A DNA stretch of 39,738 nucleotides, from contig JALEGR010000020.1 in assembly GCA_022763265.1 (NCBI GenBank), positions 1 to 39,738 on the forward strand, given 5' to 3'. Below are positions 1 through 39,738 of the stretch, piece after piece. This DNA comes from Minisyncoccota bacterium. Lineage in GTDB: Bacteria; Patescibacteriota; Minisyncoccia; Phycocordibacterales; CAJQIN01. Positions within the stretch are counted from its first letter, which is position 1. Every line of letters starts with the position of its first letter. Below the pieces are notes generated by a model, which saw nothing but the letters and a program-made list of their open reading frames with translations, did no database searches and had not been told where the DNA came from. Both the position numbers and the translations under genes were made by a program.

Positions 1-157
1 ATTCCAAATTTTACCGCATCTTTCCTTTTGTGAAGGAACCTTTGTTGACTATGAAGTGTCAACAACTCTTATTATATGTACAATCTCATTTGACATAAGA
101 AATTATTGTACTATAGTAAGTAATAGAGACTGATCTTAATCTTACAAGGAGTCAGGT

Positions 158-544
158 ATGTCCGACCATAATATGGGTAGTAAAGGTCTGATCATTTGGG
201 GTATCTGTTTTGTTCTGGTCATTGTTATTGCTACTGGGATTGAATCAATTCGAGGTTCCATCCAGGCTCAAGCAAAAACTCCTGAGCGTAGGCTTGAAAT
301 ATTTGGAGAAAATTTTGATGATCTTCACAATGGAGATCTTCTTGTGTCTGAAGAAGAAATTTTGGCTTTTTACAATTACTCCAGTCCTAATTCAATCAGG
401 TACAAGAGACCTGGTACCAGAGGTTTTTCTTCTATGTTGGCAGAAGATCTCAAAAAAGGAGGTTTTGCTGTTGTCAGAGAAGGAGAAGAGAAATACCAGG
501 AACTTGTTTTGCAGTTTTTCAAGAAAGATATCCAGAAAAGATAG
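158..544 (+). CDS. hypothetical membrane-anchored protein (128 aa)
   Basis: ORF preceded by an SD (acaaggagtcaggtATG). One N-terminal hydrophobic helix (LIIWGICFVLVIVIATGI). No recognisable domain. GC-richer style. Confidence 0.5.
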   Translation: MSDHNMGSKGLIIWGICFVLVIVIATGIESIRGSIQAQAKTPERRLEIFGENFDDLHNGDLLVSEEEILAFYNYSSPNSIRYKRPGTRGFSSMLAEDLKKGGFAVVREGEEKYQELVLQFFKKDIQKR

Positions 545-572
545 ACATAAAACTCACAGAAAGGTTCCGAAC

Positions 573-668
573 ATGGATATTACCCGTGGATTCAGAGGTT
601 TGCTGGCACTGATTTGTATTGTTACTTTCTTTGCGGCACTACTTGGTGTTGTTAGTACCATTCGGTAA
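573..668 (+). CDS. possible 31-aa single-TM micro-protein
   Basis: ATG at 573 with gaaagg 8 nt upstream. Product is MDITRGFRGLLALICIVTFFAALLGVVSTIR. A hairpin terminator follows directly. Too short to be sure. Confidence 0.3.
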   Translation: MDITRGFRGLLALICIVTFFAALLGVVSTIR

Positions 669-683
669 AGTCTAAAAACCGAT

Positions 684-705
684 CCCCGCTTTTAGCGGGG
701 TTTTT
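684..705 (+). terminator. rho-independent terminator
   Basis: CCCCGCT-ttt-AGCGGGG followed by TTTTT. Confidence 0.7.
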
Positions 706-880
706 ATATTTACATAACCCATGTTACAATTTCAGCTATGATACAAAATCATTCAGTCCTGTTTGTACTTATTAACCAACCTATTCTGTAGGGCTGACTT
801 GTGCTAATTAAATAATAACTATTACAAGCGAGCCCTAGAGGCTCGCTTTGTGTTCTTTAAACCTTTTATAGGAGATATTC

Positions 881-1045
881 ATGTCCAAAAGTATTGTTCA
901 TCAGAGACAGGGGCAAATGTATAGGGCTAAATGTCCTAAGAAAAATTGTGGTAAAATAAAAACAATTCATCACAGCCGTGTTGATAAGGCTACAACTTGT
1001 TCTTCCTGTAAGTCTCGTTTTCTACCAAGGGAACATATTTATTAG
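881..1045 (+). CDS. 54-aa zinc-ribbon-like small protein
   Basis: SD (ataggagatattcATG). Two Cys pairs, CPKKNC and CSSC. Flanked by hairpins at 827-858 and 1049-1077. Not in the supplied ORF track because it is under the size cut-off. Confidence 0.45.
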   Translation: MSKSIVHQRQGQMYRAKCPKKNCGKIKTIHHSRVDKATTCSSCKSRFLPREHIY

Positions 1046-1048
1046 GAC

Positions 1049-1077
1049 CAAAGACCCTCTACACGTGGGTCTTTTTT
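1049..1077 (+). terminator. rho-independent terminator
   Basis: AAGACCC-loop-GGGTCTT plus a T-run. Same stem sequence as the terminators at 16142 and 16858. Confidence 0.65.
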
Positions 1078-1085
1078 GATATACT
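1077..1085 (+). promoter_or_regulatory. extended -10 (TGaTATACT) 8 nt upstream of the ddl ATG, implying a leaderless or near-leaderless mRNA
   Basis: TGnTATACT motif. No SD between it and the ATG at 1094. Confidence 0.45.
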
Positions 1086-1093
1086 TTATTTAT

Positions 1094-2059
1094 ATGAGAA
1101 CTACTGTGGGAGTATTAAGGGGAGGTCCGTCTGGAGAGTATGATGTTTCTTTGAACACCGGAGCATCTATTTTGAAGTCCTTAAACGAAGAAAAATATAA
1201 TCCTGTTGATATTTTTATAGCAAAAGATGGGCAGTGGCATCTGAATGGTTTAGTAAAAGATCCAAAAGAAATTACAAAAGATGTGGACATTTTATTTAAT
1301 GCTTTGCATGGAGAGTATGGTGAAGATGGCAAGGTCCAGAAGATTCTTGAAGATCATGGTGTTAGATATACTGGTTCTAATTCTTTTGGATCTGCTATAG
1401 GTATGAACAAATATTTATCTAAGAAAGCTTTTAGATCTTTTGGTATAAAGACACCGGAGTATACTGTTGTCAGGAGAGATAATATGAATGATTCCTTGGT
1501 TAAGGAAATATTTACATCATTTCCTCAACCTTCTGTTATAAAACCGGTAAGTGGAGGATCATCTCTGGGAGTATCTATTGCAGGGACACTTGATGATTTA
1601 AAGTGTGCTTTAGAAGAGGCTTTTAAGCACAGCAATACGGTTCTTATCGAAGAGTTTATCGATGGAAAAGAAGCTACTTGCGGAGTAATTGATTCCTTCA
1701 GAGGAGAAGATGTGTATGCCTTAATGCCGTCTGAAATTATTGATAAAACAGGCTCTGATATATGGGGGTATGAATCAAAGTATAGTAATGATTTACATGA
1801 GATAAAATGTCCTGGAAACTTTACAAAGAGTGAAAAGGATTTAATTCAAATCCTGTCAAAAGAGGCACATAAGTCACTAGGTCTAAGACATTATTCCAGA
1901 TCTGATTTCATGGTTCACCCTAAAAGAGGTATTTATATACTTGAAGTAAATACATTACCTGGTCTCACGGAGACTTCTCTTTTCCCACATGCCCTCAATT
2001 CCCTAGGCATTAGTTTACCTGAGTTTATAGATCACACTATTTCTCTTGCTTTATCTTGA
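1094..2059 (+). CDS. ddl: D-alanine--D-alanine ligase
   Basis: ATP-grasp Ddl signatures: VGVLRGGPSGEYDVS, HGEYGEDGKVQKILEDHGVRYTGS, LEVNTLPGLT. Start moved to the internal ATG at 1094 (MRTTVGVL). Confidence 0.9.
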   Translation: MRTTVGVLRGGPSGEYDVSLNTGASILKSLNEEKYNPVDIFIAKDGQWHLNGLVKDPKEITKDVDILFNALHGEYGEDGKVQKILEDHGVRYTGSNSFGSAIGMNKYLSKKAFRSFGIKTPEYTVVRRDNMNDSLVKEIFTSFPQPSVIKPVSGGSSLGVSIAGTLDDLKCALEEAFKHSNTVLIEEFIDGKEATCGVIDSFRGEDVYALMPSEIIDKTGSDIWGYESKYSNDLHEIKCPGNFTKSEKDLIQILSKEAHKSLGLRHYSRSDFMVHPKRGIYILEVNTLPGLTETSLFPHALNSLGISLPEFIDHTISLALS

Positions 2060-2085
2060 GGTTTAGGTACAATTTCTTTCTGTAC

Positions 2086-2162
2086 GGGCCAGTAGCTCAG
2101 TTGGCTAGAGCGCCTCACTTGCACTGAGGAGGTCGGGGGTTCGATTCCTCTCTGGTCCACCA
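2086..2162 (+). tRNA. tRNA-Ala (anticodon UGC), CCA encoded
   Basis: Cloverleaf folded by hand. Acceptor GGGCCAG/CTGGTCC with the G3:U70 alanine identity pair. Anticodon loop CTTGCAC. T-arm GGGGGTTCGATTCCTCT. Confidence 0.9.
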
Positions 2163-2268
2163 AAGTTAAATTGGAAGAAATGTATTGCCGATTCATCTCG
2201 TAAATACAACCTAGAGGAGTGGTTCGAAAATCCTTAACATTCAAGTGATTTTGTGGTATATATGTTTC

Positions 2269-2404
2269 GGAACCCTGGCACGACGTCAGGACCACAAACC
2301 CTAAAACCCCTAAATCGGGGAAAGGATAAAGAGGCGGTAGCGTAGATCATCTGTCTTTCAATAACACACTGCACCCCTGACTTCGGTCTCGGGTGCAGTT
2401 TTTT
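2269..2404 (+). ncRNA. candidate ~135-nt orphan transcript or leader of unknown class
   Basis: Extended -10 TGgTATATA (2254-2262), then a strong terminator at 2369-2404: CTGCACCC..GAC-UUCG-GUC..GGGTGCAG plus T6. Internal hairpin CCCC-taaatc-GGGG. Only a 27-codon SD-less ORF lies inside. Confidence 0.25.
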
Positions 2405-2518
2405 CATTAGAAGATCATTATTCTCCAAGATGATGATAGTAAACATCCGGTTAGTTGATACCTCCATTACTTAGGTGATTCCAAGGTGTTGCAAAAGTAT
2501 TGAAACATTACGCACCTA

Positions 2519-2547
2519 TTGACATGCAAACATATTTGTGCATAATA
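2519..2547 (+). promoter_or_regulatory. sigma70-type promoter TTGACA-17-ATAATA
   Basis: Exact TTGACA at 2519-2524 and ATAATA at 2542-2547, about 40 nt upstream of the channel gene start. Confidence 0.6.
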
Positions 2548-2588
2548 TTTTGCAGATCTGTAATCTTAAAAAGAAAGTGAGGTAAGAC

Positions 2589-3638
2589 TTGATCTTCTTC
2601 CAGAGGCTGCTTTGGTATTTGAGTCGATTCAGTACACTTTCCTTGATTGTGACATGCACTGTCCTTTTTTTTGGAGGATGGATGCTCATGGCATATTTTG
2701 AGGGTCCTGAATGTGGCTTCGTATCACCAGATGTCTTTTGGTGGTTTTTTATTGTCACTGGTACTACGGTTGGATATGGAGATTTCTCGCCAGTAACACT
2801 CGGTGGCAGGGTCACTGCTGCAATCATTATGATGGGTGGTATCGGTATATTTGCCGCCATTGTTGCAAAAATTACAGAACGAACAATCCAGTTCACACAA
2901 AGGAGAAACAAAGGCATGATCAATCTTCATATGAAGGGGCATGTAGTCATCTTTGGATATCGTGGTAAGGAAACTTCTCAGCTTGTCCGGGAACTTAGCG
3001 CTGATTCCGAAGGGGGTAGCGTGAAAATTGTCTTGTGTTCTGAAAACACAACTGAAAATCCTTTGAGTGGGGAAGCAGAATTTGTTAGTGGAGAGTTGAC
3101 GAGTGACGATGTTCTTGAAAGGGCCTGTGTGAATGATGCCAGGGGTGTAATTATCTATGGCAGAGATGATGCACAGACTCTAGCAGTTGGTATCGCAGTC
3201 AACAATGCCATGAAGAATGGTGCACATATTGTTGCCTATTTCGCACAGTCAGAAAATGCCATCCATCTGAAGAGGGTCAACTCAAAAATTGAGTGTGTAA
3301 CTGCTTTGTCGGTCCCACTTCTTGTTCAGGCCGTTCAGGATCCTGGCTCAACTGAGTCTATTGGAATTCTTGTAAGTAATCTTGATACTCAATGTACTCA
3401 ATACAGATTAAATCTTCCCACAACAATGGGGAGGGTCTTCTATGGTGAGTTGATGATCGCTCTCAAGAAGCGCTTCAATGCAACCATTATTGGTGTTGCT
3501 CGCTCTCATGACCACAATGCACAGGTTTGCCTTAATCTGGACGACAGTGTACAAGTTATTGGCGGTATGTCAGTTTTTTATATCGCCAAGTCACGCCTTA
3601 GTGTCGACCAGGTTGTTTCGTTAGTTAACGGTGCCTGA
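2589..3638 (+). CDS. two-TM potassium channel with C-terminal RCK/TrkA-N-like domain
   Basis: Selectivity filter TVGYGD (nt 2766-2783) sits between two hydrophobic helices. A Rossmann-like VVIFGYRGKETSQLVREL follows. TTG start lies 6 nt after the SD aagtgagg; the first in-frame ATG would delete TM1. Confidence 0.8.
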   Translation: MIFFQRLLWYLSRFSTLSLIVTCTVLFFGGWMLMAYFEGPECGFVSPDVFWWFFIVTGTTVGYGDFSPVTLGGRVTAAIIMMGGIGIFAAIVAKITERTIQFTQRRNKGMINLHMKGHVVIFGYRGKETSQLVRELSADSEGGSVKIVLCSENTTENPLSGEAEFVSGELTSDDVLERACVNDARGVIIYGRDDAQTLAVGIAVNNAMKNGAHIVAYFAQSENAIHLKRVNSKIECVTALSVPLLVQAVQDPGSTESIGILVSNLDTQCTQYRLNLPTTMGRVFYGELMIALKKRFNATIIGVARSHDHNAQVCLNLDDSVQVIGGMSVFYIAKSRLSVDQVVSLVNGA

Positions 3639-3654
3639 TTTACACAATCTTTCT

Positions 3655-3686
3655 AGCCGCTCGACATATGTCGAGCGGCTTCTTTT
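3655..3686 (+). terminator. rho-independent terminator (26-nt perfect palindrome)
   Basis: AGCCGCTCGACAT|ATGTCGAGCGGCT followed by tctttt. Confidence 0.75.
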
Positions 3687-3690
3687 AATA

Positions 3691-3719
3691 TTGACAAATA
3701 GGCATAAATTTGTTAATAT
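3691..3719 (+). promoter_or_regulatory. sigma70-type promoter TTGACA-17-TAATAT
   Basis: Exact -35 at 3691-3696 and -10 at 3714-3719, upstream of the 3780-8332 gene string. Confidence 0.6.
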
Positions 3720-3779
3720 CGCGAAGGAAATTTTGTTTTTTGACAACACAATCCTTACAAATGAAAGGAAGGAAAACGG

Positions 3780-4277
3780 ATGAAGTTGCTAATCTTTCTT
3801 GCAGTGATCGGAGCTATTGCTTTTGTTGTATACAAGTTGTCCGTAAAAAAGAAAGCCAATCCTGTTCAGGAGAAGGATCCAGTTAATGAACCTGAAGACA
3901 AGACAGTTGAAAACATTAGTATTCTTCAGGATCTCAATCTTCATGTTAGGAAGCATAGTCTTCCTGAATGTGTAATCCAGTCATTTGAATCTGTTGTTGA
4001 CTCTCTTCGAAGCTTGCTTCCGAGGGTTAACTCGGAACGTCCGAGCATGGATATTGTCTGGGTGGTGAATCGCATTGCGAATAAACATCTCCCGGAAATT
4101 ACTATGCGGTTTGTTTCCTTGTCTTGCGATGCACAAAACAGTAGTGCCAATCAGTTCATGAGTTCTATGAATGAACTTGATAAGGAACTGGGCGACATCA
4201 ACGACATTCTCGATTCACAAGACCAGCAGTTGTTTACGAATAAGGCGGAGTTTATCCGTCGTCGTTACGCACTTTAA
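3780..4277 (+). CDS. membrane-anchored helical protein, XpaC-like by position and architecture
   Basis: SD gaaaggaagg. N-terminal TM (LLIFLAVIGAIAFVVY) and a helical C-terminus. Lies directly upstream of a TelA-like gene, as xpaC does with yaaN in B. subtilis (from memory). Family assignment is unverified. Confidence 0.35.
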   Translation: MKLLIFLAVIGAIAFVVYKLSVKKKANPVQEKDPVNEPEDKTVENISILQDLNLHVRKHSLPECVIQSFESVVDSLRSLLPRVNSERPSMDIVWVVNRIANKHLPEITMRFVSLSCDAQNSSANQFMSSMNELDKELGDINDILDSQDQQLFTNKAEFIRRRYAL

Positions 4278-4316
4278 CCAACAACCAAACTTATCATTTC
4301 AGGAAAGGAACAAAAC

Positions 4317-5474
4317 ATGAGCAGTGAAGATAAACGAGAAGAAAAAACTGTTGCTGTAATTGTTAAGCCCAAGGGGCTTGATGAAGCTCAGGAACAGGAG
4401 CTGATCAGTGAAGCCGATAAAGTTGTCCAGATGGTTTTGAGTAACCCTCAGGACAGACAGTTGCCTGATAAGATCCAGGCTATTGGCCGCGATGCCCAAG
4501 AAGGGGCAAGTCGCAAAATTCAACTTCTGGATGCTCGACTTGGTAGTCTAATGAGTGATGCAACGGATGACGAATCCAAAATAACCCAGGGTCTGATTGA
4601 TCTTCGTGTTAAAATGGATCAGATTAATCCTCATACACTCGGCAAGCCTCCGGTGATTGTCCAGAAGTTTCCGTTCCTTACACCTTTTTGGAGTGCTTTG
4701 GGTCTTTTGCCCAATGCTAGGACGGTTTTGACCAAGATCAAGGCGCGTCATCAGACCGTTAAGACTAGTTTGGACTCGATCATTGAAGGTCTTTTTGCCG
4801 GAAAAGATGTTCTCTTGGAGGACATTGTTGAGCTGGAAGCCTTGTACCAAGGTGTACAAGTCCACCAAGCTGATATTCAGCAAAAGGCTTATGTTTGCGA
4901 TATGATTATGGAAGCACTTGACGAAAAGTCAAAGACAGCTGGAGACGAACTTGATAAGCAGCGCATTTCGATGCTTCTGCATCAAGTTGCGACAAAGGCC
5001 CAAGACTTGCGTACCATGGAGCAGGCGAATGAGCAATTCTTTGTCTCCCTGGACATGACGATCGAGGGTAATCGAACGCTTTCCGGACAAATTGATCGGG
5101 TAGCTACGGTTACCAGGGCCTTGTTGGCAATTGGTATTGCTATCACTGCCGCACTTCAAAGGCAACGTAAGGTTGCTGGTGCAGTTCAAGCAGGTCAAGA
5201 TTACGCTGGTGATCTTCTGGTGAATAACGCCAGTAACGTACGTACCCAAAGTGTGCAGATTGCTGAAATGGCAAATAATCCAGTTATTGCAATCGCTAAG
5301 GCACAAGAGGCTCATGATAACCTTGCTGCTGCTATTGAAGAGACTGAACAGGTTCGTAACAGTGGTCTTGTCAAGGCTCGTGAGTCAATTGCGGCTCTCA
5401 AGTCCATGAACAGTACTCTGGCACCCAAGCGACAAGCATTGCATGATACAACGCAAAACCGTATTGGGGGATAA
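4317..5474 (+). CDS. TelA-like (toxic anion resistance family) protein, 385 aa
   Basis: Length and all-helical layout match TelA/YaaN. It follows the family pattern from the N-terminal acidic region, through ...KIQLLDARLGSLM...LIDLRVKMDQINP..., to the C-terminal ...NLAAAIEETEQVRNSG.... Recognition is from memory of YaaN, not a search. Confidence 0.6.
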   Translation: MSSEDKREEKTVAVIVKPKGLDEAQEQELISEADKVVQMVLSNPQDRQLPDKIQAIGRDAQEGASRKIQLLDARLGSLMSDATDDESKITQGLIDLRVKMDQINPHTLGKPPVIVQKFPFLTPFWSALGLLPNARTVLTKIKARHQTVKTSLDSIIEGLFAGKDVLLEDIVELEALYQGVQVHQADIQQKAYVCDMIMEALDEKSKTAGDELDKQRISMLLHQVATKAQDLRTMEQANEQFFVSLDMTIEGNRTLSGQIDRVATVTRALLAIGIAITAALQRQRKVAGAVQAGQDYAGDLLVNNASNVRTQSVQIAEMANNPVIAIAKAQEAHDNLAAAIEETEQVRNSGLVKARESIAALKSMNSTLAPKRQALHDTTQNRIGG

Positions 5475-5509
5475 GTTTCTAAACCAAACCATCAAAAGAA
5501 GGAGGTTCC

Positions 5510-6148
5510 ATGCTTCAAACAGCTGAACCGGTAAGCACTACTAAATCCTTTGATCGGATTCGTCGTCTCCAAAAGCCTTTGAGCAAAGAGGAGGCGGTGA
5601 ATGCCACGATTAAGGACATCAAGAAGGGTGGTTTCTTGGAATTCCAAGGTACCACTTACGAAGTTATTTCTGTCGGCTTGTATACCGAAACCAACAAAGA
5701 CTATTCCCAGAAAAAGAAATTCTTCAGTGTTGAGCTTGAACTCGTGGATGTCATGAGTGGCAAGACGCTTTGGATGGAATGGGAAGAAGACGATGAGGTT
5801 GAAATCTGTGTCTCTCAGAGCCGTCATTCTCTGCGTGAAGTTAGGAATGAGGACGGCGACGTCATTAGTGACCCCTGGGATTATACCGACGAGGGCGAAT
5901 GTCTAGTTTTCCAAGGTATATCCTATTGGTACGATGATGATTGGCCTTCTGTGTACAAACGCGAAGGTCAGGATGATGAAGACAAGGTATACATGCATGA
6001 CTTTGAGTCCGAAAATGGCACATGTCTTTCCATTGAGAAGTGGATTGACGATGATGACACTTGTGAATTTCAGGTCTATGTATCAAAAAATGTCAGAGCC
6101 AGTGAGATCCAGATCTTACAGATCGGAGATCAAAATGGTGGCCAGTGA
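5510..6148 (+). CDS. DUF4178-like protein
   Basis: SD gaaggagg. Matches the remembered family pattern: KKGGFLEFQGTTYEVISVGLY ... WMEWEEDDEVEI ... FQGISYWYDD ... CLSIEKW ... EIQIL. Unverified without an HMM. Confidence 0.45.
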   Translation: MLQTAEPVSTTKSFDRIRRLQKPLSKEEAVNATIKDIKKGGFLEFQGTTYEVISVGLYTETNKDYSQKKKFFSVELELVDVMSGKTLWMEWEEDDEVEICVSQSRHSLREVRNEDGDVISDPWDYTDEGECLVFQGISYWYDDDWPSVYKREGQDDEDKVYMHDFESENGTCLSIEKWIDDDDTCEFQVYVSKNVRASEIQILQIGDQNGGQ

Positions 6149-6692
6149 AATCTACGTTGACCAGAGTGCTACAGAGCTTAGGCTGACAGCATGTACTGGT
6201 GTTGTGGATACTAGGCAATTCAATGTTCTTGAATCAGGCAAGATTAACAGTCAAGACTGGGTTTTGGAGTTTGGGATTATTGGCGGAAGCCACTTCTTCA
6301 TTCTCTATGGCCCAGAAAATACGATCTTATCTGAAGTCTTTGCTTGTACGACAGTTGATCCTTGTGGCAGAATCCTTTTCCAGGGTGACCCGCGTGGTTC
6401 AGCTAATATGACATTCCCGATTCAAAAACTCGTTTACAGCTTCCAGTATCATCTTATTACTAACTGGGAGATTGCAGACCAAGTCATAAGGGAAATGGAA
6501 AGTGGTGCCTCTGGTAAGTCAGACAGGCTAGTTCTACTAGCACATGACTTCCCTCATAATCCTGAAGATACTCGTGTCCCCAAGACCATTGTGGAAGCGA
6601 GAGCTGATTCTTTGGGTCTAAAGATTCGAACTATACACTCATATCCACAGGAGGATATGCTTGTGCAAACAATTTCACGTGTAAACCTTTAA
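6135..6692 (+). CDS. hypothetical protein (185 aa), positionally equivalent to DUF2617 in actinobacterial DUF4178/DUF350/SpeE loci
   Basis: The ATG at 6135 is preceded by ggagat and overlaps the upstream stop by 14 nt. The longer 5934 start would run through the preceding gene. Confidence 0.5.
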   Translation: MVASEIYVDQSATELRLTACTGVVDTRQFNVLESGKINSQDWVLEFGIIGGSHFFILYGPENTILSEVFACTTVDPCGRILFQGDPRGSANMTFPIQKLVYSFQYHLITNWEIADQVIREMESGASGKSDRLVLLAHDFPHNPEDTRVPKTIVEARADSLGLKIRTIHSYPQEDMLVQTISRVNL

Positions 6693-6715
6693 CAAAAAAG
6701 AAGGAGGTATATCTT

Positions 6716-8332
6716 ATGATGAGATATGCTCATTGGACTTTGGTACTCTGCCTTTTTGCTCTTGTGGGCTGTGGCGGATACTCGAAGGAAGAGAAGAAAT
6801 CGGTTGAAGTTGCCAAGAAAGAGCTTGATGACGCTAAGGCGTACGTTCAAACCCAGAAGGCAAAATATGAGCGAACTAAGGCTCATGAAGACTTTGCTGT
6901 ATTTGTTCGATATGCTGAGGATGAGAACTGGGACAAGTTTTTCCAGGACGCATCTTCCGAGGTTATCCATGCTCAGGGTGTCTATGGAAAGGAAATCCTG
7001 CCCGTCCTTGAAAGAAATGACAACAAGGAATGGAATCAGTTGAATAGTAATTTGACTCGAATCCGAACCTCTTCAAGGAACGCTCGGGATTTAGCAAAGA
7101 AAGCCTTTCAGCGTCTTGACTTTCTTCGTGAGGTTAAGAAGAACGCACCTGAAATGATCAAAAAAGCTGAAGGGGAATTTCAGCAGGTTGTGACTATCGT
7201 CGAGGATGCTTCGGTTGTTACTGAAAAAGCCAAGACTGATCATGTCGACTCTGCCAAGGAAATTGGTTCACGCTTTGCTATTTTGACAAAGTGGCAAGAC
7301 GAAGCTGGTAAGGCACTGGCAACATCACAAGTGGAAATCAAAAGGGAATTCCCTGACTACTCCGCAATTGGTGATAGTACAGTCCTTGTCAGTTCGCATC
7401 TTGAGGCCGTTAAGGGACATGTCCCTAAGTACAAGGAACAGATTGCTCATTTGTATGAGAGCTATTCCAAAATTCTTGAGGATATGAAGGTTGAATACTG
7501 TGTTCAGGTTGGTCGGACGAGTTGGGATAACTCGTCTGACTTTAATACTGAAAATGATTACACCTATCCGGCTAAGCAGGTTTCTGAAGAAGTTTACACC
7601 TACTTTGCTGGGCTTTCTGACTCGACTGTGCTTGCTACGGGAAGTAGTTCCCCACGGGTCAAAATCAACAGTAAAATGTGGAATGCCTTGGGGATTTCTC
7701 CTCGAGCATATTGGCCCAGTAGTCATGATGATGCCGAATGGTGGATTAGTAATGTTTCTGAGAAATACTACCATCGGTACTCTATTGTGTCGGCTGGCGA
7801 ACAAAAAACTACTGATTGGGTCGCTGTCTCAGAAGATGTCTATGGGAAACATTGGGAAGATCTTGGTATGGCCATTCTTACCAAACCCTTTGGCGTCTTT
7901 GAAGATGATGTGATTGAAGAAGCTTCTCCTCCTGGAATGGCACTTGTCGGAAACTCAAAGTACGGTGAGTGGAAACAGGATAGCGGGGGCGGTGGTTCTT
8001 TTTGGGAGTTTTACGGTAAATACCAGTTCTACTCAATGCTATTGGGTGGAAACCGTTACTACCACTCCGAGTGGGATACTTGGAACCGCGACTATCGTGG
8101 TCGAGGTGCCTACTATGGTGTTGGCAGTAATGGGTATACAAGGTACGGCACATACAGTGACCGTGTTGCGAGCTCGCCTCGATACTCAAAGAGCACTTTT
8201 GCTTCCCAAGGAGGATTCAAGAGTGCGGCATCTGATGTTAAGTCTGGCAATTTCAACGCCAGCCGGACATCTACTGTTCGAGGTGCTGGTGCCTCCGCCA
8301 GAGGCGGTGGTCCTGGCGGTAGCGGTAAGTAG
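6716..8332 (+). CDS. large lipoprotein (538 aa): helical K/E-rich N-half, W/Y/G-rich C-half with YjfM/DUF1190-like tail
   Basis: SD AAGGAGG at 6701. Signal peptide plus lipobox LFALVG-C. The C-terminus (GGGGSFWEFYGKYQFYSMLLGG ... QGGFKSAAS ... RGAGASARGGGPGGSGK) resembles the E. coli YjfM tail as I remember it. Confidence 0.7.
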   Translation: MMRYAHWTLVLCLFALVGCGGYSKEEKKSVEVAKKELDDAKAYVQTQKAKYERTKAHEDFAVFVRYAEDENWDKFFQDASSEVIHAQGVYGKEILPVLERNDNKEWNQLNSNLTRIRTSSRNARDLAKKAFQRLDFLREVKKNAPEMIKKAEGEFQQVVTIVEDASVVTEKAKTDHVDSAKEIGSRFAILTKWQDEAGKALATSQVEIKREFPDYSAIGDSTVLVSSHLEAVKGHVPKYKEQIAHLYESYSKILEDMKVEYCVQVGRTSWDNSSDFNTENDYTYPAKQVSEEVYTYFAGLSDSTVLATGSSSPRVKINSKMWNALGISPRAYWPSSHDDAEWWISNVSEKYYHRYSIVSAGEQKTTDWVAVSEDVYGKHWEDLGMAILTKPFGVFEDDVIEEASPPGMALVGNSKYGEWKQDSGGGGSFWEFYGKYQFYSMLLGGNRYYHSEWDTWNRDYRGRGAYYGVGSNGYTRYGTYSDRVASSPRYSKSTFASQGGFKSAASDVKSGNFNASRTSTVRGAGASARGGGPGGSGK

Positions 8333-8377
8333 CGTTTATCTTTAAAACACTAACAAATAACCCGAAAGGAAACACAC

Positions 8378-9232
8378 ATGATTCTTAACCTTGCGACCTT
8401 GCTTCAGTCACTTGTTTTTTCTGCTGGCGAAATTGCCGCCATGATCGGCGTCCTATTTGTGGCCAAGTTGCTTGTTGACTTGTTCACTCAAGTTGAATAT
8501 GACGAAGAGATCGAAGGGCGTAGCAACCTTGCGGTTGCTTTGCATCGAGCTGGATTTTTTGCCGGTATCGGTATCGGTCTTCTGGCTACGGTCAGTGATG
8601 CTTCCGGACATTTCTGGAAAAGCATTGCTCTCATGTTCTGGGATGGTGCAAACATCGCATTCATGATGCTTATTGCCAAGTTTGTTCTTGATCAGGTTAT
8701 TATCCCTGGTGTTCAAAATACCAGGGAGATCCTGGACGGGAATCTGTCTGTAGCATGGGTTGAGTTCGGTGGCTATATTGCTACTGGTCTCATTGCCTAC
8801 GGCGCAGTCAGTGGTGAAGGTGGCGGACTTTTATCCAGCTATGTCTTCTTTGTCCTTGGGCAGGTGGCACTTGTTATTGTCACTGTTCTTTTTGAGAAGT
8901 TCACACCTTTCAATTTGATTAAGGAAATTCACGAGGGAAATGTCTCTGCCGGTGTTATGCTGTGTGGGATTCTCATATCTCTCGGTGTTGTTCTCGAAGC
9001 CAGTCTATCTGGTCCGTTTGTCGGATGGACGACTGATATATTCAGTTTCGTGGTTTATGCTGGTGTGGGACTTGTTTTCCTCTGGGCCATTTACTTGGCT
9101 GTGGATAAACTTTTCTTGCCCAATACAACCATGACTGTTGAGATTCAGCGTGACAGGAATGTCGGCGCCAGTGCTCTGACGGCCACGATGATGGTTGTCT
9201 GCAGCCTGGTTGTTGCACATGCTGCGCTCTGA
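8378..9232 (+). CDS. polytopic membrane protein with four DUF350 (YjfL)-type repeats
   Basis: Four internal units of TM-linker-TM share the motif E-I-x-x-G/R-N-x-[SAG]-[AV]: EIEGRSNLAVA, EILDGNLSVAW, EIHEGNVSAGV, EIQRDRNVGAS. Confidence 0.6.
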   Translation: MILNLATLLQSLVFSAGEIAAMIGVLFVAKLLVDLFTQVEYDEEIEGRSNLAVALHRAGFFAGIGIGLLATVSDASGHFWKSIALMFWDGANIAFMMLIAKFVLDQVIIPGVQNTREILDGNLSVAWVEFGGYIATGLIAYGAVSGEGGGLLSSYVFFVLGQVALVIVTVLFEKFTPFNLIKEIHEGNVSAGVMLCGILISLGVVLEASLSGPFVGWTTDIFSFVVYAGVGLVFLWAIYLAVDKLFLPNTTMTVEIQRDRNVGASALTATMMVVCSLVVAHAAL

Positions 9233-9254
9233 TCAAAAAACATGATCTTTTCTA

Positions 9255-9286
9255 ATGCCTTGCTCCTAACGGAGCAGGGCATTTTT
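9255..9286 (+). terminator. rho-independent terminator
   Basis: ATGCCTTGCTCC-taac-GGAGCAGGGCAT plus TTTT. Confidence 0.75.
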
Positions 9287-9287
9287 A

Positions 9288-9316
9288 TTGACTTTTTATT
9301 ATATTAGTGTATAATT
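9288..9316 (+). promoter_or_regulatory. sigma70-type promoter TTGACT-17-ATAATT
   Basis: -35 at 9288-9293 and -10 at 9311-9316, upstream of the SpeE-like gene. Confidence 0.55.
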
Positions 9317-9367
9317 GTGCGTTAGAGACCGTACATTGACTTTCAACCAAAATGGGAGGCTCGCATA

Positions 9368-11059
9368 ATGACGTCTGTTCAACTCGGCATTAATATGCCA
9401 AGAAAGCATGGGGTTGCCAGGATTCTGCTTGGCTCATCAATGTTTTTCACAGGAGCTAGTGGTTTGGTTTCCGAGTATGTTCTGGCAACTGTGGCTACAT
9501 ATATTCTCGGTAACTCTATTGAGCAAATGTCGATCACTGTGGCTCTTATGATGTGTGCCATGGGTATTGGTGGATGGGTCCAACGATTCATTAAAGACAA
9601 TGCTCTGATAGATAAGTTTATATTGCTTGAGACAATACTGGCACTTCTGATTGGGTTCGCTCCAATTTGTATCTATGCAGCCTTTGGGCTGATGGAGCAC
9701 CACTTTTATGTTGTTATGTACTTTTTCATGATTGCAATAGGTATGCTAGTTGGGTTTGAAATTCCTCTAGTCATGCGAATTAATGAGAAGTATGTAGGTG
9801 CTCTGAAGGATAATGCCTCTGAAATATTTGGAATGGATTACATCGGAGCATTTGTCGGAGCTTTAATCTGGGCACTCTTCTTGCTGAAGACATTTCCTTT
9901 AACGGAAATCAGCTTCCTGGTTGCTGGTAGTAACTTTATTGTTGCAATTGTGACCTTTGGTTACTTTGCTTCAAAGGGTTCAACTGTTAGGACCAAGACT
10001 CTGTTTGTTCTGATCATGTGTCTAGTTGCTCTACTGCTTTATGGCGGTCTGAGTAACAGAGCTTGGAGTAATAAATTAGAACAACGTCTTTACGACGATC
10101 CGATCATTTTAGCAGAAACCACTCGGTACCAACGGATTGTGGTTACTCACTACAACAAGACTGATGATTACCGTCTGTACATTAATGGCAATCTTCAGTT
10201 CTCGAGTGTGGATGAGGCTATTTACCACGAACTTCTAGTCCATCCGGTAATGAATTTGGCCAAATCCCACCAAAGAGTTCTCATACTTGGTGGTGGTGAT
10301 GGTCTTGCTGTACGGGAGGTTCTAAAATATCCGGACGTTTCAAGTATTCACCTTGTGGATCTTGATCCGGATATGGTCAGGATCTGTCGTACGCATCCGG
10401 CCCTGAGGGCATTAAATGGTGGTGCTTTTGATAGTGCCAAGATTACGACTTCTGTCCCTGATATCTCAACGAAGTATTTGAGAAGGGTTATGCAAGATTC
10501 ACCAGATTCTCCTCGTGGTGAGGTGATAAAGGAAAGAGTTGCTAGGGTTGAAGTTATCAACATTGATGCAGATCTTTTCCTTAATTCCGTAAAAGGACTT
10601 TGGGACGTTGTAATCATTGATTTCCCAGACCCGAGCTCTGTTGAGCTAACAAAGCTCTATAGCAAGCAGTTCTACCAGAAGCTGAGACGACTTCTGGCAC
10701 CTGGTGCTCTAGTCTCCATCCAAGCAACTTCTCCGTATCATGCCAAGGAAAGCTACCTGTGCATTAGGCGGACAATGGAAGCTGCTAGATTTAGCACTTT
10801 GCCCTACCATCAGAACGTTCCTTCGTTCGGGGACTGGGGGTGGTTTCTGGCAAGTACCGAAAAGGATTCATCGGTCATCCGAGTGCAAGCAGAAAATGTT
10901 GCTTTTGATGTTGATACTCGCTATATCACCAAGGATGTATTTCTTTCTTCCATGGTGTTTGGCAAAGGTTCTCTGACGTCAAAGCACAAGAAAATTAACT
11001 CCTTAATGGAGCCCAACCTGCTAGCATTCTATCGGGATGAAAGTTGGTTGATTGATTAA
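9368..11059 (+). CDS. membrane-anchored spermidine-synthase-like polyamine aminopropyltransferase (563 aa)
   Basis: About 7 N-terminal TM helices (aa ~17-228). The SpeE fold follows: VLILGGGDGLAVREV, LVDLDPDMV, NIDADLFL, IIDFPDPSS, LAPGALVSIQATSPY. Confidence 0.8.
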   Translation: MTSVQLGINMPRKHGVARILLGSSMFFTGASGLVSEYVLATVATYILGNSIEQMSITVALMMCAMGIGGWVQRFIKDNALIDKFILLETILALLIGFAPICIYAAFGLMEHHFYVVMYFFMIAIGMLVGFEIPLVMRINEKYVGALKDNASEIFGMDYIGAFVGALIWALFLLKTFPLTEISFLVAGSNFIVAIVTFGYFASKGSTVRTKTLFVLIMCLVALLLYGGLSNRAWSNKLEQRLYDDPIILAETTRYQRIVVTHYNKTDDYRLYINGNLQFSSVDEAIYHELLVHPVMNLAKSHQRVLILGGGDGLAVREVLKYPDVSSIHLVDLDPDMVRICRTHPALRALNGGAFDSAKITTSVPDISTKYLRRVMQDSPDSPRGEVIKERVARVEVINIDADLFLNSVKGLWDVVIIDFPDPSSVELTKLYSKQFYQKLRRLLAPGALVSIQATSPYHAKESYLCIRRTMEAARFSTLPYHQNVPSFGDWGWFLASTEKDSSVIRVQAENVAFDVDTRYITKDVFLSSMVFGKGSLTSKHKKINSLMEPNLLAFYRDESWLID

Positions 11060-11072
11060 GTCATATCGAAGA

Positions 11073-11102
11073 CCCCGGCACATATGTGCCGGGGCTTTTT
11101 TA
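11073..11102 (+). terminator. rho-independent terminator (22-nt perfect palindrome)
   Basis: CCCCGGCACAT|ATGTGCCGGGG followed by cttttttt. Confidence 0.75.
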
Positions 11103-11154
11103 TATTGCAACTCTGTGGTAGATTCTTTTATAGAGAAAGTTCTAAGAAAAGGAA

Positions 11155-11394
11155 ATGGCAATGCAAATGGAATATATTGGAGAACATTGGTATATCTGGT
11201 TGTCTGTTGTGGCATTTGGATATGCTTCTGCTCTGTACATCTTTTTCGGACTTTTGAGAAAAGCTAAACAGGAGGGTAGTTTATCTCAATCTGTATTCTT
11301 TTCATATACTTTCAAAATGATCGGCTTTGGCCTTATTGGAACTAGTGGTCTTATCTTTTTTGCACTTTCTTTAGTTTTCAATCTTAGGTCTTGA
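11155..11394 (+). CDS. small two-TM membrane protein (about 77-79 aa)
   Basis: SD aaggaa. Three alternative ATGs at 11155, 11161 and 11167. Two hydrophobic helices. Own terminator. Confidence 0.5.
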   Translation: MAMQMEYIGEHWYIWLSVVAFGYASALYIFFGLLRKAKQEGSLSQSVFFSYTFKMIGFGLIGTSGLIFFALSLVFNLRS

Positions 11395-11401
11395 AAAACT
11401 T

Positions 11402-11423
11402 AACCCCACTGGAGTGGGGTTTT
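11402..11423 (+). terminator. rho-independent terminator
   Basis: CCCCAC-tgga-GTGGGG plus TTTT. Confidence 0.7.
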
Positions 11424-11504
11424 ATGTATTGACTTTTTATAAAAATTACGATAGTTTCAGAAAAGAGCTGTGGGAGTCTCAAAAACACCAAAAGGAGCTT
11501 TAAC

Positions 11505-11813
11505 ATGCGGAAAATGGGATCCAGTAAGGGTTTTGCCCTTATCGAGCTACTGGTTGTTATTAGCATCATTGGTATTCTCTGTATTGCTTGTTTAATCGGA
11601 ACTGCTGCTTTTGTTGGAAATTTCTGGTTTACCGAAGGTGGCATCTTGAGAAAGGCTCAGTTGCAAGATGAAAGCCTGGTTTCTGTTCGGGATGTGAGAA
11701 GGAATATTTTCTCATATTCTGTTGTCATCATCGAGAACAGTGATGGAGAAAGAAAGACAGTCAACGTTGGGTCAAATATTTTGTTTAGCTACGATCTTGA
11801 AGAAACTGAGTGA
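11505..11813 (+). CDS. prepilin-type N-terminal cleavage/methylation domain protein (small pilin or pseudopilin, 102 aa)
   Basis: Class III signal MRKMGSSKG|FALIELLVVISIIGIL with Glu at +5. SD aaaaggag. Confidence 0.75.
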   Translation: MRKMGSSKGFALIELLVVISIIGILCIACLIGTAAFVGNFWFTEGGILRKAQLQDESLVSVRDVRRNIFSYSVVIIENSDGERKTVNVGSNILFSYDLEETE

Positions 11814-11830
11814 GCTTTGCCATTCAATGT

Positions 11831-11858
11831 CCCGCACCATGTGCGGGGCTTTTCTTTT
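11831..11858 (+). terminator. rho-independent terminator
   Basis: CCCGCAC-cat-GTGCGGG followed by gcttttcttttt. Confidence 0.7.
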
Positions 11859-11921
11859 TACCTATATTATAGTACTATCCTTAATTGGAACTGTTTTACC
11901 TCTTTTCATAAGGAACGCTGT

Positions 11922-12146
11922 ATGTTGAATGGTGCTGTTTGTCGTTCGAGGCCCCCTAAGAGTCTTCCCGATGCAAAATCTCTTCTGGATAAGAAGTTGG
12001 CGACTCTTCCTGTCAAAGACCGGGACGAGATCAGGGCTGTCATGGAAGGGAGAAATGTCAAATCTGAGACCATAAGGAAAATCCTGAGGAAACATGGGTT
12101 CAAGGGTCGGGCCAAGCAGCTGGTTACCAGCAGGTTGAAAATGTAG
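11922..12146 (+). CDS. small basic protein (74 aa), possible HTH
   Basis: The ATG at 11922 follows aaggaa. The longer 11817 start would read through the terminator at 11831. K/R-rich. No firm domain call. Confidence 0.4.
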   Translation: MLNGAVCRSRPPKSLPDAKSLLDKKLATLPVKDRDEIRAVMEGRNVKSETIRKILRKHGFKGRAKQLVTSRLKM

Positions 12147-12155
12147 AAAAGGTAC

Positions 12156-12180
12156 GCGAGGACTAAGGTCCTCGCTTTTT
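12156..12180 (+). terminator. rho-independent terminator
   Basis: GCGAGGAC-taag-GTCCTCGC plus TTTTT. Confidence 0.75.
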
Positions 12181-12188
12181 GCTATACT
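12180..12188 (+). promoter_or_regulatory. extended -10 (TGcTATACT) 6 nt upstream of the zwf ATG, implying a leaderless mRNA
   Basis: No SD. An ATG at 12195 would be at or next to the predicted +1. Confidence 0.45.
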
Positions 12189-12194
12189 GTCTCC

Positions 12195-13562
12195 ATGAAA
12201 AGACATAATGTGCCAACTATTTTTGCCATCTTTGGTGTTACCGGGGATTTGGCTCAGAAAAAAATATTTCCAGCTCTATTTGATTTATACAAAAAGAAAT
12301 TACTTCCCGAAAAATTTCAAATAGTCGGTATTGCAAGAAGAGATCTTTCACTTGATGAGTTTAAAGATTTTGTTAGAGATACTATTGATGGAGAGGATGG
12401 CTTTATTGATCATCTTAAATACTCACAGGGTCAGTTTGATGATGGGACTACATACCAAAAGGTAAAGGATCTAACAGAAGAAATTGATAATGAATGGGGA
12501 CAGTGTTCGAATAAGCTGTTCTATCTTTCAGTGCCTCCGTCTTTGTATGAGCTCATATTAAACAATCTCTCTTCTGCAGATCTTTCTAAGGTTTGTGATG
12601 ATATGAATGGTTGGACCAGAGTTTTGATAGAGAAACCCTTTGGTAAAGATGTGGATACTGCAAGAAAGCTAGATGAACTACTAGGGAAATTATTCAAAGA
12701 AGAACAAATATATCGTATAGATCATTATTTAGGGAAACAAACTTTACAGAATATTTTAGCTTTTAGATTCTCAAATACAATTTTTGAACCTTTATGGAAT
12801 AGAAAATATATTAAATCTATTGATATAAATCTTTTTGAAGAGAAAACTATTGAAAGAAGGGGATCTTTCTATGATGAAAATGGTGCTCTAAGGGACGTTG
12901 GTCAAAACCATATTCTACAAATGTTGACCTTGGTTGCTATGGAGATGCCAAAATCAATGACTTGTAGTGTTATAAGAAATGAAAGAGAAAAAATTCTTTC
13001 AAAAATTACAAAAAGAGGAGAAACTATTAGAGGACAATACAAAGGGTATTTGAATACTGAGGGTGTAGCCAGGGACTCAAAAACTGAAACATTCTTTAGA
13101 ACAGTTGCTTGTATAAAAAATAGTAGATGGAAAGGGGTTCCTTTCATCCTAACAAGCGGTAAGGGTCTTTCGGAGTCCAAAGTTGAAATTATAATAAATT
13201 TCAAAGATATGACCACAGGTTCCTTTATGCCAAAACAGCATAAGGATCAGGAGTGCAATAAGATAACTATTAATATTCAACCAAAAGAGAAAATCTCTAT
13301 ACTTTTCTGGGTTAAAGTCCCTGGATTTCTGGATAAAGTGGAACCCAGAGAGCTATCTTTTTCTTTCCATAATGAAAAGAATGAACATATCAATGCATAT
13401 GAGAAGGTGTTATTTGATTGCATATCAGGGGATCAGACATCTTTCATTAGTACCAAGGAAATATCTTCTAGCTGGAAATATATAATGTCTGTAATGGACA
13501 ATATGCAAAATAAAGATTTAATTAATTATAAAGTTGGAGAAGATCCAAATAACATAAAATAA
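12195..13562 (+). CDS. zwf: glucose-6-phosphate 1-dehydrogenase
   Basis: FGVTGDLAQKKIFPALFDLY, IEKPFGKD, RIDHYLGKQ. Confidence 0.9.
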   Translation: MKRHNVPTIFAIFGVTGDLAQKKIFPALFDLYKKKLLPEKFQIVGIARRDLSLDEFKDFVRDTIDGEDGFIDHLKYSQGQFDDGTTYQKVKDLTEEIDNEWGQCSNKLFYLSVPPSLYELILNNLSSADLSKVCDDMNGWTRVLIEKPFGKDVDTARKLDELLGKLFKEEQIYRIDHYLGKQTLQNILAFRFSNTIFEPLWNRKYIKSIDINLFEEKTIERRGSFYDENGALRDVGQNHILQMLTLVAMEMPKSMTCSVIRNEREKILSKITKRGETIRGQYKGYLNTEGVARDSKTETFFRTVACIKNSRWKGVPFILTSGKGLSESKVEIIINFKDMTTGSFMPKQHKDQECNKITINIQPKEKISILFWVKVPGFLDKVEPRELSFSFHNEKNEHINAYEKVLFDCISGDQTSFISTKEISSSWKYIMSVMDNMQNKDLINYKVGEDPNNIK

Positions 13563-13563
13563 T

Positions 13564-14466
13564 ATGAGATTAGGATACATTGGTTTAGGGAAAATGGGTA
13601 AAAACATGGTCAAGCTAATGCTTGAGCAGGGTATTGAAATTGTTGCATTTAACAGATCACTCGAGTCTGTAAAAGAGGTAGAAAAAGATGGGGCTATAGG
13701 AGCATATTCATATGAAGATATCTTCAAAAATCTAGATACGGACCAAAGAATCATTTGGTTAATGGTTCCTCACGGTGCAGTAGACCAGGTACTGACTGAT
13801 CTTAAGCCACATCTAAAGGCAAATGATATTGTTATAGATGGTGGTAATTCAAACTACAAAGATACTCTAAGAAGAGGAAAAGAAATGGAAGAGATGGATA
13901 TTGTTTATATGGACGCTGGAGTTTCAGGTGGTCCTTGGGGAGCAAGACATGGAGCATGTCTTTTAATTGGAGGAGATAAGGATGTGTATAACTTACTTGA
14001 ACCAATCTTTCAAGCGGCAGCTGCTCCAGATTGTTATCAGTATCTAGGTAAGCTAGGTGCAGGACACTTTGCGAAAATGGTTCACAATGGAATTGAATAT
14101 GGAATGATGCAAGCAATTGGTGAGGGTATGAATGTTATTAGAGAGTCAGACTTTGATTTCAGCCTAAAAGACGTCGCCAGGATATATAACTGTAGGAGTG
14201 TTATAGAGTCCAGACTAGTTAACTGGCTACATGAAGGATATGAAAAATATGGAGAAGAGTTGGAAGATATCTCTGGAGAGGTGACACACTCTGGTGAAGG
14301 ACAGTGGACGATTGAGACAGCTAAGGAAATGGGGCTTGAAGTTCCAGTTATTGAAGAGTCATTCAACTTTCGTGTGAACTCTAAAGGAAACCCAAGTTAC
14401 ACTGGTAAAGTTGTTTCAATGTTAAGAAATATGTTTGGTGGACATGATGTTTCAAAAGATGAGTAA
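13564..14466 (+). CDS. gnd: 6-phosphogluconate dehydrogenase, short (about 300 aa) decarboxylating type
   Basis: YIGLGKMGKNM Rossmann motif, DGGNSNYKDT, GVSGGPWGA, HFAKMVHNGIEYG. Confidence 0.85.
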   Translation: MRLGYIGLGKMGKNMVKLMLEQGIEIVAFNRSLESVKEVEKDGAIGAYSYEDIFKNLDTDQRIIWLMVPHGAVDQVLTDLKPHLKANDIVIDGGNSNYKDTLRRGKEMEEMDIVYMDAGVSGGPWGARHGACLLIGGDKDVYNLLEPIFQAAAAPDCYQYLGKLGAGHFAKMVHNGIEYGMMQAIGEGMNVIRESDFDFSLKDVARIYNCRSVIESRLVNWLHEGYEKYGEELEDISGEVTHSGEGQWTIETAKEMGLEVPVIEESFNFRVNSKGNPSYTGKVVSMLRNMFGGHDVSKDE

Positions 14467-14806
14467 CCTTCTTAGGTTGGCAGAGAAGGTTAGGGAAGAT
14501 TTTGAAAATTCTTCTATACCTAGAGAAAAACTAATTAATTTGTACTCAAAGTATAATCAGGCAGTTGATGCTGAAAATTTTATTGAAACAGCTATTAGAA
14601 TCTTCCCTAGACTTAATTGTGGACTTGCGTCTATATATTTACAAAGTTTAATTAAGGAAGGTAAAGTAACTAGGGGTAAATATAAAGGGATTGATCACAC
14701 ATTCATAATGTTTGATGATAATCGTGTATTAGATATAACTGCAGACCAATATGGTGGTCCTAGAGTATATTTGGGCAAACTTAAAAAACCCTGGTCATTA
14801 ATATGA
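14459..14806 (+). CDS. hypothetical protein with minimal transglutaminase-like Cys-His-Asp pattern
   Basis: LNCGLASIYLQSLIKEGKV..GIDHTFIMF..RVLDITAD has transglutaminase-core-like C-H-D spacing. Start is uncertain (14435-14459). Overlaps the gnd stop. Confidence 0.4.
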   Translation: MSNLLRLAEKVREDFENSSIPREKLINLYSKYNQAVDAENFIETAIRIFPRLNCGLASIYLQSLIKEGKVTRGKYKGIDHTFIMFDDNRVLDITADQYGGPRVYLGKLKKPWSLI

Positions 14807-15456
14807 AAGGTATTTCTCAAAAAATAAGTGGCTTAATCAAGGGTCCAGAACCTGTCCTTTTTATGATATCTGGAGGATCTTCTTTATCTGTCTTAGATCA
14901 TGTAGATATAGGTTCTTTAGGGTCTCACTTAACAATATCTGTTATTGATGAAAGATTTAGTACTGATCCAAAGGTAAATAACTTTTGTCAGTTAGAGCAA
15001 ACCAAGTTTTTTGACAGATGTATCAAAAAAGATGTTGAGATTACAGGCACCAGGATACACAAAGGTGAGTCATTACCCAAGGCCGTAATGGATTTTAAAA
15101 AGAATATATATAAATGGAAAAAAGAAAGAGGTGGCAAAGTTGTTGCTCTTTTGGGCATTGGTAAAGATGGTCATACTGCTGGTGTAATGCCATATCCAGA
15201 GAATGAAAAATTATTCAAAGACCTATTTTTAGATGAGGAGTGGGTAGTATCATATGATGCAAAAGAAAAGAATGAATTTCCTTTAAGATTTACAGTTACT
15301 CTTACTTTCCTAAAAAAGGAGGTGGATCATGGAATAGTTTTTGCCAAAGGAAAAAAAGAGGCCTTGAAATTGTTGAATGATAAAAATAAGAAAATACATG
15401 AAGTTCCTGCAAAGATACTAAAAGAAATGAGAGACATTCATATGTTTACAGAATAA
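14803..15456 (+). CDS. pgl: 6-phosphogluconolactonase (NagB/DevB family)
   Basis: ISGGSSLS, VIDERF, GIGKDGHTAG. ATGA overlap with the upstream gene. Confidence 0.8.
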   Translation: MKGISQKISGLIKGPEPVLFMISGGSSLSVLDHVDIGSLGSHLTISVIDERFSTDPKVNNFCQLEQTKFFDRCIKKDVEITGTRIHKGESLPKAVMDFKKNIYKWKKERGGKVVALLGIGKDGHTAGVMPYPENEKLFKDLFLDEEWVVSYDAKEKNEFPLRFTVTLTFLKKEVDHGIVFAKGKKEALKLLNDKNKKIHEVPAKILKEMRDIHMFTE

Positions 15457-15509
15457 AACGATATGCTATCATCGTTTGTGGAACTGAACATTTTTTGAAA
15501 AGGAAGATA

Positions 15510-16136
15510 ATGACTCAAGTTGCTACTGTCTGTGGGCCTGTGGTTTGGGCTGAATGTGAAGAAGTTTCTGAGAGGTTCGGACTTAGTCTCGTTGATATTT
15601 CAAATGCCTTTAAGGTTGATCCTCCTGGGACTAGGGAGATACTCAAATCAGTGAAAAACATGGAAGTTTTTACTGAATTAAGGCAGGTGTTTGAGTCTGC
15701 TTATCCTGGGTCAACGTGTCAAGCTCAGGTTCTGGCAAAAATGATTGATGTTTCCATGGATTTCTCTGAGGCTGAAGAATGTCTTGTTTTATCAGGTAGA
15801 TTCTCAGGAAATATCATTTTTTACCTAGCTTTAAACAAGTGCATTACTTTCGCGCAAGGAGCTCAGTGGAGAGAACTTCTTTCTAAGACTCTAATCAGGA
15901 ATGCAAAACCAACTGAGCACTTGGTAAGGCAGGTTATTAAAGAAATGGTGTCTAATGAAAAATGGAAGATTTTTCACTCTGTGAAGAGATATTCAAATTT
16001 GGCAAAAATTGTCCTTTGTGACATATTAGCCAATGCTAATAGTCAGGCTGACAGGAAACGTGTTGTTGGCAGTGCAAAGGGTATTTGCACTGCTATTCAT
16101 TACGAGGCGATTAGAGCAATTGTCAGGAATTCATAA
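15510..16136 (+). CDS. hypothetical helical protein, paralog A (208 aa)
   Basis: GC-richer. SD aaggaag. Paralogous to 16238/16319..16849: EKWKIFHSVKRYSNLAKIVLCDIL...AIRAIV versus EKWNMYGRIKMYKDLSVIVLASIV...TIKAIV. Confidence 0.6.
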   Translation: MTQVATVCGPVVWAECEEVSERFGLSLVDISNAFKVDPPGTREILKSVKNMEVFTELRQVFESAYPGSTCQAQVLAKMIDVSMDFSEAEECLVLSGRFSGNIIFYLALNKCITFAQGAQWRELLSKTLIRNAKPTEHLVRQVIKEMVSNEKWKIFHSVKRYSNLAKIVLCDILANANSQADRKRVVGSAKGICTAIHYEAIRAIVRNS

Positions 16137-16141
16137 AAATC

Positions 16142-16167
16142 AAGACCCATACTGCTGGGTCTTTTTT
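16142..16167 (+). terminator. rho-independent terminator
   Basis: AAGACCCA-tactgc-TGGGTCTT plus TTTT. Confidence 0.75.
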
Positions 16168-16174
16168 GTTACTC

Positions 16175-16203
16175 TTTACCAAAAAGTGTAATTGATGTAG
16201 GAT
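16175..16203 (+). promoter_or_regulatory. promoter TTTACC-17-TAGGAT for paralog B
   Basis: Spacing is exactly 17 nt. It lies upstream of the SD gaaagg and the ATG at 16238. Confidence 0.4.
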
Positions 16204-16318
16204 CTGGTTTAGAAACTGACCATTGAAAGGAACTTGTATGGAAAATATTATTGCTAAACCTCGAGACTAGGAAGATTGTCTTCACCTTGGATCAATCTTA
16301 GGGGTTGAGCCAGGTGAT

Positions 16319-16849
16319 ATGGCAGATGCCTATGGGATATCACCTGAGTCTGAACTTGAGACTCTTCTGGAAATCTACAGGACTAGTGACATTGAAAGTC
16401 TTTGGTGTCTTTTTAATAAGGCTCCCAAACACACTCATTGTCAAAAAGAGGCACTTGACAAGATTATCTCTACCACTGACAGTTTCGATGTCGCATTACG
16501 TGCTGCTTCTCAAGCACAGAGATTGTCTTCGCTTCTGTATGAACAGGCTATGGTCACGGCTTGTCGTTTAGCAAAAAATACTGATATTCACAGGCTATGG
16601 AGCCAGAGCTTTGTTAATGGTAAACCACTCAAGGATGTTGTGGAAAAGCGCTTAGCTGCTGTGTCACATAAGGAAAAGTGGAATATGTACGGAAGAATCA
16701 AAATGTACAAAGATCTTTCTGTTATTGTTCTTGCAAGCATTGTTGACACTTCTCAAGACAGGAGTGAGCTCCTGAAGGTTCACAATATCGCCAAAGGATT
16801 ATCTGATCGATTGCTGTATCGTACCATCAAAGCAATTGTTGGAGCATGA
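16319..16849 (+). CDS. hypothetical helical protein, paralog B (176 aa as the longest open frame; the ancestral start is probably 16238)
   Basis: Same family as 15510..16136. Similarity to paralog A continues upstream of 16319, across an in-frame TAG at 16268. Confidence 0.55.
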   Translation: MADAYGISPESELETLLEIYRTSDIESLWCLFNKAPKHTHCQKEALDKIISTTDSFDVALRAASQAQRLSSLLYEQAMVTACRLAKNTDIHRLWSQSFVNGKPLKDVVEKRLAAVSHKEKWNMYGRIKMYKDLSVIVLASIVDTSQDRSELLKVHNIAKGLSDRLLYRTIKAIVGA

Positions 16850-16857
16850 GTATGTTA

Positions 16858-16882
16858 AAGACCCACACTGCTGGGTCTTTTT
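16858..16882 (+). terminator. rho-independent terminator (near-identical copy of 16142)
   Basis: AAAGACCCA-cactgc-TGGGTCTTT plus TT. Differs from the first copy by one loop base. Confidence 0.75.
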
Positions 16883-16885
16883 ATA

Positions 16886-16894
16886 TGATAAAAT
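16886..16894 (+). promoter_or_regulatory. extended -10 (TGaTAAAAT) 8 nt upstream of the pgi ATG at 16903
   Basis: No SD. Same arrangement as ddl. Confidence 0.4.
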
Positions 16895-16902
16895 ACTTCC
16901 AT

Positions 16903-17850
16903 ATGGAAGAGGCTATAAAATCATTTAATGAACAGTTTTTATTTGATCCCGTAATTGTAAATGGAGAAAAGTTAACTAACCATAAGAATATCGTACTTGC
17001 AGGAATGGGAGGATCACACTTGGCTGCTGGGATTATAAAATCATATAAACCAGGAATAGATATATATGTTCATAGGGCATATGATTTACCACCGTATGAT
17101 GATGAATTTCTTAAAGATTCTCTTTTAATTGCCTCATCATACTCTGGGAATACAGAAGAAGTTATTAGTTTTCTAGATGAAGGATTAGCCAAGGGTTACC
17201 AAATGGCAGTAATATCGACTGGTGGGGCACTAATAGAAAAAGCTAAGGAGTTTAACCTCCCTCACATTGAGATACCAGATACAGGAATTCAGCCAAGAAG
17301 TGCCTTGGGATACTCTACAATAGCCTTAGCAAAGTTTATTAAAGATGATGAGATACTTAGAGAGTTAAAGAATATAAAATTAGACCCAGAAGAGTTTAGA
17401 TCATCTGGAGAGGAATTGGCTAGAGGATTGGAGAATAAAATACCTATAATTTATTCTTCAACAGATAACCTGGGAATTGCTTATAATTGGAAAATAAAAA
17501 TGAATGAAACAGGTAAAATTCCTGCTTTTTATAATATCTTTCCTGAAATGAACCATAATGAAATAGTGGGTTTTGATAACGTTGAATTGTCTAAGAATTT
17601 TAAATTTATAATATTGAAAGATAGAGATGATCATAAGATGGTCCAAAAGAGAATGGAAGTTTTTGAAAAAATCTTTGAGGAAAAGGGTCTTGAAGTTATA
17701 AAGCTGGAACTAGAAGGAGAAAACACTTTTGAAAAGATATTTAAGTCCTTGCTCTTGGCTGACTGGACAGCTTTGTCTGTTGCAAAAATATATGGTTCTG
17801 ATCCAGAAAAAGTTCCGACAATTGAAAAGTTTAAGTCTCTAATAAAATAA
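16903..17850 (+). CDS. pgi: bifunctional phosphoglucose/phosphomannose isomerase (SIS family)
   Basis: GMGGSHLAAGI, SSYSGNTEE, length about 316 aa. The start was moved downstream of the terminator at 16858 that lies inside the track ORF. Confidence 0.75.
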   Translation: MEEAIKSFNEQFLFDPVIVNGEKLTNHKNIVLAGMGGSHLAAGIIKSYKPGIDIYVHRAYDLPPYDDEFLKDSLLIASSYSGNTEEVISFLDEGLAKGYQMAVISTGGALIEKAKEFNLPHIEIPDTGIQPRSALGYSTIALAKFIKDDEILRELKNIKLDPEEFRSSGEELARGLENKIPIIYSSTDNLGIAYNWKIKMNETGKIPAFYNIFPEMNHNEIVGFDNVELSKNFKFIILKDRDDHKMVQKRMEVFEKIFEEKGLEVIKLELEGENTFEKIFKSLLLADWTALSVAKIYGSDPEKVPTIEKFKSLIK

Positions 17851-17851
17851 A

Positions 17852-18667
17852 ATGTATCTTCTTTTCGACATAGGTGCTACAAAAACACGCTTGGCTGTTT
17901 CAAAGGATAAAAGAAGTTTTGATAAACCTGTTATCTTTGATACTCCAAAAGATTTCAATGAGGGAATCAAAAAAATAGTCAAAGAAGCAAGAAAACTAAC
18001 CCCTAATAACTTCAGGGCAGTTTGTGGTGGTATTACAGGTACTCTTGATAAAGATCATTCTAAGCTAACAAGATCACCAAATCTGTCTTCCTGGGTTATG
18101 CAACCTATTCAGGAAAAACTAGAGCAGGAGTTTAAGTGTCCAGTTTTTATAGAAAATGATGCAGCTATAGTTGGACTTGGAGAGGCTCTTGCTGGATCTG
18201 GTATAGGAGATTCAATTGTAGTCTATATCACAGTAAGTACTGGAGTTGGTGGAGTTAGAATTGTTAACGGGGAAATTGATGAGCATAGTTATGGATTTGA
18301 GCCAGGAAATGAACTTCTAGACATGCAACACTCATTGGAGGATATGGTTTCAGGAAGTGCTGTGATGGAGAGATTTAATAAAAAACCATTTGAAATTCCA
18401 CAATCTGACCATCTTTGGAATGAATTAGCAGAGAAACTCGCTTTTGGACTCCACAACTCGATTGTTCACTGGTCTCCTGATAGTATAGTTCTTGGTGGAT
18501 CCATGATAGTTGGAGATCCTGCTATAAGGATTGAAGATGTAAAAAGATACCTCAAGGAGATATCGAAGGTGTATCCAAATATACCAGAGATAAAGAAGGC
18601 AAGACTTGGTGCCTTCGGAGGAATATATGGTGCTATTTATTACTTAAACAATAGATTAAATGATTAA
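17852..18667 (+). CDS. ROK-family sugar kinase (glucokinase-like)
   Basis: LFDIGATKTRLAV, ENDAAIVGLGEA, VSTGVGGV. Confidence 0.7.
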   Translation: MYLLFDIGATKTRLAVSKDKRSFDKPVIFDTPKDFNEGIKKIVKEARKLTPNNFRAVCGGITGTLDKDHSKLTRSPNLSSWVMQPIQEKLEQEFKCPVFIENDAAIVGLGEALAGSGIGDSIVVYITVSTGVGGVRIVNGEIDEHSYGFEPGNELLDMQHSLEDMVSGSAVMERFNKKPFEIPQSDHLWNELAEKLAFGLHNSIVHWSPDSIVLGGSMIVGDPAIRIEDVKRYLKEISKVYPNIPEIKKARLGAFGGIYGAIYYLNNRLND

Positions 18668-18881
18668 AGATTTCTTAATGAAAAAAATGTTGGATAAGCA
18701 ACTAAAAGGTGTACCCGAAGACCAAAAAGAAAAGATAATCACAGCCATAAGCAAGAATCCACAACTTTTCCAGAAGATAGGTAAAGAAGTACAAGAAGAG
18801 ATGAAAGCAGGCAAAGACCAGATGCAATCCACTATGTCTGTTATGCATAAATATCAATCTGAACTAAAGGATCTGTTATAA
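18660..18881 (+). CDS. hypothetical small K/E-rich protein (67-73 aa)
   Basis: Low-GC ORF overlapping the kinase stop. No domain recognised. Confidence 0.4.
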   Translation: MIKDFLMKKMLDKQLKGVPEDQKEKIITAISKNPQLFQKIGKEVQEEMKAGKDQMQSTMSVMHKYQSELKDLL

Positions 18882-18905
18882 TATATTTGGAGAAAGGAGG
18901 TTTCG

Positions 18906-19280
18906 GTGGAAGGTAGATTTCGATTACTGACTAGTAGGCTAAAAGAATTTCTAGAGACCTGGAAGAAGAGAAGAAAGGAGATATCAGATCTTTGTGTAAA
19001 TATTAGGCAAGCCAGTAAGAGGCTTGAGGGTCTTGATGCTCAACAACAAAGAGAGCTTGATGAGTTACGAAAGCGTCAAGCACACGAAAAGAGCGTTCTC
19101 ATAGATTCAATTGAGTCTATGAAAGACGAGGTTGTGATCAAAAGGGCTAATCTTAAGCAGTGGTTTGAGGCAGAGGATCCAAAAATCCATAGCTTTGCCA
19201 GGATTGCATCTAAGATCTGGTTAAGTCCCAGAAGGCAAATTAAAAGAGCCTTGAAAATAATCAGGAGCCAATCATCATAG
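18906..19280 (+). CDS. hypothetical coiled-coil protein (124 aa)
   Basis: GTG start 5 nt after AAGGAGG (18894-18900). Extended -10 TGtTATAAT at 18874-18882. Terminator AGCCAATC..GATTGGCT at 19266-19299. Confidence 0.55.
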   Translation: MEGRFRLLTSRLKEFLETWKKRRKEISDLCVNIRQASKRLEGLDAQQQRELDELRKRQAHEKSVLIDSIESMKDEVVIKRANLKQWFEAEDPKIHSFARIASKIWLSPRRQIKRALKIIRSQSS

Positions 19281-19354
19281 TAGATTGGCTTTTTCTTTTA
19301 TCGTGGTAATATTCAATTAGATATACCCTGGTCTTTTTAGAAAGGAGGTGTGTC

Positions 19355-19612
19355 ATGAATGGAAATGGGGAGTTGCAAGTATTTTTGAGAAATGTAGGTG
19401 CTATCGAAGCACAGAAAAAAGAGCTTCGAAGGCTACGGAGAGAAATTGTGAGGGTTGAACGAGAGCTTCTCGGACAACCTGATATTGATCTCCAGAAAAG
19501 GCTCGAAGAACTTACTAGAGAGCACAAGGAAGCACTTGAAGCTTTCTGGGTCGTACACAAGGAGTTTAATAAAGGCCCCAGGCCCCAGGCAAGAAGAAGG
19601 AACGTCTCATGA
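19355..19612 (+). CDS. hypothetical coiled-coil basic protein (85 aa)
   Basis: SD AAGGAGG at 19342-19348. Extended -10 TGgTAATAT at 19304-19312. Confidence 0.55.
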   Translation: MNGNGELQVFLRNVGAIEAQKKELRRLRREIVRVERELLGQPDIDLQKRLEELTREHKEALEAFWVVHKEFNKGPRPQARRRNVS

Positions 19613-19638
19613 ACACGTGTACCAGTAGACTAGGGTAG

Positions 19639-19672
19639 AACCGACACTTTATTTAGTAGTGTCGGTTTTTTT
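19639..19672 (+). terminator. rho-independent terminator
   Basis: AACCGACACT-loop-AGTGTCGGTT plus T7. Confidence 0.75.
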
Positions 19673-19729
19673 ATTGCACGAAATATCATTTGTGATATAA
19701 AGAGTTTGGAACAAAATAAGGAGGCCTAA

Positions 19730-19939
19730 ATGTCCAACCCTACTCCACTGACAGATGATCATGTAAAAAATGTTTGTAAGCCTGGAACCACTGAAGCCTG
19801 TGCTTTTCTTTCCAGCTCTGGTCTAGATTTATGTTGTGCAAAGAGGTCTTTTCTTGAATCAAATATAAGACAAAGACTTGCAAAGGGGACAATGAGAGCT
19901 ATTGGAGATAATTGTTCTGGTCCTCCTGATTTCAAATAA
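19730..19939 (+). CDS. hypothetical Cys-rich small protein (69 aa, 5 Cys)
   Basis: SD ataaggagg. Own terminator. Confidence 0.5.
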   Translation: MSNPTPLTDDHVKNVCKPGTTEACAFLSSSGLDLCCAKRSFLESNIRQRLAKGTMRAIGDNCSGPPDFK

Positions 19940-19950
19940 GACATTCTTTA

Positions 19951-19980
19951 AAAACTCGCACTAACTGTGAGTTTTTCTTT
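19951..19980 (+). terminator. rho-independent terminator
   Basis: AAAACTCGCA-ctaac-TGTGAGTTTT (one G:T pair) followed by tctttt. Confidence 0.65.
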
Positions 19981-20008
19981 TAGATTAATTGATAAGGTCA
20001 AACAATCT

Positions 20009-20017
20009 TGCTAGGAT
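20009..20017 (+). promoter_or_regulatory. extended -10 (TGcTAGGAT) 7 nt upstream of the ychF ATG, implying a leaderless mRNA
   Basis: No SD before the ATG at 20025. Confidence 0.45.
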
Positions 20018-20024
20018 TGATCCC

Positions 20025-21113
20025 ATGTCACTTTCAATTGGTATTGTTGGACTTCCTAATGTTGGTAAGTCTACACTTTTTAATGCCTTAACCAAAAAAT
20101 CAGTTCCAGCTGAAAATTTCCCATTTTGCACCATAGATCCGTCTGTTGGTATTGTTGCTGTGCCTGATTTTAGGTTGGAGAAACTAGCGGATTTTAGTAA
20201 ATCAGCTAAAAAGATCCCAGCAGCAATTGAGTTTGTTGATATTGCCGGACTTGTAAAAGGAGCATCAGAAGGAGAAGGATTGGGTAACCAATTCCTTTCA
20301 CATATTAGAGAAGTAGATGCCATATTGCATGTAGTTAGAATATTTGAAGACGAAGACATACACCATGTTCATGGTGAAGTTGACCCACTGTCAGACGTAA
20401 GAACAATCCAAACAGAACTAATTTTAGCAGACTTGCAGACTATAGAAAGAAGGTTGGCTTCTTTAGAAAAAGAGGTAAAAAGAGGAGATAAGAAGATAAT
20501 TCTTGAAAAAGAATTGCTTTTGAAGGTTCAAGATAAGCTTCAGGAAGGTGTTTTGGCAATTGACCTTAATCTAACTAAAGAAGAGGCTGAGACTATAAAG
20601 TCACTTCATCTAATTACTAGAAAACCTGTTCTTTATGCTCTGAATAAAAAACAGAATGCTAGAAACTTAGATGAGTTGGATGATCCAAGATTTACCGAGT
20701 TAGTAGATTTCATTGGAAACTATACTCTGGTTGATTTTGGCGTTGAATTTGAGCTCAAAGATTTTGATAAGGATGAGAAAAGTGAATTTAGGAAAGAATT
20801 AGGTGGAGCGCCAGATGACGGGATAGATGAAATGATTAGAAAAGGGTATGAGTTATTAAACTTAATCACTTTCTTCACAACGGGGGAAGACGAAACAAGG
20901 GCTTGGACAATTGTGGATGGTTCTACTGCTCCAAAGGCTGGAGCTGCAATTCATACTGATTTCGAGCATAAATTTATTAAAGCTGAAATAATATTCTGGA
21001 ATGATCTGCTCGAGGCTGGTTCTTATGGAAAAGCGAGAGAAAAAGGATTGGTTAGGACTGAGGGTAAGGAGTATGTGGTTGTAGACGGTGATGTTGTGGA
21101 GTTTAAGATATAA
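20025..21113 (+). CDS. ychF: ribosome-binding ATPase YchF
   Basis: GIVGLPNVGKSTLFNALT P-loop, DIAGLVKGASEGEGLGNQFL, and the C-terminal TGS-like FIKAEII...VVDGDVVEFK. Start at MSLSIGIVG. Confidence 0.9.
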   Translation: MSLSIGIVGLPNVGKSTLFNALTKKSVPAENFPFCTIDPSVGIVAVPDFRLEKLADFSKSAKKIPAAIEFVDIAGLVKGASEGEGLGNQFLSHIREVDAILHVVRIFEDEDIHHVHGEVDPLSDVRTIQTELILADLQTIERRLASLEKEVKRGDKKIILEKELLLKVQDKLQEGVLAIDLNLTKEEAETIKSLHLITRKPVLYALNKKQNARNLDELDDPRFTELVDFIGNYTLVDFGVEFELKDFDKDEKSEFRKELGGAPDDGIDEMIRKGYELLNLITFFTTGEDETRAWTIVDGSTAPKAGAAIHTDFEHKFIKAEIIFWNDLLEAGSYGKAREKGLVRTEGKEYVVVDGDVVEFKI

Positions 21114-21156
21114 AATAAGTATTATTGCCTTTGGTGTAGCAAGGAAGTTCTAGTAT

Positions 21157-21319
21157 AAAAAATGCCCCCAGTTTGAGGGCATGATAGCAACCGAAGTAAA
21201 CTTTCTTGCTTATGGAGTCCGTGTCGGGATAGCTATCGTACCCCAAACCCATAAGAAGCTTATCTCGGGCTAAGTTTCGTTCCCGGGGCATAACCCTTGG
21301 TCGGGAAGGATCCTTCGCT
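21157..21319 (-). ncRNA. candidate ~160-nt small RNA of unknown class
   Basis: The minus strand has a promoter (TTGACA-16-TACTAT, 21326-21353). It also has an intrinsic terminator, ATGCCC-loop-GGGCAT plus U6, at plus coordinates 21157-21182. Several internal hairpins, for example GAAG-GAUC-CUUC and AUAAG-CUU-CUUAU. The only ORF inside runs through the terminator. Confidence 0.35.
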
Positions 21320-21325
21320 TCCTGT

Positions 21326-21353
21326 ATAGTAGCATAGCTAAAATATTTGTCAA
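21326..21353 (-). promoter_or_regulatory. minus-strand promoter TTGACA-16-TACTAT
   Basis: Plus-strand tgtcaa at 21348-21353 and atagta at 21326-21331. Confidence 0.45.
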
Positions 21354-21366
21354 ATGAGAATATTGT

Positions 21367-21720
21367 TTAGAGAGCGTATCCTTGGTAAGACAGGTGTGTT
21401 GGGTATGCTCGGTAGTAGGCCTTAAAGAAGTATGGCCGGTTTGATTTTTTGAAGAAAGAGATGCTCACAACAAGAAAACCATCCATACTATCGTTTACCC
21501 TGATATCAATCATAATTCGATTGGCTAGCTCGAAGGCTCTCTCTAGCTCTTTCAAAATGGGACAGTGATCTGAGTGTTGATCATTAAGTCCGTAAACAGA
21601 TTTTATCAGCTTACTTTCTATTGTCATTGCTGTGGCAAGCATAGAGGCAAATTTTTGATCTTCTTCGCAGAGATCCAGCACGGCTTGATCCTTTGAGACT
21701 CCGGTTTTCCTGGGAATCAT
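21367..21720 (-). CDS. hypothetical protein (117 aa)
   Basis: GC-richer. The minus-strand SD aaaggag lies 8 nt before the ATG (MIPRKTG). No domain recognised. Confidence 0.55.
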   Translation of the reverse strand: MIPRKTGVSKDQAVLDLCEEDQKFASMLATAMTIESKLIKSVYGLNDQHSDHCPILKELERAFELANRIMIDIRVNDSMDGFLVVSISFFKKSNRPYFFKAYYRAYPTHLSYQGYAL

Positions 21721-21837
21721 GGCGATTTCTCCTTTCAAGGACGTGGCTCGTTGGGGCCTTGGTGGATAGAACTAGTTTCAGTAGGAAGATTATGACACTC
21801 TTTTCATACTGTCAACAAAAGAATATAATAACTTCAT

Positions 21838-22359
21838 ATGAAAAAACACTTACCACTAATTGTAGCCCTACTTTTACCAGTTGTTGTAGTAGCTGGAATT
21901 CTATTAACAATCTATATTTCTAAGGTACAAATTGAGCCAACATATAACATGGTATATGTCTTAGATAACCCATATCCATCATCATACGCAGGATACAGGT
22001 ATGACGTAAAGGAAGGACAAATTGTAAAGACTAACCTACCAGAAGCACCAAGTAATACTTATAGAGAAAATAGTAACGATCCGAAGTTATATATCTATGA
22101 CTTTGATACAGAGACTTCTAAAGAGATTATTGATATAAGTGATATTCAAATTGAGAAAGTTGGCAGCGTCTCTCCTGATGGCTACTCCGTATCATATTCA
22201 TATGGAAGAAACTCCGGAATCTTTGAAATATTTGGAGGATATAGTAGTGAAAGAGTTTGGTTGGTTAAGCATGGTAACAGTGGAGTATATAAAAAAGTAG
22301 ATATACCAACATCTGATTATTATAGGAACCCAGAAGTATTGGGTTGGATAAGTAAATAA
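21838..22359 (+). CDS. hypothetical N-terminally anchored secreted protein (173 aa)
   Basis: Signal or anchor HLPLIVALLLPVVVVAGILLTIYI. TATAAT (21824-21829) lies 8 nt upstream of the ATG. No SD. Confidence 0.55.
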   Translation: MKKHLPLIVALLLPVVVVAGILLTIYISKVQIEPTYNMVYVLDNPYPSSYAGYRYDVKEGQIVKTNLPEAPSNTYRENSNDPKLYIYDFDTETSKEIIDISDIQIEKVGSVSPDGYSVSYSYGRNSGIFEIFGGYSSERVWLVKHGNSGVYKKVDIPTSDYYRNPEVLGWISK

Positions 22360-22360
22360 T

Positions 22361-23281
22361 ATGGACAAGAATCAATTATTACAATTAGTAAAAGAGTCAG
22401 TAGATAAGGGAGAGATATCCAAATCTGAAGTAAACTCTCTTTTCCAAAAAGATGGAAATCACGCAAGTAGGATTATCAACATTCTGTATGCTATCGGTGG
22501 AATAGTTATTCTAGCTGGTGTCATTGCACTAATCGCTCAAAACTGGGAAAGCTTACCTTCATTTGCAAGAATCCTGACCACCCTTGGCATGTCTATAGCT
22601 TTATATCTTGCCGCTTCTCTAGTCGTAAAAAGTAAAGAAGTTCTTTCACAAGTTCTGGCCGCAGTTTCTTTTGCGCTACTTCCTGTTGGTATAGGTGTTT
22701 CAATGTATGAAGGAGGGTCATTGATCGATAGGCCAGTTGATTTTGTTGTAATCTCTGGAATATCAACAATAGTTTCTGTAATATCGTATTTCACATTAAA
22801 GAAACTTCCTGTAACTATAATCTTCAACACCGTCTTCATTACAGCCCTAACATATAGTTTCGTATCACTAATCATGGAGAATGTCGGCTACACTGAGTTT
22901 AATGTATTCACCTATCTAACCATGGCTATTGGTATCTCGTACATAATTTTAGGAAGATATCTTTCTAACGAAAGATTAAGACAGCTACTTGTATCTATTG
23001 GAACACTAGGGCTTTTGATTGCAGGTATAACTCTTTCTGGACTTTGGGATGTTCTCTACATATTTATATTGTTTGCAGTATTTTTATTGAGTTCATATTG
23101 GAAGAAAAGATCAATGCTTGTCTTTGGGTCAATCTTCCTAATCTCCTATCTTTTTGAAATTACTTCAAAATATTTTGCCGGAAGTGTTGGCTGGCCAATT
23201 GCTCTAATTCTCCTTGGAATTTTGACAATTGCAATTGCCATAGTAACCTTTAGGGTTAGTAGAAAATATATAAATGAATGA
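22361..23281 (+). CDS. polytopic membrane protein (306 aa), possibly DUF2157-like
   Basis: Short soluble N-terminus followed by about 8 hydrophobic helices. Confidence 0.55.
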   Translation: MDKNQLLQLVKESVDKGEISKSEVNSLFQKDGNHASRIINILYAIGGIVILAGVIALIAQNWESLPSFARILTTLGMSIALYLAASLVVKSKEVLSQVLAAVSFALLPVGIGVSMYEGGSLIDRPVDFVVISGISTIVSVISYFTLKKLPVTIIFNTVFITALTYSFVSLIMENVGYTEFNVFTYLTMAIGISYIILGRYLSNERLRQLLVSIGTLGLLIAGITLSGLWDVLYIFILFAVFLLSSYWKKRSMLVFGSIFLISYLFEITSKYFAGSVGWPIALILLGILTIAIAIVTFRVSRKYINE

Positions 23282-26200
23282 TTACGATCACAAGAAGATA
23301 GAGGGGAAGTGGCAAAAAGAGTGGGAAAAACAAGAGTTGTACAAAGTAGAGGATAAAGATAAGGATAATTTCTATACTTTAGTTGAATTTCCATACTCAT
23401 CAGGAAACCTTCATATTGGTCATTGGTATACTTTTGCTGTACCTGACATATACGCAAGATATATGAGGATGACTGGAAAGAATGTCCTGTATCCAATAGG
23501 TTTTGATTCTTTTGGTTTGCCTGCTGAAAATGCTGCTATAAAAAGAAATTTAAACCCAAAAAAGTGGACTGATGAAAATATTGAGTATATGAGGGGACAG
23601 CTAAAGTCTATTGGTGCTTCTTTTGATTGGTCTAGAGAGCTAAAGACATCAGATCCTGATTACTATAAATGGACACAATATATCTTTACAAAGATGTTTG
23701 AGAAAGGTTTGGCGTATAAGTCAGAAGCTGCAGTAAACTGGTGTCCTTCTTGTATGACGGTTTTGGCTAACGAGCAGGTTGTAAATGGGTTATGTGAAAG
23801 GTGTGATACTGAAGTAGAGAAGAAAAAACAGGAACAATGGATGTTGAAGATCACAGATTATACTGAGGATCTTTTGAGTGGTCTAGATGATCTTGATTGG
23901 CCAGAGGAGATAAAGGAATCACAAAGAAACTGGATTGGCAAAAGTAGAGGAATGCTTTTGAAGTTTAAGGTGGGTGATGGAGAGGTTTCCGTTTTCACCA
24001 CAAGACCTGACACTATATGTGGTGTTACATATATAGTTCTTGCCCCAGAACATCCATTGATTGATAAGTTAGATATTAATAATAGGAAGGAGGTAGAAGA
24101 CTATATCGGGAAGTCACTCAAAAAAACTGAACTAGAAAGACAAACAGATCAGAAAGAAAAGACTGGTGTAAAACTAGAAGGGGTTTTTGCTAGGAATCCG
24201 ATAACTAATGAAGAGGTGCCAGTATACGTTGCTGATTATGTTCTAGCAGCATACGGAACAGGTGCTGTTATGGCAGTTCCAGCTCATGATGATAGAGACT
24301 TTGATTTTGCTAATAAGTTTGGGTTGCCAATTAAAGAAGTTGTAATACCAAATAGAGTTGATAAAAAAAATCCACCAGTTCCTGGAAAGAAATCAGTAGA
24401 AAGACAAAATGTACATGTTGTTGTAAAGAATCCAAAAGATGGAAAGTATCTTCTACTGAAATGGAAAGAGTATGACTGGACAACGTTTCCAATGGGTGGA
24501 GTTGAGGAAGGTGAGTCTCTGATTGAAGCTGCCAAAAGAGAGGTTCTAGAGGAAACGGGATATAAGAATTTGATTAATGGAAAAGTTCTTGGTGGTCAAG
24601 TTAGAGCTGAATATTTTGCAGCTCATAAAGATGAAAATAGGGTTTCTTTCACTAACCTAGTTACTTTTGATTTGGAGAATGAGGAACAAGATGAGGTTGA
24701 TGAGGAAGAATCCTCAAAACATGAGGTATGTTGGGTAGATGGGAAAGATCTAACTTTAGAGAAAATGACCCATGCTGAAATGGATGTGTGGATTTCAAGA
24801 TTAGACAAAGAATCTGGGGCATATACAGGGGATGGTGTGTTAGTTAACTCAGATGCAAGACTTCCTATATTCGGCAAAGAACATGAAAATGAAGAGTTTA
24901 GAAAAACAATTACTGGCATTGTTCAGAGAAAAGACGGAAAAATACTTTGTGTAAAATGGAAAGAGTTTGGATGGACATCTCTACCTATTGGAGGAATAGA
25001 TAAGGGTGAATTACCAGAGGAAGCAGCTCCTAGGGAGGTTCTAGAAGAAACTGGGTATAAAACTAAAGTTGTTAGGAGAATTGGGGGTCCAGTCGAAATG
25101 CATTTCTATGCAGAGAATAAGAAAGTATGGAGAAATAGGTTAGACCAAGCTGTTCTTCTGGAGCTGATAGATGACAAACAAGAAGACATTTCTAAAGAAG
25201 AAACAGAAAGACATGAATGTATGTGGCTTAATCCAGAGGAAGCAATAAATAATATGACTCACCCGGAGAATAGGCTTTGTCTAGAAAGGTTGGTGAGATC
25301 CGATGATTCATATACAGAAGGTGCAGATGAAATAAAAGGATATAACTTTAATGGTATACCTAATACCAAAGTCGAAATACCCGGAGAGAAAAAGACTACA
25401 TATAGGCTACGAGACTGGTCAGTTGGTAGACAAAGGTATTGGGGTACACCAATACCTGTAGTATATGATCCAGAGGGTAATCCTCACCCTATACCAGAAG
25501 AGAATTTACCATGGACTTTACCAGAAGATGTAGACTTCAAGCCAACTGGAGAACCTCCTCTTGCCAAATCAAAGGAATTGAAAGAAAGAACTGAAAAGAT
25601 TTTTGGTGAAGGTTGGAGACCAGAAGTTGAGACTATGGATACCTTCTTAGACTCTTCATGGTATTTCCTTAGATATATTGATCCCAGAAATAAAAAGGAA
25701 ATTTCATCTAAAGACATACAGAAAAACTGGATGCCAGTAGATCAATATTTTGGTGGTTCAGAGCACACTACCATGCATCTTCTTTTTGCTAGATTCTTCC
25801 AGAGGGTACTATATGACCTTGGGATGGTAACTGAGCAAGAACCATTCAAAAAGAGACTGAACAGAGGCCTTATAATGGGCCCAGATGGCTCAAAAATGAG
25901 CAAATCGAAGGGTAATGTCGTTGATCCAGATGAAGTAGTGGAAAGAGTTGGGGCTGACACCGTAAGGATGTATCTAGCTTTTATTGGTCCGTATGCAGAG
26001 GTTGGATCATATCCGTGGGATATGGGTGGTATTGTAGGTATTAGAAGGTTCCTAGAAAGGGTTAACTCTATAAAAATTACTGAGTCTAGCGATGCTATAA
26101 AAAGCTTACTACAGAAAACAATCAAAAAAGTTACGGATGATTTTATATTATTTAAGTTCAACACTGCTATTAGTAGTCTTATGATCTTTTTAAACTCTGT

Positions 26201-26555
26201 TCAAAAGGAAGGTATTGGAAAAGATGAGTATCTAGTGTTTCTGAGACTTTTAGCACCATTTGCACCACACTTATTAGAAGAGCTGTGGAAAAAGTCTGGC
26301 ATGAAAGAGTCAATTCATCTAAGTAAGTGGCCGAAGTATGATGAGAGTATGGTAGTAGAAGAAGGAGTCAAAGTTATGGTTCAAATTGATGGAAAGGTTA
26401 GAGGATCTATCTTGGTAGATAAGGATATTTCTGATAATGAGTTAGAAAAAATTGTAACTTCAGATGAGAAATTATCAGGATGGATATCTAAAGATTATGA
26501 AGTTAAAAAAGTAGTCAAAAACAGACTAATTAGTCTAATTAATAAAAGTGCTTGA
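23274..26555 (+). CDS. leuS: leucyl-tRNA synthetase with two inserted Nudix domains (1093 aa)
   Basis: LeuRS signatures: LHIGH, Cys cluster CPSC..CERC, CP1 editing motifs TTRPDT and YGTGAVMAVPAHDDRD, YRLRDWSVGRQRYWG, KMSKSKGN. Two canonical Nudix boxes at nt 24495-24563 and 24990-25058. Confidence 0.9.
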   Translation: MNDYDHKKIEGKWQKEWEKQELYKVEDKDKDNFYTLVEFPYSSGNLHIGHWYTFAVPDIYARYMRMTGKNVLYPIGFDSFGLPAENAAIKRNLNPKKWTDENIEYMRGQLKSIGASFDWSRELKTSDPDYYKWTQYIFTKMFEKGLAYKSEAAVNWCPSCMTVLANEQVVNGLCERCDTEVEKKKQEQWMLKITDYTEDLLSGLDDLDWPEEIKESQRNWIGKSRGMLLKFKVGDGEVSVFTTRPDTICGVTYIVLAPEHPLIDKLDINNRKEVEDYIGKSLKKTELERQTDQKEKTGVKLEGVFARNPITNEEVPVYVADYVLAAYGTGAVMAVPAHDDRDFDFANKFGLPIKEVVIPNRVDKKNPPVPGKKSVERQNVHVVVKNPKDGKYLLLKWKEYDWTTFPMGGVEEGESLIEAAKREVLEETGYKNLINGKVLGGQVRAEYFAAHKDENRVSFTNLVTFDLENEEQDEVDEEESSKHEVCWVDGKDLTLEKMTHAEMDVWISRLDKESGAYTGDGVLVNSDARLPIFGKEHENEEFRKTITGIVQRKDGKILCVKWKEFGWTSLPIGGIDKGELPEEAAPREVLEETGYKTKVVRRIGGPVEMHFYAENKKVWRNRLDQAVLLELIDDKQEDISKEETERHECMWLNPEEAINNMTHPENRLCLERLVRSDDSYTEGADEIKGYNFNGIPNTKVEIPGEKKTTYRLRDWSVGRQRYWGTPIPVVYDPEGNPHPIPEENLPWTLPEDVDFKPTGEPPLAKSKELKERTEKIFGEGWRPEVETMDTFLDSSWYFLRYIDPRNKKEISSKDIQKNWMPVDQYFGGSEHTTMHLLFARFFQRVLYDLGMVTEQEPFKKRLNRGLIMGPDGSKMSKSKGNVVDPDEVVERVGADTVRMYLAFIGPYAEVGSYPWDMGGIVGIRRFLERVNSIKITESSDAIKSLLQKTIKKVTDDFILFKFNTAISSLMIFLNSVQKEGIGKDEYLVFLRLLAPFAPHLLEELWKKSGMKESIHLSKWPKYDESMVVEEGVKVMVQIDGKVRGSILVDKDISDNELEKIVTSDEKLSGWISKDYEVKKVVKNRLISLINKSA

Positions 26556-26596
26556 CTTTTATTTGACTAAATGATAAAAATTAAACCATAGAAAAT

Positions 26597-27637
26597 ATGG
26601 ATAAGACAAATAACAAAATCACATTTAAACCAAAACAGGTAACAAAGAACCTGATTGCTGTTCTTAACGACCGGGCAAAAGACGTTATTATAAGCCGATA
26701 CGGTCTTGGTAAAGATACAGAGCGTTTAACTCTTGAGGCTATAGGCCAAAAATATGGTATTACACGAGAGCGTGTAAGACAGATTGAGAATCATTCTCTT
26801 AATCAAATAAGAAAATCAGAAGCCTATGATAAGGAGACTTCTGTTTTTGATGATTTAAAGAGTTACATAGATGACCTTGGAGCTATTGTTTCAGAAGAAG
26901 ACCTCCTAGAGACAATTGCAAAAGATGATAGTACTAGGAACCATATCCATTTCCTACTTGTTCTCGGACATCATTTTATGAAAGATAAGGAAGATGATAA
27001 TTTTGCTCACAGGTGGTATGTAGACAAAGAGGTAGCTGATGAAATTCATGGAGTACTTGATAAGGTTTACAAGAATCTTTCAGATGATGACATTATTCCG
27101 GAGTCAGAAATGATTTCTGACTTTCTAGATTATGTAAAAGATGTTTCCGATAAGCATAGAGATGAAGAAGTTGTCAAAAGGTGGCTTAGACTTTCAAAGA
27201 AGATTGGCCGAAATGACTTGGATGAATGGGGAAGGTCAACATCACCAAATATTAATGTGAAAGGTATTCGTGATTATGCATTCCTTGTAATTAGAAGGCA
27301 TGGATCACCAATCCACTTTAGGGAGGTTGCTAAGTCTATTAACGAAATCTTTAACAAGAAAGCACATGAGGCTACAACTCATAATGAGTTAATTAAGGAT
27401 CCAAGGTTCGTTCTAGTTGGAAGGGGTCTATATGCTCTTACAGAATGGGGATACACTAGTGGAGTTGTAAAGGATGTTATTAAAGAAATACTTGAAAAAA
27501 ATGGTCCACTAACTAAAGATGAGGTTATTGAGAAGGTTCTTAAGGAAAGATACGTGAAGGAAAACACAATTATGGTAAACCTTCAGAATCCAAACTACTT
27601 TAAGAAGACAAAGGAAGGAAAGTATACTCTAGCGTAA
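26597..27637 (+). CDS. DNA-binding protein with sigma-70 region-4-like HTH and C-terminal HARE-HTH-like domain
   Basis: LTLEAIGQKYGITRERVRQIENHSLNQIRK matches sigma r4. IHFREVAKSI...FVLVGRGLYALTEWGY resembles HARE-HTH or RpoE-N. Confidence 0.55.
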   Translation: MDKTNNKITFKPKQVTKNLIAVLNDRAKDVIISRYGLGKDTERLTLEAIGQKYGITRERVRQIENHSLNQIRKSEAYDKETSVFDDLKSYIDDLGAIVSEEDLLETIAKDDSTRNHIHFLLVLGHHFMKDKEDDNFAHRWYVDKEVADEIHGVLDKVYKNLSDDDIIPESEMISDFLDYVKDVSDKHRDEEVVKRWLRLSKKIGRNDLDEWGRSTSPNINVKGIRDYAFLVIRRHGSPIHFREVAKSINEIFNKKAHEATTHNELIKDPRFVLVGRGLYALTEWGYTSGVVKDVIKEILEKNGPLTKDEVIEKVLKERYVKENTIMVNLQNPNYFKKTKEGKYTLA

Positions 27638-27648
27638 TATACAAAAGT

Positions 27649-27668
27649 CTCCCGAGAGGGAGTTTTTT
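27649..27668 (+). terminator. rho-independent terminator
   Basis: CTCCC-gaga-GGGAG plus T6. Confidence 0.65.
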
Positions 27669-27679
27669 GTTTGTATATT

Positions 27680-27688
27680 TGGTAGAAT
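27680..27688 (+). promoter_or_regulatory. extended -10 (TGgTAGAAT) 7 nt upstream of the ATG at 27696, implying a leaderless mRNA
   Basis: No SD. Confidence 0.45.
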
Positions 27689-27695
27689 TTTACAT

Positions 27696-28343
27696 ATGAA
27701 ATTGTATGAACAAATGAATAAGGACAACACAGCTTTAGTAATAATAGATGTGGTTAATGGCTGTGCTAACCAAGAGTGTGAAAGTCCTGAGTACGGAATT
27801 ACTTTTAGTAAAATTAGAGAAATGGTTCCTAGTTTAAAAGAATTTATTGATACATTCCGAAAAGAAGTTGGTGCTCAGATCATATTTATCAATATAGCGC
27901 CCTGGGTTAAGGGAGAGGTTGCAGAAAATATTACTGAGTTATACGAGACATACCCTGAGACCAATTACTTTTCAGATAATAATAGTGAGTTCGAGGGCAG
28001 TTATTTTGGCATTGATCCTCAAGAAGGAGACATAAGGTTAACTAAAAATACAACTAGCTCATTTGCTGATGGAAAGCTAGGTAAGGTACTAAAGGAAAAA
28101 GGAATCAAGTATCTAATAGTTTCAGGTATATTTGGAGATGGTTGTGTAATGGCTACTGTCGAACACGGTTTTGGACTAGGGTATGGATTTGTACTACTCG
28201 ATGATTTTATAGAAACTACGGATGTCCCAAAAAGGCAAGAGCTACAGAAATTATTAAAAACTATTGCTTGGCCGAATCTAATAGGTCCTGTTATGACAGG
28301 AAAAGAGTTTGTTGAATCCTGGAAGGAACAAAAGATTTCTTAG
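27696..28343 (+). CDS. isochorismatase-family cysteine hydrolase
   Basis: ALVIIDVVNGC, LIVSGIFGDGCVMATVEHGF. Confidence 0.75.
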   Translation: MKLYEQMNKDNTALVIIDVVNGCANQECESPEYGITFSKIREMVPSLKEFIDTFRKEVGAQIIFINIAPWVKGEVAENITELYETYPETNYFSDNNSEFEGSYFGIDPQEGDIRLTKNTTSSFADGKLGKVLKEKGIKYLIVSGIFGDGCVMATVEHGFGLGYGFVLLDDFIETTDVPKRQELQKLLKTIAWPNLIGPVMTGKEFVESWKEQKIS

Positions 28344-28402
28344 CTATAATTCCAATATCCAAATACACACCCACACAATATTACGATATACTATATATCG
28401 TA

Positions 28403-29611
28403 ATGGATATAAACCGCTACATAATTGAAGCTATAATCTTTTTATACAAAAGTTCATTTTTTTGGCTACCGATTATTCTGATCTTTGTGGCTGTCATTCT
28501 TTGGATGAGATATATCAGATATGTCTTTCTTTCAAAACAAGAAACTATTTTGCTTGAGATAAAAATTCCCCAGGAAGTAAAGAAATCTCCTGCAGCTATG
28601 GAAATTTTTCTTAGTGCTCTATATCAAAAAGGTGCAGCAACATTTATTGATACATATCTTGGTGGAAAAGTACCACCTTGGTTTTCATTAGAGCTGGTAT
28701 CAATTGGAGGAGATGTTCATATGTTCATCTGGGCTTTTGAGAAGTATAGAACTATGATTGAACACCAGTTATATGCTCAGTATCCAAATGTTGAAATATA
28801 TGAAGTTGATGACTATACAAAAGGTATTCCACATGACCCTGATAATTGGCCAATGTGGGCAACCTATTTCAAGCTATCTCAGGCAGATGCTTATCCGATA
28901 AAAACATATATTGATTATGGATTAGATAAAGACCAAGAAGAGGAGTACAAGATTGATCCAATGACTGCAGTTTTAGAGTACTTAGGATCCTTGAAAAAAG
29001 GAGAACAGTGTTGGATACAGATTTTACTTGCTGCGAATAAGTCTGAGGGGTTAGGAGAAGGGAGATTAAAAAAGAAACCTGATTGGAAAAAAGATGTTGA
29101 AAAAGAGATTGAGAAAGTTATGGAGCCGTTTTCTCCTGGAGAAGGTAAGTTTCCAAGACCACAAACTAGAGGTGAGCAAGATAAATTGGCAGCACTTGAA
29201 AGAAGTCTGTCAAAGCCGGCTTTTGACTGTGCCATTAGGGGTGTATATATTTCAGAGAAAGAATCATTTAATCCAGGAGTTAGTATTCCGGGCCTTATCG
29301 GTACCTTTAGACAGTATAGTTCAAATACTATGAATGGCTTCAGGTTGGGTAAGTTTACTGACTTTGACTATCCATGGCAGGATTTTAGAAGAATGAGAAG
29401 AAATAAGATTGAGAAACAAATGCTTGAAGCATACAAACTTAGATCTTTCTTCCAAGAGCCATATAAGTTTTTTAAACAAAAACCTTTTATACTTACAACT
29501 GAAGAAGTAGCGACAATTTTCCATATGCCAAGCGGTATTGCAGTTCAGACTCCTACATTTACTAGAGTTCCATCTAAGAAAGCAGAGCCACCATCAAACC
29601 TTCCACTATGA
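28403..29611 (+). CDS. hypothetical membrane-anchored protein (402 aa)
   Basis: N-terminal TM hairpin and a large soluble domain. Low-GC backbone style. Confidence 0.55.
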   Translation: MDINRYIIEAIIFLYKSSFFWLPIILIFVAVILWMRYIRYVFLSKQETILLEIKIPQEVKKSPAAMEIFLSALYQKGAATFIDTYLGGKVPPWFSLELVSIGGDVHMFIWAFEKYRTMIEHQLYAQYPNVEIYEVDDYTKGIPHDPDNWPMWATYFKLSQADAYPIKTYIDYGLDKDQEEEYKIDPMTAVLEYLGSLKKGEQCWIQILLAANKSEGLGEGRLKKKPDWKKDVEKEIEKVMEPFSPGEGKFPRPQTRGEQDKLAALERSLSKPAFDCAIRGVYISEKESFNPGVSIPGLIGTFRQYSSNTMNGFRLGKFTDFDYPWQDFRRMRRNKIEKQMLEAYKLRSFFQEPYKFFKQKPFILTTEEVATIFHMPSGIAVQTPTFTRVPSKKAEPPSNLPL

Positions 29612-30588
29612 GAAACTTCCACATTCTCCTAAAAACCGAGAGGCAATTTCTTTTGGCTACAATTTTATTTGTTATCATTCTTTTGGGTATTTTCTTTCAG
29701 TTTGCAATCATTGCCCCACAAGATTTCCAAAATGACACTTTAGTTGTCATATCACAAGGACAAACTTTGAAAGAAATTTCTATTCAACTAGAAAAGGAGA
29801 AGATTGTGTCATCTGACAAGATTTTCTCTAGAATTATTGTCCTTTTGGGAAGCGAAGGGTCTGTTCAGGCTGGTAGTTACTATTTCAAGGAGCCAGAGAA
29901 TGCTTTCTCAGTTGCAAAAAGACTGATTTCTGGTGATAAGAGATTGGACTCACTTAGAATTACAATTCCAGAAGGTGTAACACTTGCTACAATGGCGGGT
30001 TTATTTGAACAAAAGTTTGAGCAATTTAACAGGGAAGAGTTTATGAGACTAACAGAAGGAAAGGAAGGATATCTTTTCCCAGACACATATTTCTTCTTCC
30101 CTGATGTGAAAACCATTGAAATAGTAGAGCGACTAGAGGATGCGTTTAGAGAAAAAACTGTTGAATTAGCAAAGAGGGTGGAAGAGTCTGGAAGAGACTT
30201 CCAGGAAATTATTACTATGGCCTCAATTGTAGAAGCAGAAGCATATGACTTGGAAGATAGGAAGTTGATAGCTGGAGTTTTGTGGAATAGATTAGAAATT
30301 AATATGCCACTTCAGGTTGATGTAACTTTCAGGTATATAAATGGAAAAGGTACTTTTGATTTGACACTAGATGATCTAAATCTAGATTCTCCATACAATA
30401 CGTATAAATATACTGGACTTCCACCAACTCCAATATCAAACCCAGGACTTGAATCTATTGAAGCAACTATAGACTATACTCCAAATGATTATCTTTACTT
30501 TTTAGCTGATGATTCTGGGAATATTCATTATTCAGAAACTTTTGAGGGACATAAACAAAAGAAGAGTATTTATATAGATTCAAGATAG
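29608..30588 (+). CDS. mltG: endolytic murein transglycosylase MltG (YceG family)
   Basis: N-terminal TM, ASIVEAEA, LQVDVTFRY, SPYNTYKYTGLPPTPISNPG. ATGA overlap with the upstream gene. Confidence 0.85.
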   Translation: MRNFHILLKTERQFLLATILFVIILLGIFFQFAIIAPQDFQNDTLVVISQGQTLKEISIQLEKEKIVSSDKIFSRIIVLLGSEGSVQAGSYYFKEPENAFSVAKRLISGDKRLDSLRITIPEGVTLATMAGLFEQKFEQFNREEFMRLTEGKEGYLFPDTYFFFPDVKTIEIVERLEDAFREKTVELAKRVEESGRDFQEIITMASIVEAEAYDLEDRKLIAGVLWNRLEINMPLQVDVTFRYINGKGTFDLTLDDLNLDSPYNTYKYTGLPPTPISNPGLESIEATIDYTPNDYLYFLADDSGNIHYSETFEGHKQKKSIYIDSR

Positions 30589-30597
30589 ATTTTATAT

Positions 30598-30625
30598 AAA
30601 AAGGCCCCTGTTTTGGAGGCCTTTT
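30598..30625. terminator. bidirectional hairpin terminator between convergent genes
   Basis: AAAAGGCC..GGCCTTTT, with an A-run on the 5' side and a T-run on the 3' side. Confidence 0.6.
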
Positions 30626-30627
30626 GG

Positions 30628-31278
30628 TTATGCTCGAAGGGACCAGTCGATAGTTCCCAGTGGACTACGATTACTTCTACAGCACAGAATTGTTAGTGGC
30701 TCCAAATATAATGGTAACCTGTGCCTATACTCACTGTTAACTGTTTCAGCGAATATACAAATAAAAGCTGAGATATAAGCATCAGCTGAGATATCAGCAG
30801 GATCTGTCTTTGAGTCACCTCTTTTCATGTGGCTGACGATCATTCTGGCTATCTCTTTGATGCGTTCATCAGTACATTTTTGACTCGATGCTTCTATGAG
30901 TAGAAGTCTCAACTGAGGAGGTGTGATTACGACATTATCCTTGATCAGTTTGGTAAGATCAATTGTGCCAAGTCCAATTTTACTAGCTGACCTTCTGTAA
31001 GACTCGAAGCTTGTCTTGCGTTTAATTTGCTCATCAAACAAATCAACAATAAGCGTAAGTACTGGGTTAACCTGTTTAAAACGGGAATCCTTAACCAGGT
31101 TTATCGAAACAAATTGCTGACCAGAAGGGTCAATCCCATATCTCAGTATGACGGATTCGCAACCGCCAGGTTTGATGGTACATTCATCAGAAATGTCGAA
31201 CGCTTTAATTGTTGGCGTGTTGCCATATAAGTAGTCGGCACCAAGGTTTTGAATTTCAGTATCCGTTAAACGTCGCAT
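30628..31278 (-). CDS. hypothetical protein (216 aa)
   Basis: GC-richer. Minus-strand SD gaaaggag. Own TTGACA promoter. No domain recognised. Confidence 0.6.
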   Translation of the reverse strand: MRRLTDTEIQNLGADYLYGNTPTIKAFDISDECTIKPGGCESVILRYGIDPSGQQFVSINLVKDSRFKQVNPVLTLIVDLFDEQIKRKTSFESYRRSASKIGLGTIDLTKLIKDNVVITPPQLRLLLIEASSQKCTDERIKEIARMIVSHMKRGDSKTDPADISADAYISAFICIFAETVNSEYRHRLPLYLEPLTILCCRSNRSPLGTIDWSLRA

Positions 31279-31312
31279 ATCTAGCTCCTTTCAAAGTTAC
31301 AGCTCTGCCTAC

Positions 31313-31341
31313 ATATTCCATATATTGATATGTTTTGTCAA
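31313..31341 (-). promoter_or_regulatory. minus-strand promoter TTGACA-17-GAATAT
   Basis: Plus-strand tgtcaa at 31336-31341 and atattc at 31313-31318. Confidence 0.45.
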
Positions 31342-31359
31342 TAATGATACAAAATAATA

Positions 31360-32367
31360 ATGAAAAAGGTGTTCGTAGGATTATCTGGCGGAGTTGATAG
31401 TTCTGTAACAGCCGCTTTGTTAAAGAAACAAGGGTATGATGTTACAGGAGTATATATAAAAGGATGGTATCCAAGTTGGATTAGGTGTAGCTGGAGAGAG
31501 TCAAGGAGGGACGCTATGCGAGTCTGTGCCAAATTAGATATTCCTTTTTTGACACTAGATTTGGAGAAGGAGTACAAAAAAGAAGTTGTAGACTATTTTC
31601 TAGAAGAGTACAAGAAAGGAAATACTCCAAATCCAGACATCATGTGTAACAAATACATAAAGTTTGGCAGTTTTTTTGATTTTGCTATGGGAAATGGAGC
31701 AGACTTTGTTGCTACGGGTCACTATGCTATCTCCAAAGATTCCAAGTTGTATAGAGGAAAGGACAATGAAAAAGATCAAAGCTACTTCCTCTGGACAATT
31801 TCTAAAGAAAAACTACCTAAAATCACATTTCCTCTTGGGGAATATCAAAAAAAGGAAACAAGAAAACTTGCTAAAGAGTTTGGTTTACCAACTTCAGAGA
31901 AAAAAGACAGCCAGGGAATATGTTTTCTTGAAGATATTTCCATGGAAGAGTTCCTAAAATATTATTTTCCTCCAAAGGAAGGAAATGTGTTGGATCCAGA
32001 AGGTAATGTTATTGGCACTCACGAAGGATCTATATACTATACAATCGGCCAAAGGCGTGGATTTACTACATCCCAAAATATGCAAGCTTTTGTTATTTCA
32101 AAAGACATGGAGAAAAACACTATTACTGTCTCAGAAAAAAGGCCGGAAAGAAACTCTGGAGATATTCTGTTACACAAAGAAAACTGGATAACAGTACCAG
32201 AGGAAGGAAAAGAATATACTTTTCAATCAAGGTACAGGCAGAAGCCAACTAGATGCAGAATTTCTGGTAATAAACTAGAGATATTAGAAAAATCAGATAC
32301 ACCAACTAGTGGCCAATCAATTGTTGTATATGCTGGAGATGAGTGTTTGGGAGGTGGTATAATATAA
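31360..32367 (+). CDS. mnmA: tRNA-specific 2-thiouridylase MnmA
   Basis: GLSGGVDSSVTAALL PP-loop, NPDIMCN, ATGHYA, DQSYFL, SQGICF. Confidence 0.9.
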   Translation: MKKVFVGLSGGVDSSVTAALLKKQGYDVTGVYIKGWYPSWIRCSWRESRRDAMRVCAKLDIPFLTLDLEKEYKKEVVDYFLEEYKKGNTPNPDIMCNKYIKFGSFFDFAMGNGADFVATGHYAISKDSKLYRGKDNEKDQSYFLWTISKEKLPKITFPLGEYQKKETRKLAKEFGLPTSEKKDSQGICFLEDISMEEFLKYYFPPKEGNVLDPEGNVIGTHEGSIYYTIGQRRGFTTSQNMQAFVISKDMEKNTITVSEKRPERNSGDILLHKENWITVPEEGKEYTFQSRYRQKPTRCRISGNKLEILEKSDTPTSGQSIVVYAGDECLGGGII

Positions 32368-32370
32368 GCC

Positions 32371-33213
32371 ATGTTTGATGAGAAAATCCTAATTGAAAAG
32401 GCTACAGGAGAAAAAGAATATTTTGATCCTACAAAATTAGAGAATTCTTTACTCAGGTCTGGTGCAAATACAGCTATTGTTGATGAGGTTCTGGAGGAGA
32501 TTTCAAAAAAGATAACTCCAGGCATGACCACAAAGCATATCTATACATATGCTTTCTCTCTGCTAAACAAGAAGGATAAACCAGTTGCTGCCAACTACTC
32601 AACTAGAAGGGCTGTGATGGATCTAGGTCCATCTGGTTTTCCATTTGAGAATTTAATTGCTCATATGTACATGGAAATGGGTTACAGGACACATGTAGGA
32701 AGAAGGATTAGGGGTAAGTGTAGCGAGCATGAGGTAGATGTGCTTGCGTACAATGAAGAGGAAGTGATTCTAATTGAAGCAAAATTCCATAACCAACTAG
32801 GCATGAGAACGGATACAAAGGTTGCGCTGTATGTCAGAGCAAGATACGAAGATTTAGAAAATGCTGAGATTATGCTTGAGGGTAGAAAGAGAAAGATGAC
32901 AGAAGGGTGTCTTTTTACCAACACAAAGTTCACAAAAGGTGCCATTGATTATGCATCATGTGCGGGAGTAAATCTTGTAGGGTGGAATTATCCAGCAAAA
33001 GACAACCTCAATGACTTAATTGAAAAAACTAATATCCATCCAGTAACATCTTTAACCTCTATATCAAAAGCCCAGAAATTGCTACTTTTGGAACAGGGTG
33101 TGGTTCTATTGAAGAACATAAAGAAGAATGAGAATCTTTTAGGGCCACTTGGTTTATCAAGTGAAAAGAGGAAAAAAGTTTTGGATGAGATAAATCAAGT
33201 TTGCAATGATTAG
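32371..33213 (+). CDS. ATP-cone domain protein fused to a restriction-endonuclease-like (Mrr-type) domain
   Basis: N-terminal ATP-cone pattern (ILIEKATGEKEYFDPTKLENSL). PD-(D/E)xK-like EVDVLAY..VILIEAKFH. Confidence 0.65.
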   Translation: MFDEKILIEKATGEKEYFDPTKLENSLLRSGANTAIVDEVLEEISKKITPGMTTKHIYTYAFSLLNKKDKPVAANYSTRRAVMDLGPSGFPFENLIAHMYMEMGYRTHVGRRIRGKCSEHEVDVLAYNEEEVILIEAKFHNQLGMRTDTKVALYVRARYEDLENAEIMLEGRKRKMTEGCLFTNTKFTKGAIDYASCAGVNLVGWNYPAKDNLNDLIEKTNIHPVTSLTSISKAQKLLLLEQGVVLLKNIKKNENLLGPLGLSSEKRKKVLDEINQVCND

Positions 33214-33445
33214 TTTTAAGGAAAGAGTGTTCAAGGTAGTTAGAAAAATACCAGCAGGTAAAATTTTGACTTACAAAGAAGTAGCAGAAAAGGCTGGATC
33301 ACCAAGAGCCTCTAGAGCTGTTGGGAATATCTTAAACACCAATTATGATCCTGAAATTCCTTGCCACAGAGTAATTAGATCAGATGGTAAAGTTGGTGGG
33401 TATAATAGAGGCAGTAAATTAAAAGCTAAAAAGATACAAGATTAA
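33206..33445 (+). CDS. MGMT-family protein (methylated-DNA-protein-cysteine methyltransferase DNA-binding domain only, 79 aa)
   Basis: IPAGKILTYKEVA...SRAVGNIL...IPCHRVIRSDGKVGGY, with the PCHR active-site motif present. Confidence 0.75.
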   Translation: MISFKERVFKVVRKIPAGKILTYKEVAEKAGSPRASRAVGNILNTNYDPEIPCHRVIRSDGKVGGYNRGSKLKAKKIQD

Positions 33446-33869
33446 AAAAGGTGAAGATTACATCGGAACATCTGTAGTTTTTATATGTCATGATGGAAAT
33501 GGTAGGTATCTTCTAAATAAAAGAAGTGTTAATTGTCGAGATGAGCATGGAAGATGGGATATTGGTGGAGGAGGAATAGAGTTTGGTGACACTATTGAAG
33601 ATACCTTGAAAAAAGAACTAGAAGAAGAATTTGGATGTTCTGTATTAGAATTTAGTACTCTAGGAACCAGGGAGATACATAGGGAACATGAGGGTAAGAA
33701 AACTCACTGGGTATCTTTTGACCACAAGGTTTTAATTAACCCAGAAGAGGTAGAAAATAGGGAACCACATAAGTTCGATGATTTGGGATGGTTTAAATTA
33801 GATGAATTTCCAGAACCAATGCATTCGCAGTGGCCAATCTTTTTTGAAAAGTATAAAGATTCTCTATAA
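33441..33869 (+). CDS. Nudix hydrolase lacking a canonical start codon (tentative ATT start)
   Basis: The frame is open from 33423. Nudix-like sequence begins at EDYIGTSVVFICHDGNGRYLL. Variant box GGIEFGDTIEDTLKKELEEEFG. The first ATG/GTG/TTG in frame is at 33606, inside the box. Confidence 0.55.
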   Translation: MKKGEDYIGTSVVFICHDGNGRYLLNKRSVNCRDEHGRWDIGGGGIEFGDTIEDTLKKELEEEFGCSVLEFSTLGTREIHREHEGKKTHWVSFDHKVLINPEEVENREPHKFDDLGWFKLDEFPEPMHSQWPIFFEKYKDSL

Positions 33870-34453
33870 TGGATAAGTTTGCAGAGATGAAAAAGGTAAG
33901 AGACGAAGTAGTTTCTTTTACAGAATCTCCTTTATGTCAGCTTCGTATAAAGGAAGGGTATCTCCCTGTTATTGGTGAAGGAAGCCATGATGCAGAAATT
34001 ATGTTTATCGGAGAAGCACCCGGCAAAAACGAGGCTGAAACAGGAAGACCATTTTGCGGTGCATCAGGCAGGGTTTTAGATGAGTTACTTCTACATATTA
34101 ATTTAGATAGAAAAGAGGTTTATGTGGCTAATATTTTGAAAGATAGACCACCGTTAAACAGAGATCCAAAACCAGAAGAAATTGAAATGTACGGACCATT
34201 CCTAGATAGACAAATTGAAATAATAAAACCTAAGGTAGTTGCCACCTTAGGAAGATTCTCTGCAAACTATGTTATGAAAAGATATGGACTAGATTTTGAA
34301 ATAGAACCCATATCTAGTATGCATGGAAAAAAGTTTCAAGCAGAGCACTTTACAGTAATTCCACTTTTTCATCCTGCTGTTGGTGTATACGATGCTTCCA
34401 GGAAAGATGATCTAAAGAAAGATTTTGAGATATTGAAGGAGTTTGTTAAATAA
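33869..34453 (+). CDS. uracil-DNA glycosylase, family 4
   Basis: IMFIGEAPGKNEAETGRPFCGASGRVLDELL, PLFHPA. TAATG overlap with the Nudix gene. Confidence 0.85.
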   Translation: MDKFAEMKKVRDEVVSFTESPLCQLRIKEGYLPVIGEGSHDAEIMFIGEAPGKNEAETGRPFCGASGRVLDELLLHINLDRKEVYVANILKDRPPLNRDPKPEEIEMYGPFLDRQIEIIKPKVVATLGRFSANYVMKRYGLDFEIEPISSMHGKKFQAEHFTVIPLFHPAVGVYDASRKDDLKKDFEILKEFVK

Positions 34454-34467
34454 GGTAATGTAGAAAA

Positions 34468-36210
34468 ATGAATTCAAACGAAGTCAGGCAAAAATTCTTA
34501 AACTTCTTTAGTGAAAGAGGACATGCAATTCTCCCTTCTGCCTCTTTGGTTCCAGAAAATGATCCATCTGCCTTATTTACTACAGCTGGAGTTCAACCTT
34601 TGGTACCATACATTCTCCAAGGATCCCATCCAGAAGGGTCTAGACTAGCTAGTGTTCAGAAGTGTGTAAGAACTACAGACATTGATGATGTTGGAGATAA
34701 AACTCACGCTACTTTCTTTGAAATGCTTGGTAACTGGTCTATCGGAGATTACTTCAAGGAAGATGCTATTAAATGGAGTTATGAACTTTTGACTAAGGAA
34801 TTTGGACTTGATCCAGAAAGATTGTATATAACCGTCTACCGTGGAGATGAGGAAGTTCCTAAAGATACTGAATCAGTTGAGTTTTGGAAGTCTGTCGGGG
34901 TACCAGAAAACAGAATTTATCCTCTTGGAGATGCCAACTTTTGGCCAAAGCCAAAGAAAGATGATGACTACTCTGGTCCTTGTGGACCAAGTACTGAAAT
35001 GTTTTATGACCTAACAGAAGAAGGTTTAGGTGATCTTACACAAGAAGAATTTGAAAAAGCAGATGAAGATCAGAAGGTAGTTGAAATCTGGAATGATGTA
35101 TTCATGGAATATAGAAAAGAAAATGGAAATGTTATAGAAAAACTACCAAAACAAAATGTAGATACTGGCTCTGGACTGGAAAGACTCCTTACGATTCTTC
35201 AAAAGAAAGATAACATTTTTGAAACAGATGTTTTTGCTGATCTAATAGCAAAAACTAAAGATATTACATTAAATGAAAGATCTGCAAGAATAGTGGCTGA
35301 TCACATAAGAACGTCTATATTTATGATTGCAGATGGGGTAAAACCATCAAATACAGACAAGGGATATGTTTTAAGAAGGCTACTTAGAAGAGCCATCTTC
35401 CATACAAAGAATAAGAACTTGGGAGAAGACGACTCAAACACTTTAGTAGATATAGTTTATAATACTTACAAAGACCAGTATGATCTAGGTGATATACCAA
35501 ATATCAAAAAGGAGATAAGGGAAGAATCTAGTAAGTTTGAAAAAACTATAGAAAAAGGTGTTAGAGAGTTTGAAAAGATAGATGGAGATATCTCTGGTGA
35601 AGAAGCTTTTACTCTTTTTGCAAGCTATGGCTTTCCAGTTGAAATGACAATGGAATTGGCAAAAGAAAAAAGCATTTCTGTTGATATTGATGGGTATATG
35701 GCTGAGTTAGAGAAACATCAGGAAAAATCAAGAACAGCTTCCTCTGGAAAGTTTAAGGGAGGACTTGGTGGACGCTCTGAGGAAGAACTAAAATATCACA
35801 CAGCTACCCATCTTTTGAATGCGGCTCTTAGAGAAATTTTGGGAGAACATGTTCAACAAAAGGGAAGTAATATTAACCCGGAAAGACTTCGTTTTGATTT
35901 CTCACATAGTGAAAAGCTAACAGACGAGCAAAAACTGCAGATAGAAGATCTAGTGAACAAGTGGATAGAAGCTGATCTGCCGGTATCTTTTGAAGAGGTG
36001 GATCTAGAGAAGGCCAAAAAGATTGGAGCCCTTGGGGTTTTTGGTGATAGATACAAGAACAGAGTAAAAGTGTATTCAATTGGTTCTGTAAGTAAGGAAA
36101 TTTGTGGTGGACCGCATGTAGAAAGAACTAGTTTGTTAGGAAAGTTTGAAATAAAAAAGGAGGAGGCGTCATCTGCCGGTGTTAGGAGAATTAAGGCTGT
36201 ACTTGTATAA
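34468..36210 (+). CDS. alaS: alanyl-tRNA synthetase, short form (580 aa) ending after the editing domain
   Basis: FLNFFSERGHAILPSASLVP, QKCVRTTDIDDVGDKTHATFFEMLGNWSIGDYFK, DTGSGLERL. Editing Zn site HTATHLL...CGGPHV. No C-Ala/DHHA1-like extension. Confidence 0.9.
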   Translation: MNSNEVRQKFLNFFSERGHAILPSASLVPENDPSALFTTAGVQPLVPYILQGSHPEGSRLASVQKCVRTTDIDDVGDKTHATFFEMLGNWSIGDYFKEDAIKWSYELLTKEFGLDPERLYITVYRGDEEVPKDTESVEFWKSVGVPENRIYPLGDANFWPKPKKDDDYSGPCGPSTEMFYDLTEEGLGDLTQEEFEKADEDQKVVEIWNDVFMEYRKENGNVIEKLPKQNVDTGSGLERLLTILQKKDNIFETDVFADLIAKTKDITLNERSARIVADHIRTSIFMIADGVKPSNTDKGYVLRRLLRRAIFHTKNKNLGEDDSNTLVDIVYNTYKDQYDLGDIPNIKKEIREESSKFEKTIEKGVREFEKIDGDISGEEAFTLFASYGFPVEMTMELAKEKSISVDIDGYMAELEKHQEKSRTASSGKFKGGLGGRSEEELKYHTATHLLNAALREILGEHVQQKGSNINPERLRFDFSHSEKLTDEQKLQIEDLVNKWIEADLPVSFEEVDLEKAKKIGALGVFGDRYKNRVKVYSIGSVSKEICGGPHVERTSLLGKFEIKKEEASSAGVRRIKAVLV

Positions 36211-36222
36211 TTAATCTTATAC

Positions 36223-37356
36223 ATGAACTTTTTAGGCAAGAAAGAACAATCTATTTCAATAGTTTTAGATATTGGTAATGCCAGTGTCGGAGGTTCATTG
36301 GTTACTTTTAACAAAAATCAAACTCCTAAAATTCTATATACAACAAGAGTACCTATACCAATTAATGAGAAAGTTGATGAAAATGACCTAACCAGATTAA
36401 TGTCTGACTCACTCGGGTTGGTTTTTAAGAATATATCCAAGGCCGGTCTTAAGCATTTAAATTTTCTTAACATTCACAAGAAAAATATTAAAAGCATACA
36501 CTGTGTTTTAGCTTCCCCATGGTTTATGGCAGAGACAAAAACAGAGATCATTGAAAAACCAGTAACTCTAACTCCAGAATATATTAAAGATCTTGTCCAA
36601 AAAGAAAAAGAAAGTTTCCAAAAGAACATAGATGTCTCTGGAAATATAAAACTTCTTGAACAAAAAATAATTGATACTAAATTAAATGGTTACTCAACAA
36701 GCAAACCTTACGGAAAAAATGCAGACAAATCAGAAATAACTTTCTTTTTAAGTATAGTTCCACAAAGAATCTTGGACATTGTTGAGAAGCATTCAGATGT
36801 AAATTTTGCCATAGATGACGTTTCTTACTACTCATTTTCCCTTGTAGCATATAAGACTTTTATGGATATATTTCCAGAGGACTCCAATGCTGTTATATTC
36901 GACATTACTGGTGAGGTAACAGACATGTCTATAATCGAACAAGACTCTCTCGTAAAAATAGGGTCAGTGCCTATTGGAAGAAATACTATTGCTAGAGAAC
37001 TTGCCAAGAGAAAAGGTGTAACAAATAATATTGCCCTATCTTATCTAGATACATACGCATCTGGTGACACAAATCTCACCCTTACTTTCGATATAGATAA
37101 AGCAATTGAAAGTGTGAAATCTGTATGGGATAAGGAAATTATTAACTTCCTACAAAGGATTTCTGGTAAAACAATATTTATTACATCAGACTCAAAGATT
37201 TTTCGAAGCTATTTAGCAGGTACTGATCCAAAAGAGGTTATAGACATAAATCCGGGACATTTTAAGGGTCTGGTAGATACAGCACAAGGGATCAAAGAAG
37301 ACATTTTTCTATCCACAGATGTTTTTTTCGTTAATAAGTTACTTGATCATGTATAA
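36223..37356 (+). CDS. actin-like ATPase, PilM/FtsA-like
   Basis: ISIVLDIGNASVGGS and AVIFDITGEVTDMSII...VPIGRNTIAREL phosphate-binding motifs. Confidence 0.5.
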   Translation: MNFLGKKEQSISIVLDIGNASVGGSLVTFNKNQTPKILYTTRVPIPINEKVDENDLTRLMSDSLGLVFKNISKAGLKHLNFLNIHKKNIKSIHCVLASPWFMAETKTEIIEKPVTLTPEYIKDLVQKEKESFQKNIDVSGNIKLLEQKIIDTKLNGYSTSKPYGKNADKSEITFFLSIVPQRILDIVEKHSDVNFAIDDVSYYSFSLVAYKTFMDIFPEDSNAVIFDITGEVTDMSIIEQDSLVKIGSVPIGRNTIARELAKRKGVTNNIALSYLDTYASGDTNLTLTFDIDKAIESVKSVWDKEIINFLQRISGKTIFITSDSKIFRSYLAGTDPKEVIDINPGHFKGLVDTAQGIKEDIFLSTDVFFVNKLLDHV

Positions 37357-37367
37357 TAAAAATAGTT

Positions 37368-38654
37368 ATGCCTAAGAAAAAAGAGGGAAGTAAAGTCAAA
37401 ACAAAAATAGTGGATGATGTTGTGGCGCCCATAAAAAGATCCATAAGGGATATTCCTCTTCCAGATAGTAGTGGTGGTAAAAAGCAGACTCATAGAAGAA
37501 AAACTAAGACATCAAGTAGACTACCTAAGGATAGATCTAAATACATGCTTTGGGGCATAGCTGCCGTTTCTGTTCTAGTACTAATTTTTGCTATTGCCTC
37601 TGTATTTTCTGGAGCAACTATTACTATCAAACCAAAACAACAACTTGTTTCCTTAAACAACGCACTTTCAGCATCTATAACTTCGGAGGAAGAAACTGAT
37701 CTTAGATATCAACCAATACAAATAAGTGACACTGCATCAACAGAAGTTCCTGCTGATGGAGAACGTATTGTAGAACAAAAAGCTTCTGGAAGCATTGTTA
37801 TATTTAATAACCACAGTAGTAGTTCACAGCAACTTATAGAGAAAACAAGATTTGAAACTCCTGATGGAAAGATTTATAGGATTTCTGAAGGAGTAACAGT
37901 CCCTGGAAAGAAGGTTGTTGATGGAGAAAGTTTGCCAGGACAGCTTGAAGTTACTGTTTATGCTGATAAGTCTGGAGAAGAGTACAACATTGGTTTAACT
38001 GACTTTACAATTCCAGGTTTCAAAGGTGATCCAAGATACGAAACATTCTCAGCAAAATCAAAGACAGCCATGACAGGAGGTTTCATTGGTACAAAAGCAG
38101 TTATTGATGAAGAGTCTGAGACAAAAGCCAGAGAAGAACTACAATCTGAACTTAAAAATCGTCTCTCAACTGAATTAAGTAAAAGACTTTCTTCTGAACT
38201 ATTGATTCCAGAAGGAGGAATATTCTTTACATTCAATGTTGTACCTTCTACAAGAAATACCAGTGAAAAAGTAGAGATAATTGAAAAGGGTACCATTATG
38301 GCTATAACATTGACACAGAACGATATTGCCAAAGCAGTAGTTTCAGACGAAAAGAATCGCATCGAGATAAATAATATCGATAATATAAACATCTCTCTTG
38401 TGGATTCTGACACTTATGATTCTGTACCAACAGAAAACATAGGAATACTGATACAGGGAGATACCCATCTAGTGTGGACATTTGATGAATCACTCCTAGT
38501 TAAAGATCTTTTAGGAAAACAAAAAGTTAGTCTTTCAAGTATTTTAGCAACCTATGAATCAATTGATAGCGCTAAGGCAGTTCTTAGACCTTTCTGGAAA
38601 AGATCTTTTCCAACAGATAAAGATAGGGTGACTGTTAAAATAGAGCTTGACTAA
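37368..38654 (+). CDS. hypothetical membrane-anchored protein (428 aa)
   Basis: Basic N-terminus, one TM (MLWGIAAVSVLVLIFAIASVF), and a beta-rich extracytoplasmic part. Confidence 0.55.
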   Translation: MPKKKEGSKVKTKIVDDVVAPIKRSIRDIPLPDSSGGKKQTHRRKTKTSSRLPKDRSKYMLWGIAAVSVLVLIFAIASVFSGATITIKPKQQLVSLNNALSASITSEEETDLRYQPIQISDTASTEVPADGERIVEQKASGSIVIFNNHSSSSQQLIEKTRFETPDGKIYRISEGVTVPGKKVVDGESLPGQLEVTVYADKSGEEYNIGLTDFTIPGFKGDPRYETFSAKSKTAMTGGFIGTKAVIDEESETKAREELQSELKNRLSTELSKRLSSELLIPEGGIFFTFNVVPSTRNTSEKVEIIEKGTIMAITLTQNDIAKAVVSDEKNRIEINNIDNINISLVDSDTYDSVPTENIGILIQGDTHLVWTFDESLLVKDLLGKQKVSLSSILATYESIDSAKAVLRPFWKRSFPTDKDRVTVKIELD

Positions 38655-38691
38655 TGTATAAGCTCTGCTAATATATCGATCACTGCCTGAA

Positions 38692-38916
38692 ATGCAAGAA
38701 AACAAAGAGCAAAATAGTAATGAAGCTGAAGGTATTGTCACTGAGGCACTACCAAATGCTATGTTTCGGGTGAAAGTTGATGGTAAAGAAGAAGAGGTCA
38801 TTGCCTATTTGTCAGGTAAGATGAGGATGAATAGAATCCGTGTCTTAATTGGTGATAGGGTAAGAATGGACCTTGACCCTTACGGAGGAAAGGGTAGAAT
38901 TTCAAGACGTTTATAA
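38692..38916 (+). CDS. infA: translation initiation factor IF-1
   Basis: [15 protein letters not shown]...[20 protein letters not shown]1-like fold. Confidence 0.9.
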
Positions 38917-39033
38917 ATGAAAGTAAAATCTTCAATAAAAAAGAAAGACCCTAACGATAAGATTGTGCGCCGAAAGGGACGGCTTTATAGGATCAATAAG
39001 AAAAACCCTAGAAGAAAAGCCCGCCAGGGCTAG
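38917..39033 (+). CDS. rpmJ: 50S ribosomal protein L36
   Basis: 38-aa [36 protein letters not shown] starting directly after the infA stop. Below the ORF-track size cut-off. Confidence 0.8.
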
Positions 39034-39050
39034 TTTATTCTTTATATATT

Positions 39051-39431
39051 ATGAGAATTCAAGGTATTACAATTCCAGATGAAAAAAGATTAGAAATTGG
39101 CCTAACAGCTATCTATGGTGTCGGCAGGCCTCTAGCTAAAAAGATTCTTTCTGATGCCAAAGTAGATCTTGGTAAGAAAGCGAAAGATTTAAATACAGAG
39201 GAAGAAAACTCAATTAGAAAAGAAATTGAGAAGGTGACAATTGAAGGAGACCTCAGACGTGACGTAGGAGGACACATCAAAAGACTTAGAGACATTGGAA
39301 GCTATAGAGGAAAAAGGCATGGTGTGGCTCTACCCGTTAGAGGACAGAGATCAAAAACCAACTCTAGAACAAGAAGAGGAAATGTTAGAAAGACTATGGG
39401 AACAGGTAGGAGAGCAGTAGAAAAGACATAA
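39051..39431 (+). CDS. rpsM: 30S ribosomal protein S13
   Basis: MRIQGITIP..IGLTAIYGVGR...GSYRGKRH..LPVRGQRSKTN. Confidence 0.9.
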   Translation: MRIQGITIPDEKRLEIGLTAIYGVGRPLAKKILSDAKVDLGKKAKDLNTEEENSIRKEIEKVTIEGDLRRDVGGHIKRLRDIGSYRGKRHGVALPVRGQRSKTNSRTRRGNVRKTMGTGRRAVEKT

Positions 39432-39433
39432 TT

Positions 39434-39738
39434 ATGGGTAAAAAAAGAATTATACAAAAATCTGGAGGAGAGATGGACCTTGATAAGGCAAAGAGGTCTA
39501 TTAAATCTGGGAAAAAGAAATTTCCAACAGGAAAACTCTTTGTTCATGCAACATATAACAATACTAAGGCTACGGTAACAGATCCAAAAGGAGGAACTTT
39601 GGCATGGTCATCAAGTGGACTACTTGGATTTAAAGGAGCAAAGAAGGGTACACCATTTGCTGCAGCAAAGGTGGGAGAGATACTGGCAGAAAAAGCAGCT
39701 GCTTTTGGTATGAGGGAGGCTCATGTAGTTGTTAGAGG
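39434..39738 (+). CDS. rpsK: 30S ribosomal protein S11 (3' end runs off the window)
   Basis: Hand translation gives MGKKRIIQK...KLFVHATYNNTKATVTDPKGGTLAWSSSGLLGFKGAKKGTPFAAAKV. Confidence 0.9.
   Translation, partial: MGKKRIIQKSGGEMDLDKAKRSIKSGKKKFPTGKLFVHATYNNTKATVTDPKGGTLAWSSSGLLGFKGAKKGTPFAAAKVGEILAEKAAAFGMREAHVVVR

Follow-up and report, generated by a model that had tools for sequence, protein, structure and literature searches.

The window, i.e., the whole stretch of 39,738 nt that was analyzed, carries about 10 kb of DNA between a tRNA-Ala gene and zwf whose composition differs from that of the surrounding backbone. The original prediction had been that this block was acquired horizontally directly after the tRNA, and the question was whether this is the case and what the block encodes.

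An insertion between tRNA-Ala and zwf

The metagenome contig L172 was collinear with the window for ddl, tRNA-Ala, zwf-gnd, pgi-ROK, ychF and leuS, and the protein identities were 60 % for Ddl, 67 % for Zwf, 70 % for Gnd and 73 % for YchF. The homology ended at window position 2164 and restarted at position 12194, which was the sole interruption of collinearity, and the interval from tRNA-Ala to zwf comprised 10,029 bp in the window versus 865 bp in L172. The layout of terminator, TATACT and ATG ahead of zwf was the same in L172. Comparison of the ddl-tRNA-Ala-zwf junction in relatives revealed that the block was absent from L172 and that its genes were found at 0 of 80 zwf loci and 0 of 80 ddl loci. 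The ddl-tRNA-Ala pair was kept in more distant relatives, with different genes downstream. Judged from the sequences compared, L172 settles the insertion of 2165-12193, and the predicted acquisition directly after tRNA-Ala was supported. With protein identities of 60-73 %, L172 is only distantly related, and synteny alone would formally be compatible with a loss in the L172 lineage.

Features and composition of the block

The predicted boundaries, tRNA-Ala(UGC) on the left and the leaderless zwf on the right, were found as expected. The features are:

2086..2162, +, tRNA-Ala(UGC), native left anchor (ARAGORN; Rfam 66.9 bits; 86 % identical to the L172 tRNA)
2163..2518, +, non-coding left end of the insert, GC 0.407
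2369-2404, terminator-like hairpin inside the non-coding left end
2519..2546, +, promoter-like site P1, TTGACA-16-CATAAT (11/12 positions)
2589..3638, +, K+ channel, 2-TM pore and RCK/TrkA_N domain (Pfam Ion_trans_2 3e-10, TrkA_N 5e-8)
3655-3680, terminator after the K+ channel gene
3691..3719, +, promoter-like site P2, TTGACA-17-TAATAT with TG
3780..4277, +, p165, first operon gene, N-terminal TM helix (one TM segment) and all-helical domain
4317..5474, +, TelA-family protein (Pfam PF05816, 150 bits, cut-off 30)
5510..6148, +, DUF4178 protein without TM segment (Pfam PF13785, 44 bits, cut-off 25)
6135..6692, +, DUF2617 protein (Pfam PF10936, 57.8 bits, cut-off 22.3)
6716..8332, +, lipoprotein with LVGC lipobox, long helical bundle, beta-rich C-terminal domain and Gly/Arg-rich tail
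8378..9232, +, membrane protein with two DUF350 (YjfL) repeats (Pfam PF03994, 149 bits, two stretches)
9254-9283, terminator after the DUF350 gene
9288..9315, +, promoter-like site P3, TTGACT-16-TATAAT (11/12 positions)
9368..11059, +, membrane-fused spermidine-synthase-like aminopropyltransferase (NCBIfam PRK03612, 608 bits, cut-off 472, full length)
11073-11094, terminator after the aminopropyltransferase gene
11155..11394, +, small 2-TM ORF of 79 aa inside the inserted interval, backbone-like GC3 of 0.30
11402-11421, terminator after the 79-aa ORF
11505..11813, +, type IV pilin-like ORF with prepilin N-methylation motif (Pfam N_methyl 27.8 bits, cut-off 21.2; TIGR02532)
11829-11849, terminator after the pilin-like ORF
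11922..12146, +, p74, small GC-rich ORF, GC3 0.57 (sub-threshold HTH_Tnp_Tc3_2, Pfam 22.7 bits, cut-off 31.5)
12156-12175, terminator after p74
12180..12197, +, right anchor, extended -10 box TGCTATACT, 6 nt upstream of the ATG of the leaderless zwf (start at 12195)

The GC content was 0.438 at 2163-12190 versus 0.363 (1-2085) and 0.364 (12191-39738), and the block genes had a median GC3 of 0.42, compared with 0.275 for 27 backbone genes (Mann-Whitney p = 4e-6). The correlation of tetranucleotide frequencies to the backbone was 0.48-0.78 within 2-10 kb and at least 0.88 elsewhere; the left flank still reached at least 0.88 although it had been excluded from the reference. Also the synonymous codon use differed (summed chi2 = 669, 41 df). 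The codon fractions of block and backbone were 0.18 versus 0.06 for CTG, 0.25 versus 0.15 for GCC, and 0.20 versus 0.08 for GGC, further shifts concerned CGN versus AGA, and ATA was avoided in the block. Both the change in composition after the tRNA and the codon shift toward CTG, GCC and GGC had been predicted.

The signals for gene expression pointed in the same direction. The block was predicted to contain twelve genes, all with AAGGAGG-type Shine-Dalgarno (SD) sequences. The analysis revealed 11 ORFs, and only two of them, starting at 5510 and 6716, are preceded by the full AAGGAGG, while the remaining SDs are partial. The SDs are nevertheless much stronger than in the backbone, and the median energies of the anti-SD duplex were -7.8 versus -2.2 kcal/mol (p = 3e-4). 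The block has SD leaders and promoters of the TTGACA/TATAAT type, whereas the surrounding backbone is mostly SD-less and leaderless, which fits the prediction of an SD-dependent donor. As predicted, terminators are numerous: the scan found 22 terminator-like sites versus 9.2 +/- 2.9 expected, and six are strong, GC-rich intergenic terminators.

At the right end of the block the GC content was 0.344 (11095-11504). Because the composition nears that of the backbone from about 11.1 kb onward, only 2519-11094 can be called a clearly foreign core, and the last 1.1 kb on the right are mixed. No homologue of the 79-aa ORF was found in any fetched locus, and p74 had no match among plasmids or fetched loci. 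The three small genes at 11155-12146, which have a mixed composition and lack homologues, are doubtful members of the acquired unit, and there is a mere hint that p74 could be what remains of a transposase HTH domain. The non-coding left end had a fold z-score of -2.6; no homology was detected in L172, L001 or the other fetched loci, and it matched no Rfam family.

The core is a conserved eight-gene module

The eight genes of the core are one conserved, previously described operon type, a point that was absent from the original prediction. They form three transcription units, each with a sigma-70-type promoter-like site, SD-led genes and an intrinsic terminator. Unit 1 is the RCK-gated K+ channel, the translation of which contains the filter motif TVGYGD. 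Unit 2 comprises p165, TelA, DUF4178, DUF2617, the lipoprotein and the 8-TM DUF350 protein (about 8 hydrophobic segments). p165 had neither a Pfam nor a PDB sequence match, and a single-sequence model of low confidence (pLDDT 60) was all-helical. The DUF2617 start, which was picked based on the ORF translation and homologues of 182-214 aa, overlaps with the DUF4178 stop by 14 nt. The lipobox cysteine of the lipoprotein is almost invariant, a Pfam domain was found in none of its 52 homologues, and its AlphaFold model (pLDDT 87.3) had no PDB match at E < 0.09. Unit 3 is the membrane-embedded SpdSyn-like aminopropyltransferase, which has a multi-TM N-terminus and a SpdSyn domain; the motifs YHE, GGGDG, DLD and DFPDP are intact and align to solved aminopropyltransferases.

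The operon is present also in Desulfobacterota, Bipolaricaulia and at least three other Patescibacteria. In the Patescibacterium L090 the gene set and order are identical to those of the window, and near-identical gene sets were found in L085, L086 (Moranbacteria), L088 (Bipolaricaulia), L081 (Desulfatibacillum) and L091 (Parcubacteria). In alignments, homologues of p165 were matched in position in all six of these loci, and the K+ channel has orthologues in the operon copies of L085, L086 and L090. The Bipolaricaulia copy is flanked by transposases of the IS110 and IS630 types, and it clusters with the Desulfatibacillum copy (93 % bootstrap) despite the different phyla. The operon of the low-GC Moranbacteria contig had a GC3 of 0.31 versus 0.24 in the flanks (p = 8e-4) and was the only SD-led stretch there. 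The module spreads patchily across bacterial phyla. The best matches of the block proteins were 59 % identical for the SpeE-like enzyme and 30-45 % for the others. The trees were star-like, and window, L085 and L090 were grouped in 43 % of replicates. Because no copy exceeds 59 % identity, the nearest ones are about equally distant, and the trees are star-like, no donor stands out.

Origin of the block

The block resembles tRNA-associated genomic islands (PMC2704930) in its atypical composition, its accessory cargo, its site just 3' of a tRNA and the existence of a collinear relative without it, but it differs in the lack of an integrase, flanking direct repeats and other mobility genes. As had been predicted, Pfam and NCBIfam searches of the window revealed no integrase, recombinase or transposase domain above threshold. 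Also no repeat of the tRNA-Ala 3' end was found in the window, and the similarity of the left and right junctions did not exceed that of shuffled sequence. For a classical integrase-mediated tRNA island the window therefore offers no support.

The block could still have entered as a tyrosine-recombinase island at the tRNA-Ala 3' end, with the integrase and attR since deleted or decayed, which is unlikely but deserves some weight. The insert starts at most 2 nt from the tRNA 3' end, and the 3' extremity of the tRNA differs, in that the window encodes CCA, whereas L172 and L001 end with CA and an A-run. At the homologous site of L172, 15 nt of the tRNA-Ala 3' end recur 161 nt downstream as an exact direct repeat, which resembles an att scar, and because of this repeat the site looks recombination-prone. 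p74 with its weak transposase-type HTH match lies at the right edge; however, this match is below the Pfam threshold and unsupported in plasmids and fetched loci. Besides the missing integrase and repeats, it speaks against such an island that the other operon copies are neither at tRNA-Ala(UGC) nor beside an integrase, and that the operon was found in no viral contig.

It is quite improbable that Patescibacteria have had the operon for long by vertical inheritance, with losses in L172 and other relatives. In that case GC content, codons and SDs would have been kept by selection, for instance if a polycistronic mRNA does not allow leaderless starts of its internal genes, and none of the three would be a foreign mark. 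The operon was indeed found in at least four other Patescibacteria-labelled contigs (L090, L086, L083, L091), with identical gene order in L090, and about half of the replicates of the SpeE tree placed the window beside L090 or L085, some beside the Parcubacteria copy. The raised GC3 and the SDs of the Moranbacteria copy would also fit an operon-specific constraint. However, polycistrony alone does not force SDs, because the backbone operons zwf-gnd and pgi-ROK do without them, via overlapping or adjacent stop and start codons, and selection on membrane proteins would not be expected to cause so large a codon and tetranucleotide deviation. Furthermore, the genomic site differs for each Patescibacterial copy, and no other one is directly after tRNA-Ala(UGC); L091 has only a tRNA-Ala(GGC) about 2.6 kb past the operon end. 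The Patescibacterial copies were not monophyletic in the concatenated tree, and the Desulfobacterota and Bipolaricaulia copies are closer to the window than the Moranbacteria copy (TelA identity 38-41 % for non-CPR copies versus 24 % for Moranbacteria; lipoprotein 38-40 % versus 33 %). Also the absence of the block from all 160 ddl and zwf loci argues against vertical inheritance. The sharp composition change at both edges and the origin of the contig from a metagenome-assembled genome would be compatible with an artefact of assembly or binning, i.e., a fragment of a GC-richer organism joined in silico to a Patescibacterial contig, yet this is very improbable. Two independent false joins would be needed, both exactly at an intergenic boundary of an otherwise collinear locus, backbone flanks the block on both sides in a single contig, and the right-hand 1.1 kb shades back toward backbone composition. 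The operon is, in addition, embedded in three more Patescibacterial contigs, which are 59.7 kb, 222.6 kb and 14.8 kb long.

Taken together, the block is very probably an insertion at the tRNA-Ala/zwf site with an acquired eight-gene module as its core. The chromosome is of the Paceibacteria type (Patescibacteria), the inserted interval, 2165-12193, separates its native tRNA-Ala(UGC) from the promoter of the leaderless zwf, and the core, 2519-11094, is a horizontally acquired copy of the module that was ameliorated only in part. It may have entered with a decayed integrase-borne element, or else the tRNA site, being prone to recombination, may have received it by recombination or transposition. 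The donor would have had a higher GC content and SD-dependent initiation. A transfer from host to episymbiont, which had been raised as a speculation, is favoured by none of the observations: at least three other Patescibacteria have the operon, one of them with identical gene order, so that a host bacterium is no more plausible as the donor than another Patescibacterium.

Related systems and proposed function

Fusion proteins of an MFS-like membrane domain and SpdSyn have reportedly been described; their genomes are said to encode a SAM decarboxylase as well, and they reportedly did not complement an E. coli speE mutant. The window enzyme, with its full-length PRK03612 match, has the same architecture as these fusions of Li et al. 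2019 (Biochem J 476:2579; cited in PMC11237479), and both are tied to DUF350. In the window, which covers a 39.7-kb contig only, domain searches revealed no gene for a SAM decarboxylase, which would supply the co-substrate of the enzyme.

The closest known system is the second operon group of Ravi et al. 2024 (mSystems, PMC11237479), which consists of a 7TM-spermidine-synthase, YjfL(DUF350), a lipoprotein and DUF4178 plus a CesT/Tir-PspA pair. Common to both are the membrane-fused SpdSyn-like enzyme, the 8-TM DUF350 protein, a lipoprotein and the cytosolic DUF4178 protein, in one cluster of six to eight genes. The lipoproteins are putative counterparts based on their length (about 520-570 aa) and the lack of another annotation, and that of the window may correspond to the 'Ctha_1186 domain' of that study. 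The window has TelA, which is not mentioned in that study, at the PspA position and the TM-anchored helical p165 at the CesT/Tir position, and it adds DUF2617 and the RCK K+ channel, both given there for other operon variants. The E. coli yjfIJKLMC-type cluster, the third group of that study, contains a PspA homologue, a K+ channel, a 4-TM DUF350 protein and an ATP-grasp ligase. It shares with the window DUF350 and a ligand-gated K+ channel near a polyamine-type enzyme and a membrane-stress protein, but its enzyme is ATP-grasp glutathionylspermidine-synthetase-like instead of an aminopropyltransferase, and the window lacks genes for DUF1190, DUF2491 and DUF2170.

The operon of the window is a TelA variant of the type linked to PspA-type membrane stress responses (PMC11237479). 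The membrane enzyme would aminopropylate a polyamine or another membrane-proximal substrate using decarboxylated SAM. TelA would act as a membrane-associated stress protein, in the place of PspA in the described version; a Listeria telA mutant showed raised sensitivity to nisin and tellurite (Collins et al. 2010, cited in PMC12791056). The lipoprotein and p165 may have sensing or scaffolding roles at the membrane surface, and the K+ channel may link the response to ion balance. For this operon type, which is known from comparative genomics, we infer the function from the domain content and the published neighbourhood analysis, and these indicate that the module is likely a system for cell-envelope stress and homeostasis.

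Composition and Expression Signals of the Block

The interval between tRNA-Ala(UGC) at 2086-2162 and zwf (2163-12190, the block) had been predicted to differ in composition from its surroundings, with a codon choice shifted toward CTG, GCC and GGC, and both expectations were borne out. With a 1-kb sliding window, the GC content was 0.41-0.48 across about 2.0-12.0 kb, but 0.32-0.41 in the rest of the window. For the exact intervals, the values were 0.438 for the block, 0.363 for the left flank and 0.364 for the 27.5-kb right flank. The difference was located at the synonymous sites: the 11 block ORFs had a median GC3 of 0.42, and the median of 27 backbone genes was 0.275 (Mann-Whitney p = 4e-6); the synonymous codon choice differed for nearly all degenerate amino acids (summed chi2 = 669, 41 df), with CGN codons also replacing AGA and ATA being avoided. 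The tetranucleotide correlation to the backbone was 0.48-0.78 in the block and at least 0.88 outside, and the left flank reached 0.93, although it had been excluded from the reference.

Each transcription unit of the block ends in a strong intrinsic terminator, and the scan revealed 22 terminator-like sites, versus 9.2 +/- 2.9 in shuffled sequences, in line with the many terminators predicted. The original prediction had also assigned an AAGGAGG-type Shine-Dalgarno (SD) motif to all of twelve genes. This was too generous in the gene count, which is 11, and in the motif, which is complete for two ORFs and partial for the remaining ones, but the SDs are indeed strong as a group (median anti-SD pairing of -7.8 kcal/mol in the block and -2.2 kcal/mol in the backbone, p = 3e-4).

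The window makes up an entire contig of a metagenome-assembled genome that carries the label Candidatus Pacebacteria (locus tag MRY49_01130). The backbone includes ddl, zwf, gnd, pgl, pgi, a ROK kinase gene, ychF, leuS, alaS, mnmA and rpsM, and the top matches of Ddl were all from Patescibacteria, with at most 64 % identity. An SD is absent from the majority of the backbone genes, and in several genes a TATAAT-like box (in many cases TGnTATAAT or TATACT) ends 6-11 nt upstream of the ATG; the zwf start at 12195 lies 6 nt past the extended -10 box TGCTATACT. SD-less sites with a -10 box are found at 12180-12197, 21820-21840, 27680-27698, 28385-28405, 32355-32373, 36205-36225 and 37350-37370. The closeness of the boxes to the ATG suggests that the mRNAs of these genes are leaderless. 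The flanks of two other Patescibacterial contigs, L086 and L090, have the same SD-less, -10-box appearance.

Some backbone proteins have unusual domain combinations. In the leucyl-tRNA synthetase (23274-26555, 1093 aa), the editing domain is followed by an inserted NUDIX hydrolase domain (residues 377-506), an ATP-cone is joined to an Mrr-type restriction-endonuclease domain (32371-33213), and sigma-70 region 4 is joined to a HARE-HTH domain (26597-27637).

A Collinear Relative Has an Empty Site

A Zwf scan of metagenome contigs yielded L172 (Ga0136558_1000251, 32 kb, GC 0.417), a distant relative with 60-73 % protein identity that is collinear with the window on both sides of the block.

Genes of the homologous locus in L172 and their identity to the window
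Ddl, 60 %, L172 7009-7953
tRNA-Ala(UGC), 86 % (DNA), L172 9056-9130
Zwf, 67 %, L172 10001-11389
Gnd, 70 %, L172 11422-12315
Pgl, 58 %, L172 12413-13021
Pgi, 66 %, L172 13046-14020
ROK kinase, 71 %, L172 14029-14835
YchF, 73 %, L172 15591-16703

Stretches of DNA collinearity
ddl, window 1100-1992, L172 7003-7892
tRNA-Ala, window 2085-2164, L172 9055-9134
zwf-gnd, window 12194-14450, L172 10000-12308
pgi-ROK kinase gene, window 16900-18622, L172 13055-14799
ychF, window 20021-21113, L172 15602-16706
Start of leuS, window 23355-23687, L172 17771-18103

The homology to L172 ends two bases past the tRNA (2164) and restarts one base ahead of the zwf ATG (12194), almost identical to the edges that had been predicted, i.e., the tRNA-Ala and the zwf promoter. 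The sequence between the tRNA and zwf amounts to 10,029 bp in the window, compared with 865 bp in L172. Scanning genome contigs with ddl did not yield the empty site: the contig of the best relative, L001 (5.2 kb), breaks off 535 bp past the tRNA, and the more distant relatives have different genes after tRNA-Ala. Block genes were found in none of 80 zwf loci and in none of 80 ddl loci; many Patescibacteria, with flanking sequence of up to 10 kb, are among each set. Also in more distant relatives, ddl, tRNA-Ala and zwf lie within a few kb of each other. The empty site in L172, the 160 loci without the block and the composition together make an insertion in the lineage of the window far likelier than a loss elsewhere. 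The predicted horizontal acquisition adjoining tRNA-Ala is thus supported by the sequence comparison.

Three further stretches of the window, 14450-16900, 18622-20021 and 21113-23355, are longer than their L172 counterpart or have none, and they coincide with small local rises of the GC content to about 0.40. An SD-led gene with a GTG start and a GC3 of 0.39 (18906-19280) lies within the second of them. These stretches may be smaller lineage-specific insertions.

The tRNA Site and Possible Routes of Entry

In the block ORFs, no Pfam or NCBIfam match to integrases, recombinases or transposases exceeded the threshold. A second copy of the tRNA 3' end was not found in the window at up to 3 mismatches in 23 nt, a generic direct-repeat search of the window gave no flanking repeat family, and the best local alignment of the two junctions did not exceed that of shuffled sequence. 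The absence of mobility genes and of a tRNA 3'-end repeat had been noted in the original prediction and holds. The one pair of similar sequences proposed there, TTGGAAGAAATGTA and TTGAAAATGTA, was not the top alignment between the junctions in the shuffle-controlled test. The block thus shares with tRNA-associated integrase islands the atypical composition, the adjacency to a tRNA and the absence at the site of relatives, but it differs from them in having neither an integrase or recombinase nor attL/attR repeats.

In L172, the tRNA-Ala 3' end recurs 161 nt beyond the tRNA as a direct repeat, exact over 15 nt (21/25). This repeat resembles an att scar at the homologous locus and hints at a recombination-prone site; a further hint is that the tRNA-Ala gene of the window encodes the CCA, unlike those of L172 and L001. 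Both of these relatives, the closest ones, also carry the 3' half of tRNA-Ala in inverted form after the tRNA, interrupted by a hairpin (L172 9110-9300, L001 4650-4760). The window has neither this inverted copy nor a direct repeat of the L172 type.

The rightmost 1.1 kb of the block has a mixed composition. Three small ORFs lie in it, all of them followed by a terminator, and no homologues of them were found in any fetched locus. We count this part as inserted, but its origin is uncertain. The last ORF, p74 (11922-12146), has a GC3 of 0.57 and a sub-threshold Pfam match to HTH_Tnp_Tc3_2. It was considered as a transposase relic, but had no match in plasmids or in the fetched loci, and is retained as a hint.

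The non-coding region after the tRNA (2163-2410) folds better than 200 of 200 shuffled sequences (z = -2.6); at its end, a hairpin with a T-run resembles a terminator (2369-2404). Apart from the tRNA, Rfam had no match in the 2163-2588 spacer or elsewhere in the window.

Cargo Genes

The core of the block consists of eight genes. They are organised as three transcription units, all of which have a near-consensus -35/-10 promoter and a strong terminator of their own. The second unit comprises six consecutive genes, among which TelA, DUF4178, DUF2617 and DUF350 were assigned with Pfam.

Genes of the core module
Unit 1, 2589-3638, K+ channel with TVGYGD filter and RCK domain
Unit 2, 3780-4277, p165, TM-anchored helical protein
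Unit 2, 4317-5474, TelA (PF05816, 150 bits, cut-off 30)
Unit 2, 5510-6148, DUF4178 protein (PF13785, 44 bits)
Unit 2, 6135-6692, DUF2617 protein
Unit 2, 6716-8332, lipoprotein of 538 aa
Unit 2, 8378-9232, protein with two DUF350 repeats (PF03994, 149 bits) and about 8 hydrophobic segments
Unit 3, 9368-11059, membrane-fused aminopropyltransferase of 563 aa (PRK03612, 608 bits, full length)

In the channel, Ion_trans_2 and TrkA_N were above the Pfam cut-offs, and the translation contains TTVGYGD. The TelA match is nearly full length (residues 50-369 versus profile positions 13-327 of 332). The lipoprotein has a conserved lipobox and an orthologue in every copy of the operon; in its confident AlphaFold model (pLDDT 87), a beta-rich domain comes after a long helical bundle, and no fold match to the model was found in the PDB. 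By sequence, neither the p165 family profile nor TelA had a significant match in the PDB. A CesT/Tir-like chaperone was considered for p165 and rejected, as a low-confidence single-sequence model and the alignment predict an all-helical protein with an N-terminal TM helix.

The aminopropyltransferase has at least five strong hydrophobic segments before residue 230. Its YHE, GGGDG, DLD and DFPDP motifs align with those of solved aminopropyltransferases (6bq2, 7xif) and are invariant across 16 homologues; the decarboxylated-SAM/amine binding and catalytic motifs of spermidine synthase (SpeE) in the strict sense are thus intact. A SAM decarboxylase gene is absent from the 39.7-kb window. Fusions of a membrane domain with a spermidine synthase (SpdSyn) domain are said to co-occur with SAM decarboxylase. 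Reportedly, an E. coli speE mutant is not complemented by them, and this suggests that their substrate is not putrescine.

The Same Module in Other Genomes

The nearest homologues of the SpeE-like enzyme, with 55-59 % identity, are from Desulfatibacillum and other Desulfobacterales, Dehalococcoidia, Arcobacter, Magnetococcales and Bipolaricaulia, and a few have the label Paceibacterota, Parcubacteria or Nanoarchaeota. The family of this enzyme has more than 6,000 members.

Copies of the operon on other contigs
L085, GC 0.587, all eight genes
L090, 222.6-kb contig, all eight genes in the same order as in the window
L086, Moranbacteria, 59.7-kb contig, all eight genes, channel last
L088, Bipolaricaulia, seven genes, flanked by IS110 and IS630-type transposases and HicAB
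L081, Desulfatibacillum, without TelA and channel
L091, Parcubacteria, without TelA

The matches of L090 Sua5 that carry a name are from Patescibacteria only. Compared with the window, the accessory proteins of the copies are 23-45 % identical, and the enzyme is 51-59 % identical. The most distant copy throughout is that of Moranbacteria, e.g., for TelA it has 24 % identity versus 38-41 % for L085 and L088. Neighbour-joining trees with bootstraps were calculated for SpeE alone (121 sequences) and for six concatenated proteins (7 taxa). They were star-like with weak support around the window, and the attempt to identify a donor by this approach therefore failed. The sole well-supported pair, Desulfatibacillum and Bipolaricaulia (93 %), groups across phyla, and the window groups with L085 and L090 in 43 % of the replicates.

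The genomic site differs from copy to copy, and a tRNA-Ala(UGC) precedes none of these copies. On the low-GC contig of Moranbacteria, the GC3 is 0.31 in the operon versus 0.24 in the flanks (p = 8e-4), and the operon is the only SD-led stretch in an SD-less neighbourhood. On L090 and L091, two contigs with 45 % GC, no significant contrast between operon and flanks was detected. We read these results as a mobile module with a usual GC content of about 45-59 %, which entered low-GC Patescibacteria more than once and was only partly ameliorated there. Another Patescibacterium is as plausible a donor as a host bacterium, and the host-to-episymbiont transfer that had been raised as a speculation is favoured by these comparisons in neither direction. 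A phage vector was also considered, but viral contigs contain only soluble SpeE-type genes and one membrane-type homologue (36 % identity); no other operon gene was found on them, and none has the whole module.

The only copy in an overtly mobile context is that of L088, where an IS110 transposase, HicAB and an IS630-type transposase (DDE_3 plus HTH) are located at 1-610 and 9144-11008. On L086, a second gene with a Spermine_synth domain lies about 6 kb downstream of the operon (20649-21722). A further contig of 7,974 bp, L083, is labelled Paceibacterota and carries DUF350 and a SpeE-like gene; its GC content of 55 % appears high for this group, and its binning may be worth checking.

Discussion

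The block is a tRNA-adjacent island without mobility genes that carries a TelA variant of an already described envelope operon. Vertical inheritance, with loss in the relatives and a composition kept by selection, is disfavoured, because the site is empty in L172, the operon copies have different insertion sites and are not monophyletic, and the deviation at synonymous sites is large. A chimeric assembly is highly improbable: it would need two false joins, each exactly at the edge of the collinear locus, and the same operon is embedded in other long Patescibacterial contigs. As to how the acquisition took place, a decayed integrase island is a possible sub-scenario, but it would have left no direct trace in the window.

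The operon described by Ravi et al. comprises a 7TM-SpdSyn fusion, an 8-TM YjfL/DUF350 protein, a novel lipoprotein, DUF4178 and a CesT/Tir-PspA pair, and sister variants include DUF2617 and a ligand-gated K+ channel (PMC11237479). The window shares with it, in one cluster, the SpdSyn-like domain fused to several TM segments, the 8-TM YjfL/DUF350 protein and DUF4178; the lipobox lipoprotein, a candidate counterpart of the 'Ctha_1186-domain' lipoprotein, has the position expected for it. In contrast, Pfam revealed no PspA or CesT domain in the window; TelA has the position of PspA and p165 that of the chaperone. The operon is therefore a variant of this type and not the described form, and TelA is absent from the text of PMC11237479.

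Ravi et al. proposed that such systems connect the sensing of extracellular stress, polyamine levels or the aminopropylation of other substrates, and PspA-type membrane dynamics (PMC11237479). TelA has been linked with envelope stress: for a Listeria telA mutant, a raised sensitivity to tellurite and nisin was reported by Collins et al. 2010 (cited in PMC12791056). With moderate confidence, the operon of the window would function in envelope stress and homeostasis, as a module centred on membrane-localised aminopropylation. A more far-reaching scenario, which we regard as unlikely, is that ultra-small, largely SD-less and leaderless Patescibacteria repeatedly and independently captured this self-contained operon, with its own promoters and SDs and TelA for PspA. 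The enzyme would then modify a membrane or surface substrate instead of producing free spermidine, and would let episymbionts that are auxotrophic for lipids and polyamines remodel or stabilise an envelope of host-derived material. If this were true, no natural example of such a capture would be cleaner than the window, whose insertion breakpoints are mapped.

Gene transfer into Patescibacteria, tRNA-adjacent islands and this operon type are already known, and nothing is overturned by the present results. Of interest are the unusually clean breakpoints, the recurrence in reduced episymbionts and the foreign SD-led genes in a leaderless-type backbone. As an instance of horizontal gene gain, the window is cleanly delimited: in this reduced, uncultivated Patescibacterium, the breakpoints are mapped within a few bases against a collinear relative. 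The cargo is a complete, biochemically uncharacterised envelope-related module. Its recurrence in several Patescibacteria and in unrelated phyla suggests a portable function that is useful to cells with a minimal envelope. In the window and on the Moranbacteria contig, SD-led foreign genes with their own promoters and terminators lie inside mostly leaderless, SD-poor genomes, and these two operons are a natural experiment that shows how such hosts can express acquired genes.

Follow-up and report, generated by a model that had tools for sequence, protein, structure and literature searches.

What does a TelA-family protein do in a gene cluster that ends with a polyamine-making membrane enzyme? 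In Firmicutes, TelA and its small membrane partner XpaC are induced by envelope stress and affect susceptibility to daptomycin and nisin (PMC6811118, PMC12791056). The question is raised by a 39,738-nt stretch of DNA from a Minisyncoccota bacterium (contig JALEGR010000020.1; hereafter the window), in which seven closely packed open reading frames occupy positions 3780-11059 of the + strand, as had been predicted from the sequence. This is a widely conserved bacterial gene cluster joining TelA to a membrane polyamine-making enzyme. We read it, with a probability of about 0.6, as a conserved member of the PspA/polyamine/DUF350 class of membrane operons, a TelA-type variant that serves membrane homeostasis; the assignment to the operon class, taken by itself, is very likely. 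The gene identities, the conserved synteny, the distribution, and the compositional anomaly are directly supported.

Organization of the Locus

All features described here lie on the + strand. From the small TelA partner through TelA, DUF4178, DUF2617, the lipoprotein, and the DUF350 protein to the aminopropyltransferase, the intergenic gaps are 39, 35, -14, 23, 45, and 135 nt, DUF4178 and DUF2617 forming the sole overlapping pair (14 nt). Purine-rich motifs resembling Shine-Dalgarno sequences precede all seven starts, the weakest being that of DUF2617. Two units delimited by promoters and terminators had been proposed, and matching sites are present. The six-gene unit is preceded by a promoter-like site at 3691-3719 (TTGACA-17-TAATAT with an upstream TG, 10/12 matches) and closed by a strong terminator-like hairpin at 9254-9283 (13-bp stem with 7 GC pairs, then a T-run). 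The aminopropyltransferase gene has its own promoter-like site at 9288-9315 (TTGACT-16-TATAAT, 11/12), and a second strong hairpin at 11073-11094 (9-bp stem with 8 GC pairs, then a T-run) closes both the cluster and the compositional island treated below. Terminator-like sites exceed the shuffled expectation (21 vs. 8.8 ± 3.3). For promoter-like sites the shuffles give no such excess (12 vs. 16.6), so the promoters of the two units are consistent with the proposal rather than proof of it.

The profile searches suggested with the original prediction placed TelA, DUF4178, DUF350, and SpeE above their curated cut-offs. Conservation was followed in loci anchored on the lipoprotein, most of them found by scanning a single genome of each species (113 matches, of which 80 were kept); the denominators used below are the 72 loci with enough upstream DNA and the 70 with enough downstream DNA.

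TelA and Its Small Membrane Partner

The TelA-family protein (385 aa, 4317-5474) matches PF05816 at 1.2e-43, with 150 bits against a cut-off of 30 and model positions 13-327 of 332 covered, which bears out its assignment. It is predicted to be all-alpha and cytoplasmic, lacks TM segments, and includes one conserved hydrophobic helix at 262-280. The AlphaFold2 (AF2) model consists of long helical hairpins, with a pLDDT of only 58, and its fold matches are generic and non-significant (AhlC/ClyA, PspA/Vipp1, and BAR; E ≥ 0.005). Comparison with a PspA-family protein by hhalign gives a probability of 0.15% and no profile similarity; this and the low confidence of the model mean that the analogy with PspA comes solely from gene position.

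Taken literally, the name TelA would make the cluster a determinant of resistance to tellurite or toxic anions. The protein does belong to PF05816, and in Listeria the tellurite sensitivity of a telA mutant is raised twofold, but nisin affects the same mutant more (PMC12791056). Moreover, the name mirrors a plasmid phenotype and not a mechanism, the other seven genes of the block have no link to tellurite, and the partner genes encode polyamine and membrane proteins, all of which makes this explanation very improbable.

The small partner (165 aa, 3780-4277) shows a single N-terminal TM segment followed by a K-rich stretch in its hydrophobicity and charge profile; the helical domain of ~120 aa is predicted to be cytoplasmic. 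The protein had been described as XpaC-like, a label not sustained by the searches: PF10112 (XpaC) gives no match at E ≤ 10 in three orthologs, and hhalign probabilities are 1.3% against a DUF3974 TelA partner and 0.4% against YjfI. Its family comprises 347 clusters with conserved motifs in two alignments, and a Pfam domain is absent from all of the best 120 of these clusters. Judged by sequence, the protein is a member of an unnamed family of TM-anchored TelA partners and is not XpaC. Its gene lies directly upstream of TelA in 67/72 loci.

The DUF4178 and DUF2617 Proteins

The DUF4178 protein (212 aa, 5510-6148) matches PF13785 at 2.7e-11 (44 bits, cut-off 25), in agreement with its original assignment. 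It is soluble, lacks TM segments, and has conserved residues that include E60, E75, E90, W91, E92, D94, D95, D121, D143, D144, and E176, many of them acidic. Its gene follows TelA in 68 of the 72 loci.

The 185-aa protein encoded at 6135-6692 had been listed as unknown and is a DUF2617 protein (PF10936 at 1.8e-15, 57.8 bits against a cut-off of 22.3). The mechanical open reading frame starts at 5934, and the Pfam match begins at its residue 73, consistent with initiation at the ATG at 6135. The protein has no TM segment, and its conserved residues (D9, H53, E67, H168, and E173) match the His/His/Asp/Glu signature described in PMC11237479. DUF2617 was found in only 15/72 loci.

The Lipoprotein, the DUF350 Protein, and the Membrane Aminopropyltransferase

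The signature lipoprotein (538 aa, 6716-8332) carries an LVGC lipobox, with Cys19 conserved in at least 90% of the family. After a helical bundle (~24-245) and a beta-rich domain (~250-430) comes a disordered Gly/Arg tail with an invariant Gly-Lys at its end. The tail reads ...SVRGAGxxxRGxGPxxxGK, and the terminal GK is present in 40/40 aligned members and in the Alteromonas homolog. Neither Pfam nor NCBIfam contains a matching model. Counted as clusters at 50% identity, the family has 1090 members at E ≤ 1e-3, 802 at 1e-10, and 480 at 1e-30. The AF2 model (pLDDT 86, pTM 0.74) matches no PDB fold at E < 0.1. The protein had been regarded as a known counterpart grown about four times larger; the family is instead unrelated to DUF1190/YjfM (hhalign probability 0.4%), and identification as DUF4247 was rejected as well, there being no DUF4247 match.

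The tandem DUF350 membrane protein (284 aa, 8378-9232) matches PF03994 at 1e-43 (149 bits), and its hydrophobicity profile indicates about eight TM segments. The predicted DUF350 identity therefore stands; the predicted fourfold repeat does not, since the match consists of two stretches of the current 133-position model. The protein is a doubled YjfL-like 4TM unit, and its gene lies downstream of the lipoprotein gene in 69/70 loci.

The last gene (9368-11059) encodes a membrane aminopropyltransferase of 563 aa (7TM-SpeE), in which about seven N-terminal TM segments precede the SpeE catalytic domain. The predicted assignment is confirmed by NF002956, the PRK03612 equivalog (607.7 bits, cut-off 472), and by PF01564 (1.2e-33). 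The catalytic motifs are intact (GGGDG at 308-312, D331, D333, D400, D402, D418, and D421), and many polar residues are conserved in the TM domain. Among solved structures, the closest are those of thermospermine and spermidine synthases that are soluble enzymes. The hydrophobicity and charge profile does not assign the catalytic domain to either the inside or the outside. The speE gene is present in 68 of the 70 loci. Hydrophobicity profiles and the lipobox agree with the earlier view that all products except TelA, DUF4178, and the 185-aa protein are membrane-anchored or lipidated.

Conserved Gene Order and Relation to Known Operons

Chance juxtaposition had been named as the outcome expected if the genes were never syntenic elsewhere. 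TelA is present in 66 of the 72 lipoprotein-anchored loci, and together with the frequencies of the small partner, DUF4178, DUF350, and SpeE this gives strong support to a genuine association. The closest TelA relatives (31-41% identity) are encoded in the order small partner-TelA-DUF4178-DUF2617-~535-aa protein-DUF350-(K channel)-SpeE; among the five relatives whose context was read, three are part of the complete operon, a fourth has a partial DUF350-DUF4178 set nearby, and the fifth has an unrelated context. The hosts include Desulfobacterales, Acidobacteriota, CPR metagenome-assembled genomes, and an Alteromonas plasmid. The composition had been thought special to a reduced genome; the operon is in fact widespread and occurs mostly in large Desulfobacterales genomes.

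The core module has been known since 2024, with PspA: DUF4178, a lipoprotein with a low-complexity tail, an 8TM DUF350 protein, and 7TM-SpeE occur with a CesT/Tir-PspA dyad, and variants that lack PspA contain DUF2617 and DUF4247 (PMC11237479). The published Shewanella operon reads lipoprotein, 8TM DUF350, 7TM-SpeE, CesT/Tir, PspA, DUF4178. The CesT/Tir-PspA pair thus stands just upstream of DUF4178, the position held here by the small protein and TelA, which fits the proposed replacement of a PspA dyad by a TelA dyad. The actinobacterial operon that had been named as a parallel exists, and the window follows its order; the order first given for it was inexact, as in Mycobacterium tuberculosis the genes from Rv2597 onward are TM+DUF4178, DUF2617, DUF4247, DUF350, and TM-SpeE (PMC11237479, supplement), so that the true start is DUF4178 followed by DUF2617. 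The parallel with E. coli yjfIJKLMC is likewise real. Our literature search found no paper describing a TelA version of the module.

Variation among the loci bears on a second explanation, in which the cluster is a device for synthesis and delivery of polyamines. Here 7TM-SpeE would make a polyamine and translocate it to the outer face of the membrane, the lipoprotein and the DUF350 protein would hold or use it, for example by masking negative surface charge against cationic peptides, and TelA and its partner would be mere regulators or accessories. On plasmid pAMCP48-600 of Alteromonas mediterranea, a divergent copy has speD beside speE; one related locus includes an amine oxidase, and a further locus has DUF3326 and an Orn/Arg decarboxylase. 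These accessory genes speak for a genuine connection with polyamine chemistry. An enzyme scoring above its equivalog cut-off with conserved catalytic motifs, the transporter-like conservation of polar residues in its TM domain, and the acidic residues of DUF4178, which could bind polycations, all accord with such a device. So does the persistence of the core in two Desulfatibacillum loci that keep the small partner and lack TelA, an arrangement indicating that in some lineages the core can do without TelA. However, TelA and its partner are kept in ~92% of loci, more than expected of a dispensable accessory; the searched literature contains no export or surface polyamine data for this enzyme class, and neither hydrophobicity nor charge settles the SpeE topology. 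The delivery device overlaps with the membrane-homeostasis reading more than it excludes it, and we regard it as a serious but rather unlikely substitute. No speD was found in the window or in loci L001-L085, which makes the supply of decarboxylated SAM in this small genome an assumption and counts against the membrane-homeostasis reading.

The K+ Channel and the Compositional Island

Outside the originally predicted cluster, at 2589-3638, lies a gene for a 2TM K+ channel with a cytoplasmic RCK/TrkA_N domain (Ion_trans_2 at 3e-10, TrkA_N at 5e-8) and an intact TVGYGD selectivity filter. It is preceded by a promoter-like site at 2519-2546 (TTGACA-16-CATAAT, 11/12, a consensus match only) and followed by a terminator-like hairpin at 3655-3680 (11-bp stem with 8 GC pairs, then a T-run). 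Homologs adjoin the system in loci L001-L004, L009, L016, and others, and lie within 9 kb of it in 26/86 loci. The channel gene has a GC3 of 0.40, resembling the island genes; by composition and by synteny elsewhere it belongs with the cluster as a recurrent accessory.

GC content is 0.445 at 2589-11094, 0.402 at 11095-12194, and 0.364 at 12195-39738. The eight genes from the K+ channel to SpeE have GC3 values of 0.39-0.48, compared with 0.22-0.37 in 22/23 others (Mann-Whitney p = 1e-4). This GC3-rich island adjoins tRNA-Ala(TGC) at 2086-2162 (ARAGORN; Rfam RF00005, 66.9 bits), which is context and not a component. No direct repeat of the tRNA-Ala 3' end was found downstream, and neither an att repeat nor an integrase was found to support the island. 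In two other CPR contigs the GC3 of the system is also somewhat raised, and the anomaly may therefore be partly intrinsic to the genes. Most likely, the system was acquired horizontally by this Pacebacteria (CPR) genome.

A block whose GC differs from the rest of its contig might also be an assembly chimera, or the adjacency of its genes accidental. The gene order, repeated in dozens of species of several phyla, already refutes this, and both flanks of the block have the same low-GC, CPR-like housekeeping content; such an origin has a negligible probability.

Historically, proteins of the TelA and Ter types have been associated with resistance to phages and colicins, and the cluster could be an anti-phage or abortive-infection island with the K+ channel as a possible membrane-depolarizing effector. 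A compositionally foreign block with island-like GC3 beside a tRNA gene, a copy on a megaplasmid, and a TelA match to the PHROG "tellurite resistance" moron family at 8.6e-8 point in this direction. However, PADLOC gives only a generic match for SpeE (mad2, PDLC04134, 4.2e-15) and none for the other seven proteins, and no defense-typical nuclease, ATPase, or sensor is present. Unlike typical defense islands, the Desulfobacteraceae copies resemble their hosts in GC3 and show a stable synteny with conserved chromosomal neighbors on their flanks, including a recurring, divergently encoded GTPase-like gene (~615 aa). A defense function is therefore improbable.

A Tentative Model

Under the membrane-homeostasis reading, the block at 2589-11059 would be one representative of a mobile multi-gene system that is conserved; we infer where each of its parts is located, how its proteins are linked to one another, and what it does physiologically. 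The invariant core would comprise an extracytoplasmic lipoprotein, the 8TM DUF350 protein, the 7TM-fused aminopropyltransferase, and cytoplasmic DUF4178. In this lineage the core would be coupled to TelA and its small single-pass membrane partner, with DUF2617 and a ligand-gated K+ channel as accessories. The lipoprotein and the DUF350 protein may report on or stabilize the outer face of the cytoplasmic membrane, and DUF4178, with DUF2617 if present, may connect them to TelA. The small partner would tether TelA to the inner face, where TelA could form a helical scaffold associated with the membrane, comparable to PspA by analogy but not by homology. Using decarboxylated SAM, the membrane enzyme would generate a polyamine or another aminopropylated product at the membrane, and the K+ channel would adjust ion balance. 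This specific sequence of steps is tentative, and the "membrane-damage sensing machine" of the original prediction is likewise a conjecture about function. The cluster joins TelA to a polyamine enzyme where related clusters have the membrane-repair protein PspA, and this offers a testable clue to the function of TelA.

Gene content and layout

The window, 39.7 kb long, is a contig of a 'Candidatus Pacebacteria' MAG, and its TelA and lipoprotein products match NCBI entries under this name at 100% identity. The seven genes between 3780 and 11059 are all present on the forward strand, as originally predicted, with intergenic gaps of 39, 35, -14, 23, 45 and 135 nt and Shine-Dalgarno-like motifs ahead of all seven starts. 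In consensus scans of the same strand, one promoter-like site falls at 3691-3719 and another at 9288-9315, and hairpins that strongly resemble terminators occupy 9254-9283 and 11073-11094, in agreement with the two transcription units first proposed. These units, predicted from consensus sites, are plausible and no more, because terminator-like sites are enriched over shuffled sequences but promoter-like sites are not.

The assignments to TelA, DUF4178, DUF350 and membrane SpeE all lie above the cut-offs of their Pfam or NCBIfam models. TelA (PF05816; 4317-5474, forward strand) scores 150 bits against a gathering threshold of 30 (E = 1.2e-43), and its residues 50-369 cover positions 13-327 of the 332-position model. 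The next gene (5510-6148, forward strand) encodes a DUF4178 protein (PF13785; 44.2 bits, gathering threshold 25, E = 2.7e-11, model positions 2-134 of 136), which has no transmembrane segment (TM) and in which conserved acidic residues are abundant. The 185-aa protein encoded at 6135-6692 on the forward strand was rightly predicted as a gene, but what had been called an unknown product belongs to DUF2617 (PF10936; 57.8 bits, gathering threshold 22.3). Across 13 orthologues, its residues D9, H53, E67, H168 and E173 show at least 90% conservation, and they agree with the His/His/Asp/Glu signature given for the family (PMC11237479).

The DUF350/YjfL protein (PF03994; 8378-9232, forward strand) reaches 149 bits against a gathering threshold of 26 over two stretches of the 133-position model. 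The family is that of the original prediction; the unit is doubled, with two copies of the present model in place of the four first counted, and about eight hydrophobic segments correspond to about eight TMs. The last gene (9368-11059, forward strand) encodes a membrane-bound polyamine aminopropyltransferase, SpeE (NF002956/PRK03612; PF01564), with an NCBIfam equivalog score of 607.7 bits, for which the cut-off is 472. The enzyme has kept its catalytic motifs (GGGDG at 308-312; D331, D333, D400, D402, D418 and D421 conserved), and the N-terminal domain, with about seven TMs, is polar and highly conserved. The hydrophobicity and charge of this domain favour neither side of the membrane for the catalytic domain.

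The TelA partner and the signature lipoprotein

Two products of the operon belong to families without a Pfam model. The first is the small partner (3780-4277, forward strand; 165 aa), encoded directly upstream of TelA, which has a single TM at its N-terminus, then a K-rich stretch and a helical domain. It had been named XpaC-like, an identity that the Pfam searches do not support: PF10112 (XpaC) has no match at E<=10 in this protein or in two orthologues, and the best 120 of the 347 family members (clusters at 90% identity) are all annotated as hypothetical, none with a Pfam domain. The likeness to XpaC is architectural, residing in the N-terminal TM, the helical domain and the position beside telA. 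By hhalign comparison the small partner is also unrelated to YjfI of E. coli and to the DUF3974 protein that accompanies a TelA paralogue in a Bacillus. Solved structures were found neither for this family nor for DUF4178 or DUF2617.

The second is the signature lipoprotein (6716-8332, forward strand; 538 aa), which carries the lipobox LVGC with a Cys19 that is at least 90% conserved. No Pfam or NCBIfam model matches it, and a Pfam scan at E<=10 is negative in three orthologues. A kinship with DUF1190 or DUF4247 lipoproteins finds no support, as PF06693 and PF14042 are without a match at E<=10 in the same three proteins and the family profile aligns with E. coli YjfM at an hhalign probability of 0.4%. 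The family is large: when clustered at 50% identity it comprises 1090 clusters at E<=1e-3, 802 at E<=1e-10 and 480 at E<=1e-30. A confident AlphaFold2 model (pLDDT 86, pTM 0.74) folds residues 24-245 into a long helical bundle, followed by a β-rich domain (about 250-430) and a disordered tail; a whole-chain search of this model found no fold match in the PDB. The predicted-disordered tail (residues 517-538) is the best-conserved stretch of the protein, with the motif S[VI]RG[AS]GxxxRGxGPxxxGK-COOH. It lacks a hydrophobic sorting helix, and its Gly-Lys C-terminus is found in 40 of 40 aligned lipoproteins as well as in the distant homologue from an Alteromonas plasmid (locus L086, 8980-9159).

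Conservation of the gene set

The recurrence of these genes in other genomes, a synteny test set beforehand, was approached from two sides. The closest TelA relatives are 31-41% identical, and the genomic context was read for five of the nearest. Three lie in a full operon with the order ~190-aa protein, TelA, DUF4178, DUF2617, ~535-aa protein, DUF350, (K+ channel), SpeE, in which DUF2617 is present in two of the three; the fourth has in its vicinity a partial DUF350-DUF4178 set accompanied by polyamine genes, and the fifth has an unrelated context. A scan anchored on the lipoprotein, with one genome per species, found relatives in 113 genomes, from which 80 loci were fetched; iterated HMMs derived from the proteins of the window then served to map all fetched loci. 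Where at least 3.3 kb of upstream sequence is available, TelA is present in 66 of 72 loci, the small partner in 67, DUF4178 in 68 and DUF2617 in 15; with at least 3 kb downstream, DUF350 is found in 69 of 70 and SpeE in 68. The gene set therefore recurs, and this synteny excludes the alternative that the genes stand together by chance.

The composition is not peculiar to a reduced genome, as the hosts show. Most are Desulfobacterales, among them the isolates Desulfospira joergensenii, Desulfobacter curvatus, D. vibrioformis and Desulfatibacillum alkenivorans; others belong to Acidobacteriota, Bryobacterales, Cloacimonadota, Spirochaetales and Myxococcota, and two further CPR MAGs (Saccharibacteria and Moraniibacteriota) carry the system. 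Plasmid pAMCP48-600 of Alteromonas mediterranea carries a complete but divergent copy, annotated in RefSeq, whose gene order is speE-speD-small-telA-DUF4178-lipoprotein-DUF350. A separate observation concerns locus L006 (JAYEPB010000049.1), from a MAG labelled 'Nanoarchaeota archaeon', which holds a complete bacterial-type operon including a lipobox lipoprotein and could represent either a mis-binned contig or a cross-domain transfer.

In the window, a K+ channel of the 2TM type that has an RCK domain and the selectivity filter TVGYGD (2589-3638, forward strand) is encoded directly upstream of the small partner, and the Saccharibacteria locus has its channel in the corresponding place. Such a channel adjoins the system in many loci and lies within 9 kb in 26 of 86, so that the functional unit reaches further left than first delimited. 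In two Desulfatibacillum loci (L005 and L008, ~8100-9400) TelA is absent and the small partner is kept, directly upstream of DUF4178-DUF2617-lipoprotein-DUF350-SpeE; in L008 the gene upstream of the small partner encodes a chemoreceptor (MCP).

Relationship to known operons

Three related arrangements have been described (Ravi et al., 2024; PMC11237479). The Shewanella oneidensis SO_3765 type, the 'second major group' of that study, has the order LipoSIG+Ctha_1186+low-complexity lipoprotein, 8TM YjfL/DUF350, 7TM-SpeE, CesT/Tir (DUF2170), PspA, DUF4178 and RHH (PMC11237479). It shares with the window DUF4178, the 8TM DUF350 protein, the 7TM-fused SpeE, a lipoprotein with a low-complexity C-terminal tail, and a helical cytoplasmic protein with a small partner directly upstream of DUF4178. 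The Ctha_1186 domain is described for the Shewanella lipoprotein, and the likeness of the window lipoprotein to it lies in the low-complexity tail. By contrast, the dyad of the window consists of TelA and a TM-anchored helical protein, which stand in the place of CesT/Tir and PspA; the gene order is permuted, DUF2617 and the K+ channel are extra, and the RHH regulator is missing. None of the eight products has a Pfam match to PspA or DUF2170, and a tblastn search with E. coli PspA (an approximate query sequence) gave no match, either to the window or to any of loci L001-L087.

The parallels first proposed, to the actinobacterial speE operon and to E. coli yjf, are real according to the same study. 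In the PspA-free M. tuberculosis operon Rv2597-Rv2601 (speE), the order is TM+DUF4178, DUF2617, SIG+DUF4247, YjfL/DUF350 and TM-SpeE (PMC11237479), which is identical to that of DUF4178, DUF2617, secreted protein or lipoprotein, DUF350 and membrane SpeE in the window. However, the window DUF4178 lacks the TM of its M. tuberculosis counterpart, the extracytoplasmic protein is an unrelated 538-aa lipoprotein that PF14042 does not match, DUF350 is doubled, and the TelA dyad and K+ channel are extra. E. coli yjfIJKLMC encodes DUF2170, the PspA-family YjfJ, DUF2491, the DUF350 protein YjfL, the DUF1190 lipoprotein YjfM and the peptide-spermidine ligase YjfC, and relatives of this type also carry a K+ channel (PMC11237479). 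Both operons follow a common logic, in which a helical membrane-stress protein and its small partner are combined with a DUF350 membrane protein, a lipoprotein and an enzyme that handles polyamines. In E. coli this enzyme is a peptide-spermidine ligase of the ATP-grasp type, whereas that of the window is an aminopropyltransferase; moreover, YjfL has just one 4TM unit, the window lipoprotein is not related to YjfM, and the E. coli operon has neither DUF4178 nor TelA.

The window thus joins an M. tuberculosis-like gene order to a Shewanella-like 8TM DUF350 protein and large tailed lipoprotein, and holds in one cluster the core module of DUF4178, tailed lipoprotein, 8TM DUF350 and 7TM-SpeE; TelA is mentioned neither in the paper that describes this module nor in its supplement (PMC11237479). 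The system is therefore a member of a known operon class and not categorically new. The TelA-type variant of this PspA/polyamine/DUF350 class is new, apparently undescribed, and widespread. Full-text literature searches, with Li et al. 2019 (Biochem J) outside their scope, returned no description of a TelA-DUF4178/DUF350/SpeE operon; that article reportedly may discuss membrane SpeE/SpeD clusters.

TelA and its membrane partners

We know of no established mechanism for TelA, despite its wide occurrence. No homology between TelA and PspA was detected, the hhalign probability against the PspA-family YjfJ being 0.15%. Sequence searches returned no PDB relative, and the AlphaFold2 model (pLDDT 58, low confidence) consists of long helical hairpins, for which Foldseek finds generic long-helix matches alone in the PDB, all non-significant (E of at least 0.005); these speak neither for nor against a likeness to ESCRT-III/PspA or to ClyA. 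Because of this negligible profile similarity and the low-confidence model with generic fold matches, the relation between TelA and PspA is one of position and possibly of function, not of family.

Experimental work in Firmicutes links the xpaC-telA pair to the envelope-active antimicrobials daptomycin, nisin and garvicin: in E. faecium the pair is upregulated in a strain with YycG S333L and modulates both the binding of daptomycin and the phospholipid domains, and a Listeria telA mutant is nisin-sensitive (PMC6811118, PMC12791056). These data offer independent hints that TelA may have a role in the envelope. An improbable rival reading takes the name of the family at its word, as literal tellurite resistance. 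The Firmicutes pair (telA also yaaN) resembles that of the window in that a TelA-family gene lies beside a gene for a small membrane-anchored helical protein; it differs in that PF10112 does not match the window partner and in that no association with DUF4178, DUF350 or SpeE has been reported for the Firmicutes genes. In Bacillus sp. N5-665 (L085, a 5.5-Mb record filed as a plasmid), the sole TelA is paired with DUF3974 and not with XpaC (2857-4878, the TelA paralogue followed by a TM-anchored DUF3974 protein), and in Vibrio plasmids TelA paralogues pair with vWA/OmpA proteins. The TelA proteins of different lineages seem to recruit different small membrane partners, namely XpaC, DUF3974 and the small-partner family described here.

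One further locus, L088 (1-4068 and 8001-9209), comes from a large genome and encodes among transposases a TelA close to that of the window. Some 4 kb separate this gene from a DUF350-DUF4178-DUF3326-Orn/Arg decarboxylase set of divergent type, another polyamine-linked variant.

Origin of the window copy

GC3 is 0.39-0.48 in the eight genes that run from the K+ channel to SpeE, against 0.22-0.37 in 22 of the 23 other window genes (Mann-Whitney p = 1e-4), and the GC content is 0.445 inside the block versus 0.364 rightward. The island region (2163-11094) follows a tRNA-Ala gene, about 430 nt downstream of which the block begins. Housekeeping genes of low GC content, as is typical, border it on both sides, with Ddl to the left and pentose-phosphate enzymes, LeuRS and AlaRS to the right; an assembly chimera is therefore unlikely. 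Neither an integrase nor an att repeat was found, nor a direct repeat of the tRNA-Ala 3' end. Judged by composition, the window copy is most likely a horizontally acquired island. In most other hosts the GC3 of the system resembles its surroundings, and in an NJ tree without bootstraps the window clusters weakly with the two other CPR copies; the transfer may therefore be old within CPR, or may have occurred between CPR lineages.

The ~350 nt between the tRNA-Ala and the K+ channel promoter (2163-2518) contain a hairpin followed by a T-run at 2376-2393 and no Rfam match at the gathering threshold; no ORF of at least 60 aa is listed there, the lists at this threshold covering positions from 2500 on. 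On the other side, two small genes lie between the island and the G6PD gene, each with a strong hairpin terminator behind it: one for a 79-aa hydrophobic protein (11155-11394; terminator 11402-11421), the other for a 102-aa protein whose N-terminus bears a methylation motif of the prepilin type (PF07963; 11505-11813; terminator 11829-11849). Three genes further to the right have uncommon domain arrangements. The leucyl-tRNA synthetase ORF (23274-26555, 1093 aa) includes a NUDIX domain (PF00293, 8e-30, residues ~377-506) directly after the editing domain, an unusual fusion or insertion. A 346-aa protein (26597-27637) combines an N-terminal Sigma70 region 4 with a HARE-HTH domain further on, which is not the standard architecture of a sigma factor, and a 280-aa protein (32371-33213) an N-terminal ATP-cone (NrdR-like) with an Mrr_cat restriction-endonuclease-like domain.

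A proposed model for the system

The system occurs both in CPR bacteria of the monoderm type and in diderm hosts, and its common site is for this reason taken to be the cytoplasmic membrane. At its outer face the lipoprotein and the 8TM DUF350 protein would act together. On the inside, DUF4178 would be a cytoplasmic adaptor or polycation sensor, at times accompanied by the putative enzyme DUF2617, and TelA, tethered by its single-pass partner, would form a membrane-proximal helical scaffold. The 7TM-aminopropyltransferase is predicted to work at the membrane, where its product would be a polyamine or some other aminopropylated compound, and the K+ channel may tune the ion balance. Real polyamine chemistry is supported, at the level of gene content, by accessory genes of related loci: speD, a gene for an amine oxidase, and one for an Orn/Arg decarboxylase together with DUF3326. 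In the window and in loci L001-L087, speD was not found, save for the annotated gene on the Alteromonas plasmid.

A more far-reaching joint reading is improbable, at a probability of roughly 0.15. According to this reading, TelA and its tether would replace the PspA-CesT/Tir repair dyad non-homologously; the lipoprotein, 8TM DUF350, 7TM-SpeE and DUF4178 would form a trans-membrane machine, and SpeE would aminopropylate, or deliver polyamine to, a membrane or protein substrate, instead of simply making free spermidine. One candidate substrate would then be the invariant disordered tail of the lipoprotein (...RGxGPxxxGK-COOH). Among the less probable rival readings, a polyamine export or surface-masking device would draw on the same polyamine enzyme and membrane proteins. 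An anti-phage island finds no support in PADLOC-DB 2.0, in which seven proteins have no match and SpeE has a generic mad2 match alone; the defence reading is rejected on these grounds.

Implications

TelA is widespread and affects daptomycin and nisin susceptibility in pathogens. Its occurrence in a conserved operon, at the place that PspA takes in the sister operon, leads to the hypothesis of a membrane-associated scaffold that works with DUF4178, DUF350 and a membrane polyamine enzyme. Two sizeable families that lack a Pfam model, those of the signature lipoprotein and of the TelA tether, are defined, and the M. tuberculosis speE, E. coli yjf and Shewanella PspA operons are tied together. 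TelA, the M. tuberculosis operon and the two unnamed families gain a shared and experimentally approachable context. The retention of an 8.5-kb block in an ultra-small CPR genome suggests strong selection on membrane and polyamine homeostasis. If the joint reading were true, TelA, for decades a 'toxic anion resistance' protein, would gain a mechanism, a new kind of polyamine-based envelope modification would come to light, and small-genome CPR bacteria would have found the system worth importing.

Follow-up and report, generated by a model that had tools for sequence, protein, structure and literature searches.

The leucyl-tRNA synthetase (LeuRS) encoded in the window, the whole 39,738-nucleotide stretch of DNA that was analysed, carries two intact Nudix modules in its CP1 editing domain. 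On balance we favour a reading, drawn from sequence comparison and structural models, in which both modules are catalytically competent hydrolases of the ApnA/RppH branch tethered to LeuRS, module A being the ancestral insert and module B a later addition. Few enzymes have been studied as thoroughly as the aminoacyl-tRNA synthetases, which are the classical source of Ap4A-type alarmones and for which a link to Np4 RNA caps has lately emerged. The literature searched has no description of a synthetase into which a Nudix domain is built, a feature conserved here across hundreds of species in a large bacterial radiation that is poorly understood. The features of the gene and its product are the following:

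23274..26555, + strand: leuS ORF (TIGR00396; P0021; Foldseek 5OMW/4AQ7)
23412..23423, + strand: HIGH, class I catalytic core signature, aa 47-50 (motif position)
23919..24353, + strand: N-terminal four fifths of CP1, aa 216-360 (PF13603 profile positions 1-148 of 185, aa 218-365)
23997-24014, + strand: TTRPDT, CP1 editing-site motif, aa 242-247 (motif position)
within 24255-24299, + strand: AVPAHDDRD, CP1 editing-site motif, with AHDxRD at aa 337-342 (motif position)
24354..24818, + strand: module A (type A Nudix) with its 'NPP..GKK' linker, aa 361-515 (Pfam, alignment, model), inserted at site S2, the E. coli loop ~361-373 (alignment)
24495..24563, + strand: Nudix box of module A, GGVEEGESLIEAAKREVLEETGY (exact motif), with Tyr447 at +17
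24819..24851, + strand: AYTGDGVLVNS, CP1 beta-hairpin between the modules, aa 516-526, corresponding to about A374-S384 of E. coli
24852..25307, + strand: module B (type B Nudix) with its 'PIFGKEHENEEFRKT' linker, aa 527-678 (Pfam, alignment, model), inserted at site S3, between S384 and G385 of E. coli (alignment)
24990..25058, + strand: Nudix box of module B, GGIDKGELPEEAAPREVLEETGY (exact motif), with Tyr612 at +17
25308..25337, + strand: SYTEGADEIK, apparent degenerate second hairpin copy, predicted disordered (pLDDT <50)
25338..25418, + strand: resumption of CP1 (GYNFNGI...) into the catalytic core (motifs, alignment), with YRLRDW at 25401-25418
25893..25907, + strand: KMSKS signature, aa 874-878 (motif position)
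26097..26429, + strand: anticodon-binding domain PF08264 (Pfam scan)

The host gene encodes a bacterial-type LeuRS with its synthetic and editing motifs intact. The reading frame, described as uninterrupted in the first-pass annotation, comprises 1093 amino acids with zero internal stops, and its product scores 902.8 bits against TIGR00396 (leuS_bact, equivalog cutoff 548.4) in two stretches with the insert between them. The product is 100% identical to P0021 of the protein collection, deposited as 'class I tRNA ligase family protein' from a Candidatus Pacebacteria MAG, although an exact-sequence look-up in the gene-position index gave no match; Foldseek matched it to the E. coli structures 5OMW and 4AQ7 with a TM-score of 0.81 normalised to the target. 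The landmarks listed by the same annotation (HIGH, TTRPDT, GTGAVMAVPAHDDRD at aa 328-342, YRLRDW at aa 710-715 and KMSKS) were each located where it had put them; IKEVVIP lies at aa 353-359 and GYNFNGI at aa 689-695. HIGH and KMSKS are invariant or near-invariant among 115 LeuRS-Nudix relatives, and T242, T243, R244, T247, H338, D339, R341 and D342 of the editing site are invariant across 115 such proteins. TTRPDT and AHDxRD align with E. coli and Thermus LeuRS, the E. coli counterparts being T252 of the Thr-rich region and D345, the Asp of AHDxRD. Since these motifs are intact and invariant in the 115 relatives, the fold is like that of solved LeuRSs and the genes around leuS are housekeeping ones, the protein is judged to be the functional housekeeping LeuRS of a Patescibacteria (Minisyncoccota) bacterium. 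Aminoacylation and post-transfer editing would go on as usual.

Both modules lie inside the C-terminal part of CP1, flanking one beta-hairpin. They had been placed at first between CP1 and the catalytic core, a position that was not sustained: the Pfam editing-domain profile ends at position 148 of 185, where module A begins; the window LeuRS with the Nudix modules deleted aligns colinearly to E. coli and Thermus LeuRS; and the alignment with 2AJG, the isolated E. coli CP1 crystal construct, extends past both insertion points. Their description as in-frame internal insertions rather than a terminal fusion did hold, the modules bracketing AYTGDGVLVNS with junctions VVIP/NRVD, VNS/DARL and EIK/GYNF. 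In the full-length AlphaFold model the 10-residue block means drop from 89 to 70 at this hairpin, with a strand at 521-522. The alignment of A with B continues into SGAYT (A) and DDSYT (B), and SYTEGADEIK is read as a degenerate hairpin copy that came along with one module unit.

The two Nudix boxes reported at nt 24495-24563 and 24990-25058 were confirmed, both fitting GX5EX7REUXEEXGU exactly. PF00293 matched each module separately and far above its gathering cutoff of 21.1, with E 6e-17 and 62.4 bits for module A (aa 377-507, or 377-506 when the whole protein was scanned) and E 1.9e-15 and 57.5 bits for module B (aa 543-667). The modules are paralogous to each other, as had been proposed, with 37% identity over 142 aa (E 5e-32), far beyond chance. 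Both retain all family-invariant residues (G47, G48, E62, E65, E66 and G68) and the family-invariant K and R of the X-loop, whose signatures are AEYFAAHKDENR in A and E.HF[YF]AENK.VWR.R in B. Structure prediction, suggested at the outset, returned the alpha/beta/alpha Nudix fold for both: module A has pLDDT >90 in the full-length model, and module B, built from the module alone, has pLDDT 86.4 and the same strand and helix pattern, with a helix spanning construct residues 55-67. Foldseek gave module B 538 Nudix matches in the PDB at E<=1e-3. The full-length model does not place module B or the return segment GYNFNGI, both with pLDDT <50. Each module is thus modelled as an independently folding Nudix domain looped out of the CP1 surface, and both appear catalytically competent.

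By sequence and by predicted fold the modules are nearest to ApnA hydrolases and RppH. The best PDB sequence matches were the Ap4A hydrolases 1F3Y and 3I7U, AvrM14 and RppH. The best Foldseek matches were the ApnA hydrolase Rv2985/MutT1, the Aquifex Ap4A hydrolase (TM-score 0.79-0.82) and the Thermus Ap6A hydrolase Ndx1 (0.81), with CT771 and RppH also among them. ApnA hydrolases top both lists, and RppH, MutT-like and NudI-like proteins are close behind; the resemblance is weak and of family level, with E ~1e-8 to 1e-10 and identities of 16-27%. In NCBIfam RppH and YtkD were among the best matches, with MutT1 at the top for module B, all far below cutoffs; the equivalog cutoffs of the RppH/YtkD models (PRK00714 models, TIGR02705) were not reached, the best scores being 23-29 bits against 116-259. 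An X-loop Tyr ~16-18 residues after the box has been linked to ApnA activity (Dunn et al. 1999, as summarised in PMC5389931). Y or F occupies position +17 in ~97% of A and B modules, and Tyr447 and Tyr612 give both window modules this marker, which is correlative only and would point to ApnA hydrolysis. A role in clearing ApnA, as proposed at first, seems to gain some support here, and the other role then proposed, clearing of mis-activated adenylates, none. The modules may be Mg2+-dependent pyrophosphohydrolases of the ApnA-hydrolase/RppH branch that, tethered to LeuRS, would hydrolyse dinucleoside polyphosphates, the Ap4A/Ap3A-type side products of adenylate-forming synthetases. Related NDP-X compounds or 5'-polyphosphate/capped RNA would be alternative substrates, and the presence of two subtypes could widen or split the substrate range.

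Nudix modules are frequent in related proteins. All 120 best LeuRS relatives have a precomputed PF00293 match, and 391 Nudix-carrying stretches were confirmed in a one-genome-per-species collection, a count obtained with patterns from the close-set alignment A2 that are largely type-A specific. A single embedded Nudix is a widespread trait of Patescibacteria LeuRS, present in hundreds, the second module being rarer. Across the family the modules occupy at least five different sites, and a single LeuRS carries from one to three of them. The catalytic residues are under constraint: of the 268 standard-site modules 242 have an intact REx2EE, 308 of the 347 proteins (89%) have it in one module or more, and all 20 multi-module proteins retain at least one intact box, with one module degenerate in 11 of them. 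In the other 39 proteins (11%) every box is degenerate, in most cases as the recurrent variant GQT...AAR[AQM]E, and hydrolysis would therefore be dispensable in some lineages. These 39 proteins still hold the module at full length. Together with the degenerate copies in multi-module proteins and the existence of non-enzymatic members of the Nudix clan (PMC5389931), this would suit a mainly non-catalytic module, whose fold binds or senses a nucleotide, RNA or protein and modulates CP1 movement or tRNA handling, the boxes being kept for ligand or metal binding. Such a role is improbable in our estimation, given that the REx2EE core is complete in nine tenths of the proteins or nearly so, that both window modules are fully canonical, and that the tree shows the degenerate forms as a dispersed, derived minority.

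Functional coupling of the modules to LeuRS is plausible but unproven. A link is argued from four observations: in an exhaustive search, LeuRSs make up ~110 of the top 150 cluster representatives; the modules occur at five or more sites of the same host; one LeuRS (P0143) has no module at the standard site but a pair at another; and a free-standing member of the family lies 189 bp upstream of a leuS gene. It could further be proposed that the Nudix is a selected, integrated third catalytic activity of LeuRS across much of Patescibacteria, acting in cis, its site free and its presence maintained, with A and B as a two-specificity version. It might act, for example, on Ap4A/Np4N arising from Leu-AMP, or on an adduct (polyphosphate, cap or ADP-ribose type) at a tRNA end presented near CP1. 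This stronger proposal is unlikely as it stands. Coupling is graded no higher than plausible because of the proteins with degenerate boxes only and because the same LeuRSs collect other inserted domains: Ser_hydrolase/alpha-beta-hydrolase, HAD-like, DUF559 endonuclease-like and unassigned modules, at several sites. One further member, a CP1-remnant+Nudix protein, sits in a cell-wall gene cluster away from leuS. Opportunistic accretion, in which an active housecleaning Nudix, as do other small hydrolases, rides an essential and constitutively expressed gene of a streamlined genome in permissive CP1 loops and its chemistry is unrelated to leucylation, editing or tRNA, would accommodate this variety of guests, the lack of a fixed geometry among the insertion sites and the existence of free-standing members, the cell-wall cluster protein included. 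It accounts poorly for a family found overwhelmingly in LeuRS and not dispersed among many hosts, for the presence of the modules elsewhere in P0143 and for the free-standing copy that adjoins leuS, and we place it on the unlikely side.

As to the origin of the pair, A and B are two old subtypes, and other LeuRSs have one or the other by itself at one and the same site. Module A is 82% identical to the module of P0023 and 72% to that of P0022, and is the orthologue of the single Nudix that hundreds of Patescibacteria LeuRSs carry at that site. The nearest relatives of module B are the lone S2 modules of LeuRSs that have type B only, at 50-58% identity; it belongs to a second, old subtype, normally the sole occupant of the standard site. 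Bootstrapping joined the window LeuRS to P0022 in 200/200 replicates. P0022 is A-only, as is every neighbour in the clade; the broader A-only clade has 97/200 support. A sister LeuRS 80% identical to that of the window is without module B, and on this account B was most likely stacked on in the window lineage; gain on the window branch is favoured by parsimony only, over gain followed by loss in P0022. The alignment of orthologues that had been advised for dating the insertion accordingly separates the modules, A as ancestral in the lineage and B as a later addition. Inheritance of the pair together with other tandem LeuRSs (P0070, P0080, P0120, P0126 and P0130) was ruled out, the window LeuRS falling within that other tandem clade in 0/200 bootstraps. 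Recent tandem duplication was also ruled out, on the 37% identity of A with B and on B having its nearest relatives among single modules of other LeuRSs; the DNA of the two modules has no repeats beyond a 21-nt match coding for the box. The lineage's ancestral insert would be module A. The source of module B would be a B-type leuS unit made up of linker, Nudix and hairpin, and the module could have arrived later either through recombination with that unit or as a duplicate of it.

The precise A+B arrangement was seen on this contig alone, which would fit module B being an assembly artefact, with two co-occurring leuS alleles joined into a chimera, or the insert being an intein-like or mobile element lost from the mature product. 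This is very improbable. The frame is kept through both junctions without stops; module B cannot be told from the host gene by GC, GC3 or codon usage (L1 distance 0.52, control mean 0.51); long DNA repeats are absent; the nearest known B is only 50-58% identical and the trailing hairpin copy has degenerated, which needs evolutionary time; and an independent clade shares the Nudix-hairpin-Nudix topology. No Hint/intein family was found in the whole-protein Pfam scan and no splice-junction residues at the junctions. Frame, composition, divergence and the lack of Hint motifs together led to the rejection of intein, mobile element and chimeric assembly.

The architecture had been put forward as undescribed, and this stands in part. 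No description of a LeuRS-Nudix was found in the literature searched, including the 2017 Nudix-clan review (PMC5389931), which is not proof of absence; in databases, however, the architecture is common, as the PF00293 matches and the confirmed stretches indicate. Its cataloguing is by automatic domain annotation only, with no described family. If the modules are coupled to LeuRS, they would be quality or signalling control of a new kind, integral to a synthetase; if they are uncoupled, the locus would show streamlined genomes packing unrelated enzymes into permissive loops of essential proteins. For annotators it is a warning that the deposited name hides a predicted bifunctional enzyme. The pair in the window is a natural experiment, with two subtypes in one polypeptide.

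The LeuRSs of E. coli (4AQ7, 4ARC, 5OMW) and T. thermophilus (1H3N, 2BTE) share with that of the window the domain order, HIGH and KMSKS, the CP1 motifs and the anticodon-binding and C-terminal domains, whereas the window protein has ~330 extra residues, two Nudix domains inside CP1. In structure and alignment comparison the solved LeuRSs (~800-880 aa) have nothing at the E. coli loop ~361-373 or at S384/G385. Another class Ia synthetase with an extra catalytic domain is IleRS with an N-acetyltransferase domain (NF040702, ileS_w_GNAT), which is listed among the NCBIfam matches of the window LeuRS through the shared class I core. It differs in host, domain and position, and is named in NCBIfam whereas LeuRS-Nudix is not. 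The ApnA hydrolases of Aquifex (aq_158, 3I7U), T. thermophilus (Ndx1, 1VC8), M. tuberculosis (Rv2985/MutT1, 9CXX), Chlamydia (CT771) and lupin (1F3Y) resemble the modules in Nudix fold, complete box and a Tyr ~17 residues downstream; unlike them, the window modules are embedded and have their own X-loop signatures, at 19-27% identity. The RNA 5'-pyrophosphohydrolase RppH/NudH (E. coli 4S2X and 7SP3; B. subtilis YtkD) is among the best NCBIfam and Foldseek matches of the modules, but identity in structural alignments is 15-18% and scores are far below equivalog cutoffs (e.g. 28.7 against 139 bits). RppH also cleaves Ap4A and Np4-capped RNA. Double MutT/Nudix-domain proteins, with two Nudix domains in one polypeptide, have reportedly arisen repeatedly and independently (Lin et al. 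2009, reference 61 of PMC5389931). Those are stand-alone two-domain proteins, whereas the window pair is separately looped out of a synthetase editing domain and, unlike them, would consist of two old subtypes brought together with no local duplication.

The leuS ORF of the window encodes a LeuRS (P0021, recovered by the full-length search as an NCBI protein of Candidatus Pacebacteria) with two Nudix subtypes, a rare variant of an apparently undescribed architecture widespread in Patescibacteria, LeuRS with embedded Nudix modules. Against TIGR00396, the bacterial leuS equivalog, the protein reaches 902.8 bits (cutoff 548.4), and its Pfam matches include the class I core, the editing domain of LeuRS and the anticodon-binding domain. 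The LeuRS landmarks and the two perfect Nudix boxes quoted in the first-pass annotation were all found in place:

23274-26555, + strand: leuS ORF, 1093 aa, uninterrupted (TIGR00396, Pfam)
24495-24563, + strand: Nudix box of module A, exact match to GX5EX7REUXEEXGU
24990-25058, + strand: Nudix box of module B, exact match to GX5EX7REUXEEXGU

Scanned separately, as had been proposed, module A (aa 361-515) and module B (aa 527-678) match Pfam NUDIX with E values of 6e-17 and 1.9e-15, and their supposed paralogy is borne out by 37% identity to each other (E 5e-32). The observation itself is confirmed and its interpretation partly supported. The synthetic and editing motifs are intact in the window and invariant among 115 relatives; the product is presumably the cell's working LeuRS, judged from one contig; the genome may have another copy outside it. 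The neighbourhood comprises housekeeping genes (YchF, a DUF2157 membrane protein, a sigma70-r4/HARE-HTH protein, isochorismatase, YceG and MnmA). The gene directly 3' of leuS (26597-27637, +) encodes a 346-aa protein with N-terminal sigma-70 region 4 and a HARE-HTH domain, not a standard sigma factor, and 32371-33213 (+) encodes a 280-aa protein with an unusual pairing of ATP-cone and Mrr-type restriction-endonuclease catalytic domain. Despite its TIGR00396 score, the deposited name of P0021 is 'class I tRNA ligase family protein', not leucine--tRNA ligase; a specific name may have been blocked by the inserts.

The inserts had been placed between CP1, the editing domain, and the catalytic core, which is not the case: both are within the C-terminal part of CP1, flanking one beta-hairpin (AYTGDGVLVNS). 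This follows from the alignment of the LeuRS without its modules, colinear with Thermus and E. coli LeuRS, and from 2AJG, the isolated E. coli CP1 crystal construct, whose alignment reaches past the two insertion points. Module A takes the place of the loop between '...GLxIKxVI' and 'A(L/Y)TExGVLxNS', and module B is located after the 'NS' of the hairpin and before 'GEFNG'. In native E. coli numbering these sites are the loop ~361-373 and the junction of S384 and G385 (PDB chain offset of 20 residues, on the assumption that the known editing residue, Asp345, is chain position 365). The PF13603 editing-domain profile is matched only over positions 1-148 of 185, stopping at aa 365, the start of module A. 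The full-length AlphaFold model (mean pLDDT 82.9) exceeds 90 over LeuRS and module A up to residue ~510 and drops from 89 to 70 in the hairpin blocks; it leaves module B and the return segment unplaced, as these have few alignment rows. Modelled alone, module B is a confident Nudix fold (pLDDT 86.4).

The insert-only search returned LeuRS fragments of Patescibacteria metagenomes, nearly all with one Nudix at the same site. The module-A alignment scan (one genome per species) confirmed 391 stretches, of which the best 80 loci were all from Patescibacteria/Paceibacteria-type MAGs, with the module inside a LeuRS-sized ORF (940-1170 aa) in all 78 that could be analysed. A precomputed PF00293 domain was present in 120/120 best matches of the full-length protein search. 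Exhaustive HMMER against 1.84 billion cluster representatives gave 1446 matches at E<=1e-3; about 110 of the best 150 were LeuRSs or LeuRS fragments and the remainder short free-standing Nudix proteins or fragments. The first-pass annotation knew of no such LeuRS, and no synthetase-Nudix architecture is mentioned in the literature searched, including the 2017 Nudix-clan review (PMC5389931). The architecture is therefore common in databases, annotated by machine and apparently not yet described in that literature. Paceibacteria-type LeuRS-Nudix loci (L003, L020, L054, L068, L079) and many 'Saccharibacteria' records carry MAG labels of Thermodesulfobacteriota, Gammaproteobacteria or Saccharibacteria, likely binning or labelling errors.

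Nudix insertion sites in LeuRS (classification over 385 modules)
S0: ahead of 'WPExIK'
S1: ahead of TTRPDT
S2: ahead of the hairpin; standard site, great majority of modules
S3: behind the hairpin; module B of the window
S4: behind RQRYWG

Two or three modules were identified in 20 proteins. P0141, P0143, P0145 and P0146 have a canonical and a degenerate Nudix in tandem upstream of CP1, before 'LLDWPESIKE'; P0141 and P0145 contain three modules each, and P0143 has this pair at S0 instead of a module at S2, where the hairpin is also absent. A second Nudix before 'VFTTRPDT', another CP1 site, was identified in P0034 (canonical), P0085 and L004 (aa ~252-406 of the leuS ORF), degenerate in the last two (box E->Q, R->A). 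Free-standing members also exist. The gene of P0017, which has a degenerate box, precedes leuS by 189 bp on the same strand in L087/L088 (genes 25-609, 798-2213, 2171-3898); this leuS was called as two overlapping ORFs (471 and 575 aa) broken at the embedded Nudix, through a frameshift or because the LeuRS is genuinely split. In P0019 (276 aa) a degenerate remnant of the CP1 C-terminus is joined to a canonical Nudix and the AYTGDG hairpin; here and in its relative P0020 (274-276 aa) SHIQKD replaces AHDxRD in the remnant. The P0019 gene (6001-6831 in L084-L086) occurs on 8 contigs, flanked by an HTH gene and an ftsW-mraY-PBP cell-wall cluster, with no leuS nearby.

The two modules of the window belong to different subtypes. 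Module A shares 60-82% identity with the single modules of relatives (type A signature AEYFAAHKDENR), and module B only ~36% with A-type modules (type B signature E.HF[YF]AENK.VWR.R). A metagenome scan with module B identified LeuRSs with a lone B-type module at the standard site, and its nearest relatives (P0148, L081/82, P0081, P0151 and others, 50-58% identity) are all of this kind, for which reason local duplication was rejected. The inter-module linker 'LPIFGKEHENEEFRKTI' resembles the linker ahead of B in single-B LeuRSs and the A/B alignment extends into 'SGAYT' and 'DDSYT', so the repeating unit is linker, Nudix and hairpin; the second hairpin copy, now decayed to SYTEGADEIK, is disordered in the module B model. 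In the neighbour-joining tree of the LeuRS core (735 insert-free columns, 200 bootstraps) the window LeuRS pairs as sister with P0022 (A only; core identity 80%) in 200/200, and all its neighbours have A only, the wider clade being supported in just 97/200. The other Nudix-hairpin-Nudix LeuRSs (P0070, P0080, P0120, P0126, P0130) group in a clade of their own in 200/200, joined by the window LeuRS in 0/200. Most parsimoniously, B would have been gained on the window's own branch, separately from that clade; the tandem is a secondary elaboration. Module B matches the host gene in GC, GC3 and codon usage and no long DNA repeats were found, which suggests an old addition or a donor of similar composition. 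With this composition nothing points to a chimeric assembly, which was rejected, as was an intein. Module A (24354-24818) is 82% identical to that of P0023 and 72% to that of P0022, the core in reverse order 69% and 80%, a mosaic suggestive of leuS-internal recombination between lineages.

Of 268 S2 modules, 242 have an intact REx2EE core, and at least one module is intact in 308/347 proteins and in 20/20 multi-module proteins. All modules are intact in eight of the latter, including the window, whose two modules keep every family-invariant residue. The remaining 11% of LeuRSs have only a degenerate 'GQT...AAR[AQM]E' box. The recurrent variant 'GGIEEGQT.EEAAR[AQM]E..EETG' (Gx5E->Q, Arg one position over; P0079, P0097, P0103, P0086 and ~35 others), in some LeuRSs the sole module, looks like a distinct, probably non-canonical subtype and not random decay. 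A mainly non-catalytic role is the second rival to the favoured reading, in which both modules would, tethered to LeuRS, act as pyrophosphohydrolases of the ApnA/RppH branch. Synthetases make Ap4A-type compounds from aminoacyl-adenylates, and the favoured reading joins this to the intact boxes, the nearest kin and the Tyr at +17 past the box in both modules. Among solved proteins, sequence profiles place the modules closest to the Ap4A hydrolases 1F3Y and 3I7U, the decapping effector AvrM14 and RppH. The closest folds are those of Rv2985/MutT1 (ApnA hydrolase), Aquifex Ap4A hydrolase, Thermus Ap6A hydrolase Ndx1, Chlamydia CT771 and RppH. Identities to characterised Nudix proteins are low and NCBIfam equivalog scores far under cutoffs. 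Hydrolysis of aminoacyl-adenylates, compounds outside the nucleoside-diphosphate-X class, has no support. At +17, ~97% of A and B modules have an aromatic residue, with a near-invariant Lys and Arg after it, and the Nudix-clan review (PMC5389931) reports a correlation between Tyr at this place in the X-loop and ApnA hydrolase activity.

The main rival reading, that permissive loops took up the modules opportunistically, is consistent with the diverse other inserts of the same LeuRSs; however, the Nudix family is linked near-exclusively to LeuRS and some module is retained regardless of site. The other inserts are Ser_hydrolase/alpha-beta-hydrolase (L046, L079, P0043, L083), HAD-like (HAD_2 in P0148), DUF559 (DUF559/MTES_1575 in P0041) and unassigned domains, among them 'ETRALNPEE..RYFGN' (~110-140 aa; L018, L049, L054, L068), without Pfam match, and that of P0069, without significant match. 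Most of them are small hydrolases; the sites lie within CP1 and past 'RQRYWGEPIP', and LeuRS looks like a general domain-insertion hot spot in Patescibacteria. The architecture, with a mechanism that is so far putative, would surprise synthetase specialists and is easily testable. The LeuRS structures of E. coli, Thermus and Neisseria fold like the window model (target-normalised TM-score up to 0.81) but have no insert at its Nudix sites.
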